Origin: Bacteroidales bacterium
GTDB lineage: Bacteria; Bacteroidota; Bacteroidia; Bacteroidales; JAUNSR01
Length of the DNA stretch: 64,000 nucleotides
Assembly (NCBI GenBank): GCA_030539115.1
Contig: JAUNSR010000003.1
Span: forward strand, 94,636-158,635
Direction of reading: 5' to 3'
In this document: piece after piece, positions 1-64,000 of the stretch
How the letters are laid out: the number at the start of each line of letters is the position of its first letter
Numbering within the stretch: the first letter of the stretch is position 1
The notes under the pieces: model-generated
The model's database searches: none
What the model saw: the letters and a program-made list of their open reading frames with translations, nothing else
What the model was told of the DNA's origin: nothing
Translations under genes and position numbers: made by a program

Positions 1-41
1 CATTGCACTTTTCGTCTTTTTATAGCGGAATTTTTCATATC

Positions 42-53
42 TTTATCGATAAA
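42..53. promoter_or_regulatory. Perfect 12-bp palindrome TTTATCGATAAA upstream of the HTH gene; candidate operator
   Basis: Read directly: tttatcgataaa equals its own reverse complement. It lies 28 nt before the ATG at 81. Confidence 0.3.
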
Positions 54-80
54 TAGAAGTACGCATCAAAAACAGATGAT

Positions 81-278
81 ATGAATCGAATAAAAGAAGT
101 TCTTGAGGAGAAAGGGATTAAACAAACGTGGCTTGCCGAAAAGATTGGCAAAAGTTTCAGCCAGACCAACGCTTACGTCTGCAACCGTCGCCAACCGAGT
201 TTGGAACAACTCTTCGAAATCGCCAAAATTTTGGGCGTTGATGTGAAAGAATTAATTGATAGCAAGGAAATTAAATAG
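81..278 (+). CDS. XRE-family helix-turn-helix transcriptional regulator (65 aa)
   Basis: The translation KGIKQTWLAEKIGKSFSQTNAYVCNRRQPSLEQLFEIAKILGV fits the Cro/C1 HTH pattern. The stop lies 2 nt before the hsdM start. Confidence 0.8.
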   Translation: MNRIKEVLEEKGIKQTWLAEKIGKSFSQTNAYVCNRRQPSLEQLFEIAKILGVDVKELIDSKEIK

Positions 279-280
279 AT

Positions 281-1846
281 ATGGCAAAGCAACAAAAAGA
301 TAAAAGTATAGAGGAAACTTTATGGGAGTCGGCTAACAAACTTCGCGGCTCGGTTGAACCGTCGGAGTACAAGCACGTTGTGTTGAGCTTGATATTTTTG
401 AAATATGCTAATGACCGTTTTGAGGAGCGTCGGGCTGAACTTATCGCCGACGGCAAAGAAGCGTTTGTCGAACAAGCAGTTTTCTACAACGCTAAGAATG
501 TATTTTATTTGGAGCCGACAAGCCGTTGGAGTTATTTGATTGAAAATGCCAAACAAACCGATATCGCCATTAAAATCGACAATGCACTTGCAACGGTCGA
601 GAAAGACAACCCAACACTCAAAGGTGCACTTCCGAGCAATTACTATTCGGGGCTTGGACTTGACCGCACAAAACTGGCGGCATTGCTCGACGAGATAAAC
701 AAGATTGACACACTCAAAGACCCGCAGCACGATTTGATTGGCCGTGTTTACGAGTACTTTTTGGGTAAGTTTGCCATTGCCGAGGGTAAGGGTAAAGGCG
801 AATATTACACGCCAAAGACTATTGTCAATCTTATTGCCGAGATGATTGAGCCATATCGCGGCAAAATCTACGACCCTTGTTGTGGTTCGGGCGGAATGTT
901 TGTGCAGAGTATGAAGTTTATCGAACATCACCACGGTAACAAACGCGATATTTCGGTCTATGGTCAGGAGTACACCAATACGACCTATAAACTTGCGAAG
1001 ATGAATCTTGCCATTCGAGGCATCGCGTCAAATCTTGGCGAATTGGCTGCCGACACGTTCCATAACGACCAACACAAAGACCTGAAAGCCGATTTTATTA
1101 TGGCAAATCCGCCCTTCAATCAAAAAGATTGGCGTGCCGACAACGAACTCAAAGACGACCCACGTTGGGCAGGCTACGATGTGCCGCCGACGAGCAATGC
1201 TAACTATGCTTGGATTCTGAATATTGCATCCAAACTGTCGGCTAATGGTGTGGCTGGTTTTCTACTGGCAAATGGTGCATTGAGTGGCGAGGGGCAGGAG
1301 TTGCTGATTCGCGAGCGACTGCTTAAAAATCATTTGGTCGAGGCAATCGTTATCCTGCCACGCAATATGTTTTATTCCACCGACATCAGCGTTACACTGT
1401 GGATATTGAACAACAATAAGAAGGCGCGTACGGTCGAGCAAAACGGACAGTTGGTGAAGTATCGCAATCGCGAAGATGAAGTGCTGTTTTTGGACTTGCG
1501 CCAGTGGGGTGAGCCTTTCGAAAAGAAATATATCCAGTTCTCCGATGCACAAATCAGCGACATTGCACAGAACTACCATAATTGGCAGCGCGAGGGTTGG
1601 AAACAGACTTATCGGAATGTTTCCGAATATTGTTACTCTGCCACCTTGGACGAGATAGCCGCGAAGAACTATTCGCTTGTGCCGAGCAAATATATCGAGT
1701 TTGTCAATCGCGACGAGAGTGTCGATTTTGACCAAAAGATGCGAGGATTGCAGAGCGAACTCGCCGAACTATTGAAACAGGAGGCTGAATCAAAAGCGGA
1801 GTTGCTGGACGTATTTAAGTCGTTAGGATATGAAATAAAGTTATAA
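281..1846 (+). CDS. hsdM: Type I restriction-modification system, DNA methyltransferase subunit M
   Basis: SAM-binding motif DPCCGSGGMF and catalytic motif NPPF (FIMANPPFNQKDW). The N-terminal HsdM_N-like region is LWESANKLRGSVEPSEYKHVVLSLIFLKY. Confidence 0.95.
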   Translation: MAKQQKDKSIEETLWESANKLRGSVEPSEYKHVVLSLIFLKYANDRFEERRAELIADGKEAFVEQAVFYNAKNVFYLEPTSRWSYLIENAKQTDIAIKIDNALATVEKDNPTLKGALPSNYYSGLGLDRTKLAALLDEINKIDTLKDPQHDLIGRVYEYFLGKFAIAEGKGKGEYYTPKTIVNLIAEMIEPYRGKIYDPCCGSGGMFVQSMKFIEHHHGNKRDISVYGQEYTNTTYKLAKMNLAIRGIASNLGELAADTFHNDQHKDLKADFIMANPPFNQKDWRADNELKDDPRWAGYDVPPTSNANYAWILNIASKLSANGVAGFLLANGALSGEGQELLIRERLLKNHLVEAIVILPRNMFYSTDISVTLWILNNNKKARTVEQNGQLVKYRNREDEVLFLDLRQWGEPFEKKYIQFSDAQISDIAQNYHNWQREGWKQTYRNVSEYCYSATLDEIAAKNYSLVPSKYIEFVNRDESVDFDQKMRGLQSELAELLKQEAESKAELLDVFKSLGYEIKL

Positions 1847-1889
1847 AATTCTTTCCAATTCTTAAAGCATTGGAACAAATTGGCTAGAG

Positions 1890-2981
1890 ATGATCGAAAA
1901 AAATACATATAAACGGCTTGGCGATTATATCCGCGAGGTAAATGTGCGCAATCGCGATTTGGCGGTTACGGAATTGATGGGCGTTAGTATTACAAAAGAG
2001 TTCATTAATTCTATTGCCAATACTATCGGTACGGATATGAGCACCTATAAAGTTGTGTCGCAATCACAATTTGCTTATGGCCCAGTAACTTCTCGTAATG
2101 GAGATAAAGTTTCTATTGCGCTCTATAAAGATGATGCGAATGCGATTGTTTCACAAGCATATACTGTGTTTGAGGTGATTGACCATAGCGAACTTATGCC
2201 CGAATATTTGATGATGTGGTTCCGTCGTCCCGAATTTGACCGCTATGCACGTTTCAAATCTCGCGGTAGCGCACGCGAAATTTTTGATTGGGACGAATTG
2301 TGCGACACCCTGTTGCCAGTTCCCGATATTGAGGTTCAGCGACAGATAGTAGCCGAGTACGAAACTTTGAGCCGCCGCATCGCCATCAACGAGCAAATCT
2401 GCACCAAGTTGGAGGAAACTGCCCAAGCACTCTACCGCCGAATGTTTGTCGATAACATCGACCCCGAACACTTGCCAGATGGTTGGCGTTGGGGAATATT
2501 AGGAGAAATAGCAGAAATTACAAGCGGCAAAAGTTGTCCCGTCAAACAAGATACAAACGACAGTGATTTTACATATCCTGTTATAGGCGCAACAGGGATA
2601 ATTGGCTATTCAAATTATTATAATCAAGATTGTAAACTAATGACAACTGGTCGTGTTGGTACACTTGGAGTTGTAAATCGTTATAAAGCAAAATTATGGA
2701 CATCTGATAATGTCCTCATTGCCAAAACTCTTTATTATGAATATTGTTATCAAATCCTGCGTTCAAATAATTACAACGACATTGTTAAAGGTGGAGTTCA
2801 AAGTCTAATCACCCAAACAGATCTGAAAAATGTGGATATAATTATTCCTGCTGAACAGATATTGTGTGATTTTGAACGTCAATCATCTTTGTTTTTTAGA
2901 GAAATAGGAAATAAATTTGATGAAAATCAAACTATAAAGCAGATTCAAACACTATTCTTATCTAAATTAGCAACTAATTAA
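1890..2981 (+). CDS. hsdS: Type I restriction-modification system, specificity subunit S
   Basis: Two variable target-recognition halves are separated by a central helical conserved region (LPVPDIEVQRQIVAEYETLSRRIAINEQICTKLEETAQALYRRMF), with a C-terminal helical region. The gene sits between hsdM and hsdR. Confidence 0.85.
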   Translation: MIEKNTYKRLGDYIREVNVRNRDLAVTELMGVSITKEFINSIANTIGTDMSTYKVVSQSQFAYGPVTSRNGDKVSIALYKDDANAIVSQAYTVFEVIDHSELMPEYLMMWFRRPEFDRYARFKSRGSAREIFDWDELCDTLLPVPDIEVQRQIVAEYETLSRRIAINEQICTKLEETAQALYRRMFVDNIDPEHLPDGWRWGILGEIAEITSGKSCPVKQDTNDSDFTYPVIGATGIIGYSNYYNQDCKLMTTGRVGTLGVVNRYKAKLWTSDNVLIAKTLYYEYCYQILRSNNYNDIVKGGVQSLITQTDLKNVDIIIPAEQILCDFERQSSLFFREIGNKFDENQTIKQIQTLFLSKLATN

Positions 2982-2993
2982 AACTTCAATATT

Positions 2994-3230
2994 ATGGAAG
3001 TACCCGTTTCTATTTTAAACGCTAATAGCATTGAACTACATTATTGGTTCAATGATGACTCGCATACAATGAATGCTGTCGTATTCAACAAATGCGAGTA
3101 CGAATTTTTGGGTATAGCCAAAGAATTGGCAGCAAAACTCAAAATTGATGTTGAAATAGAAACAGAGCCTCTTGCAAATGGTGGGCTCAGGAGCTGGTTT
3201 AAGTTCAATTCAAAAGAAAAACAGGCATAA
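2994..3230 (+). CDS. Hypothetical protein (78 aa), no family recognised; first ORF of the cassette nested in the R-M operon
   Basis: Open frame with an ATG 12 nt after the hsdS stop. Same strand as the operon, and low-GC composition unlike hsdM/hsdR. Confidence 0.45.
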   Translation: MEVPVSILNANSIELHYWFNDDSHTMNAVVFNKCEYEFLGIAKELAAKLKIDVEIETEPLANGGLRSWFKFNSKEKQA

Positions 3231-3238
3231 AGATAGGC

Positions 3239-3964
3239 GTGTTTGTAGCAATATTAGGCAGTATATGTACGACGCCAATATCAACAACATTGGAGGTGGT
3301 TACACGTCAAGCAATTGAAAGTTTTTTTGAGGATTCTGAAATAAGGAAATTAAAAGAGAAGAAAGAAAAAGCACAGTTAGAGTATGATATTGCTAAAATA
3401 GAGTCTGAGACTAAACTCCTTTGCAGAGCCATTGATGAGAATGTGATTAAAAAGAAAAAGTCAAATTATTATGAGAACGTGGAAAAATACAGTAAAGTCA
3501 AAGATATTTCTGTTTCTATCGCTGATAATAACAAGACAATCATTAAAGAATCTAAGATTCCTCGTGCAGAATTCAGCCAATATATTCTTTCGTCGGATGA
3601 TTTAGAACCAGATGTAAATGAAAACGCTACGATTGAGATAGTATCACCCGTACTCAAAAAAGGCAAATATAAATGGGTTGGAATTTATAATGAAGAAGTT
3701 ATTCAGTTTAATATGAAGTCAAATGAATTCAAAACATTAGTACAGACTGGTGGAATTGAGTTTAAAAATGGATCTTCAATTATATGTAATCTGATAACTA
3801 ACAAAAAAATTAATAGCGAAGGAGAAGTCAAGATTACTGGTTATGATGTCACTATGGTAGAGAAATATTTTGAAAATGACAAACCAATAGAAACACCCGA
3901 AGGTCGTAGAAATAGACAAAAGAAAGAGGCAGAAAGGATGCAACAGAATTTATTTGATTTGTAG
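3239..3964 (+). CDS. Hypothetical protein (241 aa): hydrophobic N-terminal segment, Lys/Glu-rich helical stretch, beta-rich C-terminal half
   Basis: GTG start. The frame is already open from 3203 and overlaps the end of the previous ORF. FVAILGSICTTPISTTLEVV is hydrophobic, and KLKEKKEKAQLEYDIAKIESETKLL looks like coiled coil. I recognise no family. Confidence 0.5.
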   Translation: MFVAILGSICTTPISTTLEVVTRQAIESFFEDSEIRKLKEKKEKAQLEYDIAKIESETKLLCRAIDENVIKKKKSNYYENVEKYSKVKDISVSIADNNKTIIKESKIPRAEFSQYILSSDDLEPDVNENATIEIVSPVLKKGKYKWVGIYNEEVIQFNMKSNEFKTLVQTGGIEFKNGSSIICNLITNKKINSEGEVKITGYDVTMVEKYFENDKPIETPEGRRNRQKKEAERMQQNLFDL

Positions 3965-4003
3965 TATACAGACCCATAAAATTTAAATAGAGAGTAAGTA
4001 TAT

Positions 4004-7000
4004 ATGACGCACTTTAACGAAAGCACCCTCGAAATGGCGATAATGGAATTGTTCCAAAATGAGGGCTACACATACCAAAATGGCGAGGAGATTCACAAAG
4101 AGGTCTCCGATGTGCTGTTGCGCGACGATGTGAGGTTGTACCTCCGCGAGCGTTATGCGGCACAGGGCATCACTTCGTTGGAGGTGGAGAGTGCCATTGC
4201 CCGACTGACTGCCAATGTGGGGCAGTCAGTCTACGAAAACAATGTAGCCACTTATCGCCTTATCACCGAAGGGTTTTCGTTAAAGCGTGAAGATTCGTCG
4301 CTCGCCGACCTTTACATCGAACCAATAGATTTTGCCAATCCGCGCGGCAACATTCTGACAGTGGTCAATCAGCTCGAAATACAAGGCACGGAGAAGCGCA
4401 TCCCCGACGGCATAGTCTACATCAACGGTCTGCCGATGGTGGTACTCGAATTTAAGAGTGCAATCAAGGAGAACACCACCATACGCGATGCCTACACGCA
4501 ACTGACAGTGCGTTACCGTCGCGACATTCCCGACTTGTTCAAGTACAACGCTTTTGTGGTAATCAGCGACGGAGTGAACAACAAATATGGTTCGTTGCAC
4601 ACGCCTTACGACTTTTTCTACTCGTGGCGCAAAGTCAATTCCACCGACAAGGAGCAGGACGGCATCAATTCGTTACACACAATGATGAAGGGTCTGTTTC
4701 GTCCCGAACGGTTGTTGAGCGTCATCAAAGACTTTGTTTTTCTGCCCGACTCATCGAAAAGCGAAACCAAAATCGTGTGCCGCTATCCGCAATTCTTCGC
4801 CACACACAAATTGTTCGACAACATCAAGAGCCACTCCAAGCTCTCGGAAGGTGGCGACGGCAAGGGCGGAACATACTTTGGCGCAACAGGTTGCGGAAAG
4901 AGTTACACGATGCTGTTTCTTACGCGTATGTTGATGCGTAGCAGGTTCTTTGCAAGTCCAACGATAATCCTGATTACCGATCGCACCGACCTTGATGACC
5001 AATTGTCGGGACAATTCTCGAAGGCAAAGAAATTTATCGGCGACGATTGTGTGCAGACGGTCGAGAGCCGTGCAAAACTGCGCGAACACCTTGCCGAGCG
5101 GACAAGTGGCGGAGTGTTCCTGACAACCATACACAAATTCACTGAGGATGCAAAACTATTGTCGGAGCGTGCAAATATAATCTGCATATCAGACGAGGCG
5201 CACCGTTCGCAAACCAATCTTTCGCAACAGGTAAAGCAAACTGCCGATGGAGTGAAACGCACATACGGATTTGCCAAATACTTGCACGACTCGCTGCCCA
5301 ATGCCACATACGTGGGTTTTACAGGGACACCTGTCGATGCAACACTCGATGTGTTTGGCGGAGTGGTCGATGCCTACACGATGACCGAATCGGTTGCCGA
5401 CGGCATCACTCGCCGCATCGTGTACGAAGGTCGTGCCGCAAAAGTGATGTTGGACAACACCAAACTCAAAGAGGTCGAAGCCTATTATAAGCAATGTGCC
5501 GACGATGGGGCAAACGAGCATCAAATTGAGGAGAGCAAGCGAGCTGTCACACAGATGGAAAAGATACTTGGCGACCCCGACCGATTGAAAGCCGTAGCCG
5601 AAGATTTTGTGGCACACTACGAAAACCGTATTGCCGAAGGTAGCACGGTGTTGGGCAAAGCGATGTTTGTATGCTCTAATCGCACCATTGCCTACAATCT
5701 ATATAAGCAAATTGTTGCCTTGCGACCCGAATGGGCAGAGAAACGAATTTGCGACGGCAATGTTACATTAACCGAACAGGAGAAGCAAGAAATTCAGCCG
5801 TCGGAGCGTATTAAGTTAGTGATGACGCGCAATAAGGACGATGTGAAAGAACTTTACGACTTGCTGGGGACTGACGAGGAACGCAAAAAACTCGATTTGC
5901 AATTCAAAAATACCAAATCCAATTTCAAGATTGCGATAGTGGTCGATATGTGGATTACGGGGTTCGATGTGCCGTCACTCGATACGATGTACATCGACAA
6001 ACCGTTGCAACAGCACACCCTAATTCAGACTATTTCGCGCGTAAACCGCGTGTTTGAGGGCAAGGACAAAGGGCTTGTAGTCGATTACATAGGCATCAAA
6101 AACAATCTTAACATCGCGCTCAAACGCTATGCAGGAGCCGAGCAGGACGAGACTTCGATTGAGACCATCGAACAATCAATCACGCTTGTAAAAGACGAGT
6201 TGGATATATTGCGACGTATGTTTGCCAAGTTCGATTACAGCCTCTTTACTAACGGAACACCTCTCCAACAACTTGATGCGCTCAATCGGGGTGCCGAGTT
6301 TATACAGACGACAAAAGAGCAGGAGACGCTATTTATGGGACACACACGCAAGATGAAATCGGCATTCAATCTGTGCAGTAGTAGTGAGGAGTTTTCGACT
6401 GATAACCGTGAAGATATTTATTACTTTACGGGCGTGCGCGCCATAATTCACAAACTCACCATCGGCGAAGCACCCGATGCGTCGCAGATGAACAGCAAGG
6501 TTTCACAAATGATTACCGAGGCTATACAATCGGAGGGCGTGGAAGAGATATTGCAGATAGACGACAAGAAAGATAATATAGACCTGCTGAGCGAAGAGTA
6601 TATGGAGCGACTCGAAAAATTAAAGTTGCCTAATACTAAAGTCAAACTGATGGAGCAATTACTCAAAAAAGTAATCAGCGAGTTCCAGAAAGTGAACAAG
6701 ATGCAGGGCGTGGATTTTTCGAAACGACTAAACGCATTGGTGGTAAAATATAACGACCGAAGCGATAATGCCGTGTTTGCTGATGAGGTTCTTACTGAAG
6801 TGGCAAATCAAATGGCTAATCTGCTCAAAGAAATCAACACTGAAAAAAAATCGTTCGAGAAACTTGGAATAACATACGAAGAGAAGGCATTTTATGATAT
6901 TCTGAAAGCCATTGCCAAGCAATTCGGATTTGATTATCCGCACGAGAAACTATTGGTACTGTCGGCAGAAATCAAGAAAATAGTAGACGACAAGTCAAAA

Positions 7001-7156
7001 TATACCGACTGGTCACAGCGTGATGATATAAAGGCGGAACTAAAAATGGATTTGATACTCGTCCTTACCGAACACGATTATCCTCCTGTCACAAATGACG
7101 AGGTATTCAAAGAGATATTCGAGCAGGCAGAGAACTTCAAAAAATACAATGGGTAA
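4004..7156 (+). CDS. hsdR: Type I restriction enzyme, endonuclease/helicase subunit R
   Basis: Walker A GATGCGKS, DEAH box ISDEAHRSQ, helicase motif VI QTISRVNRV, and a 1050-aa length typical of HsdR. Confidence 0.95.
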   Translation: MTHFNESTLEMAIMELFQNEGYTYQNGEEIHKEVSDVLLRDDVRLYLRERYAAQGITSLEVESAIARLTANVGQSVYENNVATYRLITEGFSLKREDSSLADLYIEPIDFANPRGNILTVVNQLEIQGTEKRIPDGIVYINGLPMVVLEFKSAIKENTTIRDAYTQLTVRYRRDIPDLFKYNAFVVISDGVNNKYGSLHTPYDFFYSWRKVNSTDKEQDGINSLHTMMKGLFRPERLLSVIKDFVFLPDSSKSETKIVCRYPQFFATHKLFDNIKSHSKLSEGGDGKGGTYFGATGCGKSYTMLFLTRMLMRSRFFASPTIILITDRTDLDDQLSGQFSKAKKFIGDDCVQTVESRAKLREHLAERTSGGVFLTTIHKFTEDAKLLSERANIICISDEAHRSQTNLSQQVKQTADGVKRTYGFAKYLHDSLPNATYVGFTGTPVDATLDVFGGVVDAYTMTESVADGITRRIVYEGRAAKVMLDNTKLKEVEAYYKQCADDGANEHQIEESKRAVTQMEKILGDPDRLKAVAEDFVAHYENRIAEGSTVLGKAMFVCSNRTIAYNLYKQIVALRPEWAEKRICDGNVTLTEQEKQEIQPSERIKLVMTRNKDDVKELYDLLGTDEERKKLDLQFKNTKSNFKIAIVVDMWITGFDVPSLDTMYIDKPLQQHTLIQTISRVNRVFEGKDKGLVVDYIGIKNNLNIALKRYAGAEQDETSIETIEQSITLVKDELDILRRMFAKFDYSLFTNGTPLQQLDALNRGAEFIQTTKEQETLFMGHTRKMKSAFNLCSSSEEFSTDNREDIYYFTGVRAIIHKLTIGEAPDASQMNSKVSQMITEAIQSEGVEEILQIDDKKDNIDLLSEEYMERLEKLKLPNTKVKLMEQLLKKVISEFQKVNKMQGVDFSKRLNALVVKYNDRSDNAVFADEVLTEVANQMANLLKEINTEKKSFEKLGITYEEKAFYDILKAIAKQFGFDYPHEKLLVLSAEIKKIVDDKSKYTDWSQRDDIKAELKMDLILVLTEHDYPPVTNDEVFKEIFEQAENFKKYNG

Positions 7157-7316
7157 TAAATAGGGAAAGCCAAATTAGATGTACAAACGTAACGTTTAAG
7201 ATAATGGAACATTAATATTAAACATATACATCATTAAAACGGGCTCACCTCCTTTTCAGATTGTACCCCTATTTCGCTTCTGTGGGGAAAATATGGGGAA
7301 AATTCGGAAAGTAAAA

Positions 7317-7351
7317 ATGGCTAACAAGTTGATTTTTCAACTGTTAGCCAT
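7317..7351 (-). terminator. Hairpin just 3' of tRNA-Leu, possibly a bidirectional terminator also serving hsdR
   Basis: ATGGCTAACAAGTTG / CAACTGTTAGCCAT forms a 14-bp stem with one bulge and a 6-nt loop. It is followed by TTTTAC on the minus strand and TTTCTT on the plus strand. Confidence 0.5.
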
Positions 7352-7356
7352 TTTCT

Positions 7357-7443
7357 TGGTACCCAGAGCCGGGATCGAACCGGCATGGAAGTGAATCCAC
7401 TGGTGTTTGAGACCAGCGCGTCTACCGATTCCGCCATCTGGGC
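7357..7443 (-). tRNA. tRNA-Leu (anticodon CAA), class II with a long variable arm, CCA encoded
   Basis: Manual fold of the reverse complement GCCCAGATGGCGGAATCGGTAGACGCGCTGGTCTCAAACACCAGTGGATTCACTTCCATGCCGGTTCGATCCCGGCTCTGGGTACCA. It has a 7-bp acceptor stem, anticodon loop CTCAAAC and T-loop GGTTCGATCC. Confidence 0.9.
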
Positions 7444-7466
7444 ATAGGCTTTGTCGTTTGACGTTG

Positions 7467-7497
7467 CAAAAGTAGATAAATATATTGAATATGCAAA
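7467..7497 (-). promoter_or_regulatory. Bacteroidetes-type promoter for tRNA-Leu (-33 TTTG, 19-nt spacer, -7 TACTTTTG)
   Basis: The minus strand reads gaTTTGcatattcaatatatttatcTACTTTTGcaacg. This matches the published Bacteroides TTTG / TAnnTTTG consensus. Confidence 0.55.
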
Positions 7498-7907
7498 TCT
7501 TTGAATAGCTTTTATCAATAATTAATTGTTTTATGGCCTAATTTGTGATATTATATGTCATAATTGCTTTATAAAATATTGGAATTATTCCCCACTTAAT
7601 ATTATCAACCGGGATGAAATGATTATTATTTCTGACAAAACATATTATTGAAATTAATTAATATCTTATTTCCTTTTAGAAAAAGGAATAAATGATTTTC
7701 ATAACGATTATTGTCTATCATTTATTAACAGCAATATTTTATGCTTGAAAACAGATGTTGAAAATAAGATTTTTCACTTTGATAAAAATAAAATTCATTT
7801 TTTGTCGAACGTTTGAGATCTTTGAGTGTATGCTTTAATGAATCCGGAATCAAATGAACAAAAGTTATTTTTAATCAAAAAGGAATCTTATTAATACAAA
7901 TTTTATC

Positions 7908-9083
7908 ATGAACAGTAATTTAAGATATATCATATTGACAATCATTATTGCAATTGCAGGAATAACTGATGGCATAGCGCAAAGTCAGATTCAATCGCCG
8001 ATTTATATAAACAGGGATTCGATTTGGTATTCACAGGAAGCGGCAAAATGGAAAGATGTAATAAATAAACAAAATGATGATGAGAATGCCTGGGAAAACT
8101 ATTACAAAGCTATGAGGTATGCTTTGCTTTGGAGTTGGAATGGAAATAATTACAATAAGGAAAATGTTGATAAAATGAATAACGTTTTATCTGAAATGAA
8201 AAAAGCCATTCCCGATTCTTTTACATTTCATTTATATAATTATTACAATCTCTACGCTATAGGCAAAAATGAGGATATTGAAAAGGCTATGGAAATGAAG
8301 CCGGAAAGTACCCAGCATTATGATATTTATGCAGGCTATTTATTAATGTTAGGTGACTTTGAGAGATTAAACAAACTATATGTCAAATGGTACAATTCCG
8401 GCAAATTCTCAATAGATCTTATCAATTATTTTTATAATGAGATAGCATCAGCCGACAAAGGTTCTATAATATTTGTAAATGGAGATGCTCCTGTTTATGC
8501 TGACGGGGTTATTCAAAATGGTTTGAATTTATTTAAAGATGTTACTGTAGTTTGTCTTTCTGTTTTGCCTTTTGACGGAGATTACAGAGAAAAGATATTT
8601 AAAAGTTTAAATATTAAGCCAAATGAATCCTATTCATGGGATAAGACAAAGCAGGCATTTAATGATTATTGCGTTGAATTGATAAAATATATTGCCAAGG
8701 AGAGTGGCCGCAGTGTGTATTTGTCTTCAACTATGAATAATTATATCGACATGATGAAGGACTCTCTTTACTCGGAGGGCTTACTTTTTAAATACTCTAC
8801 AAAGCCTTATGACAATATTGCTAAAACAGATTATAATTTCACAAACATTTATCTTACAGATTATTTAATTCAAAGTTTTTCTCCAGAAAAAGAAAATGCT
8901 TCTGTTTCAAAAACCTCATTGAATTTTGTTGTCTGTCTTAAATCTCTACTTTCATTCTATAAAATCTCAGGAAATAAAAACCAATATGACAAACTATATA
9001 AACTTTTAAGCATCATTATTGAGAAAAACAGTGATAATCTTTCGTCTGATTTAAAACAGCAATACTTAAAATGTTTAGAATAG
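7908..9083 (+). CDS. Hypothetical secreted protein (391 aa)
   Basis: N-terminal signal-like segment IILTIIIAIAGITDGIAQ. The stop abuts the start of the ECF sigma gene. No family recognised. Confidence 0.6.
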   Translation: MNSNLRYIILTIIIAIAGITDGIAQSQIQSPIYINRDSIWYSQEAAKWKDVINKQNDDENAWENYYKAMRYALLWSWNGNNYNKENVDKMNNVLSEMKKAIPDSFTFHLYNYYNLYAIGKNEDIEKAMEMKPESTQHYDIYAGYLLMLGDFERLNKLYVKWYNSGKFSIDLINYFYNEIASADKGSIIFVNGDAPVYADGVIQNGLNLFKDVTVVCLSVLPFDGDYREKIFKSLNIKPNESYSWDKTKQAFNDYCVELIKYIAKESGRSVYLSSTMNNYIDMMKDSLYSEGLLFKYSTKPYDNIAKTDYNFTNIYLTDYLIQSFSPEKENASVSKTSLNFVVCLKSLLSFYKISGNKNQYDKLYKLLSIIIEKNSDNLSSDLKQQYLKCLE

Positions 9084-9671
9084 ATGAGATTTAGAGTTAA
9101 AAACATAGAGCAATATAGTGATGAACAATTAATGTCTCTTCTTGCAAAAGATAACATGGAGGCTTTTGAACTGCTTTATAATAGATATTCTCTTCGTACA
9201 AAATGTTTCTTTCTTAGAATGATTAGTTCTGAGAATGACGAGGCAGAAGATTTAAATCAAGAACTATATCTTAAAGTTTATACTTCAAGATATAGTTTTC
9301 TTGAAAATTATAAATTCGATTCATGGCTTTTCTCTATTTGTTACAATCTTTGTAAAAATCATTATCGTCACAATGATGTAGTTGAACATCATAAACAAGA
9401 GATGCTCTATCAGGATGATCCTATAGAGAGCCCTGATTTTGAGATTAATTATGATAAGGAAATATTTCAAAAACGTTTAGAGCTTATTTTGTCTAAGCTT
9501 TCTCAAGAACAATTGGCTTGCTTTACACTGAGATATAATGAAGAAATGTCTGTAAATGATATTGCCGCGGTTCTTGGTTGTCCTTCCGGCACTGTTAAGT
9601 CAAGATTAAACAGTGCAATGAATATAATTTCAAGCAATCTCAAAGAATACAATTTTATAATTGAACAATAA
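9084..9671 (+). CDS. ECF-type RNA polymerase sigma-70 family factor
   Basis: Region 2-like EDLNQELYLKVYTSRYSF...WLFSICYNLCKNHYR and region 4 HTH SVNDIAAVLGCPSGTVKSRLNSAMN. Confidence 0.85.
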   Translation: MRFRVKNIEQYSDEQLMSLLAKDNMEAFELLYNRYSLRTKCFFLRMISSENDEAEDLNQELYLKVYTSRYSFLENYKFDSWLFSICYNLCKNHYRHNDVVEHHKQEMLYQDDPIESPDFEINYDKEIFQKRLELILSKLSQEQLACFTLRYNEEMSVNDIAAVLGCPSGTVKSRLNSAMNIISSNLKEYNFIIEQ

Positions 9672-9684
9672 AACTTAGAATATC

Positions 9685-10191
9685 ATGACAGATATAGATA
9701 ACGAGCTTAATAAATTCATAAATGAATCAAAAAAGGAATATCATGCAAATGGCTTGAACAAACCTGCCGCTGATTTCAGTGATTTTGCAAAGAATAAAAA
9801 CATTAATAACAATGTTGCAATTAAAAAGAACTATTCCATTTGGTGGATTGCAGCCGCTTCTTTTATTGGGATTATAGTTGGTATGATTATTCCCACTCCA
9901 AGTAAAAAGCCTGTTAATCTATTAGCGGTCAATGACACTGTGTTTATCACTCAGAAAGACACTGTCTACATAGAGGAAAAAGGTTCTTCAAAGAGCGATT
10001 CAAGCAATTTTAAAACTCCTCAGAATGATGATGATATTATTAAATCGGAAACTTTAAGGAATGATAATAAGAGCTCCAAAACAGATGAATTTAAAAATGT
10101 TAAAACAAAAGAAACTCTTCCTGCGACCGGAAAAAGCCTTTCACAAGAAGAGTTCAATATAGGGTTATTAGTTTCCAATACAAGTCTCTAA
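9685..10191 (+). CDS. Single-pass membrane protein, possible anti-sigma factor
   Basis: One transmembrane segment, WWIAAASFIGIIVGMIIP. The gene sits directly after the ECF sigma gene. The call rests on position only. Confidence 0.4.
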   Translation: MTDIDNELNKFINESKKEYHANGLNKPAADFSDFAKNKNINNNVAIKKNYSIWWIAAASFIGIIVGMIIPTPSKKPVNLLAVNDTVFITQKDTVYIEEKGSSKSDSSNFKTPQNDDDIIKSETLRNDNKSSKTDEFKNVKTKETLPATGKSLSQEEFNIGLLVSNTSL

Positions 10192-10195
10192 CATT

Positions 10196-11956
10196 TTATT
10201 TAAAATCAGCAATATCCTTTCCGATTAAAGAGTATCCCTCTTCATTTGGATGAAGACCGTCGGAGAACAGCTTTTCGTTTACTTTTCCATTCTTATCAAC
10301 AAGGTAATGGCCGATATCGAGATATGAAACGCCTTTGACTTTTGTTAAAGCCTCTATCTTCTTATTGATATCTATAACCTTCTGCTCGTCGTTTCTGCGG
10401 GGGAATATTCCAACAACTTTAATTTTTGCCAGAGGAAGACGAACCTGAATGGCAGAAATAATAGCATTTATTCCCTCAACAATGTTTTCATCAGGATCGC
10501 CGCCAAGGTTATTCGTTCCAATCATAAGAACAACCTTTTCAGGGTTAATATCTGCAAGCTCATCATTGTATATTCTCCATATCACATTCTCTACTTTATC
10601 CCAGCCAAAGCCCATATTTTGGAATCCGGCCTTTTCCATAATCTTTTTCCAGTTTTTAGCTCCATTTCTTGCGCCACCTTCAGGCAAACCGCCCCAATAA
10701 TGAGTTATTGAATTACCAAAAATAACACCTTTAGGCTTATTAGTTTTATTAAGAGCCAAGATAGCCTGATGTCTTTTCATCCATTCGTAATTATAAGGCT
10801 CTCTTCTTTGAGTCACAGGCTTGGTTGTTTTTAAATTGCCTATAGGTTCATGCAAAATCTCACGGGCTTTCTTTTCAACAGCGTAGGCATGTTGCTGCAT
10901 TCCAAGATCAGTGTAGTGAGCATAGTCAACTCTGCTGTCAGGATCTAAATCAAGCTCCTCTTTACTCAAATAATATACATTGGCAATGCTTTGTTCTTTT
11001 AATTTATCGTAGGCACTCTTGGCTGCCTCGTTAACATTCTTAACAAACTCTTTATGACGGGCATTTGTACCCTCATCACTGAAACCACAATGCTCGGTAA
11101 TAAGAATAGGAGCAGAGCTTTTTTCCCTTAGTTGCTTGACAGCATTAATAGTTCTATTCTCAACCTCCTGTTTATCCATTTCTTCCATATTTGGATAACA
11201 ATCAAGAATAAACATTCTGGAGTCTATTTGAGAGATATAATCAAGGACTTCAGTTTCAAGCCTTCCGTTTCCTGAAAAGCCTAAATTGATTACGGGATGG
11301 TCCATCCTTCTATTTAAAATGTTAGTCCAAGCCATACCGGGACGTGAGGCACATCCTCCATGTGCTATTGAAGTTCCATAAACGACAAAAGGTTTTTCAA
11401 GTCTTTTAGGAAGAAATTCAAAGTATGAATCCTCATTTACACCAATTTCAAGCCATTCAACACCATTATAAAGGGGCAAATAAAGACGGTATTCAAAACC
11501 CATTTGATGACATGGTATTTTATTGTCTTGAATAAAAACAGAATTAACAGTGTCTTTAAAAGAGTAGCTATTTACACAGTAATCCCAAATACCATCCTGA
11601 TTAATACAATATAAGTCTACACCGGAAACGCCTGTTGCAGGCATATGTTCCATTGCAAGCCTTTTGTTTTTTAATGTATATCGTACATTAATTCGCGGAG
11701 AATTGGAATAAAAGCTTATTGCAATACCGGCACTGTTTAAAGTCTGATACCATACCCCTAAAAGTATCTTCTCTTTTGCACTGTTTGGAAGCCTATTGTA
11801 AGTTGAAATAGTATCTCCACTCCATCCTTGGTTTTGAATTACAGGAAATTCAGATTTTGCCGGATTAAACCACTTGACTTGTGCATTTAATGATAATGTA
11901 ATTAATGTAAAAACAGCTATTATAGCTGTTTTGATAAAATAGAAATATGGTCTCAT
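10196..11956 (-). CDS. SGNH/GDSL hydrolase family protein with two esterase-like domains (putative carbohydrate acetylesterase)
   Basis: Signal peptide. First module: YGTSIAHGGCASRPGMAW...GFSGNG. Second module: GNSITHYWGG...DGLHPNEEGY, the SGNH block I and V signatures. Confidence 0.8.
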   Translation of the reverse strand: MRPYFYFIKTAIIAVFTLITLSLNAQVKWFNPAKSEFPVIQNQGWSGDTISTYNRLPNSAKEKILLGVWYQTLNSAGIAISFYSNSPRINVRYTLKNKRLAMEHMPATGVSGVDLYCINQDGIWDYCVNSYSFKDTVNSVFIQDNKIPCHQMGFEYRLYLPLYNGVEWLEIGVNEDSYFEFLPKRLEKPFVVYGTSIAHGGCASRPGMAWTNILNRRMDHPVINLGFSGNGRLETEVLDYISQIDSRMFILDCYPNMEEMDKQEVENRTINAVKQLREKSSAPILITEHCGFSDEGTNARHKEFVKNVNEAAKSAYDKLKEQSIANVYYLSKEELDLDPDSRVDYAHYTDLGMQQHAYAVEKKAREILHEPIGNLKTTKPVTQRREPYNYEWMKRHQAILALNKTNKPKGVIFGNSITHYWGGLPEGGARNGAKNWKKIMEKAGFQNMGFGWDKVENVIWRIYNDELADINPEKVVLMIGTNNLGGDPDENIVEGINAIISAIQVRLPLAKIKVVGIFPRRNDEQKVIDINKKIEALTKVKGVSYLDIGHYLVDKNGKVNEKLFSDGLHPNEEGYSLIGKDIADFK

Positions 11957-12273
11957 TTATTTAGTATTTAAATTATTATACTAATATTTAAATTTTATAA
12001 AGTTAGCAAAGCGAAATTCTTTAACAAAACCTTAGGTTAAAAATCTTGTCTAATAGCGTAATAATGATATTTGAAGATAGCAAAACAAAGTCTTCACTAA
12101 ATAAATACTGAAATATATCATCAACGTACTCACATTAAAAATAATTTATTAAAAATATTTCATAAAGAAAGGCATTGAATATATAATTATTTATTCCTTT
12201 TAATGAGTAACAGCAATTTGTATAAACATAATTTTATTATTTTTGGCATATATCAATTTATTACTTTTTACCA

Positions 12274-13374
12274 ATGAAAAAACTTACACTACTTTTATTT
12301 GTACTGCTTTCTCTTTCATCTTGTGCAAAAAAAGATTCAACAAAAATTAGCTATAACAATCCTTTATCAATTGAATTTGGCGATCCTTATGTTTTGTCTG
12401 CTTCGGACGGAAAATATTACATGTACGGCACAGGCGGAGGGGCTAAAGATGGATTTTGTGCCTATTCTTCCTCGAATCTTATAGATTGGAAGGCAGAAGG
12501 TCAGGTTTATTTTGGCAATACTCCTGATTCTTGGGCAAAAGCCAATTTCTGGGCTCCCGAAGTATATGAAATTGACGGCAGATATTATATGCTTTTTAGT
12601 GCAGACTGGAAAGAAAATCCGAACAATGAACTGGAAAATTTTAAAATAGGAGTAGCAGCATCAGATTCCCCAGTAGGTCCTTTTAAAGAGATTTCTGATA
12701 AGCCTTTAGTGCTTTTTGATTATCCTGTTATCGATGGCAATCTTTATAGAGACAATGATGGCAGAACATATCTTTATTTTTCAAGATGCTGTTATAAGAA
12801 TCCTGTTGAAAGTGAGGTTTCCAAATGGGCAAAAGAGAAAGGGATGTTTGATGAAATTGAAGAGAGTTGGGTTTACGGCGTTGAGATAGCACCTGATTTC
12901 TCAAAGACAATTGGAGAACCGGTTCTTTTGCTTCGACCACCTTATGAAATGGATAACAATCAGACTGAATGGGAAAGTCGTTCCGTTACTTCAGGTGAAG
13001 TTAACAGGAGGTGGACAGAGGGATCATTTATATTTAAAAACGGAGATACTTTTTATATGATGTATTCTGCCAATTTCTTTGGTGGAAAAAATTATGCTGT
13101 TGGATACGCCACTTCCAAATCTCCATTAGGACCTTTCAAAAAAGCTGAAAACAATCCCATACTTCAAAAAAATATTGAAAAGGGTGGAATTGTTACCGGC
13201 ACAGGTCATAATAGCGTAGTGATAAAAAAAGATACTAAAGAAATGATATGTGTTTATCATGGAAGAACATCACAAACAGGAGATGAACGTGTTGTTTTTA
13301 TTGATAAAATGCATATTGATAAAGATGGGCTTCTTTGGGTGGATGGTCCGACCACTGATAAGACTGAGCTTTAG
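12274..13374 (+). CDS. Glycoside hydrolase family 43 lipoprotein
   Basis: Lipobox LSSC. GH43 blocks GDPYVL..DGKYYMYGT, WAPEVYEIDGRYYMLFSA and EGSFIFKNGDTFYMMYSA. Confidence 0.85.
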   Translation: MKKLTLLLFVLLSLSSCAKKDSTKISYNNPLSIEFGDPYVLSASDGKYYMYGTGGGAKDGFCAYSSSNLIDWKAEGQVYFGNTPDSWAKANFWAPEVYEIDGRYYMLFSADWKENPNNELENFKIGVAASDSPVGPFKEISDKPLVLFDYPVIDGNLYRDNDGRTYLYFSRCCYKNPVESEVSKWAKEKGMFDEIEESWVYGVEIAPDFSKTIGEPVLLLRPPYEMDNNQTEWESRSVTSGEVNRRWTEGSFIFKNGDTFYMMYSANFFGGKNYAVGYATSKSPLGPFKKAENNPILQKNIEKGGIVTGTGHNSVVIKKDTKEMICVYHGRTSQTGDERVVFIDKMHIDKDGLLWVDGPTTDKTEL

Positions 13375-13503
13375 AAATTTATTTTTCATAAAATATGGCT
13401 GTCATGAATACCTATCTCGAAAACAGGCTTTTGAAATTGGATATTCTTTTGATATATCTGATTATCATAAATATCTGTCAAGAAAAGCGCGTGCTTAAAG
13501 ATA

Positions 13504-13968
13504 TTATCTGTTTTTAAGTTCATTAAGCAGTTCACTGACAGTTTTATTAAACAGCGGATGTATAATATCCGGAGCAATTTCATTTAATGGTTCAAGTACA
13601 AAAAGCCTTTGAGACATTAAGGGATGAGGAATTTTCAAGTTATCATTATCCACAACGAGGTTTTCTGCAAAAATAATATCGATATCAATAATTCTATCAG
13701 AATATATTCCGTTGCTTTTAGTGAGTCTTCCAAGCTCTTTTTCTATCTTTTCAGTAATTGCGAGCATCTCATTAGGCAAAATGTTTGTATTAACAACTGC
13801 ACAAATATTTACAAAGCCGTTTATCGAATTGAAACCCCATGGTTCAGTATAATAAAAAGCGGATTGGCAAGTGATATTACCAATCCGCTTTGTTATCATA
13901 TCTAAAGCCCGGGTAATATTCTCCTCTCTCTCTCCGAGATTGGACCCTAAACTTAGATAATAGTTCAT
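13504..13968 (-). CDS. folK: 2-amino-4-hydroxy-6-hydroxymethyldihydropteridine diphosphokinase
   Basis: YLSLGSNLGERE...RIIDIDIIF...LKIPHPLMSQRLFVLEPLNEI is the typical HPPK signature. Confidence 0.9.
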   Translation of the reverse strand: MNYYLSLGSNLGEREENITRALDMITKRIGNITCQSAFYYTEPWGFNSINGFVNICAVVNTNILPNEMLAITEKIEKELGRLTKSNGIYSDRIIDIDIIFAENLVVDNDNLKIPHPLMSQRLFVLEPLNEIAPDIIHPLFNKTVSELLNELKNR

Positions 13969-13977
13969 ATTGCTAAA

Positions 13978-15033
13978 TTAAATTATCAACATAGCGTCAC
14001 CATATGCGCCAAATTGGTATTTTTCTTTTATTGCTACATTATAAGCCTCCATTACCTGATCATAATCGCCAAATGCGGCAGTAAGCATAAGCATTGTCGA
14101 CATTGGTAAATGAAAATTAGTAATCATGCTGTCAGTGACAGTGAAGTCATACGGAGGAAATATAAACTTATTTGTCCATCCGGAAAATGGTTTTAGATGA
14201 CCATCAGTACTTACAGTTGTTTCTATGGCACGCATTACAGAAGTGCCTACAGCACAAATTTTATGTTTGTTGTCCTTTGCATTATTTACAAGTTCAGCCA
14301 CTTCATTTCCAACATACATTTGTTCAGAATCCATCTTATGCTTTGTAAGATCCTCAACGTCAATCTCCCTAAAGTTTCCAAGTCCAGAATGTAAAGTAAG
14401 AAATCCGGCATCAATGCCTTTAATTTCCATTCTTTTCATTAATTCTCTGCTGAAATGAAGACCGGCAGCAGGAGCAACAATAGCGCCCTCATTTTTTGCA
14501 AAAATAGTCTGATAGCGTTCAACGTCATCAGCTTCGCTCTCTCTGAACGCACGAAGATATGGAGGGATAGGAGTCTGACCCAAATCGAAAAGAGTTTTTT
14601 TAAAATCTTCATGACTTCCATCAAAAAGGAAACGAAGCGTTCTTCCTCTTGAAGTTGTATTGTCTATAACCTCAGCAACCATAGAATCATCGTCGCCAAA
14701 GTAAAGCTTATTGCCAATACGGATTTTTCTTGCAGGATCAACCAATACATCCCAAAGACGATTATCCTCGTTAAGCTCACGAAGAAGAGTTACCTCAATT
14801 TTTGCTCCTGTCTTTTCTTTGTTTCCATAAAGAAGGGCAGGAAAAACCATTGTGTCGTTAAATACAAATACATCTTTGTCATCAAAATAATTGAGTACAT
14901 CTTTAAACACATGATGTTCAATCTCACCGCTTTTACGGTTTAATATCATTAGTCTTGCTTCATCACGATTTTTTGCCGGATGCAAAGCAATTAGCTCATC
15001 CGGTAATTTGAATTTAAACTGAGACAGCTTCAT
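13978..15033 (-). CDS. queA: tRNA preQ1(34) S-adenosylmethionine ribosyltransferase-isomerase
   Basis: [29 protein letters not shown] and C-terminal [10 protein letters not shown]; length 351 aa. Confidence 0.95.
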
Positions 15034-15153
15034 ATCTATATTTTAGATTAATATTTTTTTTAGATGAGCTTATGTAAAAAAATAATTTCTTTAACATAAG
15101 CTTTTAGCTATAATAAGAAAGTTTCATTAAACGTTGACTGAGAGAGATAGCAA

Positions 15154-15882
15154 TCAATTATTGCTGTCATTATCAGAAGTCTTACATTCTCTGCCATTAA
15201 ACGCATTTTCAACAAACTCATCTATCTTTTCAGCATCTAAACAATCTGAAAGACGAACATCTCCGATTCTTGTTCTTATAAGTCCTGTCAAATGCGCCCC
15301 ACTATTCAGTGCAAGTCCGATATCTCTTGCTAAAGCTCTGATATAAGTACCTTTACTACAAACTACTCGAACAGTAATTTGAGGGAAATCATAGCTTAAC
15401 AATTCAATTTCATCTATAACAAGCTCTTTAGCCTTTAGTTCAACCTCTTCTCCTGCCCTTGCAAACTCATAGGCTCTTTTACCATCAACCTTAACAGCTG
15501 AATATACGGGAGGCACCTGCCAAAGAGAGCCGGTAAATTTTTTCAGAGTCTCTTCAACCAATTCTCTGGTAATATGAGCTGTTTCATAACTGCCGTCAAC
15601 TTCAGTCTCGAGGTCAAAACTCGGAGTAGTTTCTCCAAGTTTTATTGTTGCTACATATTCTTTTGTCTTATACTGAAAGCTTTCAATCTGTTTAGTAGCT
15701 TTTCCGGTACAAATAATCATTACTCCTGATGCCAAAGGGTCAAGAGTTCCGGCATGACCAACCTTAAATTTTTTCACTTTCAGTTTTCTGCTTAATCTGT
15801 TTCTTATCTGTTTTACCAAATAAAATGATGTCCAGTTAAGCGGCTTATTGAAATATAAAACTTCTCCTTCTAAAAAATCCAT
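15154..15882 (-). CDS. truB: tRNA pseudouridine(55) synthase
   Basis: Catalytic block GHAGTLDPLASGVMIICTGKATK. Confidence 0.95.
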   Translation of the reverse strand: MDFLEGEVLYFNKPLNWTSFYLVKQIRNRLSRKLKVKKFKVGHAGTLDPLASGVMIICTGKATKQIESFQYKTKEYVATIKLGETTPSFDLETEVDGSYETAHITRELVEETLKKFTGSLWQVPPVYSAVKVDGKRAYEFARAGEEVELKAKELVIDEIELLSYDFPQITVRVVCSKGTYIRALARDIGLALNSGAHLTGLIRTRIGDVRLSDCLDAEKIDEFVENAFNGRECKTSDNDSNN

Positions 15883-15984
15883 ATAAAAAGTTATCGAACA
15901 AATCCTCTCTTTGTTATAATATTATCACAAACAAGGTTGTTGGACAATAGTAAAAAATAAATTTTCTTTTAATTCGATTTTATT

Positions 15985-16782
15985 CTACCTCATAGAATAA
16001 ATTAATGCAAAAGCACCCACTACAGCACAATATATGGCAAAATAAACAAGCTTGCCATTTTTTACAATCTTAAGCATCCACTTACAGGCCAAAGTTCCTG
16101 AAATAAATGCAGCAAAAAATCCAACTATTAAAGATAACACGGGGATTGTGGTAACAGTTGCAGTAGAAGATACTCCTTTTATCAGATCTAAAAGAGATTC
16201 CCCAAGAATTGGAACAATTACCATTAAAAAAGAAAATTTTGCAACTTCCTCTTTTTTATCACCAAGCAATATTCCGGTGGCTATTGTAGAACCTGAGCGA
16301 GACAGTCCGGGCAAAACAGCAATTGCCTGAGCAATTCCTATTATGAATGCATCCCAATAGGAAATATTTTCCTTTTTTCTTGGTTGTGCAAAATAGGCAA
16401 AGGCAAGCAACGCGGCTGTTATCATTAGACAAATACCAACTACGAAAAGACCAGAGCCAAAAAGCGACTCTATGCTGTCTTTAAAGAAAACTCCAACAAT
16501 CCCTACAGGAATCATTGAGATAATAATCTTGAGAATATATTTTGTCTGCTCATCCCATTTGAAAGAAAACAGGCTTTTAAAAAGCACTTCAACCTCTTTC
16601 CAAAGAACTACTATCGTACTTAAAACGGTTGCTGCATGAACAACAACAGCAAATGTAAGATTCTCTTCACTTTGGGTGCCCAAAAGGACACTTGCTATTT
16701 CCAAATGGCCACTACTGCTTATAGGCAAGTATTCGGATAAACCTTGTACAAGCCCTAATATTAAAGCTTCAATCCAACTCAT
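15985..16782 (-). CDS. uppP: Undecaprenyl-diphosphate phosphatase
   Basis: [10 protein letters not shown] motif, [10 protein letters not shown] motif, and multi-pass membrane profile. Confidence 0.95.
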
Positions 16783-16784
16783 TA

Positions 16785-17039
16785 CTATTCCTTGTTTTTA
16801 TCTTTTATAAGTATTCCTACAAGCATAAGAATGTACCCGACAAAACAAAGGTTTGGAGCAATTACTATTCTTCTGAAACTAAAAATTGATGGGTCAAATG
16901 CTTCCATAGTCGAGGAGCTTCCGCCCATCAGAATAAAGCCCAGAATAATGAAAGCAAAGGCAATTGCCATAACAATAAAGTTTGATTTGCCTAAAGCGAA
17001 ATTCTTTTTATCCATAATATATAATTGGTTTTTATACAA
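16785..17039 (-). CDS. Small two-TM membrane protein (DUF3098-like)
   Basis: 84 aa with two hydrophobic segments. It overlaps the ftsX stop by 8 nt, and its position between ftsX and uppP is conserved in Bacteroidetes as I recall. Confidence 0.6.
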
Positions 17040-17910
17040 GATACATATCGTCGCCCTTCATCCTCAGATATTTATTTATTGCAAAGAACGATGCTATTGC
17101 AGTAATAATTATTCCAAGAGCAACTATTATAGAAAAAACGGTTGTTAACAAAACAGGTGTTATCAACTCCCTTACTCCAACAAATTCATTAACGATATAA
17201 TATATCAATCCCGTCAGCAGTCCAATTGCAATTATTGAAGCAATAATTCCATTTACTATATTTGACCATATAAATGGTCTTCTTATAAATCCCGAAGTTG
17301 CTCCAACGAGCTGCATAGTATTAATAATAAATCGTTTAGAATAAACGCTGAGTCTTACTGTATTGTTGATAAGAGTAAATGATATCGCAAGCAAAATCAA
17401 TGCCAAGGCAAACAATATTACTCCTGCCCTTTTCATATTGTCATTGACAAGTTGAACTATATCCTTTCTATAATTAAATTCCGATATATCTCTTGAAAAA
17501 CTCCTTACCTGAGTCTCTATCTTTGCAATGCTATCGTTATTGGCATATTTTGAATTTAGCTTAACATCGAGAGATGCCTGTAAAGGATTAAAACCTAAAA
17601 ACTCTTCCGGATTCTCTCCCAGTTCACTTGTCAATTCCTTTAGCGCATCGACCTTGCTTATATACTGAACACTCTTTGCAAATTCAAGTTTTTTAATTCT
17701 TGTTTGAAGCCTTGACAAATCTTCAGGCTTAATATTGTCATCAAGAACAAGAGTAAAACCTATATTTTCTCTCAAATAAACAGAGACTTCCTTAGCAAGC
17801 ACTCCCATAAAGGCAATCATGCCAAGTACAAAAAGCATTAAAGAAATGCTTATTATAGTTGTCAGACGGGCTCCAAAGAATTTTCTATGTGAAACATTCA
17901 ATTTACTCAT
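17032..17910 (-). CDS. ftsX: Cell-division-type FtsX-like permease
   Basis: 292 aa: an N-terminal TM segment, a periplasmic domain, then three C-terminal TM segments. No ftsE lies adjacent. Confidence 0.75.
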   Translation of the reverse strand: MSKLNVSHRKFFGARLTTIISISLMLFVLGMIAFMGVLAKEVSVYLRENIGFTLVLDDNIKPEDLSRLQTRIKKLEFAKSVQYISKVDALKELTSELGENPEEFLGFNPLQASLDVKLNSKYANNDSIAKIETQVRSFSRDISEFNYRKDIVQLVNDNMKRAGVILFALALILLAISFTLINNTVRLSVYSKRFIINTMQLVGATSGFIRRPFIWSNIVNGIIASIIAIGLLTGLIYYIVNEFVGVRELITPVLLTTVFSIIVALGIIITAIASFFAINKYLRMKGDDMYLV

Positions 17911-18803
17911 TTGCTTTTTCTTAATATAAATATTAATGAACTGCTTTTGCGAGGATTTGTTAAAGCTGAATTTAGAGCTTTTATTCCTATAAGCATTCCT
18001 CTAAAGAATGAACAGCTTTTTCCCTGTAATTTTTCACTAAGCATAGAAATATAAAAGGCATCCAATGGCATAGGTCCAAATTTTTCAATCTTAAATTCTT
18101 CTCTTTTAGATAAAATACCTAATGTCGTTGCATTAAAATGCCACAAATGGCGGGGCACATCATAAGCTGCCCAATTTTCCTTATAATATTCTGCATCAAA
18201 AGACTCAGAATTAGGTACTGCAACAATCAAAGTGCCATCATCCTTAAGCAATGAACGAAGCTTTTCAAAAGTTCCCTTAAGATCCTGAAGATGTTCCATC
18301 ACATGCCACAAGGTAATGACATCATATTTGTTATTATCATCAACCTCATTAAGCAAATTTTTCACATCGATATTAAAATGCTCTTTTGCTACTTTTGAGG
18401 CATCATCACTTTTTTCAACACCCATAACATCCCAGCCCATTTTTTTCATAGTATGAAGAAAATAGCCTGTTCCACAACCAATATCAAGAAGCTTCCCTTT
18501 TTCCATACCGCTCTCTTTGCAGACAATTTTTGCCTTTCTGTTGAGCATTATAGTTCTTGCAATATGATATACATTATTGATTAGACCTTTTCTTGAATTG
18601 GAATGGGAAATATAATCCTTGCTTTTATAATATTCACCTATGAGGCTTTCATCAGGAAAATCCTGAGTAAAAAGAAATCCACAATTATCACATTTCATGA
18701 TTTGGAAATCTTCTTTACTTATTGAATGGTCGTTACACTTTGTAAAAGCGCTCAATTGCTGACTATTGCAAACCGGACAATATGATATATGAATTTTATT
18801 CAT
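17907..18803 (-). CDS. Class I SAM-dependent methyltransferase with an N-terminal Cys4 zinc-ribbon
   Basis: CPVCNS...CDNCGF, followed by SAM motif I LLDIGCGTGYF. An ATGA overlap with ftsX suggests translational coupling. Confidence 0.8.
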   Translation of the reverse strand: MNKIHISYCPVCNSQQLSAFTKCNDHSISKEDFQIMKCDNCGFLFTQDFPDESLIGEYYKSKDYISHSNSRKGLINNVYHIARTIMLNRKAKIVCKESGMEKGKLLDIGCGTGYFLHTMKKMGWDVMGVEKSDDASKVAKEHFNIDVKNLLNEVDDNNKYDVITLWHVMEHLQDLKGTFEKLRSLLKDDGTLIVAVPNSESFDAEYYKENWAAYDVPRHLWHFNATTLGILSKREEFKIEKFGPMPLDAFYISMLSEKLQGKSCSFFRGMLIGIKALNSALTNPRKSSSLIFILRKSK

Positions 18804-19266
18804 CTATTTGCTTTTGCATTAATATTCTTGATTCTACTAAAACCACTCCCTTGCCATAGTTATAATATTCAAAATATTATTTTTCAAAGAAATTGTATAA
18901 AACAAGAAATTAAAAATCGGGTAAAAATGTATTAATTTTACAATAATACACTCTTACCCTTAATTTGATGCAAAAGAACAAATATTTTGTCAATTTCACA
19001 CTATTAAATTTTGTTATTTAGTTTAAATATTGTCTGATAGAGCATTTTTTCTTTAAAATATTACTCCTTTAGTTTTAAATCACAAACCATTTAAAAGAAT
19101 TGAAAAGGCAATCCCTAATGACAGACTTATTATGGAAATCAAAGAATCCGCCATATTTCTTTTCCTATTCCTTAATATTAACTTTAAAATAAAATTGATA
19201 CTCTGTCTGTAGTTGTAAAACATATTATAATTGCAACTCCTTTAAAATATCTTATTTTCAAACCTA

Positions 19267-19947
19267 TTATAACACATTATTTACCTCTGTTACAATCCTA
19301 CCATCAAAAAGATTAATAATACGATGAGCATAGGATGCATCTCTTTGACTGTGAGTTACCATCACAATTGTTGCTCCTTTTTTATTTAAATCTGTAAGCA
19401 AGTTTAAAACATCAAGACCATTTTTTGAATCCAGATTACCGGTAGGTTCATCTGCAAGTATCAGTTTAGGATTTGCAATTACAGCCCTTGCTATCGCAAC
19501 TCTCTGCTGTTGACCACCAGAAAGTTGATTAGGAAAATGCTGAGCCCTATGACTAACGCCAACGCTTTTTAATGCTTCCTCAACTTTTTGTTTCCTCTCT
19601 TCACTTTTCATTTTCAGATAAGTTAAAGGCAGCTCAACATTCTCTTTTACATTTAATTCCTCTATCAAATTAAAACTTTGAAATACAAACCCTATTTTAC
19701 CTTTTCTCATCTCTGTACGTTGTTTTTCTTTTAGATGGCCAACTTCAACACCATCAAGAAAATATTCTCCGTCTGTCGGATTGTCGAGTAGTCCGAGAAT
19801 ATTGAGAAGTGTAGATTTACCACATCCTGAAGGACCCATAATGGCAATAAACTCTCCTTTTTTAACCTCCAATGAGACACTGTCCAAAGCAACTGTTTCT
19901 ATCTCCTCTGTTCTAAAAATCTTTGAAAGATTACTTATCTTAATCAT
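19267..19947 (-). CDS. ABC transporter ATP-binding protein (MacB/LolD-type)
   Basis: Walker A GPSGCGKST, signature LSGGQQQRVAIARA, Walker B ILADEPTGNLD. Confidence 0.9.
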   Translation of the reverse strand: MIKISNLSKIFRTEEIETVALDSVSLEVKKGEFIAIMGPSGCGKSTLLNILGLLDNPTDGEYFLDGVEVGHLKEKQRTEMRKGKIGFVFQSFNLIEELNVKENVELPLTYLKMKSEERKQKVEEALKSVGVSHRAQHFPNQLSGGQQQRVAIARAVIANPKLILADEPTGNLDSKNGLDVLNLLTDLNKKGATIVMVTHSQRDASYAHRIINLFDGRIVTEVNNVL

Positions 19948-19998
19948 AATATTTATTATTGAATTAATTATTACCCGGTTATCAAAGCATTATATTCC

Positions 19999-21249
19999 TT
20001 ATTTTAAAATAAGCTTTTGGTTGTCGCCAAAACTCTCATATCCGGAAACAATGACATTTTCTCCCGGAGAAAGACCCTCAAGCACTTCATAATATTGAGG
20101 ATTTTGTCTGCCTATTTTGATGTCTCTTCTTTGAGCGACAGTACCATCATTGCTCACAACATAAATCCATTTTCCACCTGTAGTTTGATAAAAAGAGCCT
20201 CTTGGAATAATAATGCCATCTTTTGCTTCTCCCAACTGAAGGTTTATATAATATGTCTGCCCTGTTCTGATATTATCAGGACGCTCGCCAACAAAAACAA
20301 AATCTGTTTTAAACTGTCCGTCTCTGACCTCAGGATAAACTTTAGATATTTCAATCACAAATTCGGCATTTTGTCTTTCAAAGATTCCTTTCAGCCCTTT
20401 TGAAACTCTGTCAATATAATGTTCATCAATTTTTGCTTCAATCTTATAATCAGAAAGCACATTAATCTGCCCTATCTTCTCACCGGAAGAAACAGACTGA
20501 CCGATTTCAGCTGTAAGCATTCCCAATTGACCATCATAAGGAGCCTTAACATTAAGATTCTCTATCCGTTGTCTTATCATTGAAAGATTGAGACGCATAT
20601 TGCTTAAACTCTCTTCCATCTGCTCAACCTGAACAGAGCGATAGATAGAGTCTTGTTTTTGACGATCTATTATAAGCTGCATTTTATTTTTTGAATACTC
20701 ATAATCCTCTTTTGCTTGAAGATAAGTCTCTTTAGCTATAAGTTTATCATTGTAAAGAGCTGAATTTTGTTCAAAAGCCCTTTTCTTTCTTCTGTTTTCC
20801 AATTGAATTGAAAGCAGTTCCTGTTTAAGATTAAGCTTTTCCTGCTCCATGGTAACCTGAGTGTTACGAAGAAAGTTCTGCTTTTCAGCAAGTTGGGCTT
20901 CACTGTCAAGAATTGAAAGGCTTAGATTTGGATTATTTAGTTTAAGGATAACATCTCCCTTTTTGACCGTACTCCCTTCATCAATAAGTTTTTGTTCTAT
21001 AATTCCCGATTCCAATGCACTAATTTGAATCAAGGACCCCGGCTGAACCTGGCCATTAAGCCTTATATAGTCATTGAAAGGATTCTTCTCTACCTGAGCT
21101 ATCGTGACAGCATTTTTCTCAACCCTCATTTTTGATGAACGATCTCCAAATACCATCCATGAAATAAGAAATAGAAATATTGTTCCTGCAATAATATATG
21201 GTATATGTTTCTTTTGAATCCCTTTTTTCTTTTCTATTTTACGATCCAT
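19999..21249 (-). CDS. HlyD/MacA-family periplasmic adaptor (membrane fusion protein)
   Basis: N-terminal TM anchor, a long coiled-coil hairpin region and a beta-barrel C-terminus. It lies between the TolC-like and ABC ATPase genes. Confidence 0.85.
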   Translation of the reverse strand: MDRKIEKKKGIQKKHIPYIIAGTIFLFLISWMVFGDRSSKMRVEKNAVTIAQVEKNPFNDYIRLNGQVQPGSLIQISALESGIIEQKLIDEGSTVKKGDVILKLNNPNLSLSILDSEAQLAEKQNFLRNTQVTMEQEKLNLKQELLSIQLENRRKKRAFEQNSALYNDKLIAKETYLQAKEDYEYSKNKMQLIIDRQKQDSIYRSVQVEQMEESLSNMRLNLSMIRQRIENLNVKAPYDGQLGMLTAEIGQSVSSGEKIGQINVLSDYKIEAKIDEHYIDRVSKGLKGIFERQNAEFVIEISKVYPEVRDGQFKTDFVFVGERPDNIRTGQTYYINLQLGEAKDGIIIPRGSFYQTTGGKWIYVVSNDGTVAQRRDIKIGRQNPQYYEVLEGLSPGENVIVSGYESFGDNQKLILK

Positions 21250-21384
21250 TTCAAATATATTTTTTTGTTTATTTTTTCTCTACTAATAAAAGCTCAATTG
21301 TTCAACCATTCTGAATTTTCATTAATCACAGTTTAAGATGAGCTCTATTGTAATATTACATTCATCATAATGTCTGACTATAAA

Positions 21385-22728
21385 TTACTTTTCTTTTATA
21401 TATGGAATCCCTTTAAAATAGTCAAGCTGCATTTTTTTTATTAAATACTGCACATGCATACCCGTTACCTCAGCTTTTGCCTGAGAAAGTTGGTTTGAAC
21501 TATTTTGCAATTCCAATGCGCTTATCATTCCTTGCTCAAATTTCTTGATATTTATTGAATGAGCCATTTCCACAGAATTTAATTTCTTCACAGCTTGAAT
21601 ATATTCCTTTGATGCTCCATTAAAATCTGCGATTGCGCTTTCAACATCCTTTCGAAGCTGATTGATGGTCTGTTCATAATTTATTTTCTGAATCAAAAAT
21701 TGGCTTTTTGCTCTTTTCTTTGATGATATTATTGATAGAGAATTAAATATTGGTATGGAAACACTTAATCCTATATACTGACCTGCATTATTCTTCATCT
21801 GGTTTTTGTAGGATGGCGCTTCATATTCCTGTCCAATATTCTTAAAATAGTTTGTTCCATATCCTGCCGAAAGTCCTATAGTAGGCAAAAAGCCTGCTAA
21901 TGAAGTTTTAGAAGAATATTTTGCCCCTTTTAGTTGATATTGTGCCTCTTTTACCTTTGGCAAAAATGCCATTGTATTGTTAAAAACAGAATCAGGATTG
22001 TCATAATTGCTGTCTGCCGTAAGTCTTTCCAACGACGAATCAATAAAAAGAGAATCTTCCGGAGGATAATTCATGATACTCTTAAGTTCAATCATTGCAT
22101 TATGAAGAATATTTTCCTGTTTTATAAGGCTGAATTTATCTGCAGCGACATTCGCCTCCATTTGGGCTACATCGGCGCCGGCTTTAACACCCAATTCCTC
22201 CATTTTTCTTGACTGAAAAAGATTATTTTCACTCTCATCGAGCTTCTCTTTTATCTGAGCCACAAGTTGACCATAATAAACGGCATTGTAGAATGATACT
22301 ATCACATTATAGGATATATTATCTTTTATTGCCTGTTTGGAATGTTTTCCCATGGTTTCAACAGCCTTGGAATATTTGAAATTATTAATTCTTACCAAAC
22401 CCCTGAAAAGAGGGAGATAAAGTGAGGCATTGTAATTATTGTTGAAGTTAGTCTTTGTCTGATAAGTATTGGTTTCCGGATCCAATGAACGGCCAAAGCT
22501 ATAATTGCCCCCAACAGATGCACTGACAGATGGTAGAAAGCTTCCTTGTGCCTCTATTTTATTCTGATGATAAATATCCTGTTGATAATTCTGCTTTTTG
22601 TTTTCAAGGGAATTATCGTTTGCATAAATAAGACAATCCTGAAGAGTATAGACCTTTTGTGAGAAAGTCCTCATTATATGGAAATTTAAGAATAACGATA
22701 GAAATAATATTTTTTGAAATATTTTCAT
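21385..22728 (-). CDS. TolC-family outer membrane efflux protein
   Basis: Signal peptide, two-repeat architecture, and 447 aa. It is the first gene of the efflux operon. Confidence 0.85.
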   Translation of the reverse strand: MKIFQKILFLSLFLNFHIMRTFSQKVYTLQDCLIYANDNSLENKKQNYQQDIYHQNKIEAQGSFLPSVSASVGGNYSFGRSLDPETNTYQTKTNFNNNYNASLYLPLFRGLVRINNFKYSKAVETMGKHSKQAIKDNISYNVIVSFYNAVYYGQLVAQIKEKLDESENNLFQSRKMEELGVKAGADVAQMEANVAADKFSLIKQENILHNAMIELKSIMNYPPEDSLFIDSSLERLTADSNYDNPDSVFNNTMAFLPKVKEAQYQLKGAKYSSKTSLAGFLPTIGLSAGYGTNYFKNIGQEYEAPSYKNQMKNNAGQYIGLSVSIPIFNSLSIISSKKRAKSQFLIQKINYEQTINQLRKDVESAIADFNGASKEYIQAVKKLNSVEMAHSINIKKFEQGMISALELQNSSNQLSQAKAEVTGMHVQYLIKKMQLDYFKGIPYIKEK

Positions 22729-22973
22729 AATTATTTTTTTATTTTCATTATGAAAATATCAAATGCCATACCAAAAACTTATATTCACTAATACTCAGTC
22801 AATTATAGTTTTTAGGCGAATATTAAAGTGTCTATTTTTTTTACACATAAGTAAAATAATTAGACAGATTCTGTAATTGATCATCTGAACTATAGGCCGT
22901 TAACTCACAATTAAAAGTTTCAAGTTGGTTAATTTTTAGTTTATTTTGTCACCCCAAACAATCATCTAATGAT

Positions 22974-24329
22974 ATGAATAAATCAACCGGAACCATTTGC
23001 ATTACTGACGACAACAAAAGCATTTTAAAAACACTTGATATTTTGCTGTCCGATTATTTCACCAATATCATCACTGTAACCAATCCATCTCAACTGCCGA
23101 CCTTGCTGCATGAAAAGAAGATTGATGTTGTGCTTTTGGATATGAATTTTACTGCAGGAATTAATAATGGCAATGAGGGTATATTTTGGCTTTCACGTAT
23201 TAAAGAGGAGAGTCCTGGCACACAAGTGGTTCTTTTCACAGCTTATGCATATATTGATTTGGCTGTTGTTGGTATAAAAGCCGGAGCGTTTGACTTTATT
23301 ACTAAACCATGGGATAATGAAAAACTTATCGACACATTGACAAAGGCATTAAATTTCAATAAAGCAAAAAATAAAAAGTTATCCTCACGAGACAAAAACA
23401 TAAAGCAACAGGAGACTGAGAATATTTTCATCAGTAATTCTCAATCGATGAAAAATCTTTATGAACAAATAGAAAAGATAGCTTCCACCGATGCTAATGT
23501 TTTACTTACAGGCGAAAACGGAACAGGGAAAGAGGTTTTCGCAAAACAGATTCATAAGCTTTCAAACAGGAAAAACAATGAAATGATATCTGTTGACATG
23601 GGAGCCGTCACAGAAACTCTTTTTGAGAGTGAACTTTTCGGACATGTAAAGGGAGCTTTCACAGATGCAAGAAATGATAGAGAGGGTAAATTTGAAGCCG
23701 CAAACAATAGTACTCTTTTTCTTGATGAGATAGGCAATCTCCCTTATCATTTACAGTCTAAACTGCTTGGTGTAATCCAGCAAAGAAAAGTTGTAAGAGT
23801 TGGTTCAAACAAACCCATTGATATAAATATAAGATTAATCTGCGCCACAAACTGCAATATTCCGTCGATGGTCAATTGCGGTAAGTTTAGAGAAGACTTG
23901 TTTTATAGAATTAATACCATAACAATAAACATCCCTCCATTAAGAGACCGTAAAGATGATATTATCCCTATGACTGAAATGTTTATAAAAAGATATTGCA
24001 GCATTTACAATAAACCGATAATGGAACTTTCAAATAAAGCTTCATTAAAAATCAGCTCTTATTCATGGCCCGGCAATATCAGGGAATTGCAGCATACAAT
24101 TGAAAGAGCTGTAATTATGGGAGATAAGATATTGGATGAAAATGCCTTCCAATTCAATACCATCAATATGATTGACAACAACAAAAGCCATACTTTGGAG
24201 GATCTTGAGAAAAAGGCTATTGCCGAATCAATAAACAATTGTGATGGGAATCTTTCTCTTGTGGCTCAGCAACTTGGCATTACACGACAAACTCTCTACA
24301 ATAAAATTAAAAAATACAATATCATGTAA
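22974..24329 (+). CDS. Sigma-54-dependent Fis-family response regulator (NtrC class)
   Basis: Receiver domain (DVVLLDMNF), AAA+ Walker A GENGTGKE, ESELFGH, a GAFTGA loop that reads GAFTDA, and a C-terminal Fis-type HTH LVAQQLGITRQTLYNKIKKY. Confidence 0.9.
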   Translation: MNKSTGTICITDDNKSILKTLDILLSDYFTNIITVTNPSQLPTLLHEKKIDVVLLDMNFTAGINNGNEGIFWLSRIKEESPGTQVVLFTAYAYIDLAVVGIKAGAFDFITKPWDNEKLIDTLTKALNFNKAKNKKLSSRDKNIKQQETENIFISNSQSMKNLYEQIEKIASTDANVLLTGENGTGKEVFAKQIHKLSNRKNNEMISVDMGAVTETLFESELFGHVKGAFTDARNDREGKFEAANNSTLFLDEIGNLPYHLQSKLLGVIQQRKVVRVGSNKPIDINIRLICATNCNIPSMVNCGKFREDLFYRINTITINIPPLRDRKDDIIPMTEMFIKRYCSIYNKPIMELSNKASLKISSYSWPGNIRELQHTIERAVIMGDKILDENAFQFNTINMIDNNKSHTLEDLEKKAIAESINNCDGNLSLVAQQLGITRQTLYNKIKKYNIM

Positions 24330-24411
24330 CAGTCATAAGATGTTTATCAATCATTTTTTTAATTATATAATTGCCATAAATCACTAATAGTTTAAATGCC
24401 TGAATAAGTGT

Positions 24412-24776
24412 TTTTAAATGCAGCATTTGTATCTTAGTGTTAAATAATAGAATCTGCACAAATGAAACCGCCATAACTCACTCAAAGATGAGATACCCAA
24501 CAAAAGGTATATAAATGGCGCATTTGTACCTTAGAGGTAACGGTTAGAAAAATAAATATTATACAAATGAAACCGCCATAACTCACCTAAAGATGAGATA
24601 CCCAACAAAAGGTATATAAATGGCGCATTTGTACCTTAGAGATAACGGTTAGAAAAATAAATATTATACAAATGAAACCGCCATAACTCACCTAAAGATG
24701 AGATACCCAACAAAAGGTATATAAATGGCGCATTTGTACCTTAGAGGTAACGGTTAGAAAAATAAATATTATACAA
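24412..24776 (+). repeat. Tandem array: one degenerate partial unit plus three near-identical 105-bp units (24458, 24563, 24668)
   Basis: Direct reading gives an exact 105-bp period. Units differ at 1-3 positions. Each unit ends in tatacaaATGAAA, and the last of these is the kinase start codon at 24777. Confidence 0.95.
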
Positions 24777-26075
24777 ATGAAAATCCCTATTAGAATAATC
24801 ATATCTATTATAACAGCACTACTGTCTGCCACATTAATTACAATTTCTGCGGTACATGGTTTGTGGATGCTCTTTACTATTTTTTTGATCATTCTTATTT
24901 GGACACTTTATCTTATTATTAAAAGTTATGTTGTTCAACTTAAGAAATTAAATATCCTTTTAGACGCTGTTGAGAACAACGATTTCTCATTTCATTTTCC
25001 TGAAACAAAAATTGACAACTACGAAGCTCAAATAAACTACATATTCAATAGGATGAGAAAGATTCTTTCTCAAACCAAATCTGAAATTGTTGAAAAGGAG
25101 AAATACTATTCAATCATCCTTGACAAAGTCTCAACAGGGATTATTGTCATTGACAAAAATGGCTTTGTGAGTCAGATTAACGAAGCTGCTCTTTCGTTGA
25201 TTTCTCTTCCGGTGCTTACACATATCAATCAACTGAAAAAAATTGACAACTCATTTACACAAATTGTAAAGGAACTTACACCTGGAGTTACACGCAAAAT
25301 CACTTTAAATACATTATATGGCGACAAGACTCTGACTATTGAGTCTGCCTCTATTGTTATAAATGGCAATGAGCTGAAAATTCTTGCAATTAATGATATA
25401 GAATCCGAATTGGAGGAAAATGAAATTGATTCTTGGATTAAGCTTACAAGAGTTCTCACACATGAAATTATGAACGGCATATCACCCATCACATCACTTA
25501 GTGAGCGTCTTTTAAACAAAAGTGATATAAATGATCCTTCAAGACAAAGTCTTGAAGTTATAAACCATACAGGATCGCAGTTAATATCATTTATTAATTC
25601 ATACCGACAGGTTACAAAGATTCCAACTCCTGAATGTCAAGTATTTTCATTGAAAGATTTCCTTTCTATAGAAATAACAGCAATGAAATCGACCACTAAT
25701 CTCCCAATAAAGTTCATTTTAAATGTAGAGCCAATTGATTTAATGATTTATGCAGATAAAAATTTAATAGCCCGGATTGTTCTCAACCTATTAAAAAATG
25801 CCATTCAGTCTCTTTCCCACCAAAAAGAGCCTTACATAAAAATTGATGCTTATGAAGATAAAGAGGAAAAAGTTATTATTGATTTTTCAAACAATGGTGA
25901 AAAGATACCTGAGGAAATAGCCAAACAAATTTTCATTCCATTTTTTACCACAAAAGCAAATGGTTCAGGAATCGGGCTTAGCATATCGAGACAAATAATG
26001 AGACAACATAACGGGACATTAAAACTATCATATTCAAATCAAAATGAAACGCGTTTTTCAATGATTTTTAGGTAA
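24777..26075 (+). CDS. Sensor histidine kinase (two N-terminal TM segments, PAS-like, HisKA, HATPase_c)
   Basis: H-box LTHEIMNGISPI, N-box LLKNAIQS, G-boxes FTTKANGSGIGLS. Confidence 0.85.
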   Translation: MKIPIRIIISIITALLSATLITISAVHGLWMLFTIFLIILIWTLYLIIKSYVVQLKKLNILLDAVENNDFSFHFPETKIDNYEAQINYIFNRMRKILSQTKSEIVEKEKYYSIILDKVSTGIIVIDKNGFVSQINEAALSLISLPVLTHINQLKKIDNSFTQIVKELTPGVTRKITLNTLYGDKTLTIESASIVINGNELKILAINDIESELEENEIDSWIKLTRVLTHEIMNGISPITSLSERLLNKSDINDPSRQSLEVINHTGSQLISFINSYRQVTKIPTPECQVFSLKDFLSIEITAMKSTTNLPIKFILNVEPIDLMIYADKNLIARIVLNLLKNAIQSLSHQKEPYIKIDAYEDKEEKVIIDFSNNGEKIPEEIAKQIFIPFFTTKANGSGIGLSISRQIMRQHNGTLKLSYSNQNETRFSMIFR

Positions 26076-26106
26076 AATTTATTGAACGAAGATTATAAAC
26101 ACTGCT

Positions 26107-26649
26107 CTATTCAACAACCCAAATCATCATGCCCGGATTATCATCAATTATCTTTTCAATAAAGCTGAAAGCAGTGGATGAGATGGCAGGACAGCCATGG
26201 CTCTCAATGATTTCTTCCGGGAAAACCTCACAATCGGGTATAACATCCCATTCATGCAAAACAACACACCTTTTACGTATATTACTGTTTATCTCCTCCA
26301 AAGAATCAAGGCGGTAGGCTCTACCATAAAAGCCCGAATATTTTTCATTTATTAAGATCTTCCCCAATGAAGAGCAAAAAGAATCATACTTATTGCTAAA
26401 ATAAACCGGCGAAATGATATTTCCCATCCCTCTTTCAACGAAACATTTCTCATACCCGTTATTATACCCTCGCGCCGAGCCATGAGTGGTCAAAGTTTTA
26501 AAGATAATCGCCTCTTTAATAAAATCCACAACAAAAAATCTGTCTTTTCCCGAAGGAATGGAATAATCTATCAAAATAAAAAACCTCGTAGAGAGTTTAT
26601 TTTCATCACAGAATTTTTTTGCTTTTTCAATATAATAATGGAGGTTCAT
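26107..26649 (-). CDS. YkuD_2-like L,D-transpeptidase catalytic domain family protein
   Basis: KDRFFVVDF...THGS...FCSSLG...YRLDSLE..NSNIRKRCVVLH...SHGCPAIS matches the pattern I recall for this family, including the catalytic Cys. Confidence 0.6.
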   Translation of the reverse strand: MNLHYYIEKAKKFCDENKLSTRFFILIDYSIPSGKDRFFVVDFIKEAIIFKTLTTHGSARGYNNGYEKCFVERGMGNIISPVYFSNKYDSFCSSLGKILINEKYSGFYGRAYRLDSLEEINSNIRKRCVVLHEWDVIPDCEVFPEEIIESHGCPAISSTAFSFIEKIIDDNPGMMIWVVE

Positions 26650-26726
26650 AAAATTCTTTTTAACTGTAACAAAATGATATTAAATCTTTTTATATGCAAT
26701 ATTATATACAAAAAAGAATAAATGAT

Positions 26727-26734
26727 TACATTTG
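26727..26734 (+). promoter_or_regulatory. Candidate -7 promoter box TACATTTG for the metK leader
   Basis: Matches TAnnTTTG, about 180 nt upstream of the metK ATG and just before the putative riboswitch. Confidence 0.4.
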
Positions 26735-26749
26735 CGCCGTATAATAAGA

Positions 26750-26812
26750 ATGTGGACGGATTTGGCCGCTTGCAACCACTAAAAAAAATGCTAAAGAAAG
26801 CTCACCTACGCC
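26750..26812 (+). promoter_or_regulatory. Possible SAM-II-class (pseudoknot) riboswitch in the metK leader
   Basis: GTGG...CCAC forms a hairpin whose loop (acggaUUUggccGCUUgcaa) can pair with the downstream A-rich tail (aaaaaaaaugcuaaagaAAGCu). This is an H-type pseudoknot topology like SAM-II. It was not verified with a covariance model. Confidence 0.35.
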
Positions 26813-26916
26813 TCTTTATTAGAGCCAATCCCACCATTTATTCTTCCGATACGTTTAAAAAGTTGTTTGATTGCTTGCTATGCAGTCTAATTTAAAATTT
26901 ATTTTATTCTATTGGT

Positions 26917-28209
26917 ATGAATTATTTATTCACCTCAGAATCGGTGTCCGAGGGACATCCCGATAAAGTAGCCGATCAAATATCGGATGCTTTGCTTGAT
27001 GAGTTTTTGGCACAGGACGCCAACTCTAAAGTAGCTTGCGAAACGCTTGTTACAACCGGTCAGGTTGTTCTTGCCGGTGAAGTAAAATCTAACGCTTATG
27101 TAGATTTGATGGAGACAGCACGTCGTGTCATCAACAAAATCGGCTATACAAAAAGCGAGTACAAATTTGACGGAGATGCCTGCGGCGTTTTCTCTGCTAT
27201 TCATGAACAGTCGGCTGATATCAACCGTGGTGTGGAAAGAGAAAACCCTTATGACCAGGGTGCCGGCGATCAAGGCATGATGTTTGGCTACGCATGCAAC
27301 GAGACCGACACTTATATGCCTCTCTCTCTCAGCCTTTCTCACCTTCTTCTTGAGGAACTTGCTGTCATTAGACGTCAGGGTGAGGTTATGACCTATCTTC
27401 GCCCGGATTCAAAGTCTCAGGTTACTGTGGAATATAATGACAATAATGTTCCCGAAAGAATACATACAATTGTAGTTTCCACTCAGCATGATGACTTCAT
27501 CATTCCGGGAGATGCTTCAAAAGAGGCTCAGCTTGAAGCTGATGAAAAAATGCTTGCTAAAATCCGCAAAGATGTAAAAGATATTCTTCTTCCTCGTGTC
27601 GTTGCAAAACTTCCTGAAAGAGTTAAAGCTCTTTTTGATGAAAAAATTATTCTTCATGTAAATCCTACCGGAAAATTTGTTATCGGCGGTCCTCATGGAG
27701 ATACAGGCCTTACAGGCAGAAAAATTATCGTCGATACTTACGGTGGTAAAGGTGCTCACGGAGGCGGTGCCTTCTCAGGAAAAGATCCGAGCAAAGTTGA
27801 CCGTTCTGCTGCCTATGCTGCCCGTCATATCGCCAAGAATCTTGTTGCTGCCGGCGTTGCTGACGAAATTCTTGTTCAAGTAGCTTATGCTATCGGGGTT
27901 GCAAAACCTGTCAGCCTTTGCATAAATACTTACGGCAAAAACAATGTCAATCTTTCAGACTCCGAAATAGCAGAAAAGGTCGGCGAAATCTTTGACATGC
28001 GTCCTAAAGCTATAGAAGACAGACTTAAACTTCGTAATCCTATTTATGAAGAAACAGCTTCTTATGGTCACATGGGTAGAGAGCCTAAGGTGGTTGAAAA
28101 AATATTTACTTCAAAATATCTTCCTGAGCCTATTGTAAGGAAAGTTGAACTTTTCACATGGGAAAAACTTGACTATGTTGATAAAGTTAAAAAAGCATTT
28201 GGCATTTAA
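26917..28209 (+). CDS. metK: S-adenosylmethionine synthase
   Basis: [31 protein letters not shown], and [19 protein letters not shown]. Confidence 0.97.
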
Positions 28210-28237
28210 TTAGCCTTTAGCGTTAATGATTAGATAG

Positions 28238-28270
28238 ACGGCTCACTTCTTTTAGTGAGCCGTTATTTTA
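28238..28270 (+). terminator. Rho-independent terminator of metK
   Basis: ACGGCTCACT / AGTGAGCCGT forms a 10-bp stem with a 6-nt loop, followed by TATTTTATT. Confidence 0.75.
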
Positions 28271-28315
28271 TTAATCCTTTTCATTACATTTGCGCTATTA
28301 AACATCAGAGAAATT

Positions 28316-29428
28316 ATGCAGAAAATATTTGCACTTATCTTTTTTACATTAATTTTTACTTCAGCATGCAAAAGAAACAATCTCATTGCTGTTGAGAAAT
28401 CGCCATATTATCTTAATGGAGAAATCATCGACACCGTAAAAATCGATAAATTATTGGCATTTATTATTTCTGACAGCTGTAATTTCCATATTGACACTAT
28501 TGATGTTGTTGATGGGAAATTTTTACTTAAGGATTATTCCGACACCCTTAATCAAATCAATCTTTACTATAAGGAAAATAAATATCTCCCGATTTATCTC
28601 CAAAAGACTGACTCTTCGATAGTTAAAATCTATGCTGATAAAGATTCATGTCATTTTGAAAATGACACTGTTAATTCTGCTTTCTATGATTTTATGTATG
28701 CCAATAGAAATTCCATCAATAAGATAACCGGTGAAACAGAATTCTCTGACTCTTTAAAAATCAAGGTTAAACAGACAATTTCCAATTTTATAAGCAATAA
28801 TATTGACAATATTGCATCCACCCTTATATTAAAGGAGTTTTTAGTGCAAAGCTATGACTCGTTATATGTAAAAAAGGAGATTGAAAGCATCAAAAAAATT
28901 GCCAAACCGGGATTATTGCTAAGCCAAATAAACACTTTCAACAAGATAGCTTCAACACCTCAGTTTGACAGACGAATCCCGACTCTTTCTGTTGTCGACA
29001 CTGCAAAAGTCAGATTCAATATAAACGACTTGTCCGACTCTTACAGTGTTATAACATTCTGGGCTTCATGGGACTCAGTATCTGTCAGCAGAGTCAAGGA
29101 ACTTAATAAGCTTTCAAAAGACTTTAAAAACAAGGCTCTTAGCTTTGTCAGCATATCACTTGACACTAACGATTCTATCTGGCAGGAAAATGTTGCTAAA
29201 TTTAAAATTCCGGGAAGAAACTACAGGCTCAGACTTGGATTTGCTGATGATAATGCTGTTAGATATGGCGTCAGAAGCCTTCCTACCAATTATATTGCCG
29301 ATAAAAGGATATATCTTATCAAAGAAAACATTTTTGGCAGCGAACTGAGTACATACCTTAAAAAAGTGGTCGAGGATAAGAAAAAAGAGAATAAAGCCAA
29401 TAAGCCAAAGCCAAACCCTAAAAAATAG
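28316..29428 (+). CDS. Lipoprotein with a C-terminal TlpA/thioredoxin-like domain lacking the CXXC motif
   Basis: Lipobox FTSAC. VITFWASWDSVSV occupies the place where TlpA-family proteins have FWASWCxPC. Lys-rich C-terminal tail. Confidence 0.6.
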   Translation: MQKIFALIFFTLIFTSACKRNNLIAVEKSPYYLNGEIIDTVKIDKLLAFIISDSCNFHIDTIDVVDGKFLLKDYSDTLNQINLYYKENKYLPIYLQKTDSSIVKIYADKDSCHFENDTVNSAFYDFMYANRNSINKITGETEFSDSLKIKVKQTISNFISNNIDNIASTLILKEFLVQSYDSLYVKKEIESIKKIAKPGLLLSQINTFNKIASTPQFDRRIPTLSVVDTAKVRFNINDLSDSYSVITFWASWDSVSVSRVKELNKLSKDFKNKALSFVSISLDTNDSIWQENVAKFKIPGRNYRLRLGFADDNAVRYGVRSLPTNYIADKRIYLIKENIFGSELSTYLKKVVEDKKKENKANKPKPNPKK

Positions 29429-29490
29429 TGCGCCAATACTACCTTTTTTTAATGCTTTTTATTCTTTCACCTCTATTAATAATCTTTTAT

Positions 29491-30279
29491 ATGAAAAATT
29501 TCAAACCCGCAATCTTACTGATTTGCATCTTTATGCTTTGTTCCAACATCTCGGCAAAAAATCCAAAATGGAAACTCGTTTGGAAAGACGACTTTAAAAA
29601 GAATGGAGTTATCGATAAAACAAAATGGAGCAAGATTCCTCGAGGAACAGCAGATTGGAGCAACTATATGTCATCGGATGAGTCTCTTTATGATGTAAAA
29701 AAAGGAAATCTTATATTGCGTGGAAAAGTAAATGATAATTTAGAACAAGATTCCGTTCCCTATATTACCGGTGGAATATTTACAAAGGATAAGTTTACCA
29801 TAAAATATGGCAAGGTGGAAATTAAAGCCAAACTTCCAAATGCCAAAGGCTGCTGGCCCGCTTTTTGGATGCTTCCAAACATTAAAGACCGTAAATGGCC
29901 TTATGATGGTGAGATTGATATAATGGAACATTTAAATCATGATGATATCGCTTACCAAACTGTTCATTCGGGATATACTATTGATCTTGGCATTAAAGAT
30001 AATCCATTGAGCCATGCTACTGCTCCTATGGATAAAAATGGATACAACATTTACAGCGTTGAAAAACGCCCCGACAAGCTTGTTTTTGCTGTAAACGGAA
30101 AAACCACATTCGAATATCCAAGAATTGAAACAGACAAAGAGGGACAATATCCTTTTGATGATCCTTTCTATATCCTTATCGATATGCAGCTTGGTGGCAG
30201 CTGGGTAGGTCCTATCGATGACACTGAGCTTCCTGTGGAGATGCTTGTTGACTGGATAAAAGTTTATGAGATGAAATAA
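29491..30279 (+). CDS. Glycoside hydrolase family 16 (beta-glucanase/laminarinase-like)
   Basis: Catalytic ExDxxE as GEIDIMEH, plus WPAFWMLP. I prefer the ATG at 29491 (MKNFKPAILLICIFMLCSNISA signal peptide) over the GTG at 29428 given in the ORF track. Confidence 0.85.
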   Translation: MKNFKPAILLICIFMLCSNISAKNPKWKLVWKDDFKKNGVIDKTKWSKIPRGTADWSNYMSSDESLYDVKKGNLILRGKVNDNLEQDSVPYITGGIFTKDKFTIKYGKVEIKAKLPNAKGCWPAFWMLPNIKDRKWPYDGEIDIMEHLNHDDIAYQTVHSGYTIDLGIKDNPLSHATAPMDKNGYNIYSVEKRPDKLVFAVNGKTTFEYPRIETDKEGQYPFDDPFYILIDMQLGGSWVGPIDDTELPVEMLVDWIKVYEMK

Positions 30280-30342
30280 ATTTTTACTTTTCCTCTGACT
30301 AATTTCACTTTTCATCTGATCAATTTCAGTTTTCATCTGACT
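30280..30342. repeat. Three tandem 21-bp units immediately after the GH16 stop
   Basis: The three units are atttttacttttcctctgact, aatttcacttttcatctgatc and aatttcagttttcatctgact. Confidence 0.8.
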
Positions 30343-30396
30343 TGTTTCTCTTTTAATCAGTAGTTTATAAATTTCAATCAAATATTTTTTCAATAT

Positions 30397-30448
30397 ATTG
30401 GAGTATATTTTGTAAAACACTATAATGTTTTATAAAATATACTCCAAT
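30397..30448. repeat. 23-bp inverted repeat (one mismatch) with a 6-nt loop; strong hairpin or palindromic site
   Basis: attggagtatattttgtaaaaca ctataa tgttttataaaatatactccaat, followed by tattttt. Confidence 0.7.
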
Positions 30449-31062
30449 TATTTTTAACACATATTTAAGTTTCACAAAAAAAATGCTGATTAAAAAAATT
30501 TATTCACTAATAAAAATAAAATCATCAACTTAATAATCAGTCTTATTTATTATTGATTTATTTGCCGAAAAAGTGACCGATTATTACCCAATATTTTGAG
30601 CTTAATACGTCAGAAATATGTTGATAAAGTACTGATGTCGGTTCAGAAATGTGAAGATAAAACGTTTTCATTGTTCTTTCCATTAAAAGATAATGTTAGC
30701 CGAACTAAATAAGCATTTCAAAGCGTTGTCTTTGAAAGTGCGATTGGTGAGGCGAAGCTTATCTTATTAAAAAAATATGAAAATAAAACGACGCGCACAT
30801 TTGAACATTATTAAGAGGTTTGACGGTATTCCGGTGAAGCAAAAATACAATGATTAATTGGATCTTTGAAAATATTAGAGGTAATGCTATTAAAGAGTTT
30901 ATTATTTAGTCTTTTCGGCAAAATCACAGGTAATCTGAACGGTTTAAGCAAAAACATACCTTTATCTTAACTTTTATTAGTAAATTTGCGCCCGATTATT
31001 TTTCTTTGTGCCTATGTGGATTGATAGTCAGTATATTCATTAATAAACTAACAATATTACTC

Positions 31063-32871
31063 ATGAGATATTTTAAGCAAATTCTTTTCGTCTTGTTTAT
31101 ATTAATCGACATAAATTTTATTTTATCCTGCCAAAATGAAGACACTCCTGAGAACAAACCAAAGCCAATAGAGGAATGGACATACAATGAAGCCTTTGTG
31201 ACAGACGTAACAAGCCATATCAGTACATCTTTTGACAAAGTATATTCCATCAATCGACCAATAAACGAAGATAGTTATGAAAACAGCCCTTTAATTGGTG
31301 TGGCTTATAAACATATCAAGAGTTGCGATGAACATTGGCTCTATATTACTTACCCTTACAAATACGATTCCGTCAAAAAGACCATCTTCTGTCTTGACAA
31401 AAACTTTAATTTGGTCAGTTTCGCTAACGAACGCAAGTCTTATACTTTTGAGAATACCAATACCGGCTTCCGCGTTTTGGAATATGGAGATGAATTGACC
31501 GAACACACCTTTAATAAAAACACAATTATAACCACCCAAGGCGACAATTCAAAACGTGTAGTTGCTGTTGTTGCCAATTTCATGAATAGCGCTACAAGCC
31601 TGTTTGAAGATTGGGAACAACGCGGCATGAAACAACTTGAAAATATTGAGAATAACAAGAATTTTGACACATACGGCAATCTCATAAAAGATGAAATTTA
31701 CTATTATACTGCATCTGAGGACAGCGTACCTTCAATGGTTGCTTCATACCACGCAATGAACAATAATAAGCGAAAAATACTTTTTGGATTAAACTGCATC
31801 AAATCTTGCAGTATGTCAAACAACCAAATTATAACTGATGGCAATATTTATGATAAAGACAACTCGATTATGTGCTTCTTGTGCGAAATACCTGAAAGCA
31901 ACACTTTCTCAGTTAATGACAATAGTGGACTCACTGATATTGATGCTGCACAAAGATGGAACTCAGAACTCAAATTCAACCATCATCTTGAACCAAACAC
32001 AGGTCGATATTGTCTTGTGCCGGTGCTTATAACATCACAGGATGCAACAAAACTACAGAATGACGGACACATTGACAGCGAACGTTGCTATTTCTGTGAG
32101 CAGCCATACTATGTTGATACCGACCCACAAATCATTAGTATCTCTTCCCAAGATGACGCTCCTTACGATTGCGACTCACGCAGTATTTTGCCATGGATAG
32201 AATGCACGATAAATGTAACTCCCCGGGTTCACATTGGAAACAATACTACCATAGAGGTAAAAACAAACACCTTGGGCGTTCCCGATTGGTGCGAAATATC
32301 TATGAATGAAGTTTTTTTCAATGATAGAGTTGAAGGCTCTACTCATTATGTACATTCTGTAACAAGTATATCGAAAAAAAATATTATACTCGATTACGAA
32401 AGTTATACAGCAATAGCTGAAGCCGAAGTACGCCTTCGCATACAAGATTATGATAAATACCCCTACAAGATATACTATTCGTTGCCTATTGCCACTAAAT
32501 TCGTCTATAATCGCCGTCCATTCATAAAATACAGTAACTTGAGTTTTGGACAAGAGCTAAATGAAGCCGGTGAAATGGTTAATATGGTAGGTTATACACT
32601 ACAAATAAATGGAGCCTTATGGTATGACGAAAATAGTCTGACAATTCATTGGGACTCTTTTGAAGGTGAAGGGCACAGAATAGGCGATACTACCATAGAA
32701 GAAAAACAGTGTTATGACAGGTTATATCCCGCAAGCATTAAAGCGCAAAAAGAATTCTATACATTCACTATTAAAGACAAACAATATCACAGCTCTAACA
32801 GCCTCCTTTTCTATTGGGACAACGGAGAAACCGGAAATAACCGTCTCTTAAACGTAAGTCTCGGCGAATAA
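31063..32871 (+). CDS. Hypothetical lipoprotein (602 aa), no family recognised
   Basis: MRYFKQILFVLFILIDINFILSCQNED gives a signal peptide plus lipobox Cys, so the ATG at 31063 is preferred over 31006. It is a long uninterrupted frame in AT-rich DNA. Confidence 0.7.
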   Translation: MRYFKQILFVLFILIDINFILSCQNEDTPENKPKPIEEWTYNEAFVTDVTSHISTSFDKVYSINRPINEDSYENSPLIGVAYKHIKSCDEHWLYITYPYKYDSVKKTIFCLDKNFNLVSFANERKSYTFENTNTGFRVLEYGDELTEHTFNKNTIITTQGDNSKRVVAVVANFMNSATSLFEDWEQRGMKQLENIENNKNFDTYGNLIKDEIYYYTASEDSVPSMVASYHAMNNNKRKILFGLNCIKSCSMSNNQIITDGNIYDKDNSIMCFLCEIPESNTFSVNDNSGLTDIDAAQRWNSELKFNHHLEPNTGRYCLVPVLITSQDATKLQNDGHIDSERCYFCEQPYYVDTDPQIISISSQDDAPYDCDSRSILPWIECTINVTPRVHIGNNTTIEVKTNTLGVPDWCEISMNEVFFNDRVEGSTHYVHSVTSISKKNIILDYESYTAIAEAEVRLRIQDYDKYPYKIYYSLPIATKFVYNRRPFIKYSNLSFGQELNEAGEMVNMVGYTLQINGALWYDENSLTIHWDSFEGEGHRIGDTTIEEKQCYDRLYPASIKAQKEFYTFTIKDKQYHSSNSLLFYWDNGETGNNRLLNVSLGE

Positions 32872-33027
32872 GTGGAGACAGTACAACTGATTTTTAGATA
32901 TATTTAGATTGTGTCTGAGGCTGTACCATATTACGACATAAATACCGCACAGAGTTTATCAACGACACAACTAATGTTTGACTACATAGATTCAATAAAG
33001 TTGTTTGTTAACCGGAAAAGTCTCTTT

Positions 33028-33073
33028 AAGAAAACAAAACGAAAGAAACCGGAGAACATAACACACCGGTTTC
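33028..33073 (-). terminator. Rho-independent terminator of the M28 peptidase gene
   Basis: GAAACCGG / CCGGTTTC stem with a 13-nt loop. The minus strand continues TTTCGTTTTGTTTTC. Confidence 0.55.
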
Positions 33074-33178
33074 TATGACTATTGCATTTCAACCGGAAAA
33101 CGCATTAAAAAAATTTTTGAACATCATTTTCTTTTTTGTGAAAGTAATAGATACCTTTATCTTCCTCACCTGTCAATT

Positions 33179-34213
33179 TTACTTACTTATTTTTACAGTT
33201 TCTTTTTCATTTGCAATATGCCAAAGAGAAAGAAAAGCAGCCTTTGTTATCTCCAACATTTTGTTCCAATTAATAAGTTTAGCTTCATCAGAAGGAAGAT
33301 GATAATCTGAATGAAAACCTGTACTAAAAGCAATGATAGGGATTCCGGCATTAAAAAAATTCGCCTGATCACTTCCTTTGGATAGATCATAAACTGCATC
33401 AAACTTTGGTTGAAGGTCGAGCTTATATTTTATAATATCATTTTGAAGATTTTCTTTAAAAATAGAGTCATTTTTAGTATTTCTAAAATAAAAATCATTG
33501 ATACTATCTTTGGAGCTATTTCTACCGATCATATCAAGATTGATATAGCATTTGATTTGTTGTTTTTCCGAAAAATTATTTACAAAAAATCTTGAGCCAA
33601 GCAGATTAGGCTCTTCACCATCCCAAAAAGCAAAAATCACGGTTCTCTCAGGTTTTGAATCTGCGGCAATAAAAGCTTTAAGAATTTGCAGGACAGCCTG
33701 TACGCCTGAAGCATTGTCATCAGCGCCATTAAATATTTTATCATCAGCAAACATGCTGTTGCATCCCAAATGGTCATAATGGGCTCCAATAACTACAAAT
33801 TCATCCTTTTTATTTCCATCGATTTTACAAATAATGTTACGCATTTCAGCCACTTTATGAGGGCCGGCGGTACATTTTGAAATAAACTCATCAGGATCAA
33901 TATAAAAATATGAATTTTTATTCGGCCACGCATATCCTTTAAATGATTGTTCATAATTATCATTAAGAAAAGGATTTGCCCCCAATTGTTTTATCACAGA
34001 AATAATATATTCTCCCGCAATATACCCTCCTTTAGTTCCCAACTCTCTTCCTTCCAAGGCGTCGGAGGCCAAAAAGTTGATATGAGCTTCAGCTGTTGCT
34101 AAGTTTATAGCTGAAAGCCCTTTAGTTTCAGCTGATATTTTATTTTTAGCATCAATATTTGGACATAAAAATGTAATAAACAAGAATACAAGGATATTAT
34201 ATGTCGTTTTCAT
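33179..34213 (-). CDS. M28-family zinc aminopeptidase
   Basis: GAHYDHLG, ADDNASGVQAVLQI and FWDGEEPNLLGS, which are the metal ligand blocks. Signal peptide present. Confidence 0.85.
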   Translation of the reverse strand: MKTTYNILVFLFITFLCPNIDAKNKISAETKGLSAINLATAEAHINFLASDALEGRELGTKGGYIAGEYIISVIKQLGANPFLNDNYEQSFKGYAWPNKNSYFYIDPDEFISKCTAGPHKVAEMRNIICKIDGNKKDEFVVIGAHYDHLGCNSMFADDKIFNGADDNASGVQAVLQILKAFIAADSKPERTVIFAFWDGEEPNLLGSRFFVNNFSEKQQIKCYINLDMIGRNSSKDSINDFYFRNTKNDSIFKENLQNDIIKYKLDLQPKFDAVYDLSKGSDQANFFNAGIPIIAFSTGFHSDYHLPSDEAKLINWNKMLEITKAAFLSLWHIANEKETVKISK

Positions 34214-34567
34214 GTTAAATATATTAGAATCAAAAATACAACCTGAGTTTTTTAAATTATTGATTTATATAGATACTTTGGTTGACCTAATTGAAAATAA
34301 ATTATAAAAATATAGATTTTAGGAATATGTAATAATTAAATTCTTTAAATAATTGAAAAATTTAGGACTATAAATTAGGCAACCCCTATAAATTCATAAC
34401 ATTATAGCAATAAAAAAATCTGTAAACCAAGAAATAATTAAAAAAACTCTTATTCATTCTATGAGTAAAAAATCTAATAAATCTCAATCATCTAAAGTTT
34501 TATTAAAATTATCCAACATTTTAATAATTATATTGTTATCCAAAATAACAGATATTAATGCATTGCA

Positions 34568-36106
34568 ATGTTAGTAAAAAGCTATACAACAACCATAAGC
34601 GGAATAGATGCTGAAATAGTAACCTGTGAGGTAAACTGCACACCGGGTATTAGAATAATGATGGTTGGTCTGCCTGATATATCTGTCAAGGAGAGCAGAG
34701 ACAGAATACAGGCTGCTGTAACTCAAATCGGACTTAGATTTCCAAGAAAACAGATTGTAATAAATCTTGCACCCTCAGACATACGAAAAGAGGGAGCACA
34801 TTATGATCTTCCGCTTGCAATAGGCATTTTGGCGGCGTCTGAAATTATTAAGCCTGACCACTTGAATGAATATATTTTAGTTGGTGAGCTGTCACTCGAC
34901 GGGAAACTAAAATCTATAAGGGGTGCACTTTCAATAGCCATAAAGGCAAAGGAGGAGGGATTTAAAGGTGTCATTCTGCCTATTGACAATTCTCTTGAAG
35001 CAGCCGTTGTAGATGGCATAGATGTTTACGGCATGGAGAATCTTAAAGATGTTGTCGATTTTATGAACGACCATGGCGGCTTTAAGCCTGTAAAAATTGA
35101 TGTAGAAAGGGAGTTTTACCGGCAGATTGAGATTTATGACATGGATTTTGAGGATGTAAAAGGACAACAGAATGTTAAAAGGGCTTTTGAGGTGGCTGCT
35201 GCAGGGTCGCACAATATAATTCTTGTTGGTCCTCCCGGTTCAGGCAAGTCAATGATGGCAAAGAGAGTGCCATCTATTCTGCCTCCTTTAACTATTGAAG
35301 AATCGCTCGAAACAACACGCATACATTCCATCGCCGGCTATACTTCTAATAAAGGATTGATAACTCAAAGGCCTTTTCGCTCGCCTCATCATTCTATATC
35401 ATCTGTGGCACTTATCGGTGGGGGAGCCAATCCTGCACCCGGTGAAGTTTCATTGGCACACAACGGTGTCCTGTTTTTGGATGAAATAGCTGAATTTGCA
35501 AAAAAGAATGTTTTGGAAACGCTTAGGATACCTCTTGAAGATGGCAGAATTTGCATCTCCCGCTCCAAGACAAGCGTAACTTTTCCATCCAATCTGATGC
35601 TTGTGGCATCCATGAATCCCTGTCCGTGCGGGTATTATAATCATCCTACCAAGGAGTGCGTTTGTGCTCCGGGGGCAGTAAAAAAATATTTAAACAGGAT
35701 ATCCGGTCCTCTTATGGATAGGATTGATATCCAGATAGAGATTGTGCCTGTAGCATTTGATGATCTGGCAACAAGGATAAAGAGCGAGTCGAGCAAGGTT
35801 ATTAGGGAGAGGGTTATAGAGGCAAGAAAAATTCAGCAGGAAAGGTTTAAAAACGAGCCTGGTATATACTCAAATTCACAAATGACGCCACGTCTTTTAA
35901 ATAAATATGCTTTTCCGGAAAAAGAGGCGCTCGAAAAACTTCGCTTTGCCATGGAGGCTTTCTCTCTCTCAGCCCGTGCCTATGACAGAATTCTAAAAGT
36001 GAGCAGAACTATTGCAGATCTTGACAAAAGCGATAAAATCTGCACCATGCATATCAATGAAGCCATTCACTATAGAAACCTTGACAAAGACAATTGGGCT
36101 GAATAA
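34568..36106 (+). CDS. comM: YifB/ComM-family Mg-chelatase-like AAA+ ATPase
   Basis: Lon-like N-terminal domain with the HYDLPLAIGILAA motif, Walker A GPPGSGKSM, and VLFLDEIAEF. Confidence 0.9.
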   Translation: MLVKSYTTTISGIDAEIVTCEVNCTPGIRIMMVGLPDISVKESRDRIQAAVTQIGLRFPRKQIVINLAPSDIRKEGAHYDLPLAIGILAASEIIKPDHLNEYILVGELSLDGKLKSIRGALSIAIKAKEEGFKGVILPIDNSLEAAVVDGIDVYGMENLKDVVDFMNDHGGFKPVKIDVEREFYRQIEIYDMDFEDVKGQQNVKRAFEVAAAGSHNIILVGPPGSGKSMMAKRVPSILPPLTIEESLETTRIHSIAGYTSNKGLITQRPFRSPHHSISSVALIGGGANPAPGEVSLAHNGVLFLDEIAEFAKKNVLETLRIPLEDGRICISRSKTSVTFPSNLMLVASMNPCPCGYYNHPTKECVCAPGAVKKYLNRISGPLMDRIDIQIEIVPVAFDDLATRIKSESSKVIRERVIEARKIQQERFKNEPGIYSNSQMTPRLLNKYAFPEKEALEKLRFAMEAFSLSARAYDRILKVSRTIADLDKSDKICTMHINEAIHYRNLDKDNWAE

Positions 36107-36345
36107 AAGGATTTTATTGGGGGTAAATCATTAAAGATATATCTAAGCATGTCAAGAGAAAAAACAATGCTAAAGCCAAGAATACCAAAAATAAAATAAA
36201 GCCACTAATATTTTTAAGCCGACCAATAAGGATATAATTAAATATCAATTTTCGCTATATTTGTGATTCAGTAAAACAAAAGGAGATTTCCAGAGATGAA
36301 ATAGTCTTTTGAAAAAGCTATTATTAATATATTAATATAACTATT

Positions 36346-38964
36346 GTGGCAAAGAATGTGGTGGAAACACCTTTGATGAAGCAATATAATGAAATGAAAG
36401 CAGTGCATCCTGATGCAATACTTTTGTTTCGTGTCGGCGACTTTTATGAAACTTTCTCAGACGATGCAATCATAGCATCTGAAATTCTCGGCATAACTTT
36501 GACAAGACGTGCCAACGGAGCCGCTTCTTATGTGGAACTTGCCGGTTTTCCTCATCACGCACTCGACACTTATCTTCCAAAACTTATACGTGCAGGCAAA
36601 AGAGTTGCAATATGTGATCAACTTGAAGATCCCAAACTAACTAAAAAGCTTGTCAAAAGAGGTATTACAGAACTTGTAACTCCCGGTGTTTCTATCAATG
36701 ACAATATTCTTAATCATAAAGAAAACAATTTTCTTGCAGGAATACATTTTGGTAAGGGCAAAAAAGAGTGCGGGATAGCTCTTTTGGATATTTCAACAGG
36801 TGAATTTCTTACTGCAGAGGGTACAACAGAATATGTTGATAAGTTGTTGAACAACTTCAATCCAAAGGAGGTCTTGTTTGAACGTGGAAAAAAGGCTTTT
36901 TTTGAGGAATGCTTCGGCAATCATTACTGTTGTTTCGAACTTGAGGATTGGATTTTTACAGCCGATGCCGCAAAAGACAGACTTCTAAAGCAATTTGAGA
37001 CACAAAATCTAAAGGGATTCGGTGTTGAGCACTTAAAAAACGGAGTTATCGCAGCGGGTGTGCTTTTATATTATCTCGATATAACACAGCATACACAAAT
37101 AAGTCATATCAATTCTCTTTCAAGAATCGAAGAGGACGGATATGTGCGTCTCGATAAATTCACAGTCAGAAGCCTTGAGCTTATCTCTACAATGAATGAA
37201 GAGGGATGCTCCATGCTTCAGGTTATTGATAAGACTGTATCTCCAATGGGAGCAAGACTTCTTCGCCGCTGGATTTTATTTCCTTTAAAGGATGTGGCAA
37301 GAATCAAGGAAAGACTTGATGTGGTGGATTATTTCTTTAAGTCGCCCGATGTTAAAGATGAACTGAATGAAAATCTCTCTTTGATAGGTGATTTGGAAAG
37401 AATAATATCTAAAGTTGCAGTAGGAAGAGTTACTCCAAGAGAAATAGTTCAGTTGAAAGTGGCTTTACAGGCTCTCGAACCTATAAAGAAACTTTGCTCA
37501 GAATCTAAAGAGCCGAGCCTGGAAAAAATCGGAAATCAAATTAATACCTGCGAACTTTTATATAAAAGAATAGAAAAAGAGATTACCCCCGATCCTCCAA
37601 CTTTATTGAACAGAGGTGGTATCATCGCTTCAGGGATAAATGAGGAGCTTGATAATTTAAGAGATATGGCCTTTTCGGGAAAAGATTATCTTTTGAAAAT
37701 TCAGCAAAGAGAGGTTGAGGCTACAGGAATTCCAAGCCTTAAGATCAGCTATAATAATGTGTTTGGTTATTATATTGAGGTAAGAAACACTCATAAAGAC
37801 AAGGTGCCTCAAGATTGGATAAGAAAGCAGACACTTGTAAATGCTGAAAGATATATTACTCAAGAATTAAAAGAGTATGAGGAGAAGATACTCGGAGCAG
37901 AGGAAAAGATAATATCACTTGAGACAAAGCTCTTTAATGAACTTGTAATGTATATAACAGACTATATCCCTGTTATACAGCACAATGCCAATCTTGCAGC
38001 CCATGTAGACTGTCTCCTTTCTTTTGCAAAAGCAGCCTCTCAGAACAAATATATACGTCCTGATATTAATGATTCGCTTGTTATAGATATAAAACAGGGT
38101 AGACATCCTGTAATTGAAAAGCAACTTCCTGCGGGAGAGCCTTATATAGCAAATGATGTATATCTGGATAATGATTCTCAACAGATTATCATTATCACAG
38201 GTCCTAACATGGCAGGTAAGTCTGCTCTTTTAAGGCAAACAGCTCTTATAACCCTCATGGCGCAAATAGGATGTTTTGTTCCTGCTGAAAGTGCGAAAAT
38301 TGGAGTTGTTGACAAGATATTCACAAGGGTCGGAGCTTCCGATAATATTTCATTGGGTGAATCGACTTTTATGGTTGAGATGAATGAAGCTTCCAATATT
38401 TTGAATAATCTATCAGAAAGAAGTCTTATTCTTTTTGATGAACTTGGAAGAGGGACAAGTACCTATGATGGCATTTCAATTGCTTGGGCTATTGTTGAAA
38501 ACATTCATGAAAATCCTAAAGGTCACCCGAAGACTCTTTTTGCTACTCATTATCATGAGTTGAATGAGATGGAAAAAAGTTTCAACAGAATATCAAATTA
38601 TAATGTTTCTGTCAAAGAGGTGGACAATAAAGTTATTTTCCTCAGAAAACTTGTAAAGGGAGGCAGTGAGCACAGTTTTGGTATCCATGTTGCCAAGATG
38701 GCAGGGATGCCGCAAAGTATAGTAAAAAGGGCAAACTCAATTCTAAAACAACTTGAGAGTGAGAATAGAAAGGGAGGAATTGCCAAACCTGTAAAGGAAA
38801 TAGCCACTCATAGAGAGGGGATGCAATTGAGCATTTTTCAGCTTGACGATCCTGTTTTGAGTCAAATAAGAGATGAAATAAACACTCTCGATATAAACAA
38901 CCTTACACCAATAGAAGCATTAAACAAGCTCAGTGAGATAAAAAAAATAGTAAGGGGCAGATAA
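36346..38964 (+). CDS. mutS: DNA mismatch repair protein MutS
   Basis: GTG start. [28 protein letters not shown], Walker A GPNMAGKS, and [12 protein letters not shown]. Confidence 0.97.
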
Positions 38965-39000
38965 CCTCTTACTATTTTTTATAATAATAGAATTATATAT

Positions 39001-39774
39001 TTAGCTTACTGTAGTAAAAATGCCTTCAGCATTTATTCTGTCTGCAATTTTTTGCAGCTCAGGCTTTTCAACTTTTATTAGCTTATCTTCAGGCGTAGGT
39101 CTGTCAAGAGAATAAATCATGACTTGCTTTGGGGCAATTAGCTTATACAACTTTATTAATGCATTTATTTGCTCATCGGTGGAGTTATCAACAACTTTTC
39201 CATTATGCTCACCTCTTAAAATCATTGTCTGAACAATAACTTCTCCCTTAAACTGAGCCATTCTATCAACTATCCTATCAATGTTGTAATCAGGCTGATT
39301 GGGGTCATCGATAAGCTTAATTGTATCAATAAAAGCGGAATCAATTTTTAGAATATTGTTGTCAACTTTTTTTAATGCATTGAATACAGAGTCCTTTAAG
39401 ATTTGAGTCGAGTTTGAAAGAACGCTGATTTTAGCATTAGGAAAATATTTATCTCTAAGAATAATCGTATCATCAATTACTTGTGGAAAATGAGGGTTTA
39501 GTGTAGGCTCACCATTTCCGGCAAAGGTAAAAACATTTGGTTCGATACCCTGCTGCTTTAATAAAACCAATTTTGCTTCAAGAGCTTTATAAACATCCTC
39601 TCTTGATGGAAATTTACCACCTTTTCGTTCTTCATTGTAACCGCACTCACAATAAATGCAATTAAAAGAACAAATCTTACCCTCTGCAGGCAGAAGATTT
39701 ATACCCAATGATATACCTAAACGACGGCTATGAATAGGACCAAATATTATAGACTCATATAGTGCTGTTTCCAT
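39001..39774 (-). CDS. Radical SAM protein
   Basis: CSFNCIYCECG contains the CxxxCxxC cluster motif near the N-terminus. Confidence 0.8.
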   Translation of the reverse strand: METALYESIIFGPIHSRRLGISLGINLLPAEGKICSFNCIYCECGYNEERKGGKFPSREDVYKALEAKLVLLKQQGIEPNVFTFAGNGEPTLNPHFPQVIDDTIILRDKYFPNAKISVLSNSTQILKDSVFNALKKVDNNILKIDSAFIDTIKLIDDPNQPDYNIDRIVDRMAQFKGEVIVQTMILRGEHNGKVVDNSTDEQINALIKLYKLIAPKQVMIYSLDRPTPEDKLIKVEKPELQKIADRINAEGIFTTVS

Positions 39775-39868
39775 TGCTTAACAATTATATTTGGCAACAA
39801 ACTTATTAAAGATATTCAATTGTTGTATTAAAAAATAATTTTTGTTTTACTCTACAATGGGTTAAATA

Positions 39869-41905
39869 TTAGAAATTATATCTTAATTGACACCAAATAT
39901 CCGATTTGTTTCTTCCATTTATTAAGTCAAGAGAGGAACCTATAGAATTTCTGTCAAAATAATGAGTAAGTACAGTCTTTAACCAAAAAGTCATATTTTT
40001 AAATAAATCATACTTTACAACCAAATAACCTCTATAACCTCTGCCATAAACACTTGGATAGCTGAAAGAATAGAGTAAGTTTTTTTCATACAGATACAAA
40101 GTTGAGCTCGAATTGTCGGTATTAAAGATTGAATATCCAATGTCAAGAGTAAGCCTTATATTATCAAAAGATGACCCCAACTGCTGCATGAAGCCATAGC
40201 CATTTGATTTTTTCTTTAAGTGATGGTTATACATTATTCCATATACTCCATTTTTAAATATTAAATATCGGTTTATGTTCCAGGTTAAAACAGCATTAAG
40301 AGAGTGTCTGAAATAATTTGTAACAGGAATGTCTATATCTTTGTCGGAGGTATTTTTTTCTTTCTTTTTAAGTCTATATCTCAATGAAACTCTAATGCTT
40401 GAATATGGTTGATAATTGGTGTGAAGAAAATATTCAAAACCTTTTGATGGCTTATCTATCCCATATTTAAGCCACGGAAAACTAAAAAAATCAATACCTG
40501 TTTTTAATTCTAAAAAAGATATAGGTTTTATCGAGGCAAGAAAATAAACTCCCTTTTCATTCATTATGTCGCTGCTTTCAGAAAAACTTTTTGAAAACAT
40601 TGAATAATATTCTTTTGAATAATTTCTGAATAGAATTAAGCCTGAAAAATAAGATGATGGAAAATATTGAAGTGAATTGAGTGTTGCAAATTTTCCATTA
40701 TGAGACAATGCTGTCTCTCCATTAAATAAAAGATGCTTATATCTGAAAAGATAGTTTGTTGATATATTTATAATATTATCATCTCTAAAATAATATTTGT
40801 TGTATTCTCTATATGTAGGATTTAATGGTTTATTAAAATGATGATTTACCAAAGAAAAGCCTAAACTGAAAGTATTATAACTATATTCAATATGTGCACC
40901 TGTGCTTAATAATGAAGCTTTGTTTCTTTTATTCTCCTCTCTAAATAAATTATGTAAGCCATCCTCCTTAATAGAAACAATATTGCTGTCATTTACTATT
41001 CCATCCAATCTGCGATAAGAAACAAATGTTGTTAACAAGTATTTTGAAAACATTAATTCTGATGCAATTCCCTGCAAATAATTATATTCATCGGTAGAGG
41101 AATGGGGTGTAAGTGATTGATTGTTAATATTAAGATTTGATACAGCCATTGTTTTGTCAAGCTGAAAACCATTGTTGATAACAATACCTTGACCAAACTT
41201 TATTCTATAGTTGCCAATGATAATGTTTTTTAAAAAACCAATATTCTTAAGGTTTATATATGCCGATACATAATCAAAACCTCCTCCTTTTTTATTAAAA
41301 AGTTTTTCACCTGCGTCTTTTTCCAAATTAAGTCCAATCCTGTATTTATTCTTTGCCTCAATCTTATATTTTAAAGAAGCATAATTTGGATCAGCCAAAT
41401 ACTTTTTGTTGGGGCTGACATTAAAAAGAGAATCACTCTTATCAACATACCCCATTTTATCGTTAAGCACTCTGTTGTAACGAATTAACAGTTCGCTATA
41501 AGGGGTTATCAATAGTTTGTGAACATTTGATTCCGAGGAATCAACATAAAAGAAAGGAGAAACAACATCTATTGTTCTTTTATCAAAATCTTCAACCAAC
41601 CGAAGTTCGTTCAACGACTTTAAATCGCCGTAAACATAAATGTAATATAAAAGATTCTCAATTTGCCTTGCACTGAGAAATGGAATAGTTTCCAATTCCT
41701 CTTTTGTAATAGTGTTAATGTTAAATGGATGCTCAATATATTCTGAAAGATATTCGATAATATTGTTTATATCCTGTTGATTTTGATTCTCGTCTAAAGT
41801 TTCATATAAAGCTTCAATCCATATATCATGTTTATTATCAATATTTTGAGAATTAACATTAATATATAAACACATTGTTAATAAAGTTATTTCTAATCTG
41901 TTCAT
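39869..41905 (-). CDS. Helix-hairpin-helix domain protein fused to a predicted outer-membrane beta-barrel
   Basis: Signal peptide. ComEA-like HhH repeats (INTITKEELETIPFLSARQIENLL, LNELRLVEDFDKRTIDVVSPFF). The rest is long and Tyr/Asn/Phe-rich and ends in RYNF, a typical OMP C-terminal aromatic. Confidence 0.6.
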   Translation of the reverse strand: MNRLEITLLTMCLYINVNSQNIDNKHDIWIEALYETLDENQNQQDINNIIEYLSEYIEHPFNINTITKEELETIPFLSARQIENLLYYIYVYGDLKSLNELRLVEDFDKRTIDVVSPFFYVDSSESNVHKLLITPYSELLIRYNRVLNDKMGYVDKSDSLFNVSPNKKYLADPNYASLKYKIEAKNKYRIGLNLEKDAGEKLFNKKGGGFDYVSAYINLKNIGFLKNIIIGNYRIKFGQGIVINNGFQLDKTMAVSNLNINNQSLTPHSSTDEYNYLQGIASELMFSKYLLTTFVSYRRLDGIVNDSNIVSIKEDGLHNLFREENKRNKASLLSTGAHIEYSYNTFSLGFSLVNHHFNKPLNPTYREYNKYYFRDDNIINISTNYLFRYKHLLFNGETALSHNGKFATLNSLQYFPSSYFSGLILFRNYSKEYYSMFSKSFSESSDIMNEKGVYFLASIKPISFLELKTGIDFFSFPWLKYGIDKPSKGFEYFLHTNYQPYSSIRVSLRYRLKKKEKNTSDKDIDIPVTNYFRHSLNAVLTWNINRYLIFKNGVYGIMYNHHLKKKSNGYGFMQQLGSSFDNIRLTLDIGYSIFNTDNSSSTLYLYEKNLLYSFSYPSVYGRGYRGYLVVKYDLFKNMTFWLKTVLTHYFDRNSIGSSLDLINGRNKSDIWCQLRYNF

Positions 41906-42611
41906 TTTTATTGAGTATTAGAAAATAGGTATTTTAGATAATAGAGTTAAAGTCTGAAAACAAAAGAAAATTACGTGTAGAGATTTGTAAAGGTAAATTG
42001 TTAAATATTTTAAATACAAATATCAATTATTACATGGTAAATTATAAGATAAGAAAAAGATATTATGATCAACAATAAACATTTTAAAATAGATTGTTGA
42101 AAAGTTATTAACAACATGCTGCCGAAATTTATTATACATTAAAAATATTATTTTAATATATTAATATATAGATATATAAATAATAAAATTTGTAATTGTA
42201 AATCGACATAGTTTATTAAGTAATATGATATTTCCAACAATTGTTTAACAAGAAATAAACAAGAAAAGAATCAGGTATTATATTATAAAATATCAAATCA
42301 TATATAAACAAGAAAAGTAATAGTCCTTTATTTCGTTAACATTTATACATCTTTATTGTTCATCAAATAACAAAATATATTAAAATGAAATATTTAATAA
42401 ATCAATGGCATTAATCTTTTGTAGATTTATAATTAGTTTAATCATACTAATAAGTGTGTATTGAATAAACAAGAAACCTAAAATAAGTACATTTGCAGCT
42501 AAATTAAAACGCTATAACTAACATTAAGATAAGATATTCAACAATGATATTTAATTGTCGAATTGCATCCGGTGATAAAAATCTGTTCACGTAAATTAAA
42601 TAGAAATATCA

Positions 42612-42752
42612 AAAAATGGCAATTGGTATCTTGACGGTTTAAAAAGAATATTTACGGATGTAACCGCCATAACTCACCTAAAGATGAGATACCAGACAAA
42701 AGGTGTATAAATGGCGCATTTATACCTTGATGTTAAAATAAAATATTTACAA
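42612..42752 (+). repeat. Copy B of the dispersed element (degenerate partial unit plus one full unit), ending at the ATG of the next gene
   Basis: aaccgccataactcacctaaagatgagataccagacaaaaggtgtataaatggcgcatttataccttgatgttaaaa aligns with the 24.5-kb units. Confidence 0.85.
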
Positions 42753-43355
42753 ATGAAAAAAAAGCATTATATATTATTACTGTCACTTTTTATTATCTCA
42801 ATAAAAAGTTACGGACAAATGGAGGTCAACAGAAGATATCCTAAGCCATATTATAATGCTGTAATAGAAAACGGAGATACTATTCCATATATTCAGATAA
42901 GAACCATCTATTGTTTTCCAAAAAAAGTTTTTAAATCAAGAAATGAAGAGAAACTCTATTGGCGTGATGTTATGGATGTAAAAAAGACGCTTCCACTTGC
43001 AAAGCTGATACATGGGATAATGATGGAAACTTATGAATATATAGAGACACTTCCCACACAGAAAGAAAAGGATAAACATCTGAAAAAGATGCAGAACGAA
43101 CTTTTTGAAGAGTATAAGCCTGTGCTTAAGAAGCTGAATTTCAGACAGGGAAAATTACTTGTAAAGCTTATAGACAGGGAATGTAAATCATCATCTTATG
43201 AGCTTATACAGGCATATTTGGGTAGTTTTGCCGCCGGTTTTTGGCAAGGTTTCGGAAAGGTTTTCGGTGTTAGTTTAAAACAGCATTGGGATCCACAAGG
43301 CAAGGACAAGGATATGGAAAAAATTTGTTTTATGGTTGAATACGGTATGATATAA
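42753..43355 (+). CDS. Secreted hypothetical protein (about 200 aa; resembles the Bacteroidetes DUF4294 family from memory)
   Basis: MKKKHYILLLSLFIISIKSYGQ is a signal peptide. The ATG at 42753 is preferred because 42711 lies inside the repeat element. Confidence 0.7.
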   Translation: MKKKHYILLLSLFIISIKSYGQMEVNRRYPKPYYNAVIENGDTIPYIQIRTIYCFPKKVFKSRNEEKLYWRDVMDVKKTLPLAKLIHGIMMETYEYIETLPTQKEKDKHLKKMQNELFEEYKPVLKKLNFRQGKLLVKLIDRECKSSSYELIQAYLGSFAAGFWQGFGKVFGVSLKQHWDPQGKDKDMEKICFMVEYGMI

Positions 43356-43382
43356 AAAATAAAATATATCATACCATATTTT

Positions 43383-43934
43383 TTATAGCTTTAGTTTCTT
43401 GAAGAAATCCCAGATAACAAGACCGGCAGTTACAGATACATTTAAAGAATGTTTTGTTCCAAACTGTGGTATTTCAATACAGCCGTCAGATATATCAACA
43501 ACAGATTGCTGAACGCCTTTTACCTCATTTCCCATAATGACGGCATATTTAAAATTCTTGTCCAACTGTATTTTATCAAGCTTTATACTGTTTTCAACCT
43601 GTTCAATAGAATAAACAATATATCCCATTTGTTTTAACTTATCAACAGCGTTGTGAGTATCTTCAAAATATTTCCAATCAACAACATCTTCAGCTCCAAG
43701 TGCAGTCTTATGAATTTCAGGGCTTGGAGGAGGAGAGCTTATACCGCAGAGGTATATCGATTCAACAAGAAAGGCATCTGAAGTTCTGAACATGGCTCCT
43801 ATATTGTTTAGACTTCTAACATTATCTAAAACAAGTATAAGAGGCATTTTATCGGTTGTTTTAAACTCATCCTTGCTGATTCTGTTCATATCGGCAATAG
43901 ATAATTTTTTATGTGTTAACTCCTTATTTTCCAT
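43383..43934 (-). CDS. TrmH/SpoU-family RNA 2'-O-methyltransferase
   Basis: LDNVRSLNNIGAMFRTSDAF, IMGNEVKGV and SLNVSVTAGLVIW, which are SPOUT motifs 1-3. Confidence 0.85.
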   Translation of the reverse strand: MENKELTHKKLSIADMNRISKDEFKTTDKMPLILVLDNVRSLNNIGAMFRTSDAFLVESIYLCGISSPPPSPEIHKTALGAEDVVDWKYFEDTHNAVDKLKQMGYIVYSIEQVENSIKLDKIQLDKNFKYAVIMGNEVKGVQQSVVDISDGCIEIPQFGTKHSLNVSVTAGLVIWDFFKKLKL

Positions 43935-44457
43935 AATGCAAATATAAAGCTAACAATTTAATAAGACAATTGATTTTTTTATTCTTAAACCAAACATTGA
44001 GTTTTATCAACATTATAGACAATAATTATTGATAACTATTGGAAAAGGTATTGAAAACCCATTAAAAACCAAGTGATAAATAATTTATTAAAAACAATAA
44101 CTTTTCTTTGAAATAAGAAATATACAGTTATAAGTGATTGGTTTTAAATATCAAAATTATTTATTCACAACTTATAATTGATTATATAAACCATATTTAA
44201 GAGAGTTATCAATAATCAATACGAGAGAAAGTTATTAACTTTGCAAATAATCAACATAAAAAGTATAATAGATAGTAACTAAGTGATTGATAGCATATAA
44301 TAATGTTGATATATTAATGAAAATATGTAGATAACGTTTTATTTTATATTAATAACTTTATATGCAACAAAAAATAAAAAAAGTTATACCTGTTATCAAC
44401 ACCATATTATTATTACCATAAGAAATTTTTAATTTTAAAATAAAAAGAATATATATA

Positions 44458-45447
44458 ATGATAAATATAGACTTATCAAAAGGTTTTGTTGATATCTCGG
44501 TTTCGAAGAATGTAAATCTGAAGGAAGAGATAGTTAAATTAAAAAAAGAAAAGAATGCAGTTATCCTTGCTCATTACTACACCGAGGGTGAGATACAAGA
44601 TATAGCTGATTTTGTGGGTGACTCATTGGCTCTTGCTCAATGGGCAAAAAAGACTTCTGCTGATATAATTGTTATGTGCGGCGTACATTTTATGGGAGAG
44701 ACAGCTAAGATACTTTGCCCGGACAGGAAAGTTTTGGTTCCTGATATGAATGCAGGCTGTTCTTTGGCTGATAGTTGTCCTGCTGATAAATTTGGTGACT
44801 TTGTAGCTCAGCATCCAGGATATACTGTTATTTCTTATGTTAATACAACTGCTGCAGTTAAGTATTATACTGATATTGTTGTTACTTCTTCTAATGCGCG
44901 TCAAATAGTAGAATCTCTTGACAAGGATGAAAAGATTATTTTTGGACCTGATCGTAATCTGGGAAATTATATAAATTCTATAACAGGGAGAGATATGCTT
45001 CTTTGGGATGGTGCATGTGATGTGCATGAGAAATTTTCTTTGGAAAAAATTCTTGAATTAAAAAAACAATACTCTTCAGCTAAAGTTCTTGCACATCCTG
45101 AATGTAAAAAAGTTATTCTTACTGTGGCTGACCATATAGGTTCTACAGCCTCTCTTTTAAACTTTGCTGTAAATAGTGATTCAGATACATTTATTGTAGC
45201 AACAGAATCCGGAATATTACATGAAATGCAGAAAAAATGTCCTAATAAAACATTTATTCCTGCTCCTCCAATGGATTCTACCTGTGCTTGCAATGAGTGT
45301 GCCTTTATGAGACTAAACACTCTTGAAAAACTTTACAATACTTTGAAGTATGAACTTCCGGAAATAACTGTTGATTCAAAAATCAGCGAAAGGGCAAAAC
45401 TTCCTATCGATAGAATGCTCGATATTTCGGCAAAACTTGGTTTATAA
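44458..45447 (+). CDS. nadA: Quinolinate synthase
   Basis: AVILAHYYTEGEIQDIADFVGDSL, VMCGVHFMGETAKIL, and conserved Cys residues for the 4Fe-4S cluster. Confidence 0.95.
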   Translation: MINIDLSKGFVDISVSKNVNLKEEIVKLKKEKNAVILAHYYTEGEIQDIADFVGDSLALAQWAKKTSADIIVMCGVHFMGETAKILCPDRKVLVPDMNAGCSLADSCPADKFGDFVAQHPGYTVISYVNTTAAVKYYTDIVVTSSNARQIVESLDKDEKIIFGPDRNLGNYINSITGRDMLLWDGACDVHEKFSLEKILELKKQYSSAKVLAHPECKKVILTVADHIGSTASLLNFAVNSDSDTFIVATESGILHEMQKKCPNKTFIPAPPMDSTCACNECAFMRLNTLEKLYNTLKYELPEITVDSKISERAKLPIDRMLDISAKLGL

Positions 45448-45455
45448 TTATAGCA

Positions 45456-45472
45456 ATATATATATATATATA
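45456..45472. repeat. (AT)n microsatellite, about 8.5 units
   Basis: atatatatatatatata read directly, just after the nadA stop. Confidence 0.9.
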
Positions 45473-45486
45473 ACAAATTATTAATA

Positions 45487-45535
45487 ATACCCCCCTAAAG
45501 AATTTTTAATTATTTCTTAGGGGGGTATTTGTTTA
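45487..45535 (+). terminator. Rho-independent terminator of nadA
   Basis: ATACCCCCCTAA / TTAGGGGGGTAT forms a 12-bp stem, followed by TTGTTTAT. Confidence 0.75.
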
Positions 45536-45629
45536 TAAATTGTTATTTTAAATATTATTTTTATATATAATATATTGATTATATGTATAATATGTTGTTA
45601 TCAACAATTGTTTATGAACAGTTGATAAA

Positions 45630-46589
45630 TCAATTTTTAAGATAAGGTTTTCCTTTTTTCCAACCCACCTCTTGATTGGTTATAAACCATGTTTTTCCAT
45701 TATCGTTATTTCCTTGATAAAACAAATAGGTTTTCCCATTTTTGTCTTTAAAAATTTGAGGATGGCCGGATTCAGAACTGTTCCAAGATCCTTTTTCTCC
45801 ATTTTTTAAAAAAGGAGTATCAAAAACTCTTTTCCAATGTATTCCATCTTTACTTTGTGCCACACCAATTTGTTGGGGAGCATTGTTATAATTTCCGGCA
45901 TAAAACATATAAAGGGTGTTTCCTTTTTGAATAACAGAGGCTGCCTCTATGCATTTTCCCTCCCAATCAAACTCCGGTTCAAGAATTGCACTATCACCAA
46001 CTTGTTTCCAATCATTACGATTAAAGTTTGAATTTTTAGGAGCAACAGCAACTCCTTGTTTTTGAATTATGAAGTCTTTGTCTCTTGTTGCAAAATATAG
46101 AAAATAATTGTTTTTGAATTTTATTACCTCGGCATCAATAGCTCTTCCACATGTCCAATCTCCGGAAGGATTAAAGATTGGATTTGTTTCATTTCTCTTA
46201 AAATTGATTCCATCGACAGATGTAGCATGGCAGATGGCATCTGTTTTTCCATTTCCGTAAGTTTGATAGAAAATATTTATTGTATCATTTTCAACAAGAA
46301 GTCCGGGAGCACAAAGCCCTTTTTTTTCATATTCTTTTTCCGGAAGAATTTCTCCAACCTTGTTCCAGTTGATTAGGTCATTGCTCTTAGCAATTCCAAT
46401 AGCCCACCCTGTTTCATCAATAGGAGGTATGGAATAATAAATAAAATAACACCCCTTAAAATTGATGACATAAGGGTCTTTAGAAAATGGTCTTCCTATT
46501 CTTGTGGAATCTCCGTACATCATTACACTTTGTGCGCTTATGAATGAGAAGAAACCTAAAAAGATGGATAATAAAAAAATGTTTTTCAT
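45630..46589 (-). CDS. Secreted five-bladed beta-propeller glycoside hydrolase (GH43/GH130-like; family not resolved)
   Basis: Signal peptide, and repeated blade pattern (..YFIYYS.., ..INIFYQTY.., ..YFLYFATRD.., ..LYMFYAGN.., ..TYLFYQGN..). Confidence 0.6.
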   Translation of the reverse strand: MKNIFLLSIFLGFFSFISAQSVMMYGDSTRIGRPFSKDPYVINFKGCYFIYYSIPPIDETGWAIGIAKSNDLINWNKVGEILPEKEYEKKGLCAPGLLVENDTINIFYQTYGNGKTDAICHATSVDGINFKRNETNPIFNPSGDWTCGRAIDAEVIKFKNNYFLYFATRDKDFIIQKQGVAVAPKNSNFNRNDWKQVGDSAILEPEFDWEGKCIEAASVIQKGNTLYMFYAGNYNNAPQQIGVAQSKDGIHWKRVFDTPFLKNGEKGSWNSSESGHPQIFKDKNGKTYLFYQGNNDNGKTWFITNQEVGWKKGKPYLKN

Positions 46590-46735
46590 TTGTATATAAT
46601 TTAATTTTTAACATCAAGGTACAAATGCGCCATTAATATTCTTTGTTGGGTATATCATTATTGTGAGTTATGGCGATTTCATTTATGTATATTTTTATAT
46701 TTAACATCAAGGTATAAATGCGCTGCGTTAATATT
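46590..46735 (-). repeat. Copy C of the dispersed element (one full unit plus a distal partial box) directly upstream of the GH gene start
   Basis: The reverse complement reads ataaATGAAAtcgccataactcacaataatgatatacccaacaaagaatattaatggcgcatttgtaccttgatgttaaaaattaaattatatacaaATG. Confidence 0.85.
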
Positions 46736-46863
46736 ATAAAGATATAAAAAACATTTACTAATCTATTTTTAACTCTTTTGTGATTTGATAAAATATTAAG
46801 AGTTTTTTAATAATTACTTTTGCAATCATAACTTTTTTAGTGCTTTACAATTATAAATTTTAG

Positions 46864-48267
46864 ATGAATAAGGATATATTATCTTCAGGTCCTCTTGTAA
46901 ATAAACCAATAGGTAAATTATTATTTCAATATGCTCTACCTTCAATAATAGCAATGTCTGCAAGTTCCATATACAATATAGCAGATTCAATTTTTATAGG
47001 ACATGGAGTTGGAGCAATGGCAATAGCCGGATTGGCAATATCATTTCCTTTAATGAATATTTCAGCTGCATTTGGTGCTTTGTTGGGAATAGGGGCGTCA
47101 GCTCTTACATCAGTTAGATTAGGTGAAAGAAATCAAAAACAAGCAATGCTGATTTTAGGTAATATGATAAAACTTGATGTTATAATAGGTTTGCTTGTTA
47201 CAATAATTGGTCTGCTATTTTTAAAACCTATCTTAATATTTTTTGGAGCAAGCGAAAATACTCTGCCTTATGCCTACGAATATATGAGCATTATACTTTT
47301 AGGTAATGTAATAACTCATTCTTTTATGGGTCTAAATGATATGCTTCGTTCCTCTGGTCATCCTAAAAAGGCAATGAGTGCAATGCTTTTAGCTGTTGTT
47401 GTAAATTGTATTCTTGATGCTCTCTTTATTTTCGTATTTAAATGGGGTATAATAGGAGCTGCAATTGCAACTGTCTGTGCACAAGCTATTGCTTTGGGCT
47501 TTGAATTGAATCATTTTTTTAATAAGTCCAATTACCTTCATTTTGATTCAAATTATTTCAAGTTTGATAAAAATATAATAAAAGAGATTATAGCAATTGG
47601 AATGTCACCTTTTTGCATGAATGTCTGTTCCTGTATGATCATCATTCTTATAAATACAGGGTTAATGAGGTATGGTGGCGATATATATATTGGAGCTTAT
47701 GGCATAATAAACAGAATAGGATTTCTTATTCAAATGAGTGTAGCAGGATTTAATCAAGGAATGCAGCCAATAGCAGGTTTTAATCTCGGTGCAAAAAAAT
47801 ATGAAAGAGTTACAAAGGTCTTAAAATATACTATTTTTTGTGGTACTGTTGTTACAACCCTCGGTTTTATATTGGGTGTGTTCTTCCCGAAGCATATTGC
47901 TTTAATGTTTACTCATGATAAGGAACTTATAGATATTACCGCCAAAGGAATGAGAATTGTTGTTAGTATGTTTCCTTTGATCGGTTTCCAAATGGTAACA
48001 ACAAGTTTTTTTCAGGCTGTAAGGCAAGCAAAAAAAGCTGTGTTTCTTTCAACTACAAGACAAATGTTGATACTTATTCCCCTTCTTGTTTTTCTTCCGA
48101 AGTTTATGGGTACAGATGGAGTTTGGATAAGCATGCCTATTGCCGATTTTTTAGCTTCATTATTGGCAGCAATACTTCTTTATAAATTATTTAAGAATTT
48201 TGGAGAAAAAAATAAAAGTCAGGAGTCTGTGAATTTTAATACTAATAAAGAATTTAATGTGTCTTAA
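46864..48267 (+). CDS. MATE-family efflux transporter
   Basis: 12-TM profile, and N-terminal LLFQYALPSIIAMSASSIYNIADSIFIGHGVG, typical of MatE. Confidence 0.9.
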   Translation: MNKDILSSGPLVNKPIGKLLFQYALPSIIAMSASSIYNIADSIFIGHGVGAMAIAGLAISFPLMNISAAFGALLGIGASALTSVRLGERNQKQAMLILGNMIKLDVIIGLLVTIIGLLFLKPILIFFGASENTLPYAYEYMSIILLGNVITHSFMGLNDMLRSSGHPKKAMSAMLLAVVVNCILDALFIFVFKWGIIGAAIATVCAQAIALGFELNHFFNKSNYLHFDSNYFKFDKNIIKEIIAIGMSPFCMNVCSCMIIILINTGLMRYGGDIYIGAYGIINRIGFLIQMSVAGFNQGMQPIAGFNLGAKKYERVTKVLKYTIFCGTVVTTLGFILGVFFPKHIALMFTHDKELIDITAKGMRIVVSMFPLIGFQMVTTSFFQAVRQAKKAVFLSTTRQMLILIPLLVFLPKFMGTDGVWISMPIADFLASLLAAILLYKLFKNFGEKNKSQESVNFNTNKEFNVS

Positions 48268-48277
48268 AAAGAAAAAA

Positions 48278-48313
48278 GCCAAATATCAAATGAATAGATA
48301 TTTGGCTTTTTTT
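48278..48313 (+). terminator. Rho-independent terminator of the MATE gene
   Basis: GCCAAATATC / GATATTTGGC stem with a 9-nt loop, followed by TTTTTTT. Confidence 0.8.
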
Positions 48314-48317
48314 ATTG

Positions 48318-48388
48318 TTGTCTTACAAGGATTCGAACCTTGACAAACAGAACCAGAATCTGTTGTGCTACCATTACACCATAAGACA
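48318..48388 (-). tRNA. tRNA-Gln (anticodon CTG)
   Basis: Manual fold of TGTCTTATGGTGTAATGGTAGCACAACAGATTCTGGTTCTGTTTGTCAAGGTTCGAATCCTTGTAAGACAA. It has a U1-A72 acceptor stem, anticodon loop TTCTGGT and T-loop GGTTCGAATCC. CCA is not encoded. Confidence 0.85.
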
Positions 48389-48680
48389 AAATGATGTGAT
48401 TTGCTCTTCACACTGCAAATATACTATCCATTTTTTATTTTACAATACTTAGAAAGCAAAAAAATTAAATAACAAGTTACGATATTATTCATCAGAGTAA
48501 TAATATTGCATTTACATACAATAAAAATATTAATAGGTCATTATATATCATTCATTAATCATTATATCATACAGTATGTATGAAAAAAAATAACAAATAT
48601 AATATATTATAAAAAGCACATATTAATTTTGTAATATTAAGAATAAATACATATAATTATAAAAATTATCATAAATGATG

Positions 48681-48688
48681 TATATTTG
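48681..48688 (+). promoter_or_regulatory. Candidate -7 box TATATTTG upstream of the SusC-like gene
   Basis: Matches TAnnTTTG, 40 nt before the ATG at 48728. No clear -33 TTTG. Confidence 0.3.
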
Positions 48689-48727
48689 TATACTCTTATA
48701 TAACTGAATTTTTAAATCTATTTACTT

Positions 48728-51700
48728 ATGAAATTTCGAAAAGAAATCTTTTTTTCAATTTTGGCTTTTCTAAATTTTAATTTTTATGTTTTTGGAGATA
48801 ATTTACCTTCAAATTCAGAAAATATTAACAGTGTAGAAAAACAAAAGGCTACTGTTTCTGAGAAGGAATATGTAAGCAATGAATTAAATCCAGAAGTTAA
48901 TTCAAATTCTATTAGCATTAGTCAGCAAAATTCTATTAATGTTAAAGGACAAGTTGTTGATGCATCCAATGGAGACCCACTTATTGGAGTAAGCATTATG
49001 TTGGAAAGCAATCCAACTCAAGGAACCACCACTGATATAGATGGTAATTTTTCTATTACAGTGCCAAGTAATGAAAGCCTTGTATTTACCTATGTAGGTT
49101 ATAAGAAAAATGTTGTAAAAGTTAATGGAAAGACACAGATTTCAATAAAAATGGAGCCTGACAACGAAACTCTTGATGAGGTAGTTGTAGTAGGTTACGG
49201 CACGCAAAAGAAAGTAAGTGTTATTGGTTCCATTTCAACAGTAAGTGCTAAGCAGTTAAAAACACCCGTTGCAAAAATTTCTTCAAATTTAGCCGGTCAG
49301 CTTTCAGGTATTATTGCTTATCAAAGAAGTGGTGAGCCCGGCACAGGTTCTACTTTTTGGATTAGAGGTGTATCATCCTTTAGCGGAACAACCACTCCAC
49401 TTGTTTTAGTAGATGGTATTGAGCGTAGTATAGACCTTGTGGATCCTGAAGATATTAAAGATTTTTCAGTTTTAAAAGATGCATCGGCAACAGCTATATA
49501 TGGTGTAAGAGGTGCAAATGGAGTTGTATTAATTACAACAAATTCAGGACAGGAGGGAAAAGCTAAAATATCTGCTCGTTTTGAAACCGGTGTAGTAGCC
49601 CCTACAAAGGTTCCTGAAACAGCAAGTGCTCTTCAATTTGCTGAAATGTATAATGAAGCATATGGATATAATTATTTTTCCGAAGAAGCAATGGAGGCTT
49701 ATAAAACAGGAAGCAACCCTGATTTATATCCTAATGTCGATTGGATGGATAACATTTTCAAAAAAAATTCTTTCAATAGAAGAGGTAATGTTTCCGTAAG
49801 CGGAGGTGCTAAAATTGTTAAGTATTACATTTCCGGAGGTTATTACGGTGAAGATGGTTTGTTTAAAGTAGATGGAACAAAAAATTATAACACAGAATCA
49901 AATTACAATAAATATAATTTCCGATCAAACATTGATTTGCAGTTGGAAAAGAACACGGTATTAAATTTGAATTTGGCAACAGTTTTTGAACAGATTAACC
50001 GTCCCGGCACAGATGCAGGAGATATTTTTGATTATGCTCTTGTAACTCCAGCCAATGCTTTTCCAATAAGATATTCAACAGGAGAATATGCAGGTCCTGG
50101 TTCAGGTCAAGGTTCAAACCCTTATGCTTTGGTAACAGAAACAGGTTATAGACAATATTTTTATAATAATGCTCAAACATTAATTGGTTTGAATCATGAT
50201 TTTGGATGGTTGTTAAAAGGTTTGAAAGGAACAATTAAATATTCATTTGATGCTTATAACAGCCATTATCAAGGAAGAACAAGAACACCGGAACAGTATG
50301 GTCAGCCTGTTTATGATGAAGAGGGTAATCTTCATTTAACTCAGTTGGTACAAGGTTCTCAGACTCTTGGTTTTGGTTATTCAAGTAGTGGTAATCGTAG
50401 AAACTATCTTGAAGCATCTTTAAATTATGCACATAAATTTGGAGCTCATAGTTTAACAGGATTATTATTATTCCAACAATCACAAACCAACTATGTAGGT
50501 TCAAGTGCTACCACTTCTGATGCTGCTCTTCCATACAGAAATCAAGGTGTTGCAGGAAGAATAACTTATGATTATGATTTGAGATATTTTATAGAATTTA
50601 ATGCCGGTTATAACGGTTCAGAGAACTTTGCACCGGGAAATAGATTTGGATTTTTCCCTGCTGTAGCAGCCGGATGGTTGATATCAAATGAAAGTTTTTG
50701 GGAACCTCTTTCTGAGACTGTAGATATGTTAAAGATAAAAGGGTCTTGGGGTAAAGTCGGAAATGATAAGATTGGCGGTGACAGACGATTTATTTATCTT
50801 GGAACTATTAATAATTCAGCAGGTTCTTATTCTTTCGGTACAAATGCCGGAGGTCAGTCAGGTATAAGAATCGGTGATGAGGGAAATCCAAATGTAGGTT
50901 GGGAACAAGCAGATAAATTGGATTTAGGCTTTGATGTTTCTCTTTTTAATAGTTTGAAAATTCAATTTGATTACTTTAGAGAAAAACGTACAGGTATATT
51001 TCTACAACGTAAAGCAATTCCTGTATTTGCCGGATTGTCTACAAATCCTTATGTAAATATTGGAGAAATGCACAATAAGGGTATTGATGGATCTGTTGAT
51101 TTCAACAGAAAATTTGGAGAAGTATTAGTAACAGCAAAAGGTACATTTACTTTTGCAAGAAATGTTATTGTGAATATGGACCAACCGGATTGGGCTGAAT
51201 TGTATATGAATAGAACAGGTCAGGCACAATGGCAGTCTTATGGATATGTTTCTGATGGTCTTTTCCAAAGTCAGGAAGATATTGATTCTCACGCTGACCA
51301 ATCATTGTTCTCTCCAAAACCAGGAGATATAAAATATGTAGATTTAAATAACGATGGTGTAATTGATGAGCGTGATACTAAGCCTATTGGTTGGAGAAAC
51401 GTTCCTGAAATTGTTTTTGGTTTTGGTGCATCAGCATCTTGGAAAGGTTTTGATTTATCTTTATTTTTCCAAGGAAACGATCATGTACAGTTCTCAAAGA
51501 ATACATCTCTTGTAAGAGGCTTTTCTCCATCAACAGGTAATATCAATCAAGCTAATGTTCTTTCCGATTTGTATGGCAATTATTGGACTGAAGATAATCC
51601 GGATGCAAAATATCCAAGATTAACATCAGGAACAAATACCAACAACTCTCAATCTTCTGATTATTGGCTTGTAGATGGTAAATATATACGTTTGAAAAAT

Positions 51701-51892
51701 GCTGAATTGGGCTATGCTTTACCAAGAAAATTAGTTAATAAAATGAAATTGTCAGGATTGAGATTTTACCTGCAAGGACAAAATCTATTCTGTATAAGTC
51801 CATTTGATTTATGGGATCCTGATTTACAAACAGGTGCATCTTCTTACCCAACAACTAAAGTTGTCAGTATTGGTGTAAGTTTAGGAATTTAA
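48728..51892 (+). CDS. SusC/RagA-family TonB-dependent outer membrane transporter
   Basis: Carboxypeptidase-regulatory-like domain (VKGQVVDASNGDPLIGVSI), TonB box/plug (DEVVVVGYGTQKK), and a 1054-aa barrel. It is followed by a SusD-like gene. Confidence 0.95.
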   Translation: MKFRKEIFFSILAFLNFNFYVFGDNLPSNSENINSVEKQKATVSEKEYVSNELNPEVNSNSISISQQNSINVKGQVVDASNGDPLIGVSIMLESNPTQGTTTDIDGNFSITVPSNESLVFTYVGYKKNVVKVNGKTQISIKMEPDNETLDEVVVVGYGTQKKVSVIGSISTVSAKQLKTPVAKISSNLAGQLSGIIAYQRSGEPGTGSTFWIRGVSSFSGTTTPLVLVDGIERSIDLVDPEDIKDFSVLKDASATAIYGVRGANGVVLITTNSGQEGKAKISARFETGVVAPTKVPETASALQFAEMYNEAYGYNYFSEEAMEAYKTGSNPDLYPNVDWMDNIFKKNSFNRRGNVSVSGGAKIVKYYISGGYYGEDGLFKVDGTKNYNTESNYNKYNFRSNIDLQLEKNTVLNLNLATVFEQINRPGTDAGDIFDYALVTPANAFPIRYSTGEYAGPGSGQGSNPYALVTETGYRQYFYNNAQTLIGLNHDFGWLLKGLKGTIKYSFDAYNSHYQGRTRTPEQYGQPVYDEEGNLHLTQLVQGSQTLGFGYSSSGNRRNYLEASLNYAHKFGAHSLTGLLLFQQSQTNYVGSSATTSDAALPYRNQGVAGRITYDYDLRYFIEFNAGYNGSENFAPGNRFGFFPAVAAGWLISNESFWEPLSETVDMLKIKGSWGKVGNDKIGGDRRFIYLGTINNSAGSYSFGTNAGGQSGIRIGDEGNPNVGWEQADKLDLGFDVSLFNSLKIQFDYFREKRTGIFLQRKAIPVFAGLSTNPYVNIGEMHNKGIDGSVDFNRKFGEVLVTAKGTFTFARNVIVNMDQPDWAELYMNRTGQAQWQSYGYVSDGLFQSQEDIDSHADQSLFSPKPGDIKYVDLNNDGVIDERDTKPIGWRNVPEIVFGFGASASWKGFDLSLFFQGNDHVQFSKNTSLVRGFSPSTGNINQANVLSDLYGNYWTEDNPDAKYPRLTSGTNTNNSQSSDYWLVDGKYIRLKNAELGYALPRKLVNKMKLSGLRFYLQGQNLFCISPFDLWDPDLQTGASSYPTTKVVSIGVSLGI

Positions 51893-51917
51893 TCTTAACA
51901 AAAAATTTAATTGCAAT

Positions 51918-53864
51918 ATGAAAAATAAATATATAATATTGATGCTTTCTGTTATGCTCTGCAGTTGTGAGTCGTATCTTGACCGTCAGCCTGATGATAT
52001 GCTTACAGAAGAGTCTATTTGGGAAAAGCAAACAACTACATTAAGATATCTTTACAATGTTTATTCTTGGACTCCAAATGATACTGATCCTTCCGGTCAG
52101 GTGATGGCAGACCATTTATCTACAGATGAATTAACTTGCGCTTATCCAAACCGTTTTTATGAACTTGTAATACACAATACATTTGCACCTTTAACAGGAG
52201 GTGATTCTTATAGAACATACCCTTATACATATATGTATCGTGGAATAAGAGAGGCTACAATCTTTATAAAAAATGTTGATAGATGTCCTGAACTTTCTGA
52301 TGATGAGAAGGTGCTTTATAAGTCAGAAGCTCAATTTCTACGTGCATTCTATTATTATAGATTAATGAAACTTTTTGGACCTGTAATTTTTTCGGGAGAT
52401 GAATTGGTTGATTTTTCTTCTGCTAATATAAAAAATGCTGATAGGGCACCTTGGCAAACAATTGTTGACTGGGTTTGTGAGCAACTTGATGAAGCTGCAT
52501 CTAAATTACCTGATGCAAATGCTTGGGGTGAGGCTTGGCAGGGAAGAGCAACTCGTGGAGCAGCAATGGCTGTTAAAGCAAGATTGTTGCTTTATAGTGC
52601 AAGACCTCTATTTAATGGTCAAAATGGAACTCATATATATGACAATGTAAAAAATAAAGATGGAGAATTGTTGTTTAATACAACCTATGATGAGTCAAGA
52701 TGGAGAACTGCTGCGCAGGCTGCAAAAGCAATTATCGATTTAAACGAATATGCTCTTGTTGATGATTCTGAAAAAGAAAATGATATGGAGAGAGCAATGG
52801 AAAATCTTCAGAATCTTTATGTTCAGCGTTTGGCAAATACTGAGTTGATTTATACTATACAAAAAGGTGCTGATGCATGGAAAGTCGTTGCTATTCCAAC
52901 AGCAATTATTAGTGGTGCAACTTCTTATGGCGGTGTTGCTCCTACTCAGAAAATTGTTGATGCTTTTGCAAGCGCTAATGGATATTATCCTATTAAAACT
53001 GATTATTTTGATACCAAAGAATATGCTCAGGGAGCAAATGTTCCTGAATCTGCTATAGATTCAAGGTCAAATTACACTGAAGAAGGTCACAAATCTATGA
53101 TACATCCGTTGTTTGCTTTTGTTAATCCTAAATATGCTCAGGCAAGAGAGACAATGAATATGTATGTAGGCAGAGAGCCTCGTTTCTATAGAAATATTAT
53201 TTGGAGTAATACTCAGTATGTAGAAAATATCACTACAGGTGATGTCCATCTTTATGCAGGCGGTAAGTCAGGACCGGAAACTTCTCACAACTATAGTCCA
53301 ACAGGTTATCTTCCATTAAAATGGATTGACTCCCGTCAGTCTCATAAAGATGGATGGGGTGCAATTTCTTGGCCGGTATTCAGACTAGGAGGTGTTTATT
53401 TGGATTATATAGAAGCATTAAATGAGTATGATCCTAATAATGCTGATATTCTTCTTTATTGGAATAAATTACGTCACAGGGCAGGAGTACCAGATATTGA
53501 TGAACTGTATCCTGAAATTAAAGGCAACAAAGAATTGCAAAGAAAATATATTCAACGTGAACGTATGGTTGAGATGTGTTTTGAACAACAACGTTACTAT
53601 GACACCCGTACTTGGATGATTGCTTCTGTTTCTGAAAACGGATACGTAATAGGTTGCAATATTAAACAAAAAACAGATGCAATGAACAGTGCATTTTGGA
53701 CCAGGGTGCCTATTGGAGACCCTACTTATGGATATGGTGAAGGTACAGTGCTCGGCAAACATGTGTTTGAGGATAAGAATTATCTTTATCCATTTAATCA
53801 AGAGGAAATAGACCGTGTTCCGGCTCTTAATCAATCAAATAATTACGGTTGGACCACAAAATAG
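51918..53864 (+). CDS. SusD/RagB-family nutrient-binding lipoprotein
   Basis: Lipobox LCSC, and TPR-like SusD blocks (EAQFLRAFYYYRLMKLFGPV, RFYRNI). It directly follows SusC. Confidence 0.9.
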   Translation: MKNKYIILMLSVMLCSCESYLDRQPDDMLTEESIWEKQTTTLRYLYNVYSWTPNDTDPSGQVMADHLSTDELTCAYPNRFYELVIHNTFAPLTGGDSYRTYPYTYMYRGIREATIFIKNVDRCPELSDDEKVLYKSEAQFLRAFYYYRLMKLFGPVIFSGDELVDFSSANIKNADRAPWQTIVDWVCEQLDEAASKLPDANAWGEAWQGRATRGAAMAVKARLLLYSARPLFNGQNGTHIYDNVKNKDGELLFNTTYDESRWRTAAQAAKAIIDLNEYALVDDSEKENDMERAMENLQNLYVQRLANTELIYTIQKGADAWKVVAIPTAIISGATSYGGVAPTQKIVDAFASANGYYPIKTDYFDTKEYAQGANVPESAIDSRSNYTEEGHKSMIHPLFAFVNPKYAQARETMNMYVGREPRFYRNIIWSNTQYVENITTGDVHLYAGGKSGPETSHNYSPTGYLPLKWIDSRQSHKDGWGAISWPVFRLGGVYLDYIEALNEYDPNNADILLYWNKLRHRAGVPDIDELYPEIKGNKELQRKYIQRERMVEMCFEQQRYYDTRTWMIASVSENGYVIGCNIKQKTDAMNSAFWTRVPIGDPTYGYGEGTVLGKHVFEDKNYLYPFNQEEIDRVPALNQSNNYGWTTK

Positions 53865-53884
53865 ATTAAACTATATTATACATT

Positions 53885-55342
53885 ATGAATATAATAAAAT
53901 TTAAAAATATAGCATTATTTGCAGCAACTCTTGCAATTATGCCATCTTGTGAGGAAAATCACATAAATGATAATCTTTATGAGCCAGCTGTTTATCTTGT
54001 GGATAATATGACAAATGGTATTTGCTCTACTGATAAGATTTATGATATACAAGATCAATATGAATATCCGGTTTATGCTTATTGTTCCGGATTCAATGAA
54101 GGTGATGCAGATGTAAGTATATCAGCAAACCCCGGTATATTGGATTATTATAATACTACTACAGAATCTCAATATAAGTTGCTTCCTGATGATTGCTATA
54201 AGATAACAACTGCTTCATCTAAGATAAGTAACAGAAAAGCAAAAATGATTGTTAATTTTGATATTAAGAAGATTATTGTTTTATCTAATGTTGAGGATTA
54301 CTCAGACTTGAGTGAGTATGTTTTACCTATTGCATTAAAGTCTGATGCGGGAACTCCTGTTTCTACAAAAGATACTCTTCTTGGTTTTACAATTGTAAGT
54401 CCAATAATTGAAAAGGCTTCTGCAATTATTTCTTCAACAAGTATTGTAGATAATCAATTTAAGGTAACTCTAAAATTGCCTTTTGAGAATGCATGGAAAG
54501 CTGAATATGACATTGATTTTGGTTCTGTTGAGATGAATGAAGCTGCTACAGGATTGGGAAATTCTCTCCCTGCTTTCTATAATCTTTCAGAATTACCTCA
54601 GGGAACAACTATAGAAAACGAGGATGTTAGAACTATGGAACCTGGAACAAGTGAAGTAACTTATACCGTCACTCTCCCAACTCAAACTACTCCTGCTGTT
54701 CAAATTTATAAAGTCGTTCTTAACAATTTTAAGCTTGATGGAGTTGAAATACCTGTTGACGGTGATAAAATACAATATTTTATGACATCAAATATGACAT
54801 ACAGCCCTACTGTTGATAGAGAAAATACTGCCAATGATAATGCTTATTTTGGAAAAGGATTAAGCAATTATGCAGCATGGAAGAGCTTTACACTTGTCGA
54901 TAGAAGCAAATTAAATTTTGTTTCAGAGTCTGCCAACAATCCTGTAAGCAGTGCTTTCGATGGTCAAACAAGTACTTTCTGGGATAATAACTGGGGCGGT
55001 GGTTATGGACCAAGTACCATTCCTTTTAATGCTGTTCTTGATTTAGGATATGTTACTGATGTTGACGCTATTGAAGTATGGAGAAGACCGGGTACGTATG
55101 TTACAGATACAAAAGCTTTTGAAGTTTATGCTGCTGATCAGGTTGATGCTAATGGTGAGACTATTCAATATGGTAAATTATCTTATCTTGGATTAGTAGA
55201 TTTTGGCAACAGCAACAATGTTAACAGACTTATGTATCAAATGATAAATAATGCCAAGACTCAATATTTAATATTGAGATTTGTTCAGGCTAATAGAACA
55301 AATTGTATTTCGGTTGCTGAATTTAATTTATGGCATAGATAA
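53885..55342 (+). CDS. Surface lipoprotein with a DUF1735-like N-terminal region and a C-terminal F5/8 type C (discoidin) domain
   Basis: Lipobox MPSC. The C-terminal NPVSSAFDGQTSTFWDNNWGG...VAEFNLW is typical of discoidin carbohydrate-binding modules. It is the third gene of the PUL. Confidence 0.7.
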   Translation: MNIIKFKNIALFAATLAIMPSCEENHINDNLYEPAVYLVDNMTNGICSTDKIYDIQDQYEYPVYAYCSGFNEGDADVSISANPGILDYYNTTTESQYKLLPDDCYKITTASSKISNRKAKMIVNFDIKKIIVLSNVEDYSDLSEYVLPIALKSDAGTPVSTKDTLLGFTIVSPIIEKASAIISSTSIVDNQFKVTLKLPFENAWKAEYDIDFGSVEMNEAATGLGNSLPAFYNLSELPQGTTIENEDVRTMEPGTSEVTYTVTLPTQTTPAVQIYKVVLNNFKLDGVEIPVDGDKIQYFMTSNMTYSPTVDRENTANDNAYFGKGLSNYAAWKSFTLVDRSKLNFVSESANNPVSSAFDGQTSTFWDNNWGGGYGPSTIPFNAVLDLGYVTDVDAIEVWRRPGTYVTDTKAFEVYAADQVDANGETIQYGKLSYLGLVDFGNSNNVNRLMYQMINNAKTQYLILRFVQANRTNCISVAEFNLWHR

Positions 55343-55392
55343 AATTTATTATATATATTATATATTCTAAATTTTAATTTAGACATTTATTT

Positions 55393-55435
55393 AAACGCAT
55401 CTCGATAGTTTTTAACTTTGGAGATGCGTTTTTTA
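55393..55435 (+). terminator. Rho-independent terminator between the discoidin-domain gene and the GH20 gene
   Basis: AAACGCATCTC / GAGATGCGTTT forms an 11-bp stem, followed by TTTTAT. Confidence 0.7.
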
Positions 55436-55530
55436 TATAATCATTTATTTTTGCATTTTAAATAAAAAGTTCCTTAAATTCTGATTTTGTCCTTTTTACG
55501 TAGCTTTCCATATTAATAATTATTTATATC

Positions 55531-57135
55531 ATGAAAATTAAAAGTCTTTTCTTAATTTCTCTTTTAAGCGTCTTTTTTTCGTGTGAAAAGCGTCCAATTG
55601 AAGAATACTCTATTCTTCCTGCACCACAATCAATAGGAGAATATCAACAAGGTGTTTACAAGCTTGGCAAGAATGTAACAATTGCCTATAACGGTGATTT
55701 AAAAAATGAAGCCGATTTTCTTCAATCTAAACTAAATCAAAAATTTTCTTTAGAATCGAATATTAAAGCTGATGCTCAAAAGGGAAATATTGTTTTAAAA
55801 ATTGATGATTCCAAAAATTCTGATAAAGAGGGTGCTTATAAACTGCAGGTAACATCTAAGGGTGTTGAAATCAGCTCAGGAAACAGTGCAGGTATATTCT
55901 ATGGAATAGAATCAGCCCTTCAAATTATTAAAAATGAAAATGGAAAATTTTATGTTCAAAAGGGTGTAATCGACGATTATCCTGCTTTTGAATGGCGTGC
56001 ATTTATGCTCGATGAGGGTAGATATTTTAAAGGGATGGATGTCGTTAAACAGCTTCTTGATGATATGTCCTCTTTAAAAATGAATATCTTTCATTGGCAT
56101 CTTACAGATGACCAGGGATGGAGAATACAGATTGATAAATATCCTTTGCTAACAGAGGTTGGATCTAAAAGAGATTCAACTCAAATAGGTAATTGGAGCA
56201 GTTCGAAATATGACGGCACTCCTCATGCCGGTTTTTATACTAAAGATCAAGTAAGAGAAATTCTTAAATATGCAGAACAAAGACATATTACAGTTGTTCC
56301 TGAAATTGAGATGCCTGGTCATTCAAGTGCTGCAATTGCCGCTTATCCATGGTTAGGTTCAGGTAAGAATCAGATTACTGTTCCTTGCCGTTTTGGCGTT
56401 TCTGAGGATGTATATGATATTTCAAAACCTGAAGTAGTTAATTTTTTATATGATGTAATTGATGAAGTTGCTGAACTTTTCCCATCAAAAGTATTTCATA
56501 TAGGCGGTGATGAGGTTATGTATCAGCATTGGCTTTCCTCTCCAACTATTATGAAATATATGAAAAGCAATAACATCAATGATCCTGCAGCATTACAAGT
56601 TAACTTTACCAATAATGTGTCAAACAAACTTTCTAAGATTGGTAAGAGAATGATGGGATGGAATGAAATTACAGGGGATAAGATTCATGACTATCAAAAA
56701 TCTAAATCTATTGCTGAATCAAACCAGGAACTTTCAAAAGATGCTATTGTCCATTTTTGGAGATTTGAGCAAAATTTGATGGAAAAGAGTGCAAAAAATG
56801 GATATGATATTGTTAATTCAAACAATAATTACACATATATTGATTATAGTTATGAAGGAATTCCTTTGTCAAAAGCTTATTCTTTCTCTCCAATTCCTGA
56901 AAATTTCCCGGAAGAATTAAAAAGTAAGATTATCGGCTCCGGTTGTCAAATGTGGGGTGAATGGATTCCTAATGTAGATGCAATGAATGAAAAGGTTTAT
57001 CCGCGTATTGCCGCTTATGCTGAATGTGGATGGACTAATTCTACCAATAAGGATTATGACAATTTCAAAGTAAGATTACAGCCGATAGTTGATCAATGGG
57101 TGTCTGAGGGTAAGAAAGTTGGTCCTATTGACTAA
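55531..57135 (+). CDS. Beta-N-acetylhexosaminidase, glycoside hydrolase family 20
   Basis: FHWHLTDDQGWR, EIEMPGH, and HIGGDEV, the catalytic D-E pair region. Lipoprotein signal FFSC. Confidence 0.92.
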   Translation: MKIKSLFLISLLSVFFSCEKRPIEEYSILPAPQSIGEYQQGVYKLGKNVTIAYNGDLKNEADFLQSKLNQKFSLESNIKADAQKGNIVLKIDDSKNSDKEGAYKLQVTSKGVEISSGNSAGIFYGIESALQIIKNENGKFYVQKGVIDDYPAFEWRAFMLDEGRYFKGMDVVKQLLDDMSSLKMNIFHWHLTDDQGWRIQIDKYPLLTEVGSKRDSTQIGNWSSSKYDGTPHAGFYTKDQVREILKYAEQRHITVVPEIEMPGHSSAAIAAYPWLGSGKNQITVPCRFGVSEDVYDISKPEVVNFLYDVIDEVAELFPSKVFHIGGDEVMYQHWLSSPTIMKYMKSNNINDPAALQVNFTNNVSNKLSKIGKRMMGWNEITGDKIHDYQKSKSIAESNQELSKDAIVHFWRFEQNLMEKSAKNGYDIVNSNNNYTYIDYSYEGIPLSKAYSFSPIPENFPEELKSKIIGSGCQMWGEWIPNVDAMNEKVYPRIAAYAECGWTNSTNKDYDNFKVRLQPIVDQWVSEGKKVGPID

Positions 57136-57371
57136 TTGATAATTTCAGATACAGTAAAATCTATAAATAATTTTTTATCATAGGATTATTATTAATTTTA
57201 AAAAGAGCAATTGAAAATAATGAATATTTTTCAACTGCTCTTTTTATTGTCATATCTAATTGTACAATCTTTAATAAGATGATTTGGAACCAAATTTTAT
57301 TATAATTGACAAACAAAAAACAAATATGAAGCCTTGAGTTTTGGCGCTCGTTTCGCCATATTGTTTGAAAC

Positions 57372-57397
57372 AAAAAAACCTGCATCACTGCAGGTTT
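57372..57397 (-). terminator. Rho-independent terminator after the tRNA-Asn pair
   Basis: The minus strand reads AAACCTGCA gtga TGCAGGTTT followed by a TTTTTTTG run. Confidence 0.7.
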
Positions 57398-57402
57398 TAA
57401 AG

Positions 57403-57476
57403 CTCTTCAGGTTGGGCTTGAACCAACGACCCCCTGATTAACAGTCAGGTGCTCTAACCAACTGAGCTACTGAAGA
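57403..57476 (-). tRNA. tRNA-Asn (anticodon GTT), copy 1
   Basis: Manual fold of TCTTCAGTAGCTCAGTTGGTTAGAGCACCTGACTGTTAATCAGGGGGTCGTTGGTTCAAGCCCAACCTGAAGAG, with anticodon loop CTGTTAA. Confidence 0.92.
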
Positions 57477-57498
57477 ATGTTTACTTGAAAAATTTGGG

Positions 57499-57572
57499 CT
57501 CTTCAGGTTGGGCTTGAACCAACGACCCCCTGATTAACAGTCAGGTGCTCTAACCAACTGAGCTACTGAAGA
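57499..57572 (-). tRNA. tRNA-Asn (anticodon GTT), copy 2, identical to copy 1
   Basis: The same 74-nt sequence recurs 96 bp further along. Confidence 0.92.
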
Positions 57573-57627
57573 GTGTTTTTAGCAATTCTTAAGATGATTT
57601 CGGATGTCCCTCTCTCAAATTGCATTG

Positions 57628-57635
57628 CAAAAGTA
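57628..57635 (-). promoter_or_regulatory. Candidate -7 box TACTTTTG for the tRNA-Asn operon
   Basis: The minus strand reads atTACTTTTGCAAtg, the same TACTTTTGCAA core as the tRNA-Leu promoter. Confidence 0.45.
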
Positions 57636-57685
57636 ATGTGTGTTTTCGAATTATGCAATATCTTTGACAAAAAAATTTATAGAAA

Positions 57686-58669
57686 ATGAAAGTACTCGGT
57701 ATAGGCAACGCCTTAGTTGATATTCTAACAAACTTAGATTCAGACGCTTATTTCGAAGAAATGGGTTTAATAAAAGAGGGAATGAAATTAATAAATGAGA
57801 AAGAATTAATAAAAATCACCTCTATTATTGAAAAAATGGACTCAAAAATCGCTTCCGGCGGTTCATCTTCGAATACGATATCGGGCTTGTCACGAATGAA
57901 TATAGAATGTGGGTTTATAGGAAAAGTCGGGTATGATTCTTATGGAGATTTTTATCGTGATGATTTAATTAATAATGGCGTTAAGCCTTTTCTTGAAGAA
58001 TCAGACCTTCCATCCGGATGTGCTTTGTGTATGATTACACCTAATGGAGAAAGGACTATGGGAACCTATCTTGGAGCTGCATCAACATTGCATAGCAATG
58101 ATCTTCAAGAAAGTGTGTTCTCACAGTATGATCTTTTACATGCCGAAGGTTATCTTGTGCAGGATAATAATCTTATTTTATCTGCTTTTAAAATGGCCAA
58201 GAATGCAGGATTAAAAATATCTCTTGATCTTGCCAGCTTTAACATTATCAATGAAGATAAAGATTTCTTCAAGATGTTGGTAAAAGATTATGTTGATATA
58301 GCTTTTGCTAATGAAGAGGAGGCTTTTGCATATACTTCGACAAATGACCCTTTACAGGCTCTCGATATGCTCTCAAAAGACTGCGGAATAGCAGTGGTAA
58401 AAGTTGGCGCACATGGTTCTTTTGTAAAAAAAGGCGATGAGGTATTTGAGGCTAAAGCTATCAAAGCAGATTGTGTTGATACAACAGGAGCAGGCGATTT
58501 ATATGCTGCAGGGTTTATCTTTGGCTTGAGTAAAAATTTTAATTTAGGAAAATGTGCTCAGATAGGTTCTATACTTTCCGGTAATGTGGTTGAGGTAGTA
58601 GGTACTAAAATGGATGATAATCGATGGAATAAAATTAAAGAAACTATTAAAAAGGAACATCTCGATTAG
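57686..58669 (+). CDS. PfkB-family carbohydrate/nucleoside kinase (adenosine-kinase-like)
   Basis: DTTGAGDLYAAGF, the PfkB signature 2, and N-terminal GNALVDIL. Confidence 0.85.
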   Translation: MKVLGIGNALVDILTNLDSDAYFEEMGLIKEGMKLINEKELIKITSIIEKMDSKIASGGSSSNTISGLSRMNIECGFIGKVGYDSYGDFYRDDLINNGVKPFLEESDLPSGCALCMITPNGERTMGTYLGAASTLHSNDLQESVFSQYDLLHAEGYLVQDNNLILSAFKMAKNAGLKISLDLASFNIINEDKDFFKMLVKDYVDIAFANEEEAFAYTSTNDPLQALDMLSKDCGIAVVKVGAHGSFVKKGDEVFEAKAIKADCVDTTGAGDLYAAGFIFGLSKNFNLGKCAQIGSILSGNVVEVVGTKMDDNRWNKIKETIKKEHLD

Positions 58670-58814
58670 TCTTTTTTATAAAGGCTAATTATCACTTTTT
58701 ATCAAACTTTTTAATTAAATAATGTCTAAAATAAACTCTTTTCTTCATTCATAAGGCTATTTGTTATAATTTAGAGCCCTTATAATAGAAAACTGCTTAT
58801 TTAAATTTTAAAAT

Positions 58815-60596
58815 ATGATAAGTAATATATTCAGATATATTTTTTCTCTTCTTATAATAACAATGGTTTCATTGCCCTCCTTTGCCCAGACAAAGGATAA
58901 AGGTGAGTCTAAAAATTTTAAGATTACTAAGAACTTAGATATATTTAATTCTATATTCAAAGAATTAGAGATGTATTATGTTGACACTATTCCCACTGAA
59001 AAAGTTGTTAAGACAGGAATAGATGCAATGCTTAGACAACTTGACCCATACACAACATATATGTCTGAGGAGGAAAAAGAGGAGTTCACTATTCAGGTGA
59101 CAGGCGAGTATGCCGGTATTGGTGCTCTTATCCAGCAAAGAGGCGATACCATTTTTATTTCAGATCCCTATGAAGGAATGCCTGCTCAGCAAGCTGATCT
59201 TAGACCTGGCGATGCCATTATTGAAATTGATGGGGAATCAATGATAAAAAAAGAGAGTTCTTTTGTTAGTAATAAACTTAAGGGGCAGGCTAACACCCCT
59301 TTGACGGTGAAAATCTTGCGTAAAGGCTCACATGAGATAATTCAAAAAGACCTTATTAGAAAAAAAATTCAGATGAAAGCTGTGCCTTATTACGGCATGG
59401 TGTCTGATTCCATAGGTTATATTTATCTTACAGCATTTACTGACAAATCGGCTTCAGAGGTTAAGAATGCAATTATAGATCTAAAAAAGAATCCGAATTT
59501 TAAATCTCTTATTTTTGATTTAAGAAACAATGGAGGCGGTGATCTTGAAGAAGCAATTCAGATTGTTAACTTTTTTGTCCCTAAAGGGGTTGAAATCTTG
59601 CAAACCAGAGGCAAGCTAAAAAATTGGGACAGAACTTATAAAGCAACTCAAGAGCCGATTTTACCCGATATGCCTTTAGTTGTTATGGTTAACCGTGGTT
59701 CTGCTTCAGCATCCGAAATCGTTACCGGAGCTCTTCAGGATCTTGACAGAGCTGTAATTATCGGTGAAAGAACTTTTGGCAAAGGTCTTGTACAAACTAC
59801 CCGGCCTCTTTCTTACAATGGTTTGGTTAAGATTACATCAGCTAAATATTATATTCCGAGCGGACGTCTTATTCAAGCTATCGACTACAGCAATAGGAAT
59901 CCCGACGGCAGTGTAGGTCGTATTCCTGACTCTTTGACCCATGTGTTTAATACTGCCAATGGCCGTATCGTTAAAGATGGTGGAGGAATTCTTCCTGATA
60001 TTATTACAGAACAGCCTCGTTATTCAAATATGAGCTATTATTTGGTTAGAGACAATTACTTTTTTGATTTTGCAAATGATTATGCAAACACACATGAAAG
60101 TATTGGTTCTGTTGAGGATTTCAAACTTAGTGATGAGGAATATGATAAATTTAAGAAGTTTGTAATTTCCAAAAACTTCACATATGATCGTCAAAGTGAT
60201 AAGGCATTAAAGGATTTAAAACAACTTGCTGAATTTGAGGGCTACAGTGAAGATGCCAAAGCTGAGTTTGAAGCTCTTGAAGCCAAATTAAGTCATAATG
60301 TCGAAAGAGATTTGGATAAGTTTAGATCTGAACTTAGTCAGATACTTTCTCAGGAAATAGTAAAACGCTATTATTTTGAAAAAGGTGAGATTAAGCAAAC
60401 TTTAAAAGTTGACAAAGAGCTTGATAAAGCACTTGAAATTTTAAATAACAAAGCCCAGTATAAGGAAATACTTTCTCCAAAAGCAGATATAAAAGCTGAT
60501 GAGAAGAAAAATAAGAAAGAATCCTTATCCTACAATCCATATTTTATACCATTAGAAGAGATATTTATACATTCCAATAATGTATATATGTCTTAA
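58815..60596 (+). CDS. S41-family C-terminal processing peptidase with a PDZ domain
   Basis: PDZ region (GMPAQQADLRPGDAIIEIDG), catalytic Ser block NRGSASASEI, and GERTFGKG. Confidence 0.9.
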   Translation: MISNIFRYIFSLLIITMVSLPSFAQTKDKGESKNFKITKNLDIFNSIFKELEMYYVDTIPTEKVVKTGIDAMLRQLDPYTTYMSEEEKEEFTIQVTGEYAGIGALIQQRGDTIFISDPYEGMPAQQADLRPGDAIIEIDGESMIKKESSFVSNKLKGQANTPLTVKILRKGSHEIIQKDLIRKKIQMKAVPYYGMVSDSIGYIYLTAFTDKSASEVKNAIIDLKKNPNFKSLIFDLRNNGGGDLEEAIQIVNFFVPKGVEILQTRGKLKNWDRTYKATQEPILPDMPLVVMVNRGSASASEIVTGALQDLDRAVIIGERTFGKGLVQTTRPLSYNGLVKITSAKYYIPSGRLIQAIDYSNRNPDGSVGRIPDSLTHVFNTANGRIVKDGGGILPDIITEQPRYSNMSYYLVRDNYFFDFANDYANTHESIGSVEDFKLSDEEYDKFKKFVISKNFTYDRQSDKALKDLKQLAEFEGYSEDAKAEFEALEAKLSHNVERDLDKFRSELSQILSQEIVKRYYFEKGEIKQTLKVDKELDKALEILNNKAQYKEILSPKADIKADEKKNKKESLSYNPYFIPLEEIFIHSNNVYMS

Positions 60597-60627
60597 ATGA
60601 ATTTAATCACATTAAAACATAAACAAT

Positions 60628-61809
60628 ATGAAAAAAGAATTGCTTTATGCCTTGGCAATGTTCTGTGCTCTTCCATCTATGGCACAGGAGGGAAAAAAAG
60701 GATTTGAATTTACTCCGGTAAAGGAACTGAAGATTACTCCTATTAAAAATCAAAACCGATCGGGTACTTGTTGGAGTTTCTCTGGACTTGGTTTCCTTGA
60801 ATCAGAGCTTCTTCGTCAAGGTAAGCCTGAAGTTGATTTGTCTGAAATGTTTGTAGTTTATCATTGCTATTCAGATAGAGCAGACAAGTTTGTAAGACTT
60901 CATGGAGATTTGAATTTTGGCCCTGGCGGTTCTTTTTATGATGTGTTATATGTGATGGCAAACTATGGATTAGTGCCTGATTCAATTTATACCGGTCTTC
61001 AGTATGGTGAAAAAATGCATGTTCACAATGAAATAGACATGTTGACAAAAGCCTATGTTGAACCTATTTCTCAGTCAAAAGGAAAACTGTCGCCTGTTTG
61101 GAAAAAAGGTTTTGACGGCATTCTTGATGCATATCTTGGCGAGCTTCCTAAAACTTTTGTTGTAGATGGCAAAGAATATACTCCAATGAGCTATGCTCAA
61201 TCTCTTGGTCTTAATGCCGATGATTATGTAAGTATAACTTCTTATACTCATCATCCTTTCTATACATCATTCCCTCTTGAAATTCAAGATAACTGGAGAT
61301 GGGCTAATTCATACAATGTTACTCTTGATGAAATGCTTGAAATAGCTGTTAATGCTGTTAATAAAGGGTATCCTATTGCATGGGGCGCTGATGTAAGTGA
61401 AAAAGGTTTTACTCGTAATGGTGTTGGTATCATGCCTGATGTAGAACGTACTGATTTAACAGGTTCGGATGCTGCTCATTGGCTTGGATTGTCTTCTGCT
61501 GAAAAAGATGCTGAAATTAGAAAAATGATGGAGGGTCCTTGTCCTGAAATTAATGTTACTCAAGAGTCTCGTCAGGAAGGTTTTGACAACTATGAAACTA
61601 CAGACGATCATGGTATGGTAATATATGGTTTGGCTAAAGACCAAACAGGTAAGAATTATTTTATGATTAAAAATTCATGGGGTGAAACAGGCGCTTATAA
61701 AGGTATATGGTATATATCTGAACCTTTCTTTAAGGCTAAAACAATGAACTATATTGTTCATAAGGATGCTCTTCCTAAAAATATTGCAAAGAAATTGGGT
61801 ATAAAATAA
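60628..61809 (+). CDS. pepC: C1-family cysteine aminopeptidase (PepC/bleomycin-hydrolase-like)
   Basis: The active-site Cys lies in NQNRSGTCWSFS, with His/Asn in DDHGMVIYG...IKNSWG. Signal peptide present. Confidence 0.88.
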   Translation: MKKELLYALAMFCALPSMAQEGKKGFEFTPVKELKITPIKNQNRSGTCWSFSGLGFLESELLRQGKPEVDLSEMFVVYHCYSDRADKFVRLHGDLNFGPGGSFYDVLYVMANYGLVPDSIYTGLQYGEKMHVHNEIDMLTKAYVEPISQSKGKLSPVWKKGFDGILDAYLGELPKTFVVDGKEYTPMSYAQSLGLNADDYVSITSYTHHPFYTSFPLEIQDNWRWANSYNVTLDEMLEIAVNAVNKGYPIAWGADVSEKGFTRNGVGIMPDVERTDLTGSDAAHWLGLSSAEKDAEIRKMMEGPCPEINVTQESRQEGFDNYETTDDHGMVIYGLAKDQTGKNYFMIKNSWGETGAYKGIWYISEPFFKAKTMNYIVHKDALPKNIAKKLGIK

Positions 61810-61830
61810 TATACTTATTTTCTCTAATAT

Positions 61831-61887
61831 AAAACTCACTTTAATCTTTATCCATCATGATAGACTTAAAGTGAGTTTTGTTTTTTA
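61831..61887 (+). terminator. Rho-independent terminator of pepC
   Basis: AAAACTCACTTTAA / TTAAAGTGAGTTTT forms a 14-bp stem with a 21-nt loop, followed by GTTTTTTATTTT. Confidence 0.7.
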
Positions 61888-61921
61888 TTTTAATTGATAG
61901 CTTAATAATAAATTTTATTAT

Positions 61922-62737
61922 ATGACTGAAAATTCTGCTCAGCTTGTAATGTTGGGAACAGGAAATGCCGCCGTTACAAAATGCTTTAATACTTGTTTTG
62001 TTATTAAAAATAAAGAAAATATCGTTCTTATTGATGCAGGTGGCGGTAACGGGATTCTCACACAGCTGGAAAAAGCAAACATTAATTTGTCCGACATTCA
62101 TAACATGTTTGTTACCCATGCTCATACAGACCATATTTTAGGTGTAGTTTGGATTGTTAGAATGGTGGTGCAGTCTACTCAAAAGGGTAAATATCAGGGG
62201 GTATTAAATATTTATTCTCATGAAAAGGTTATAAGTGTTGTAAGACAAATTTGCGGGCTTACCCTTCCAAAAAAAATTGTTGATTTGATAGACAAGGTCA
62301 TAAACTTTGTTGAGTTAAAAGATGGAGATTCTTTTATGTTGGCAAATATGAAAGGTGTTTGCTTTGATATACAATCAACTAAAGAGAAACAGTTCGGTTT
62401 TAAAATTCAGCTTTCTGATAATAAAACTTTGGTTTGTCTCGGCGATGAGCCTTATAATGAAATTAATAAACATTATGTTGAAAATGCCGATTGGCTTTTG
62501 TCTGAAGCGTTTTGTCTCTATTCTCAGAAAGATGTTTTCAAACCTTATGAAAAACATCATAGCACAGCTCTTGATGCCGGAGTCATGGCAGATAATCTAA
62601 ATGTCAAGAATCTTGTTCTTTACCACACAGAAGATAAAAGTCTTGATAAGAGAAAAGAATCTTATACAAAAGAGGCAGCTGAGAATTTTAAAGGAAATGT
62701 TTTTGTACCTGACGATTTGGAAACTATTCTATTGTAA
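61922..62737 (+). CDS. MBL-fold metallo-hydrolase
   Basis: The HxHxDH motif is present as THAHTDHILG. Confidence 0.8.
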   Translation: MTENSAQLVMLGTGNAAVTKCFNTCFVIKNKENIVLIDAGGGNGILTQLEKANINLSDIHNMFVTHAHTDHILGVVWIVRMVVQSTQKGKYQGVLNIYSHEKVISVVRQICGLTLPKKIVDLIDKVINFVELKDGDSFMLANMKGVCFDIQSTKEKQFGFKIQLSDNKTLVCLGDEPYNEINKHYVENADWLLSEAFCLYSQKDVFKPYEKHHSTALDAGVMADNLNVKNLVLYHTEDKSLDKRKESYTKEAAENFKGNVFVPDDLETILL

Positions 62738-62776
62738 AAGAGTAGGGCATATTTATATAAGGTAAATAAAAAAATT

Positions 62777-62872
62777 CATTTGTATATACTTTATTTTTAA
62801 CATCAAGGTACAAAAGCGCCATTTATAAACATTTTGTTTGGTATCTCATTTTTAAGTGAGTTATGCGGTTTT
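62777..62872 (-). repeat. Copy D of the dispersed element (single unit) in the convergent gap between the MBL-fold gene and the RND gene
   Basis: The reverse complement reads aaccgcataactcacttaaaaatgagataccaaacaaaatgtttataaatggcgcttttgtaccttgatgttaaaaataaagtatatacaaATG. Confidence 0.75.
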
Positions 62873-62898
62873 ATTATATAAAACTACATTGTTTTAGC

Positions 62899-64000
62899 TC
62901 ATTTCCTCTTATTTTTTAAGTTGACGAACAATGGCATAATAAATACTAAGGCAACAATTGAAAAAAGCAATCCGACTGATGAGCCAACGGCAAAAGAAAA
63001 CCAGAAAGAATCCATTGCACTGTCGATGAAGAATGGCACCAATCCCAAGATTGTTGACAGCGTGGTTAGGAAAACCGCTGTTACCTTATGATTATATGCT
63101 CTCAAATAGCATTTCATTGGACTTATAGAAGGATATGAATCACGTTGATTGTTATATTCGCAGATAATGTAGATGGCCGCATTAACAGTCAGTCCACAAA
63201 GAAGCACCATAGATGCAAATCCTCCGCTCCCGAACTTCAGTCCCGTTTGAGAGTAAACAAGAAAAGTGCCGATAAATGAAACGGGAATCAATGATATTAT
63301 TGCCAAAGGCTGTCTCAAAGACTCGAAAAGTATGCTGCATACAAAGAATATTATTACAATGATAAGCCCAAGAAGCCAATACTGTGTTCCATTGTCTTGA
63401 TAAAAGCCGTATGATGTATTTCTACATCTATAACCAACAGGTATTTTATCATTAAAATCGCTGATCATTTTTCTGATATACATATCTGTATAGGTATAAT
63501 TACCCAATACATTGAAAGCTACTCGAAGTACATATTCCTGATTCTGTCTTGGAATGCAATTCTTTGCCTCGCGTTTATCTATCGACATAAAATCAGATAT
63601 TCGGTTATCTTTATCACCTATTCTAAGAATGGAGTTATCCATTCTCCATAGATCAAACTTGTCTTGCCAAGCTGACTTAAGGTACATATCCGAAGTGAAG
63701 TGAGTGTCACGATATCTGTCAATCTCTCTTCCAGATAAAATCTCTCGCAAAGTGCTATGTGCTTTATTTATGTCAAAATTATATAGAGCTATCTTTTCAT
63801 TCTCATAATGCATATATAGCTCATCTTCCTGATATTCATGTCCGGGAGTCTCTATTACAAGGTCTATAACCCTGTTATTTTTTCTCATATCATCACATAA
63901 GTCCTCTGCAATGCGGTACAGATGATCATAATTATAGCCTACAATTTCTATTCTACATAAACGCTGCTGTAGGTTTAACGAATTGCTGAAGCCTCTTTCA
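62899..64000 (-). CDS. RND (AcrB/CzcA-type) efflux permease, C-terminal part; 5' end lies beyond the window
   Basis: The frame stays open to position 64000, checked codon by codon upstream of 63888. The C-terminal TM bundle is LRQPLAIISLIPVSFIGTF...GLTVNAAIYIICEYN...LTTLSTILGLVPFF. Confidence 0.8.
   Translation of the reverse strand, partial: ERGFSNSLNLQQRLCRIEIVGYNYDHLYRIAEDLCDDMRKNNRVIDLVIETPGHEYQEDELYMHYENEKIALYNFDINKAHSTLREILSGREIDRYRDTHFTSDMYLKSAWQDKFDLWRMDNSILRIGDKDNRISDFMSIDKREAKNCIPRQNQEYVLRVAFNVLGNYTYTDMYIRKMISDFNDKIPVGYRCRNTSYGFYQDNGTQYWLLGLIIVIIFFVCSILFESLRQPLAIISLIPVSFIGTFLVYSQTGLKFGSGGFASMVLLCGLTVNAAIYIICEYNNQRDSYPSISPMKCYLRAYNHKVTAVFLTTLSTILGLVPFFIDSAMDSFWFSFAVGSSVGLLFSIVALVFIMPLFVNLKNKRK

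What the first reader, a model, noticed from the sequence alone, without database searches (positions are those of the whole stretch)
24412..24779. 105-bp unit tandemly amplified about 3.4 times between the sigma-54 response regulator and its kinase, duplicating the start-codon context
Three near-identical 105-bp units (24458, 24563, 24668) plus a degenerate partial unit fill the gap between the two-component genes. Each unit ends with aaataaatattatacaaATGAAA, so the array contains three decoy copies of the kinase translation start. Each decoy opens a 4-codon mini-ORF, ATG AAA CCG CCA TAA (MKPP-stop). Only the fourth ATG, at 24777, opens the kinase frame.

Within a unit, CGCCAT can pair with the ATGGCG of the box either upstream or downstream, which gives alternative pairings. 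The near-identity of the units implies recent amplification or concerted evolution, and copy number could tune kinase expression relative to the regulator. I know of no described element with this architecture.
Basis: seen in the sequence. Interest (0 to 1): 0.7.

Follow-up and report, generated by a model that had tools for sequence, protein, structure and literature searches.

The report
Start-codon-targeting repeat element, four tandem copies
The 105-bp array between the regulator and kinase genes is real, but it is a pile-up of a small non-coding repeat found at many loci in a few uncultured Bacteroidales genomes, which inserts right after a gene's ATGAA start and brings a new start codon with it.

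Summary
There are three 105-bp units (98% matches), an older degenerate unit, three MKPP-stop mini-ORFs, and the true kinase start at 24777.

The interpretation needs revising, because the unit is not local sequence.
- **More copies in this window.** Copies lie at 42654-42758 (+), 46584-46723 (-) and 62775-62872 (-).
- **Copies in other genomes.** There are at least 17 more loci in four related Bacteroidales MAGs.
- **Position and orientation.** Copies read in the sense of a downstream gene wherever one lies within about 300 nt (19 of 21 loci). They end in TATA(C/T)AAATGAA(A). In 17 of 21 loci that ATG opens a long ORF of unrelated function.
- **Empty sites.** In relatives the NrdD-NrdG gap is 10 nt and a permease pair has a 5-nt gap. 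The element is therefore an insertion placed just after the native ATGAA.
- **This locus.** Kinase homologues elsewhere abut the regulator gene (-1 to +5 nt), so the 447-bp spacer is derived.
- **Origin of the array.** Units 1-3 share a private 8-9-nt insertion, so they arose here by tandem duplication.

I found no Rfam match, no terminal inverted repeats, no Bacteroidetes -7 promoter box and no significant covariation.

Best reading: a new, probably mobile, non-coding repeat that rebuilds the start codon it interrupts. Any regulatory effect on the kinase is untested. The exact copy number is unverified, because a second assembly breaks inside the array.

The parts
22974..24329 (+). Sigma-54-dependent response regulator gene (receiver, AAA+ sigma-54 activator, Fis-type HTH), upstream partner of the kinase.
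   Evidence: Pfam. In homologous loci its stop abuts or overlaps the kinase start.
24330..24369 (+). Residual spacer after the regulator stop. AAGATGTTTA...AATTATATAATT weakly resembles the tail of a family 3' module, so this may be an even older, decayed unit.
   Evidence: Reading of the sequence. Not detected by the profile. Inference only.
24370..24467 (+). Unit 0: an old, degenerate copy. It has a 5' module remnant (GCCATAAATCAC...) and a 3' module (AATGCAGCATTTGTATCTTAGTGTTAAATAATAGAATCTGCACAAATGAAA).
   Evidence: Alignment. nhmmer 3'-module hit at 24415-24467, E = 4.8e-6.
24458..24562 (+). Unit 1 (105 bp). It carries TC at 24481-2. The independent Logan contig shows 4 further differences in this unit.
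24563..24667 (+). Unit 2 (105 bp), with A at 24641.
   Evidence: Folds as a three-way junction, z = -3.9.
24668..24772 (+). Unit 3 (105 bp), the copy that abuts the kinase gene.
   Evidence: In the predicted fold the kinase AUG is left unpaired.
24773..24782 (+). Terminal direct repeat ACAAATGAAA, holding the kinase start codon (24777) and codon 2.
   Evidence: The TRF array extends 10 nt past three whole units. The same box ends family copies at other loci.
24462..24476 (+). Mini-ORF 1, ATG AAA CCG CCA TAA (MKPP-stop). It is repeated at 24567-24581 and 24672-24686. This is the displaced start codon, closed by the element's own in-frame stop.
   Evidence: MK[S/P/A]P-stop is present in most family copies.
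24521..24528 (+). CATTTGTA box, also at 24626-24633 and 24731-24738. It is complementary to the TACAAATG of both the upstream and the downstream direct repeat.
24777..26075 (+). Histidine kinase gene (432 aa). Its authentic start is the ATG of the last direct repeat.
42654..42758 (+). Second locus of the family: one full unit ending at the ATG (42753) of a secreted DUF4294 protein. It is probably preceded by a decayed 3' module at about 42605-42657.
   Evidence: blastn, 94% over 67 nt..
46584..46723 (-). Third locus: a partial 3' module plus one full unit (1.4 copies), ending at the ATG (46589) of a GH43/32-like glycosidase.
62775..62872 (-). Fourth locus: a decaying copy between convergent genes. 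Its terminal ATG opens only 8 codons.

Best explanation
**What it is.** The array is a head-to-tail cluster of one old and three young copies of a non-coding repeat family. Units are 91-97 bp in the family and 105 bp in this local variant. The family is found at many loci in a narrow clade of uncultured Bacteroidales.

**Anatomy of a unit.**
- A 5' module, (C/T)CGCCATAA-hairpin-hairpin-TATAAATGGCG, which can fold as a three-way junction.
- An A/T-rich 3' module, CATTT(G/A)TACCTTGATGTTAAAAATAGATTATATA(C/T)AAATGAA(A).

**How it inserts (shown).** The element inserts in one orientation immediately after a pre-existing ATGAA, typically a gene's start codon plus the first bases of codon 2. This often happens at tight operon junctions.

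**Consequences for the gene (follow from the sequence).**
- The element's 3' end supplies a new ATGAA(A) with its own A/U-rich leader, so the interrupted gene keeps a start codon.
- The displaced native ATG is closed after four codons by the element's in-frame TAA or TAG.
- Each copy ends in a new ATGAA target and a 9-10-bp direct repeat. Further insertion, or unequal recombination between repeats, can therefore build tandem arrays.

**At this locus (shown and inferred).** An ancestrally abutting regulator-kinase pair was split. The resident copy was later duplicated in place, giving three near-identical units.

**Most likely mode of action (inferred).** It is a largely neutral or selfish insertion. 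The kinase is still co-transcribed with the regulator, since no terminator is predicted. It is translated from the element-borne start rather than by coupling to the regulator. The upstream decoy AUGs are predicted to pair with the CAUUUGUA boxes.

**Not identified.** The mobilising enzyme is unknown.
For: **A repeat family at many loci.**
- Three more loci lie in the window.
- An exact 19-mer scan of species-representative genomes finds copies in CGS10Y1-bin31 (11 loci), CGS10Y4-bin28 (2), CGS10Y1-bin50 (1) and WFFMC_MAG_166 (1). The other 14 hits are chance hits in unrelated phyla.
- A profile search adds more copies.

**Orientation and position.**
- In 17 of 21 loci the terminal ATG opens an ORF of 126-1001 aa.
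- The genes are unrelated: kinase, NrdG, a putative oxidoreductase (MKITIIGAGNMGG N-terminus, not profiled), an ABC-2 permease, glycosidases and lipoproteins.
- Only 2 of the 19 AAATGAAA sites in the window that are not part of an element copy are gene starts.

**Insertion polymorphism with exact junctions.**
- NrdD-NrdG in bin31 reads ...AATAACAAATGAA|ATCGCC...TATATACAAATGAA|TTATCAC. Three relatives with 88-92% identical NrdD have a 10-nt spacer followed by ATGAACTATCA.
- A permease pair in bin31 reads ...CCGTAATGACGATGAA|AGCGCC...(two units)...ACAAATGAA|TAAGAAT. An 83% identical orthologue reads ...CCGTAATTACGATGAAGAAAGAT, a 5-nt gap.
- A further copy in W166 is absent from the syntenic site in a relative.

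**The spacer is derived.** Four kinase homologues (51-57% identity) have regulator-kinase gaps of -1 to +5 nt. One junction reads TATAACAAATGAGC, a near-target.

**Local duplication.** Units 1-3 share a private insertion (TACCTTAGAGGTAACGGTTAG versus family TACCTTGATGTTAA) and differ from each other at only 3 positions.

**Arrays are a family trait.** Tandem or 1.5-copy arrangements occur at L009, L036, L028, L034, L033, L024 and window 46.6 kb. L033 holds two units of different subfamilies, which implies repeated insertion at one site.

**Recent proliferation.** One bin31 subfamily is 93-100% identical across six loci.

**Predicted RNA fold.** In the last array unit the decoy AUG is paired and the kinase AUG is free. 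No terminator-like site is found in the array.
Against: - No transposase, recombinase or reverse transcriptase is encoded in the 64-kb window, and no autonomous partner was found. The mechanism of spread is therefore unknown.
- There are no terminal inverted repeats, so it is not a classical MITE.
- All genomes are MAGs. Two arrays contain scaffold gaps (L009, L048), and an independent assembly breaks inside this array. Copy numbers are therefore soft.
- The strict sense orientation and the position at real gene starts could reflect a host-useful function (promoter or leader) rather than neutrality.
- Upstream partial units are always 5'-truncated with intact 3' ends. I can explain this by deletion plus selection but have not shown it.
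- Only three presence/absence sites were examined.
Confidence: 0.62

Rival explanations
1. Portable expression cassette (a 'mobile promoter or leader'). The 3' module would carry a promoter, a strong translation-initiation region, or both. The host would retain it because it gives the downstream gene (here the kinase) expression independent of the upstream gene. Tandem copies would give several promoters or stand-by sites and raise kinase output.
For: - Copies read in the sense of a downstream gene wherever one lies within about 300 nt (19 of 21 loci), and 17 of 21 abut its start codon.
- The family is frequent inside operons: NrdD-NrdG, a permease pair and the regulator-kinase pair.
- At L020 the 3' module alone makes up the whole spacer between two co-directional genes.
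- The family meets the published descriptive definition of putative mobile promoters: 50-100 nt at 80% identity or more, upstream of non-homologous genes (PMC3488235).
Against: - There is no exact Bacteroidetes -7 box (TAnnTTTG) on either strand of the array, and the best sites have one mismatch.
- The sigma-70-type scan shows nothing above shuffles.
- Four of 21 loci are not at gene starts: window 62.8 kb, L017, L036 and L043.
- The 3' module is no more and no less structured than shuffled sequence.
Confidence: 0.17
2. Cis-regulatory RNA switch. Each unit would be a leader whose CAUUUGUA box pairs in one of two ways. Pairing with the upstream ACAAAUG closes the three-way junction and leaves the gene's AUG free. 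Pairing with the downstream ACAAAUG sequesters the gene's AUG. The balance would be set by a ligand, by temperature, or by translation of the MK(S/P)P-stop mini-ORF, since a Pro-stop ending terminates slowly.
For: - The unit folds into a three-way junction with z = -3.9.
- Both pairings are available. RNAalifold picks the AUG-sequestering hairpin as the consensus, and it is 94.8% paired across copies.
- One pair switches G-C to A-U in several copies.
- The solitary NrdG copy is predicted to hide the gene's AUG, whereas the array copy exposes it.
- The mini-ORF and its stop (TAA or TAG) are kept in most copies.
Against: - Covariation measures do not exceed shuffles. The covariation score is reached in 51 of 500 and 155 of 500 shuffles, and only 1-2 pairs change on both sides.
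- There is no G-U versus A-C asymmetry between strands: 14 versus 11, and 6 versus 11.
- Hairpins decay by mismatch rather than by compensation in old copies.
- Downstream genes share no function.
- Loops are as conserved as stems within a genome, at 93-100% identity.
- There is no Rfam family.
Confidence: 0.12
3. A purely local event or an artefact: either a one-off slipped-strand duplication of the kinase's own upstream region, or a mis-assembly of a short repeat.
For: - Units 1-3 did arise locally.
- Short-read contigs break inside the array, and a variant unit 1 exists.
- Arrays in other MAGs contain scaffold gaps.
Against: - The unit occurs at three other loci in the window and in four other genomes.
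- The units carry distinguishing SNPs inside a 166-kb contig.
- Tandem copies recur in independent assemblies.
Confidence: 0.03

Closest known systems
Putative mobile promoters (PMPs; Matus-Garcia, Nijveen & van Passel 2012, PMC3488235)
   Same: Both are highly similar non-coding stretches (50-100+ nt at 80% identity or more) lying directly upstream of non-homologous genes within a genome. Some are shared between genera. The paper's Treponema brennaborense example is conserved from -5 to -120 relative to the start.
   Different: - PMP is a descriptive class with no defined ends or mechanism.
- Here the similarity runs through the start codon and into codon 2, and the insertion junction is defined (after ATGAA).
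- Head-to-tail arrays are common here.
- No promoter consensus is present.
Bacterial MITEs and other small repeats present in many copies (Correia/CREE, ERIC, RUP, BOX; general review PMC3184786)
   Same: Both are about 100 bp and non-coding. Both occur in many copies per genome, lie in transcribed intergenic regions, have secondary-structure potential and show presence/absence polymorphism. BOX elements are also modular with an internally repeated module (from my own knowledge).
   Different: - No terminal inverted repeats.
- The flanking direct repeat is a constant sequence (ATGAA, often extended to ACAAATGAA) rather than a variable target duplication.
- A single orientation relative to the downstream gene.
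- The element regenerates a start codon.
IS200/IS605-derived palindrome-associated elements (HUH/Y1 single-strand transposition)
   Same: Both show strand-specific insertion 3' of a short fixed target (4-5 nt) and lack inverted terminal repeats. Both have hairpin-rich ends and an internal sequence complementary to the flank. A right end that recreates the target would allow head-to-tail insertion. These properties of IS200/IS605 are from my own knowledge.
   Different: - No TnpA or TnpB gene was seen in the window.
- Both hairpins lie in the 5' half, and there is no recognisable right-end hairpin.
- The family properties were recalled, not tested against a model.
- Pairing of the native 5' flank with the internal box is poor in several solitary copies.
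Upstream-ORF or leader-peptide and start-codon-sequestering leaders (translational attenuators, RNA thermometers)
   Same: There is a 4-codon mini-ORF ending in Pro-stop, and an anti-AUG box that can pair with the real start.
   Different: No covariation, no functional coherence among the regulated genes, and the element is an insertion with copies at non-gene sites.

Membership tests
Classical MITE | Terminal inverted repeats | tested here: not met
   The ends are ATCGCCATAAC... and ...GATTATATACAAATGAA, and they are not reverse complements. The only inverted repeats are internal (TACAAATG/CATTTGTA and CGCCAT/ATGGCG).
Classical MITE | Target-site duplication flanking each copy | tested here: inconclusive
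   Every copy is flanked by ATGAA(A), and the empty sites hold one ATGAA. The repeat has the same sequence everywhere, so it may be a fixed target or homology box rather than a staggered-cut duplication.
Classical MITE | Small, non-coding, multicopy, with presence/absence polymorphism | tested here: met
   Units are 91-105 bp with stops in all frames. There are 21 loci in 5 genomes and three polymorphic sites.
Classical MITE | Related autonomous IS with the same ends | not testable with these tools
   Only 64 kb of this genome and 8-kb pieces of the relatives are available. There is no transposase in the window.
Putative mobile promoter (PMC3488235) | At least 80% identity over 50-100 nt upstream of non-homologous genes | tested here: met
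   Identity is 80-100% over about 76 nt among copies upstream of unrelated genes.
Putative mobile promoter (PMC3488235) | Promoter activity | tested here: inconclusive
   No exact TAnnTTTG box in the array, and the sigma-70-type scan is at background. No transcript data are available.
Riboswitch / structured cis-regulatory RNA | Conserved secondary structure supported by covariation | tested here: not met
   Cells are 89-90% paired, but the covariation score is reached by 51 of 500 and 155 of 500 shuffles, and only 1-2 pairs change on both sides. There is no G-U/A-C strand asymmetry. The power is limited, with 17 closely related copies.
Riboswitch / structured cis-regulatory RNA | Association with functionally related genes | tested here: not met
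   The downstream genes are a kinase, NrdG, a putative oxidoreductase (N-terminus only, not profiled), an ABC-2 permease, glycosidases, DUF4294 and lipoproteins.
Riboswitch / structured cis-regulatory RNA | Match to a curated RNA family | tested here: not met
   Rfam 15 at gathering thresholds finds nothing in 24300-24800. In E-value mode only noise appears (E of 2.7 or more). ARAGORN finds no tRNA-like gene.
IS200/IS605-type palindrome-associated element | Insertion 3' of a fixed 4-5-nt target, in one orientation, without inverted ends | tested here: met
   The junctions lie after ATGAA at two empty-site comparisons. The orientation is constant.
IS200/IS605-type palindrome-associated element | Subterminal hairpins at both ends, and a cognate Y1 transposase in the genome | tested here: inconclusive
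   Both conserved hairpins are in the 5' half. The 3' half has only a weak 8-bp, long-loop hairpin. No TnpA is present in the window, and the rest of the genome was not available.
Xer/dif-dependent module | A 28-bp dif-like site at the element junctions | tested here: not met
   The family 3' module (ATGGCGCATTTGTACCTTGATGTTAAAA) matches 15-17 of 22 arm positions of E. coli dif. That puts it among the top 16 of 128,000 positions in the window. However, the junctions lie about 30 nt away at ATGAA, and the array units have lost the XerD-like arm.
Integron cassette / attC array | R''/R' core sites (RYYYAAC ... GTTRRRY) at cassette boundaries, and an integrase | tested here: not met
   The boundaries are ACAAATGAA and no GTTRRRY core lies at the junctions. 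No integrase is in the window.
Locus-specific tandem duplication (minisatellite) | The unit derives from local sequence and is found only there | tested here: not met
   Copies occur at three other window loci and in four other genomes. The last rounds of amplification (units 1-3) are nevertheless local.

The most novel reading that the evidence does not exclude
The family may be a new kind of non-autonomous mobile element that homes to start codons (ATGAA) using an internal guide. The internal box CATTT(G/A)TA is complementary to the TA(C/T)AAATG that precedes the insertion point, and it varies with it (12 G-C, 7 A-T, 1 G-T and 3 mismatches). The element repairs the gene it hits by carrying its own leader and ATG. 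Copies with intact 3' ends and variably truncated 5' ends would fit a 3'-primed copy mechanism, either reverse transcription or single-strand HUH transposition. That would make it a bacterial analogue of target-primed SINE-like elements or a new palindrome-associated type.
Probability: 0.15. Interest if true: 0.85.

Novelty: new variant of a known kind. Interest (0 to 1): 0.6.

Why it matters
- **A new way for a repeat to be harmless.** If confirmed, this small repeat has a single orientation, a fixed target that is the start codon itself, and a built-in replacement start. I did not find that strategy described.
- **Effect on operons.** It shows how tight, probably translationally coupled operon junctions (regulator-kinase, NrdD-NrdG, permease pairs) can be pulled apart by hundreds of bases without losing the downstream gene. 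That would change the stoichiometry control of two-component systems.
- **Annotation.** Each unit adds a decoy ATG and a 4-codon ORF, and arrays break short-read assemblies. Gene callers and MAG assemblers will mis-handle these loci.
- **Translation initiation.** Bacteroidetes lack Shine-Dalgarno-led initiation. A portable A/U-rich leader that works in front of many unrelated genes would be a natural probe of what makes a start site in this phylum.

Tried and rejected
- **Known RNA families.** Rfam at gathering thresholds and in E-value mode found nothing credible. ARAGORN found no tRNA-like gene.
- **Promoters and terminators.** The sigma-70-type promoter and terminator scan was at background, with no terminator in the array. 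A regex for the Bacteroidetes -33/-7 motif found no exact TAnnTTTG in the array. A sigma-54 -24/-12 reading of TGGCGCATTTGTACC, checked by eye, has the wrong spacing and was rejected.
- **RNA structure.** Covariation for the three-way-junction model and for the AUG-sequestering model was not above shuffles. The strand asymmetry of wobble pairs was absent.
- **Other collections.** JGI metagenome scans gave 0 hits for the kinase-start 23-mer and only four chance coding hits for the family pattern. There were 0 hits in viral contigs and no match in the plasmid and phage collections with blastn.
- **Orthologous genes among fetched loci.** A search for orthologues to compare filled and empty sites found only the kinase pair, so I used homologue searches instead.
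- **dif/Xer idea.** The resemblance is real but not at the junctions. The Bacteroidetes dif consensus in PMC3091885 is only in a figure and could not be read.
- **Copy-number variation between two MAGs of one species.** L033 versus L048 was uninformative, because L048 has a scaffold gap with an unmerged overlap.
- **Partner enzyme.** Pfam annotation of all 43 window genes found none.
- **Integron attC and classical MITE readings.** Both were rejected on the junction sequences.
Full report
**1.

Tandem Repeats Finder reports one array at 24458-24782 with period 105, 3.1 copies, 98% matches and no indels. An 80-nt core of the unit matches three times in the window with at most 2 mismatches, and never in 100 shuffles. 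The units start at 24458, 24563 and 24668 and differ at three positions in all. Upstream lies a degenerate unit. A family profile recognises its 3' half at 24415-24467 (E = 4.8e-6).

Each unit ends in ...TATACAAATGAAA. The ATGs at 24462, 24567 and 24672 open ATG AAA CCG CCA TAA. The ATG at 24777 opens a 432-aa HATPase_c histidine kinase, and its N-terminus aligns with homologues from residue 1. The upstream gene (22974-24329) is a receiver/sigma-54-activator/HTH_8 response regulator.

**2. The source and the reliability of the assembly.**

The kinase is identical to a protein of an NCBI MAG labelled 'Bacteroidales bacterium' (MDO5570208.1, contig of 166 kb). Its nearest homologues are only 57% identical. 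An independent Logan assembly of SRR24915786 has two contigs that match the window perfectly over 4.3 and 4.5 kb of flank. One stops 24 nt before the kinase ATG. The other stops inside unit 1, where it shows four differences from the window.

So a repeat is really there and breaks short-read assembly. There is population or assembly heterogeneity in unit 1, and the exact copy number is not independently confirmed.

**3. The spacer is derived.**

In four loci encoding the closest kinase homologues (51-57% identity), the regulator and kinase genes overlap by 1 nt or are 3-5 nt apart. One junction reads TATTATAACAAATGAGC, which nearly matches the ACAAATGAA box that bounds the units here. The window instead has 447 nt between the two genes.

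**4. The unit occurs at many loci.**

A sensitive blastn of the unit against the rest of the window found three more loci.
- 42654-42758 (+) ends at the ATG of a secreted DUF4294 protein.
- 46584-46723 (-) holds 1.4 copies and ends at the ATG of a GH43/32-like protein.
- 62775-62872 (-) is a decaying copy between convergent genes.

A 19-mer from the most conserved block (AATGGCGCWTTTRTACCTT) was scanned against one genome per species. It hit 15 stretches in four related Bacteroidales MAGs (CGS10Y1-bin31, CGS10Y4-bin28, CGS10Y1-bin50 and WFFMC_MAG_166), plus 14 chance hits in unrelated phyla. Profile searches added further copies. The family was absent from the JGI metagenomes, viral contigs, plasmids and phages.

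**5. Anatomy of the family.**

A unit has three parts.
- A 5' box (A/C)AAATGAA(A).
- A 5' module, (C/T)CGCCATAA-CTCA(N8)TGAG-ATACC(N8)GGTAT-ATAA-ATGGCG.
- A 3' module, CATTT(G/A)TACCTTGATGTTAAAAATAGATTATATA(C/T)AAATGAA(A).

ATG-to-ATG length is 87-97 nt in the family and 105 nt in this array. The difference is an 8-9-nt insertion in the 3' module that only units 1-3 share. Stop codons occur in all three frames in nearly every copy (one lacks a stop in one frame). The first is two codons after ATG AAA, giving MK(S/P/A)P-stop in most copies, with TAA or TAG.

**6. Position and orientation.**

Of 21 loci, 17 have the terminal ATG as the first codon of an ORF of 126-1001 aa. Copies read in the sense of a downstream gene wherever one lies within about 300 nt (19 of 21 loci). 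The upstream gene is usually co-directional and ends 16-85 nt before the element.

The downstream genes have nothing in common. The bare motif does not explain this. AAATGAAA occurs 26 times in the window, and only 2 of the 19 occurrences that are not part of an element copy are gene starts. Selection against insertions inside coding sequence could still produce the bias.

**7. It is an insertion, and the junction is after ATGAA.**

*NrdD-NrdG.* bin31 reads ...GTAATAACAGGAAAGAGGAAAATAACAAATGAA|ATCGCC...(96 nt)...TATATACAAATGAA|TTATCACAAT. Three relatives whose NrdD is 88-92% identical have a 10-nt spacer followed by ATGAACTATCA. A fourth (94%) has an unrelated GC-rich hairpin, but its 5' flank (AGGAAAGACAAAAAATAAATGAAC) is homologous to the flank in bin31.

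*ABC-2 permease pair.* bin31 reads ...CCGTAATGACGATGAA|AGCGCC...ATGGAA|CCGCC...ACAAATGAA|TAAGAAT, with two units of different subfamilies. An 83%-identical orthologue reads ...CCGTAATTACGATGAAGAAAGAT, a 5-nt gap.

*A third case.* A degenerate copy upstream of nrdD in WFFMC_MAG_166 is missing from the syntenic site in a relative.

In solitary copies the sequence 5' of the upstream ATG varies (GACGATGAA, TTGGATGCAA, GCAAAATGAA, CAACATGAA). That is what is expected if it is native target sequence.

The native start codon therefore stays upstream and is closed by the element's stop. The element's own 3' end supplies the working ATGAA(A) and the leader. The array does not copy the kinase's start context. 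The kinase uses a start context that belongs to the element.

**8. How the array arose.**

Units 1-3 share private characters and are nearly identical, so they come from local tandem duplication of one resident copy. The 10-bp box shared by successive units is the obvious substrate for slippage or unequal exchange. Unit 0 shares CTTAG with them against the family's CTTGA, so it is an older member of the same local lineage.

Unit 1 looks chimeric. Its first part carries the TC variant also seen in the Logan contig, and the rest equals units 2 and 3. That pattern fits unequal recombination, or else assembly mixing.

Head-to-tail or 1.5-copy arrangements are common elsewhere in the family. The permease locus shows that independent insertions at the same site also build arrays. 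Within bin31, six loci are 93-100% identical, and some copies are closer to copies in another genome than to their neighbours. This indicates subfamilies and recent spread.

**9. Tests of function.**

*RNA structure.* A unit folds as a three-way junction (-20 kcal/mol, z = -3.9). With the last unit plus the kinase start, the decoy AUG is paired and the kinase AUG is free. For the solitary NrdG copy the minimum-energy fold instead pairs CAUUUGUA with the gene's own UACAAAUG.

Across 17 copies, however, neither model shows covariation beyond shuffles. Only one pair alternates G-C and A-U. Old copies lose pairs by mismatch, and G-U pairs are no more common than A-C. The data are few and closely related, so this is weak evidence against an RNA switch. 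Together with the unrelated downstream genes and the non-gene copies, I rank that reading low.

*Promoter.* There is no exact Bacteroidetes -7 box and nothing above background for sigma-70-type sites. No terminator is predicted in the array.

*Mobilising enzyme.* None of the 43 window genes is a transposase, recombinase or reverse transcriptase.

**10. Comparison with known kinds.**

- **Putative mobile promoters.** The family meets this descriptive definition (PMC3488235).
- **Small bacterial repeats present in many copies.** It behaves like them in size, copy number and polymorphism.
- **Classical MITE.** It fails this test, because it has no terminal inverted repeats.
- **Riboswitch.** It fails on covariation, on coherence of the regulated genes and on Rfam.
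- **attC.** It fails on the junction sequences.
- **Xer/dif.** The 3' module resembles E. coli dif well above average, but the junctions are elsewhere.
- **IS200/IS605-type elements.** A fixed pentanucleotide target, single orientation, lack of inverted ends and hairpins recall these elements (from my own knowledge). No transposase or right-end hairpin was found, so this remains a lead only.

**11. Verdict.**

It is one locus of a previously unannotated (as far as I could check) start-codon-targeting repeat family, amplified in place to four copies between a sigma-54 regulator and its kinase.

What is shown: the family, its junctions, its orientation, the derived state of the spacer and the local origin of units 1-3. 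What is inferred: neutrality, read-through transcription, translation from the element-borne start and the mode of spread. I rate it a new variant of a known kind, with interest 0.6.

Noticed in passing
window 26746-26804 (+): A SAM-II riboswitch (Rfam RF01726, SAM-II long-loop; 59.8 bits against a gathering score of 44) lies upstream of the S-adenosylmethionine synthetase gene at 26917-28209.
   Followed up: no
window 57402-57573 (-): Two tandem tRNA-Asn(GTT) genes sit 96 nt apart and are 98% identical. This is also the second-best tandem repeat in the window.
   Followed up: partly
window 30282-30358 (+): A 21-bp unit (TTTCACTTTTCATCTGACTAA) is repeated 3.7 times at 78% matches, just downstream of a GH16 gene (29452-30279). 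Its nature is unknown.
   Followed up: no
window 281-7156 (+): A complete type I restriction-modification system (HsdM, HsdS, HsdR). A tRNA-Leu(CAA) gene lies just downstream at 7357-7443 (-).
   Followed up: no
window 42711, 46633, 46726 and family 3' modules in L-loci: The family 3' module (ATGGCGCATTTGTACCTTGATGTTAAAA) matches 15-17 of the 22 arm positions of E. coli dif, including 9-10 of 11 in the XerD arm. That places it among the 16 best of 128,000 window positions. The array units at 24.5 kb have lost the XerD-like arm.
   Followed up: partly
L041 4643-4746 and L042 (NrdD-NrdG spacer in a relative of bin31): At the same junction where bin31 has the element, this relative has a different insert: a GC-rich perfect hairpin, CAATGGCAGC-CGAGGC-GCTGCCATT. 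This suggests that tight operon junctions in this clade take up small inserts repeatedly.
   Followed up: no
L009 5855-5942 and L048 1373-1472: Runs of N (scaffold gaps) lie inside or next to tandem copies of the element in two NCBI MAGs. In L048 the gap is flanked by an unmerged duplicate of the gene start. Arrays of this element evidently disturb MAG assembly.
   Followed up: partly
L033 5145-5240 (-), L029 4243-4342 (-): A divergent subfamily of the element begins ATGAAAGCGCCAT. Its 5' module is shorter, with one clear hairpin in the L033 unit, and it is 71-79% identical to the main type.
   Followed up: partly
window 17032-22728 (-) with 22974-26075 (+): The regulator-kinase pair is divergently adjacent to an outer-membrane efflux protein, a HlyD-type adaptor, an ABC ATPase and an FtsX-type permease. 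The kinase homologues in other genomes sit next to OEP and MacB/FtsX genes too. The two-component system therefore probably controls this efflux system.
   Followed up: partly
L024, L028, L034, window 46677-46723, window ~42605-42657, L020: Partial copies always keep the 3' end and lose the 5' end to different extents (28 nt, about 50 nt, about 60 nt). At L020 a 3' module alone fills the whole gap between two genes. I have no tested explanation for this.
   Followed up: partly

Follow-up and report, generated by a model that had tools for sequence, protein, structure and literature searches.

A small non-coding repeat, found at several places in the window (the whole 64,000-nt stretch of Bacteroidales DNA analysed here), is best read, with a probability of about 0.72, as a non-autonomous insertion element without terminal inverted repeats (TIRs) and not as a regulon motif. 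It integrates in one orientation at ATGAA, and ATGAA is afterwards present on both sides. The order after insertion is native upstream sequence, ATGAA, element, ATGAA and the rest of the gene; therefore, the ORF stays untouched and acquires about 95 nt of additional AU-rich leader. For the ATG at the end of the repeat, the better reading is that insertion duplicated the ATGAA of the gene, not that the element brought it along as cargo.

The repeat family and its boundaries

The window holds four loci of a single repeat family with about ten unit-derived segments, far above chance. GCGCATTTGTACCTT, with up to three mismatches allowed, was matched 11 times against 1.46 expected, and CCGCCATAACTCAC was matched 13 times against 1.87 expected; none of 100 shuffles equalled either count. 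Scanning with a unit profile in nhmmer returned exactly these four loci and no further match in the window, even at E<=10. Together with the fixed sense orientation, these results bear out the dispersed family proposed in the initial annotation, although its locus extents are corrected here:

24368-24776 (+): locus 1, one decayed unit and three 105-nt tandem units, up to the ATG at 24777
24368-24461 (+): 5'-most unit of the array, the oldest and decayed (nhmmer 24368-24468, E=7.7e-11)
24462-24776 (+): three tandem units of 105 nt each (TRF period 105, 3.1 copies, 98% matches)
24777-26075 (+): histidine-kinase gene (Pfam HATPase_c/HisKA), its own ATGAA being the right-hand target copy
42488-42495 (+): native Bacteroidetes-type -7 box TACATTTG of the DUF4294 gene, from comparison with the related locus L078
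42503-42752 (+): locus 2, decayed older units and one intact unit, up to the ATG at 42753
42503-42508 (+): relic of the original start site, ATTAAA (from ATGAAA), left-hand target copy, from comparison with L078
42509-42657 (+): older, decayed unit(s), ACGCTATAACTAAC... with degenerate box AATGGCAATTGGTATCTTGACGG; repeat family D2
42658-42752 (+): intact gene-proximal unit, ATGTAACCGCCATAACTCACC to GCGCATTTATACCTTGATGTTAAAATAAAATATTTACAA (nhmmer 42650-42758, E=3.7e-30)
42753-43355 (+): DUF4294 gene with signal-peptide-like N-terminus (PF14127, E=9e-55), opening with the right-hand ATGAA
46590-46729 (-): locus 3, partial copy and intact unit, up to the ATG at 46589
46683-46729 (-): partial upstream copy consisting only of box and leader, GCGCATTTATACCTTGATGTTAAATATAAAAATATACATAA; repeat family D4
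46590-46682 (-): intact unit (nhmmer 46689-46584, E=5.9e-25)
45630-46589 (-): five-bladed-propeller glycoside hydrolase-like gene (Pfam GH43/GH32N), opening with the right-hand ATGAA
62780-62874 (-): locus 4, solo copy away from gene starts (nhmmer 62882-62774, E=9.8e-27)
62775-62779 (-): right-hand ATGAA of locus 4, intergenic and no gene start, with only an 8-codon ORF after the copy

The unit measures about 91-105 nt, and the element proper, A(T/C)CGCCATAAC...TATAYAA, lies between two ATGAA copies. A mini-ORF of four codons, MK[S/P/A]P-stop, begins at the left-hand ATG and is closed by a conserved CCATAA. No TIRs were detected in the unit (local score 5, shuffle mean 5.1), and comparisons with Rfam, plasmid, viral and JGI sequences gave no match; the Rfam search suggested by the initial annotation thus returned no described RNA family. 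Two blocks within the unit, CGCCATAACTCAC and TATAAATGGCGCATTTRTACCTTGATGTTAAAA, evolve slowly. The box is the least variable part: comparing 57 positions between the four loci of the window gave 2 differences there, against about 23% overall divergence; in copies from outside the window, which were retrieved by exact box match, its conservation is by construction. The succession of box, ATG, CCGCCATAACTCAC, second box and tacaaATG had been correctly described for the first three loci.

The decayed unit of locus 1 begins 39 nt past the stop of a sigma-54-type response-regulator gene (22974-24329). The tandem units, with ATGs at 24462, 24567 and 24672, each carry ATGAAACCGCCATAA at the start (mini-ORF MKPP-stop) and ...TATTATACAA at the end, and since all of them have a variant 3' of the box, TTAGAGGTAACGG..., that is private to this locus, the array grew by local duplication. 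In locus 2, the older units gave nhmmer matches at 42497-42582 (E=0.004) and 42614-42646 (E=7.1, not significant alone). The intact unit of locus 3 comprises the mini-ORF ATGAAATCGCCATAA at 46682-46668, the hairpin module, the box AATGGCGCATTTGTACCTT at 46634-46616 (motif match 46616-46630) and an AU-rich leader finishing ...TATATACAA; the adjacent partial copy was matched by nhmmer at 46729-46677 to model positions 63-113 only. Locus 4 sits between the 3' ends of the convergent genes 62899-63888 (-) and 61922-62737 (+); its left target has decayed to ATAAAA (62874-62869), and one base is deleted in CCGC-AT.

Empty orthologous sites and the ATGAA target

Orthologous sites without the element were found in related species for three loci, namely the DUF4294 start, the response-regulator/kinase junction and an nrdD-nrdG junction outside the window. 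Because it is absent there, the repeat is an inserted element and no pathway-specific operator, a point on which the initial annotation was right. Five related species (NadA 85-88% identical) share the gene order around DUF4294 and have no element before this gene. At the start itself, L078 reads TACATTTGcagtcactATGAAAAAAG, compared with TACATTTGcagctaaATTAAA, the array and ATGAAAAAAAAG in the window; aligning ...TACATTTGcagctaaATTAAA[ACGCTATAAC...] with ...TACATTTGcagtcactATGAAAAAAG of L078 places the start-site relic at 42503-42508. TAnnTTTG is the Bacteroides promoter consensus, and the same GTACATTTGCAG that lies 12 nt 5' of the ATG in L078 is retained in the window as the native -7 box, now about 255 nt 5' of the start codon. 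Since TACATTTG has been kept upstream of the array, the element is most simply a transcribed leader insertion. At the second junction, the kinase ATG of relatives lies 0-3 nt from the response-regulator stop (L081, cTGATGaga; L082, TAAcaaATGagc), compared with 447 nt in the window. Furthermore, four assemblies of the bin31 species read ...aaaataacaaATGAA[ATCGCC...TATACAA]ATGAATTATCAC between nrdD and nrdG, and an 83%-identical relative reads ...caaaagcaaATGAACTATCAC, with the element absent. No present/absent polymorphism was seen within one species, the nrdG insertion being carried by 4/4 bin31-species assemblies.

In addition to the window, 15 further loci were recovered from four other Bacteroidales metagenome-assembled genomes (MAGs), so that the counts below refer to 19 loci in five genomes. 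Between genomes the element is 75-87% identical and its flanks are unalignable; unlinked loci within bin31 reach up to 96% element identity. A genome-specific variant distinguishes all window copies (ATGA) from most copies of other genomes (TTGAG). Short-read contigs end exactly at copies, and the estimated copy number is high (four loci per 64 kb; at least 11 in one fragmentary MAG).

The right flank is ATGAA in 19/19 loci, which has a probability of about 5e-6 if the two bases past the ATG are free. On the right, the sixth flank base (A, G or T) comes from the native sequence, whereas on the left it is always the A of the element. ATGAA is also the commonest gene start in this genome (21/45 genes), and the right-hand copy is a real gene start, always in sense orientation, at 16 of the 19 loci (three of four in the window), whereas the share of ATGAA sites that are non-coding would lead one to expect only 36% (p=2e-5). 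The earlier statement that every copy points at a start codon is therefore too broad, as it fails for 62780-62874 and for L009 and L020 elsewhere. As the initial annotation noted, the genes that follow are functionally unrelated; they include the kinase, DUF4294 and GH43-like genes, together with ORFs that we take, from their N-terminal sequences, to be ProC, ThiC, NrdG, GH3 and MlaD-like. Among the 16 loci with a callable upstream ORF, 12 start 1 to about 90 nt behind a co-directional gene, a spacing that points to operon junctions. Older copies decay 5' of intact gene-proximal ones, and tandem arrays occur at the regenerated target. Against the insertion reading, it should be considered that selection alone, and not the insertion mechanism, could have enriched the copies at start codons.

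Mobilisation and alternative explanations

The element would be mobilised in trans by an orientation-specific recombinase, for which an IS110/IS1111-like DEDD enzyme, a tyrosine recombinase and a single-strand HUH transposase are candidates, with CGCCATAACTCAC and TATAAATGGCGCATTTRTACCTTGATGTTAAAA as likely cis sites. The two blocks could, however, serve a host-level function (promoter, protein or RNA binding) instead of transposition. No mobilising enzyme is encoded in the 64-kb window, and none was present among the best 25 of 72 matched PHROGs families when 66 flanking ORFs were screened. The chemistry is a guess, since an asymmetric 5-bp flanking repeat and a fixed orientation are atypical of DDE transposition. 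Because the target is regenerated gene-proximally, tandem arrays arise through repeated insertion and unequal crossing-over while distal copies decay. The displaced original ATG now opens the mini-ORF that the CCATAA of the element ends, and a host promoter or operon would transcribe the element as part of the mRNA. CATTTRTA can pair with the old or the new (Y)AAATG, and the old start may be masked in the RNA. Insertions within coding sequence are presumably purged, and such purging, or a longer A-rich target, may enrich surviving copies at start codons.

The initial annotation had described a mobile promoter or 5'-leader cassette. Its mobile-leader part is upheld by the empty orthologous sites; its promoter part is unlikely, although compatible with mobility. 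Herein, the box AATGGCGCATTTRTACCTT would be an alternative-sigma promoter about 45-20 nt 5' of the ATG, and the hairpin module 5' of it an activator site, so that transcription of the gene behind would be rewired. The low variability of the box fits this idea, as do a geometry that would yield a leader of about 20-25 nt, the similarity of TGGCGC to the sigma-54 -24 element, the position of locus 1 after a sigma-54-dependent response regulator, the box-only copies that remain beside genes (L010, L002, L004) and the agreement of the family with the operational definition of putative mobile promoters (PMC3488235). However, TAnnTTTG occurs in 0/18 units, in agreement with the earlier remark that the box is no canonical Bacteroidetes promoter, and the sigma-54 -12 GC is missing at the fixed GG-N10-GC spacing, where TACC (17/18) or ACCT (L020b) stands in place of the expected TTGC. 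Moreover, the 12 loci close behind a co-directional gene need no promoter, locus 2 still has its native -7 box, and distal boxes in arrays decay freely.

Ordinary recombination, in the form of duplication and ectopic gene conversion via short homology at ATGAAA starts without a dedicated enzyme, accounts well for the local tandem duplication in locus 1 (three 98%-identical units with a private variant), and box-only copies could come from deletion between AAATG repeats within a unit. As a general explanation it is improbable, given that 19 unlinked loci in five genomes agree in their boundaries and in the 5 bp repeated at the flanks, that a homology of 5-9 nt is too short for efficient homologous recombination, and that the copy number is high. 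A riboswitch-like or attenuator-like cis-regulatory leader RNA, kept by selection before a regulon, is very improbable; as the main explanation, it is already largely refuted by the absence of the element from orthologous sites. The corresponding model has a three-way junction (P1 CGCCAT/ATGGCG, P2 CTCA/TGAG, P3 ATACC/GGTAT) and, 3' of it, the helix CATTTRTA:TAYAAATG, in which the start codon would be sequestered. This structure pairs 88.7% of cells, compared with 24-47% for slid partners; P2 is kept with other sequences in L003 (TCAC/GTGG) and in the older unit of L018 (CTTAT/ATAAG), columns 77/115 form an R/Y pair that is GC in eight cases and AU in four, and P1 is predicted in 6/6 single folds, with z-scores down to -2.5. 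Nevertheless, covariation does not exceed shuffles (0.052 vs 0.045, matched by 75/500 shuffles), the consensus fold energy is just -5.8 kcal/mol, several single folds are no better than shuffles and loop sequences vary. Rfam gave no match, carrier genes have no common function, and tandem arrays and decayed copies would be unexpected for a sensor. Finally, the inverted pair 42658-42752 (+) and 46590-46682 (-) could bound an invertible segment (shufflon) whose inversion swaps which of two convergent gene sets follows a fixed upstream region. The copies indeed form an inverted repeat with a separation of 3.9 kb, and their arms reach up to 94% complementarity over 33 nt, but the enclosed DUF4294, SpoU and NadA genes keep the order and orientation of element-free relatives, copies elsewhere are mostly solitary and no recombinase gene was found nearby, which makes this arrangement hardly credible.

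Comparison with known systems

Miniature inverted-repeat elements (MITEs) and other small repeats such as Correia/CREE, BOX, ERIC and RUP are likewise small, non-coding, multi-copy and intergenic or located in 5'-UTRs, where they are transcribed together with genes and can fold into hairpins. BOX elements, modular and variable in module number, are comparable to the A/B modules and arrays of the repeat. Classical MITEs have TIRs and usually symmetric targets such as TA, whereas the repeat lacks TIRs and uses an asymmetric 5-nt target in one orientation, precisely on start codons. The IS200/IS605-derived PATEs also lack TIRs and possess subterminal hairpins, and their strand-specific insertion takes place 3' of a fixed sequence of 4-5 nt. 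To our knowledge, this family makes no target duplication, so ATGAA on both sides would require the right end of the repeat itself to finish in ATGAA; its right-end hairpin is weak, and no TnpA or TnpB partner was identified. Riboswitches and leader RNAs resemble the repeat in being multi-copy, sense-oriented, just 5' of start codons and possibly able to sequester these in a helix, but the repeat differs in its absence from orthologous genes, non-significant covariation, missing Rfam match, tandem arrays and decay.

The repeat comes closest to putative mobile promoters and to elements of the IS110 family, IS900 among them. Putative mobile promoters are 50-100 nt long and at least 80% identical, directly precede the start codons of non-homologous genes, both in single genomes and between genera, and mostly match no known IS or Rfam family (Matus-Garcia, Nijveen and van Passel, 2012; PMC3488235). 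The repeat fits this definition, which relies on position and similarity only; for the repeat, insertion boundaries, the ATGAA flanking repeat and empty sites are documented in addition, most copies are intra-operon and promoter function is not supported. Similar to the repeat, IS110/IS1111 elements (e.g., IS900 of Mycobacterium avium subsp. paratuberculosis) have no TIRs, a fixed orientation, a conserved target and apparent short flanking duplications, one copy of which there belongs to the element. Their mini-elements are mobile when transposase and seekRNA are given in trans (PMC11187229). Autonomous members span 1.2-1.5 kb and encode a DEDD transposase and guide RNA, in contrast to the roughly 100-nt non-coding unit, for which neither a transposase nor a guide RNA was found. 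The IS900 target motif is CATGNNNNNNTCTCCTT (PMC8141618); its reverse complement, AAGGAGA-N6-CATG, by our own reading corresponds to a Shine-Dalgarno sequence and start codon, which would make IS900 a precedent for the targeting of translation starts. The repeat differs from IS900 in that ATGAA itself is targeted and that the phylum concerned makes no use of Shine-Dalgarno sequences.

A non-coding repeat unit and its distribution

Alignment of the copies resolves them into a single unit of about 91–105 nt with four parts, which is bounded by A(T/C)CGCCATAAC... on the left and ...TATAYAA on the right.

Parts of the unit
Part 1: ATGAAA(T/C)CGCCATAACTCACC
Part 2: a short hairpin, then a second hairpin (ATACC...GGTAT)
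Part 3: TATAAATGGCGCATTT(G/A)TACCTTGATGTTAAAA
Part 4: an AU-rich stretch with the end TATA(C/T)AA, then ATGAA directly

Repeat loci in the window
Locus 1: 24368-24776 (+), array of one decayed and three 105-nt units (TRF, 98% matches), ending at the ATG at 24777
Locus 2: 42503-42752 (+), older decayed stretch (42503-42657) and an intact unit, ending at the ATG at 42753
Locus 3: 46590-46729 (-), partial copy and an intact unit, ending at the ATG at 46589
Locus 4: 62780-62874 (-), solo copy

All four loci named in the initial annotation are present, and both diagnostic motifs occur far above chance, with 11 matches to GCGCATTTGTACCTT at ≤3 mismatches (1.46 expected) and 13 to CCGCCATAACTCAC (1.87 expected), counts that no shuffle reached. 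A profile search of the window (E≤10) found these loci and no further match. The element is small, non-coding and multi-copy, with four loci in the 64 kb of the window and at least 11 in the Bacteroidales MAG CGS10Y1-bin31 (GCA_036655755.1, hereafter bin31), and its only ORFs are mini-ORFs internal to the unit, of one to seven and typically four codons. Loci 1–3 precede genes for a histidine kinase, a DUF4294 protein and a GH43/GH32-like hydrolase. The proposal that every copy points at a start codon holds for these three loci and fails at locus 4, since that copy lies between two convergent genes with only an 8-codon ORF behind it.

Outside the window, genomes were searched for exact matches to the box, the internal 19-mer of the unit, with one genome per species. 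The scan yielded 19 loci, 15 of them with the unit (11 in bin31, two in CGS10Y4-bin28, one in CGS10Y1-bin50 and one in WFFMC_MAG_166); L005, L007, L011 and L012 are chance matches to the box with no unit or further similarity. Between the window and the outside loci, the element alone can be aligned and the flanks cannot. Counting the window, there are 19 unit loci, and at 16 of these the ATG after the last unit opens a long ORF, the exceptions being window locus 4 and the outside loci L009, where a ruvB-like ORF begins about 33 nt further on, and L020. From their N-terminal sequences, the downstream products presumably include ProC-, ThiC-, NrdG-, GH3-, MlaD- and TolC-like proteins and an ABC-2 permease, NrdG being the only one of them with database support. 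Together with the kinase, DUF4294 and GH43/GH32-like genes of the window, this diversity agrees with the earlier view that the downstream genes are functionally unrelated. Furthermore, the outside locus L006 holds, at 147-201 (-), an isolated hairpin-module fragment and a truncated box (…CTCACCTAAAGTTGAGATAACTAAC…AATGGCGCATCTG) with neither unit end, which looks like a relic copy. The JGI metagenomes scanned gave two chance matches and no element, all 53 matches in viral contigs were chance 15-mers lacking the rest of the unit, and plasmids gave no match by blastn. In the literature, no description of a start-codon-targeting miniature element in Bacteroidetes was found.

Empty sites, target and orientation

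Judged from the alignments, empty sites in three orthologous comparisons show the element to be an insertion. In the DUF4294 region, five related species share the gene order of the window (680-aa gene, DUF4294, SpoU, NadA), with NadA 85-88% identical to that of the window, and all five lack the element before DUF4294. One of them, L078, reads cacgTACATTTGcagtcactATGAAAAAAGTG at the DUF4294 start region, while in the window the array lies between taagTACATTTGcagctaaATTAAA and ATGAAAAAAAAG; the native -7 box of the TAnnTTTG type (TACATTTG, 42488-42495) is therefore still present, outside the element. After this box comes the original start in degenerate form (ATTAAA, 42503-42508), and about 250 nt of element sequence separate this old start from the present one. 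Likewise, the genes for a sigma-54-type response regulator and the kinase are 0-3 nt apart in two relatives (cTGATGaga; TAAcaaATGagc), neither of which has the element before the kinase gene, compared with 447 nt of element array in the window. At the nrdD-nrdG junction, four assemblies of the bin31 species read aaaataacaaATGAA[ATCGCC...TATACAA]ATGAATTATCAC, whereas L096, a relative with an 83%-identical NrdG, reads caaaagcaaATGAACTATCAC, with a single ATGAA and no element. The right-hand ATGAAT codes for the conserved MNYH start and, by this comparison, is the native one; the left-hand copy consists of ATGAA followed by the A of the element. As all four assemblies carry the insertion, no presence/absence polymorphism is seen at nrdG within this species.

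The surroundings of these sites differ in other respects. About 580 nt of the window (41906-42487) hold no ORF of ≥80 aa, where the five relatives have a minus-strand gene of 268-272 aa between the roughly 680-aa gene and DUF4294, and a gene loss or pseudogene in the lineage of the window may be involved. In L078 (5987-8550), a PfkB kinase gene comes within about 1.6 kb after NadA, with an S41 peptidase gene further on; in the window, about 12 kb (45630-57600) separate NadA from PfkB, comprising GH43-like, MatE, tRNA-Gln, a SusC/SusD pair, BT_3987-like, GH20 and two tRNA-Asn genes, with one element copy at the edge of the block.

The right flank is ATGAA at all 19 loci, for which the probability would be about 5e-6 if ATG alone were required, since 21 of the 45 window genes begin with ATGAA. 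ATGAA lies on both sides at every locus with a native left flank, giving the flanking target duplication expected of a MITE; at the sixth position, the right side has a native A, G or T and the left side always A. Orientation relative to ATGAA is identical throughout, including the three loci away from gene starts. Terminal inverted repeats (TIRs) are lacking: aligning the first 30 nt with the last 30 nt in reverse complement gives a local score of 5, where shuffles average 5.1 and 70% of them do at least as well. The simplest description would be an element A(T/C)CGCC...TATAYAA with a 5-bp ATGAA at either side. The flanks would fit equally, and indistinguishably, recombination within an identical core by an element with a single ATGAA of its own, and apparent duplications of IS110/IS1111 have been argued to arise in just this way, from an element-borne copy (PMC11187229).

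Of the ATGAA pentamers in the window, 21 are at gene starts, 37 in non-coding DNA and 255 within genes. Insertions lie at gene starts in 16 of 19 cases, against 36% expected from the purging of intragenic insertions alone (p=2e-5), and candidate causes of the excess are a longer, A-rich target or further selection. In addition, 12 of the 16 loci with a callable upstream ORF start 1-90 nt past the end of a co-directional ORF, a spacing that suggests that many insertions are at operon junctions.

Promoter, leader and RNA-fold readings

Bacteroidetes housekeeping promoters have the consensus TTTG at -33 and TAnnTTTG at -7. TAnnTTTG occurs in none of 18 units, the nearest matches being TACCTTGA and TAGATTAT; the housekeeping reading of the box is thereby ruled out at its defining positions, and the initial annotation was right that the box is not a canonical Bacteroidetes promoter. 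The box opens with a sigma-54-like TGGCGC. Sigma-54 promoters carry GG at -24 and GC at -12 at a fixed GG-N10-GC spacing (TGGCAC-N5-TTGC), and this reading was rejected because TTGC is found at -12 in none of the 18 units, 17 having TACC and one, L020b, ACCT. Of the mobile promoter or 5'-leader cassette originally proposed, the mobile leader cassette stands and the promoter is unproven, with neither TAnnTTTG nor the sigma-54 -12 GC, though a sigma factor of another kind may recognise the unit. Because promoter motifs are absent, many positions are probably intra-operon and the native promoter survives at locus 2, the element would most simply be a transcribed leader insertion.

Compared with the remainder of the unit, the box and CGCCATAACTCAC change far more slowly, even among the old window copies (75-84% identical); as the copies outside the window were ascertained via the box, the conservation argument draws on the window copies only. 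Such blocks fit cis sites that a mobilising enzyme would need under a master-copy model, and an unrecognised promoter or protein-binding site would also fit.

An RNA fold can be drawn plausibly, as a three-way junction of P1 (CGCCAT/ATGGCG), P2 and P3, followed by CATTTRTA paired with TAYAAATG, and 88.7% of cells pair in this structure versus 24-47% with the partners slid. Its statistics lend no support: covariation does not exceed that of shuffles (0.052 versus 0.045, reached by 75 of 500), RNAalifold keeps only P1 and the old AAATG:CATTT pairing at -5.8 kcal/mol, and single-sequence folds have z-scores of +0.25 to -2.5. In a few copies, the P2 sequence is swapped for other hairpin sequences, and for this reason the hairpin as such, in RNA or single-stranded DNA, may matter. 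A riboswitch or other structured cis-regulatory RNA was rejected, given no Rfam match, no significant covariation and absence at orthologues; such an RNA would be conserved upstream of orthologues across species, and the element is missing from five, two and one relatives in the three comparisons. Rfam, the check that the initial annotation had proposed, places the element in no described RNA family, returning only tRNAs and a SAM-II riboswitch elsewhere for the whole window at gathering score and no match to the element for locus 1 at E≤10. An integron attC-like reading (CATAAC...GTTAAAA) was likewise dropped, as its supposed R''/R' pairing conflicts with P1 and the copies are scattered instead of forming cassette arrays.

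RNA genes and other repeats in the window
7357-7443: tRNA-Leu(CAA)
26746-26804 (+): SAM-II (long-loop) riboswitch aptamer RF01726, 59.8 bits (gathering score 44), about 110 nt upstream of an S-adenosylmethionine synthetase gene (26917-28209)
30282-30358: 21-nt tandem repeat, 3.7 copies, just downstream of a GH16-like gene
30397-30448: nearly perfect 52-nt palindrome, 38 nt past the 21-nt repeat and likewise just downstream of the GH16-like gene; arms 30397-30422 and 30423-30448, 92% complementary, no spacer
45535-45601: imperfect, AT-rich tandem repeat of about 3.6 copies with a period of 18-20, in the intergenic DNA that separates the convergent NadA and GH43-like genes
48317-48388: tRNA-Gln(CTG)
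57402-57476 and 57495-57573 (-): two tRNA-Asn(GTT) genes in a 96-nt tandem duplication, 98% matches

In 13 of 18 aligned units, the displaced ATG begins the mini-ORF ATG-AAA-(T/C/G)CG-CCA-TAA, which reads MK(S/P/A)P-stop; TAG replaces TAA in two units, and one stops three codons later. A frame constraint on the unit was rejected, since lengths of 91-105 nt represent all three residues mod 3 with no frame preference. Regeneration of ATGAA at the gene-proximal end would explain the tandem arrays, and decayed distal copies are seen at loci 1-3 and at L015, L018 and L019 outside the window. All three 105-nt units of locus 1 share a private variant and thus arose by local duplication. Box-only copies (L010, L002, L004) could be explained by deletion between the AAATG repeats within a unit; in L010, the box begins precisely where the stop of the upstream gene overlaps a start (TAATG).

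Proposed spread, significance and known systems

Altogether, the element is rated as a small non-autonomous insertion element, or putative mobile promoter (PMP), whose niche, the ATGAA of start codons, is unusual and well documented. That it represents a class of miniature mobile element not described before, and specialised in the colonisation of translation start sites, is put tentatively at about one chance in three (0.35). ATGAA would be recognised in one orientation, probably with an A-rich upstream context, and the start codon rebuilt on the 3' side of the element. The displaced start would be neutralised by the built-in in-frame stop CCATAA, and the internal anti-start CATTTRTA could pair with the old AAATG, in a putative start swap that masks the old start and leaves the new one free. 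With a ready-made, Shine-Dalgarno-free leader supplied as well, the element could spread through Bacteroidales operons and gene starts with little damage, by means of a recombinase not yet linked to such elements.

Copies at unlinked loci of bin31 have a mean identity of 86% (maximum 96%), and the window loci a mean pairwise identity of 77% (range 75-84%). Where all window copies have ATGA, most copies of the other genomes have TTGAG, and amplification therefore appears to have gone on lineage by lineage. A search of every window gene for a transposase or integrase was negative, and so, for the best 25 of 72 families, was a PHROGs screen that covered 66 ORFs next to copies elsewhere. The window also contains a Type I restriction-modification locus (281-7156, +) with HsdM, HsdS, an unannotated 241-aa ORF and HsdR, and, at 9084-9671, a gene for an ECF-type sigma factor between two ORFs (7908-9083 and 9685-10191) without Pfam matches. 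Short-read Logan contigs of the same strain (L001, equal to window 42665-46611, and L083) end exactly inside element copies; the repeat therefore fragments short-read assemblies at gene starts and would be under-counted in MAGs. Start-codon annotation can also be misled, as in ORF 42711-43355 (+), DUF4294, whose mechanical start lies 42 nt before the real one, at the in-frame ATG of AATGGCGC within the element.

If this reading is true, a natural mobile element has the start codon itself as its niche, and has replaced the 5' leaders of many unrelated genes, including those of formerly translationally coupled operon genes. To our knowledge, translation initiation in Bacteroidetes proceeds without Shine-Dalgarno pairing and is poorly understood, and the copies would provide a ready-made comparative experiment on leader requirements in Bacteroidales. 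Orientation-specific insertion anchored on a pentanucleotide would further point to a site-specific recombinase that merits a search; RNA-guided enzymes of the IS110 type currently attract interest for engineering. These points concern specialists in mobile DNA and in Bacteroidetes translation.

Among known systems, IS200/IS605-derived PATEs have hairpins near both ends and insert on the 3' side of a fixed sequence of four or five nucleotides, which is not duplicated. The fixed left ATGAA and left-end hairpin (CTCACC..GTTGAG) are compatible with this pattern, but the right-hand ATGAA and weak right-end hairpin are not typical. Classical MITEs are similar in size, copy number and flanking direct repeat, yet the element lacks TIRs. 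PMPs are defined as sequences of ≥50 nt with ≥80% identity immediately upstream of non-homologous CDS starts (PMC3488235). The family falls within this operational definition, its 91-105-nt units ending at the ATG of unrelated genes, and adds boundaries, a target and empty sites, while a promoter is not shown here. IS110/IS1111 elements are TIR-less, orientation- and sequence-specific and apparently flanked by repeats, with mini-elements mobilisable in trans (PMC11187229); IS900, of this family, targets CATGN6TCTCCTT (PMC8141618). The absence of TIRs, insertion in a single orientation at a conserved target and an apparent short flanking repeat are all shared with IS110/IS1111. In reverse complement, we take the IS900 target to be a Shine-Dalgarno sequence and start codon. 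Members of the family use a DEDD transposase and a seekRNA or bridge RNA that is complementary to the target and the element ends. Membership could be claimed only together with the enzyme; IS110/IS1111 is the nearest mechanistic precedent.
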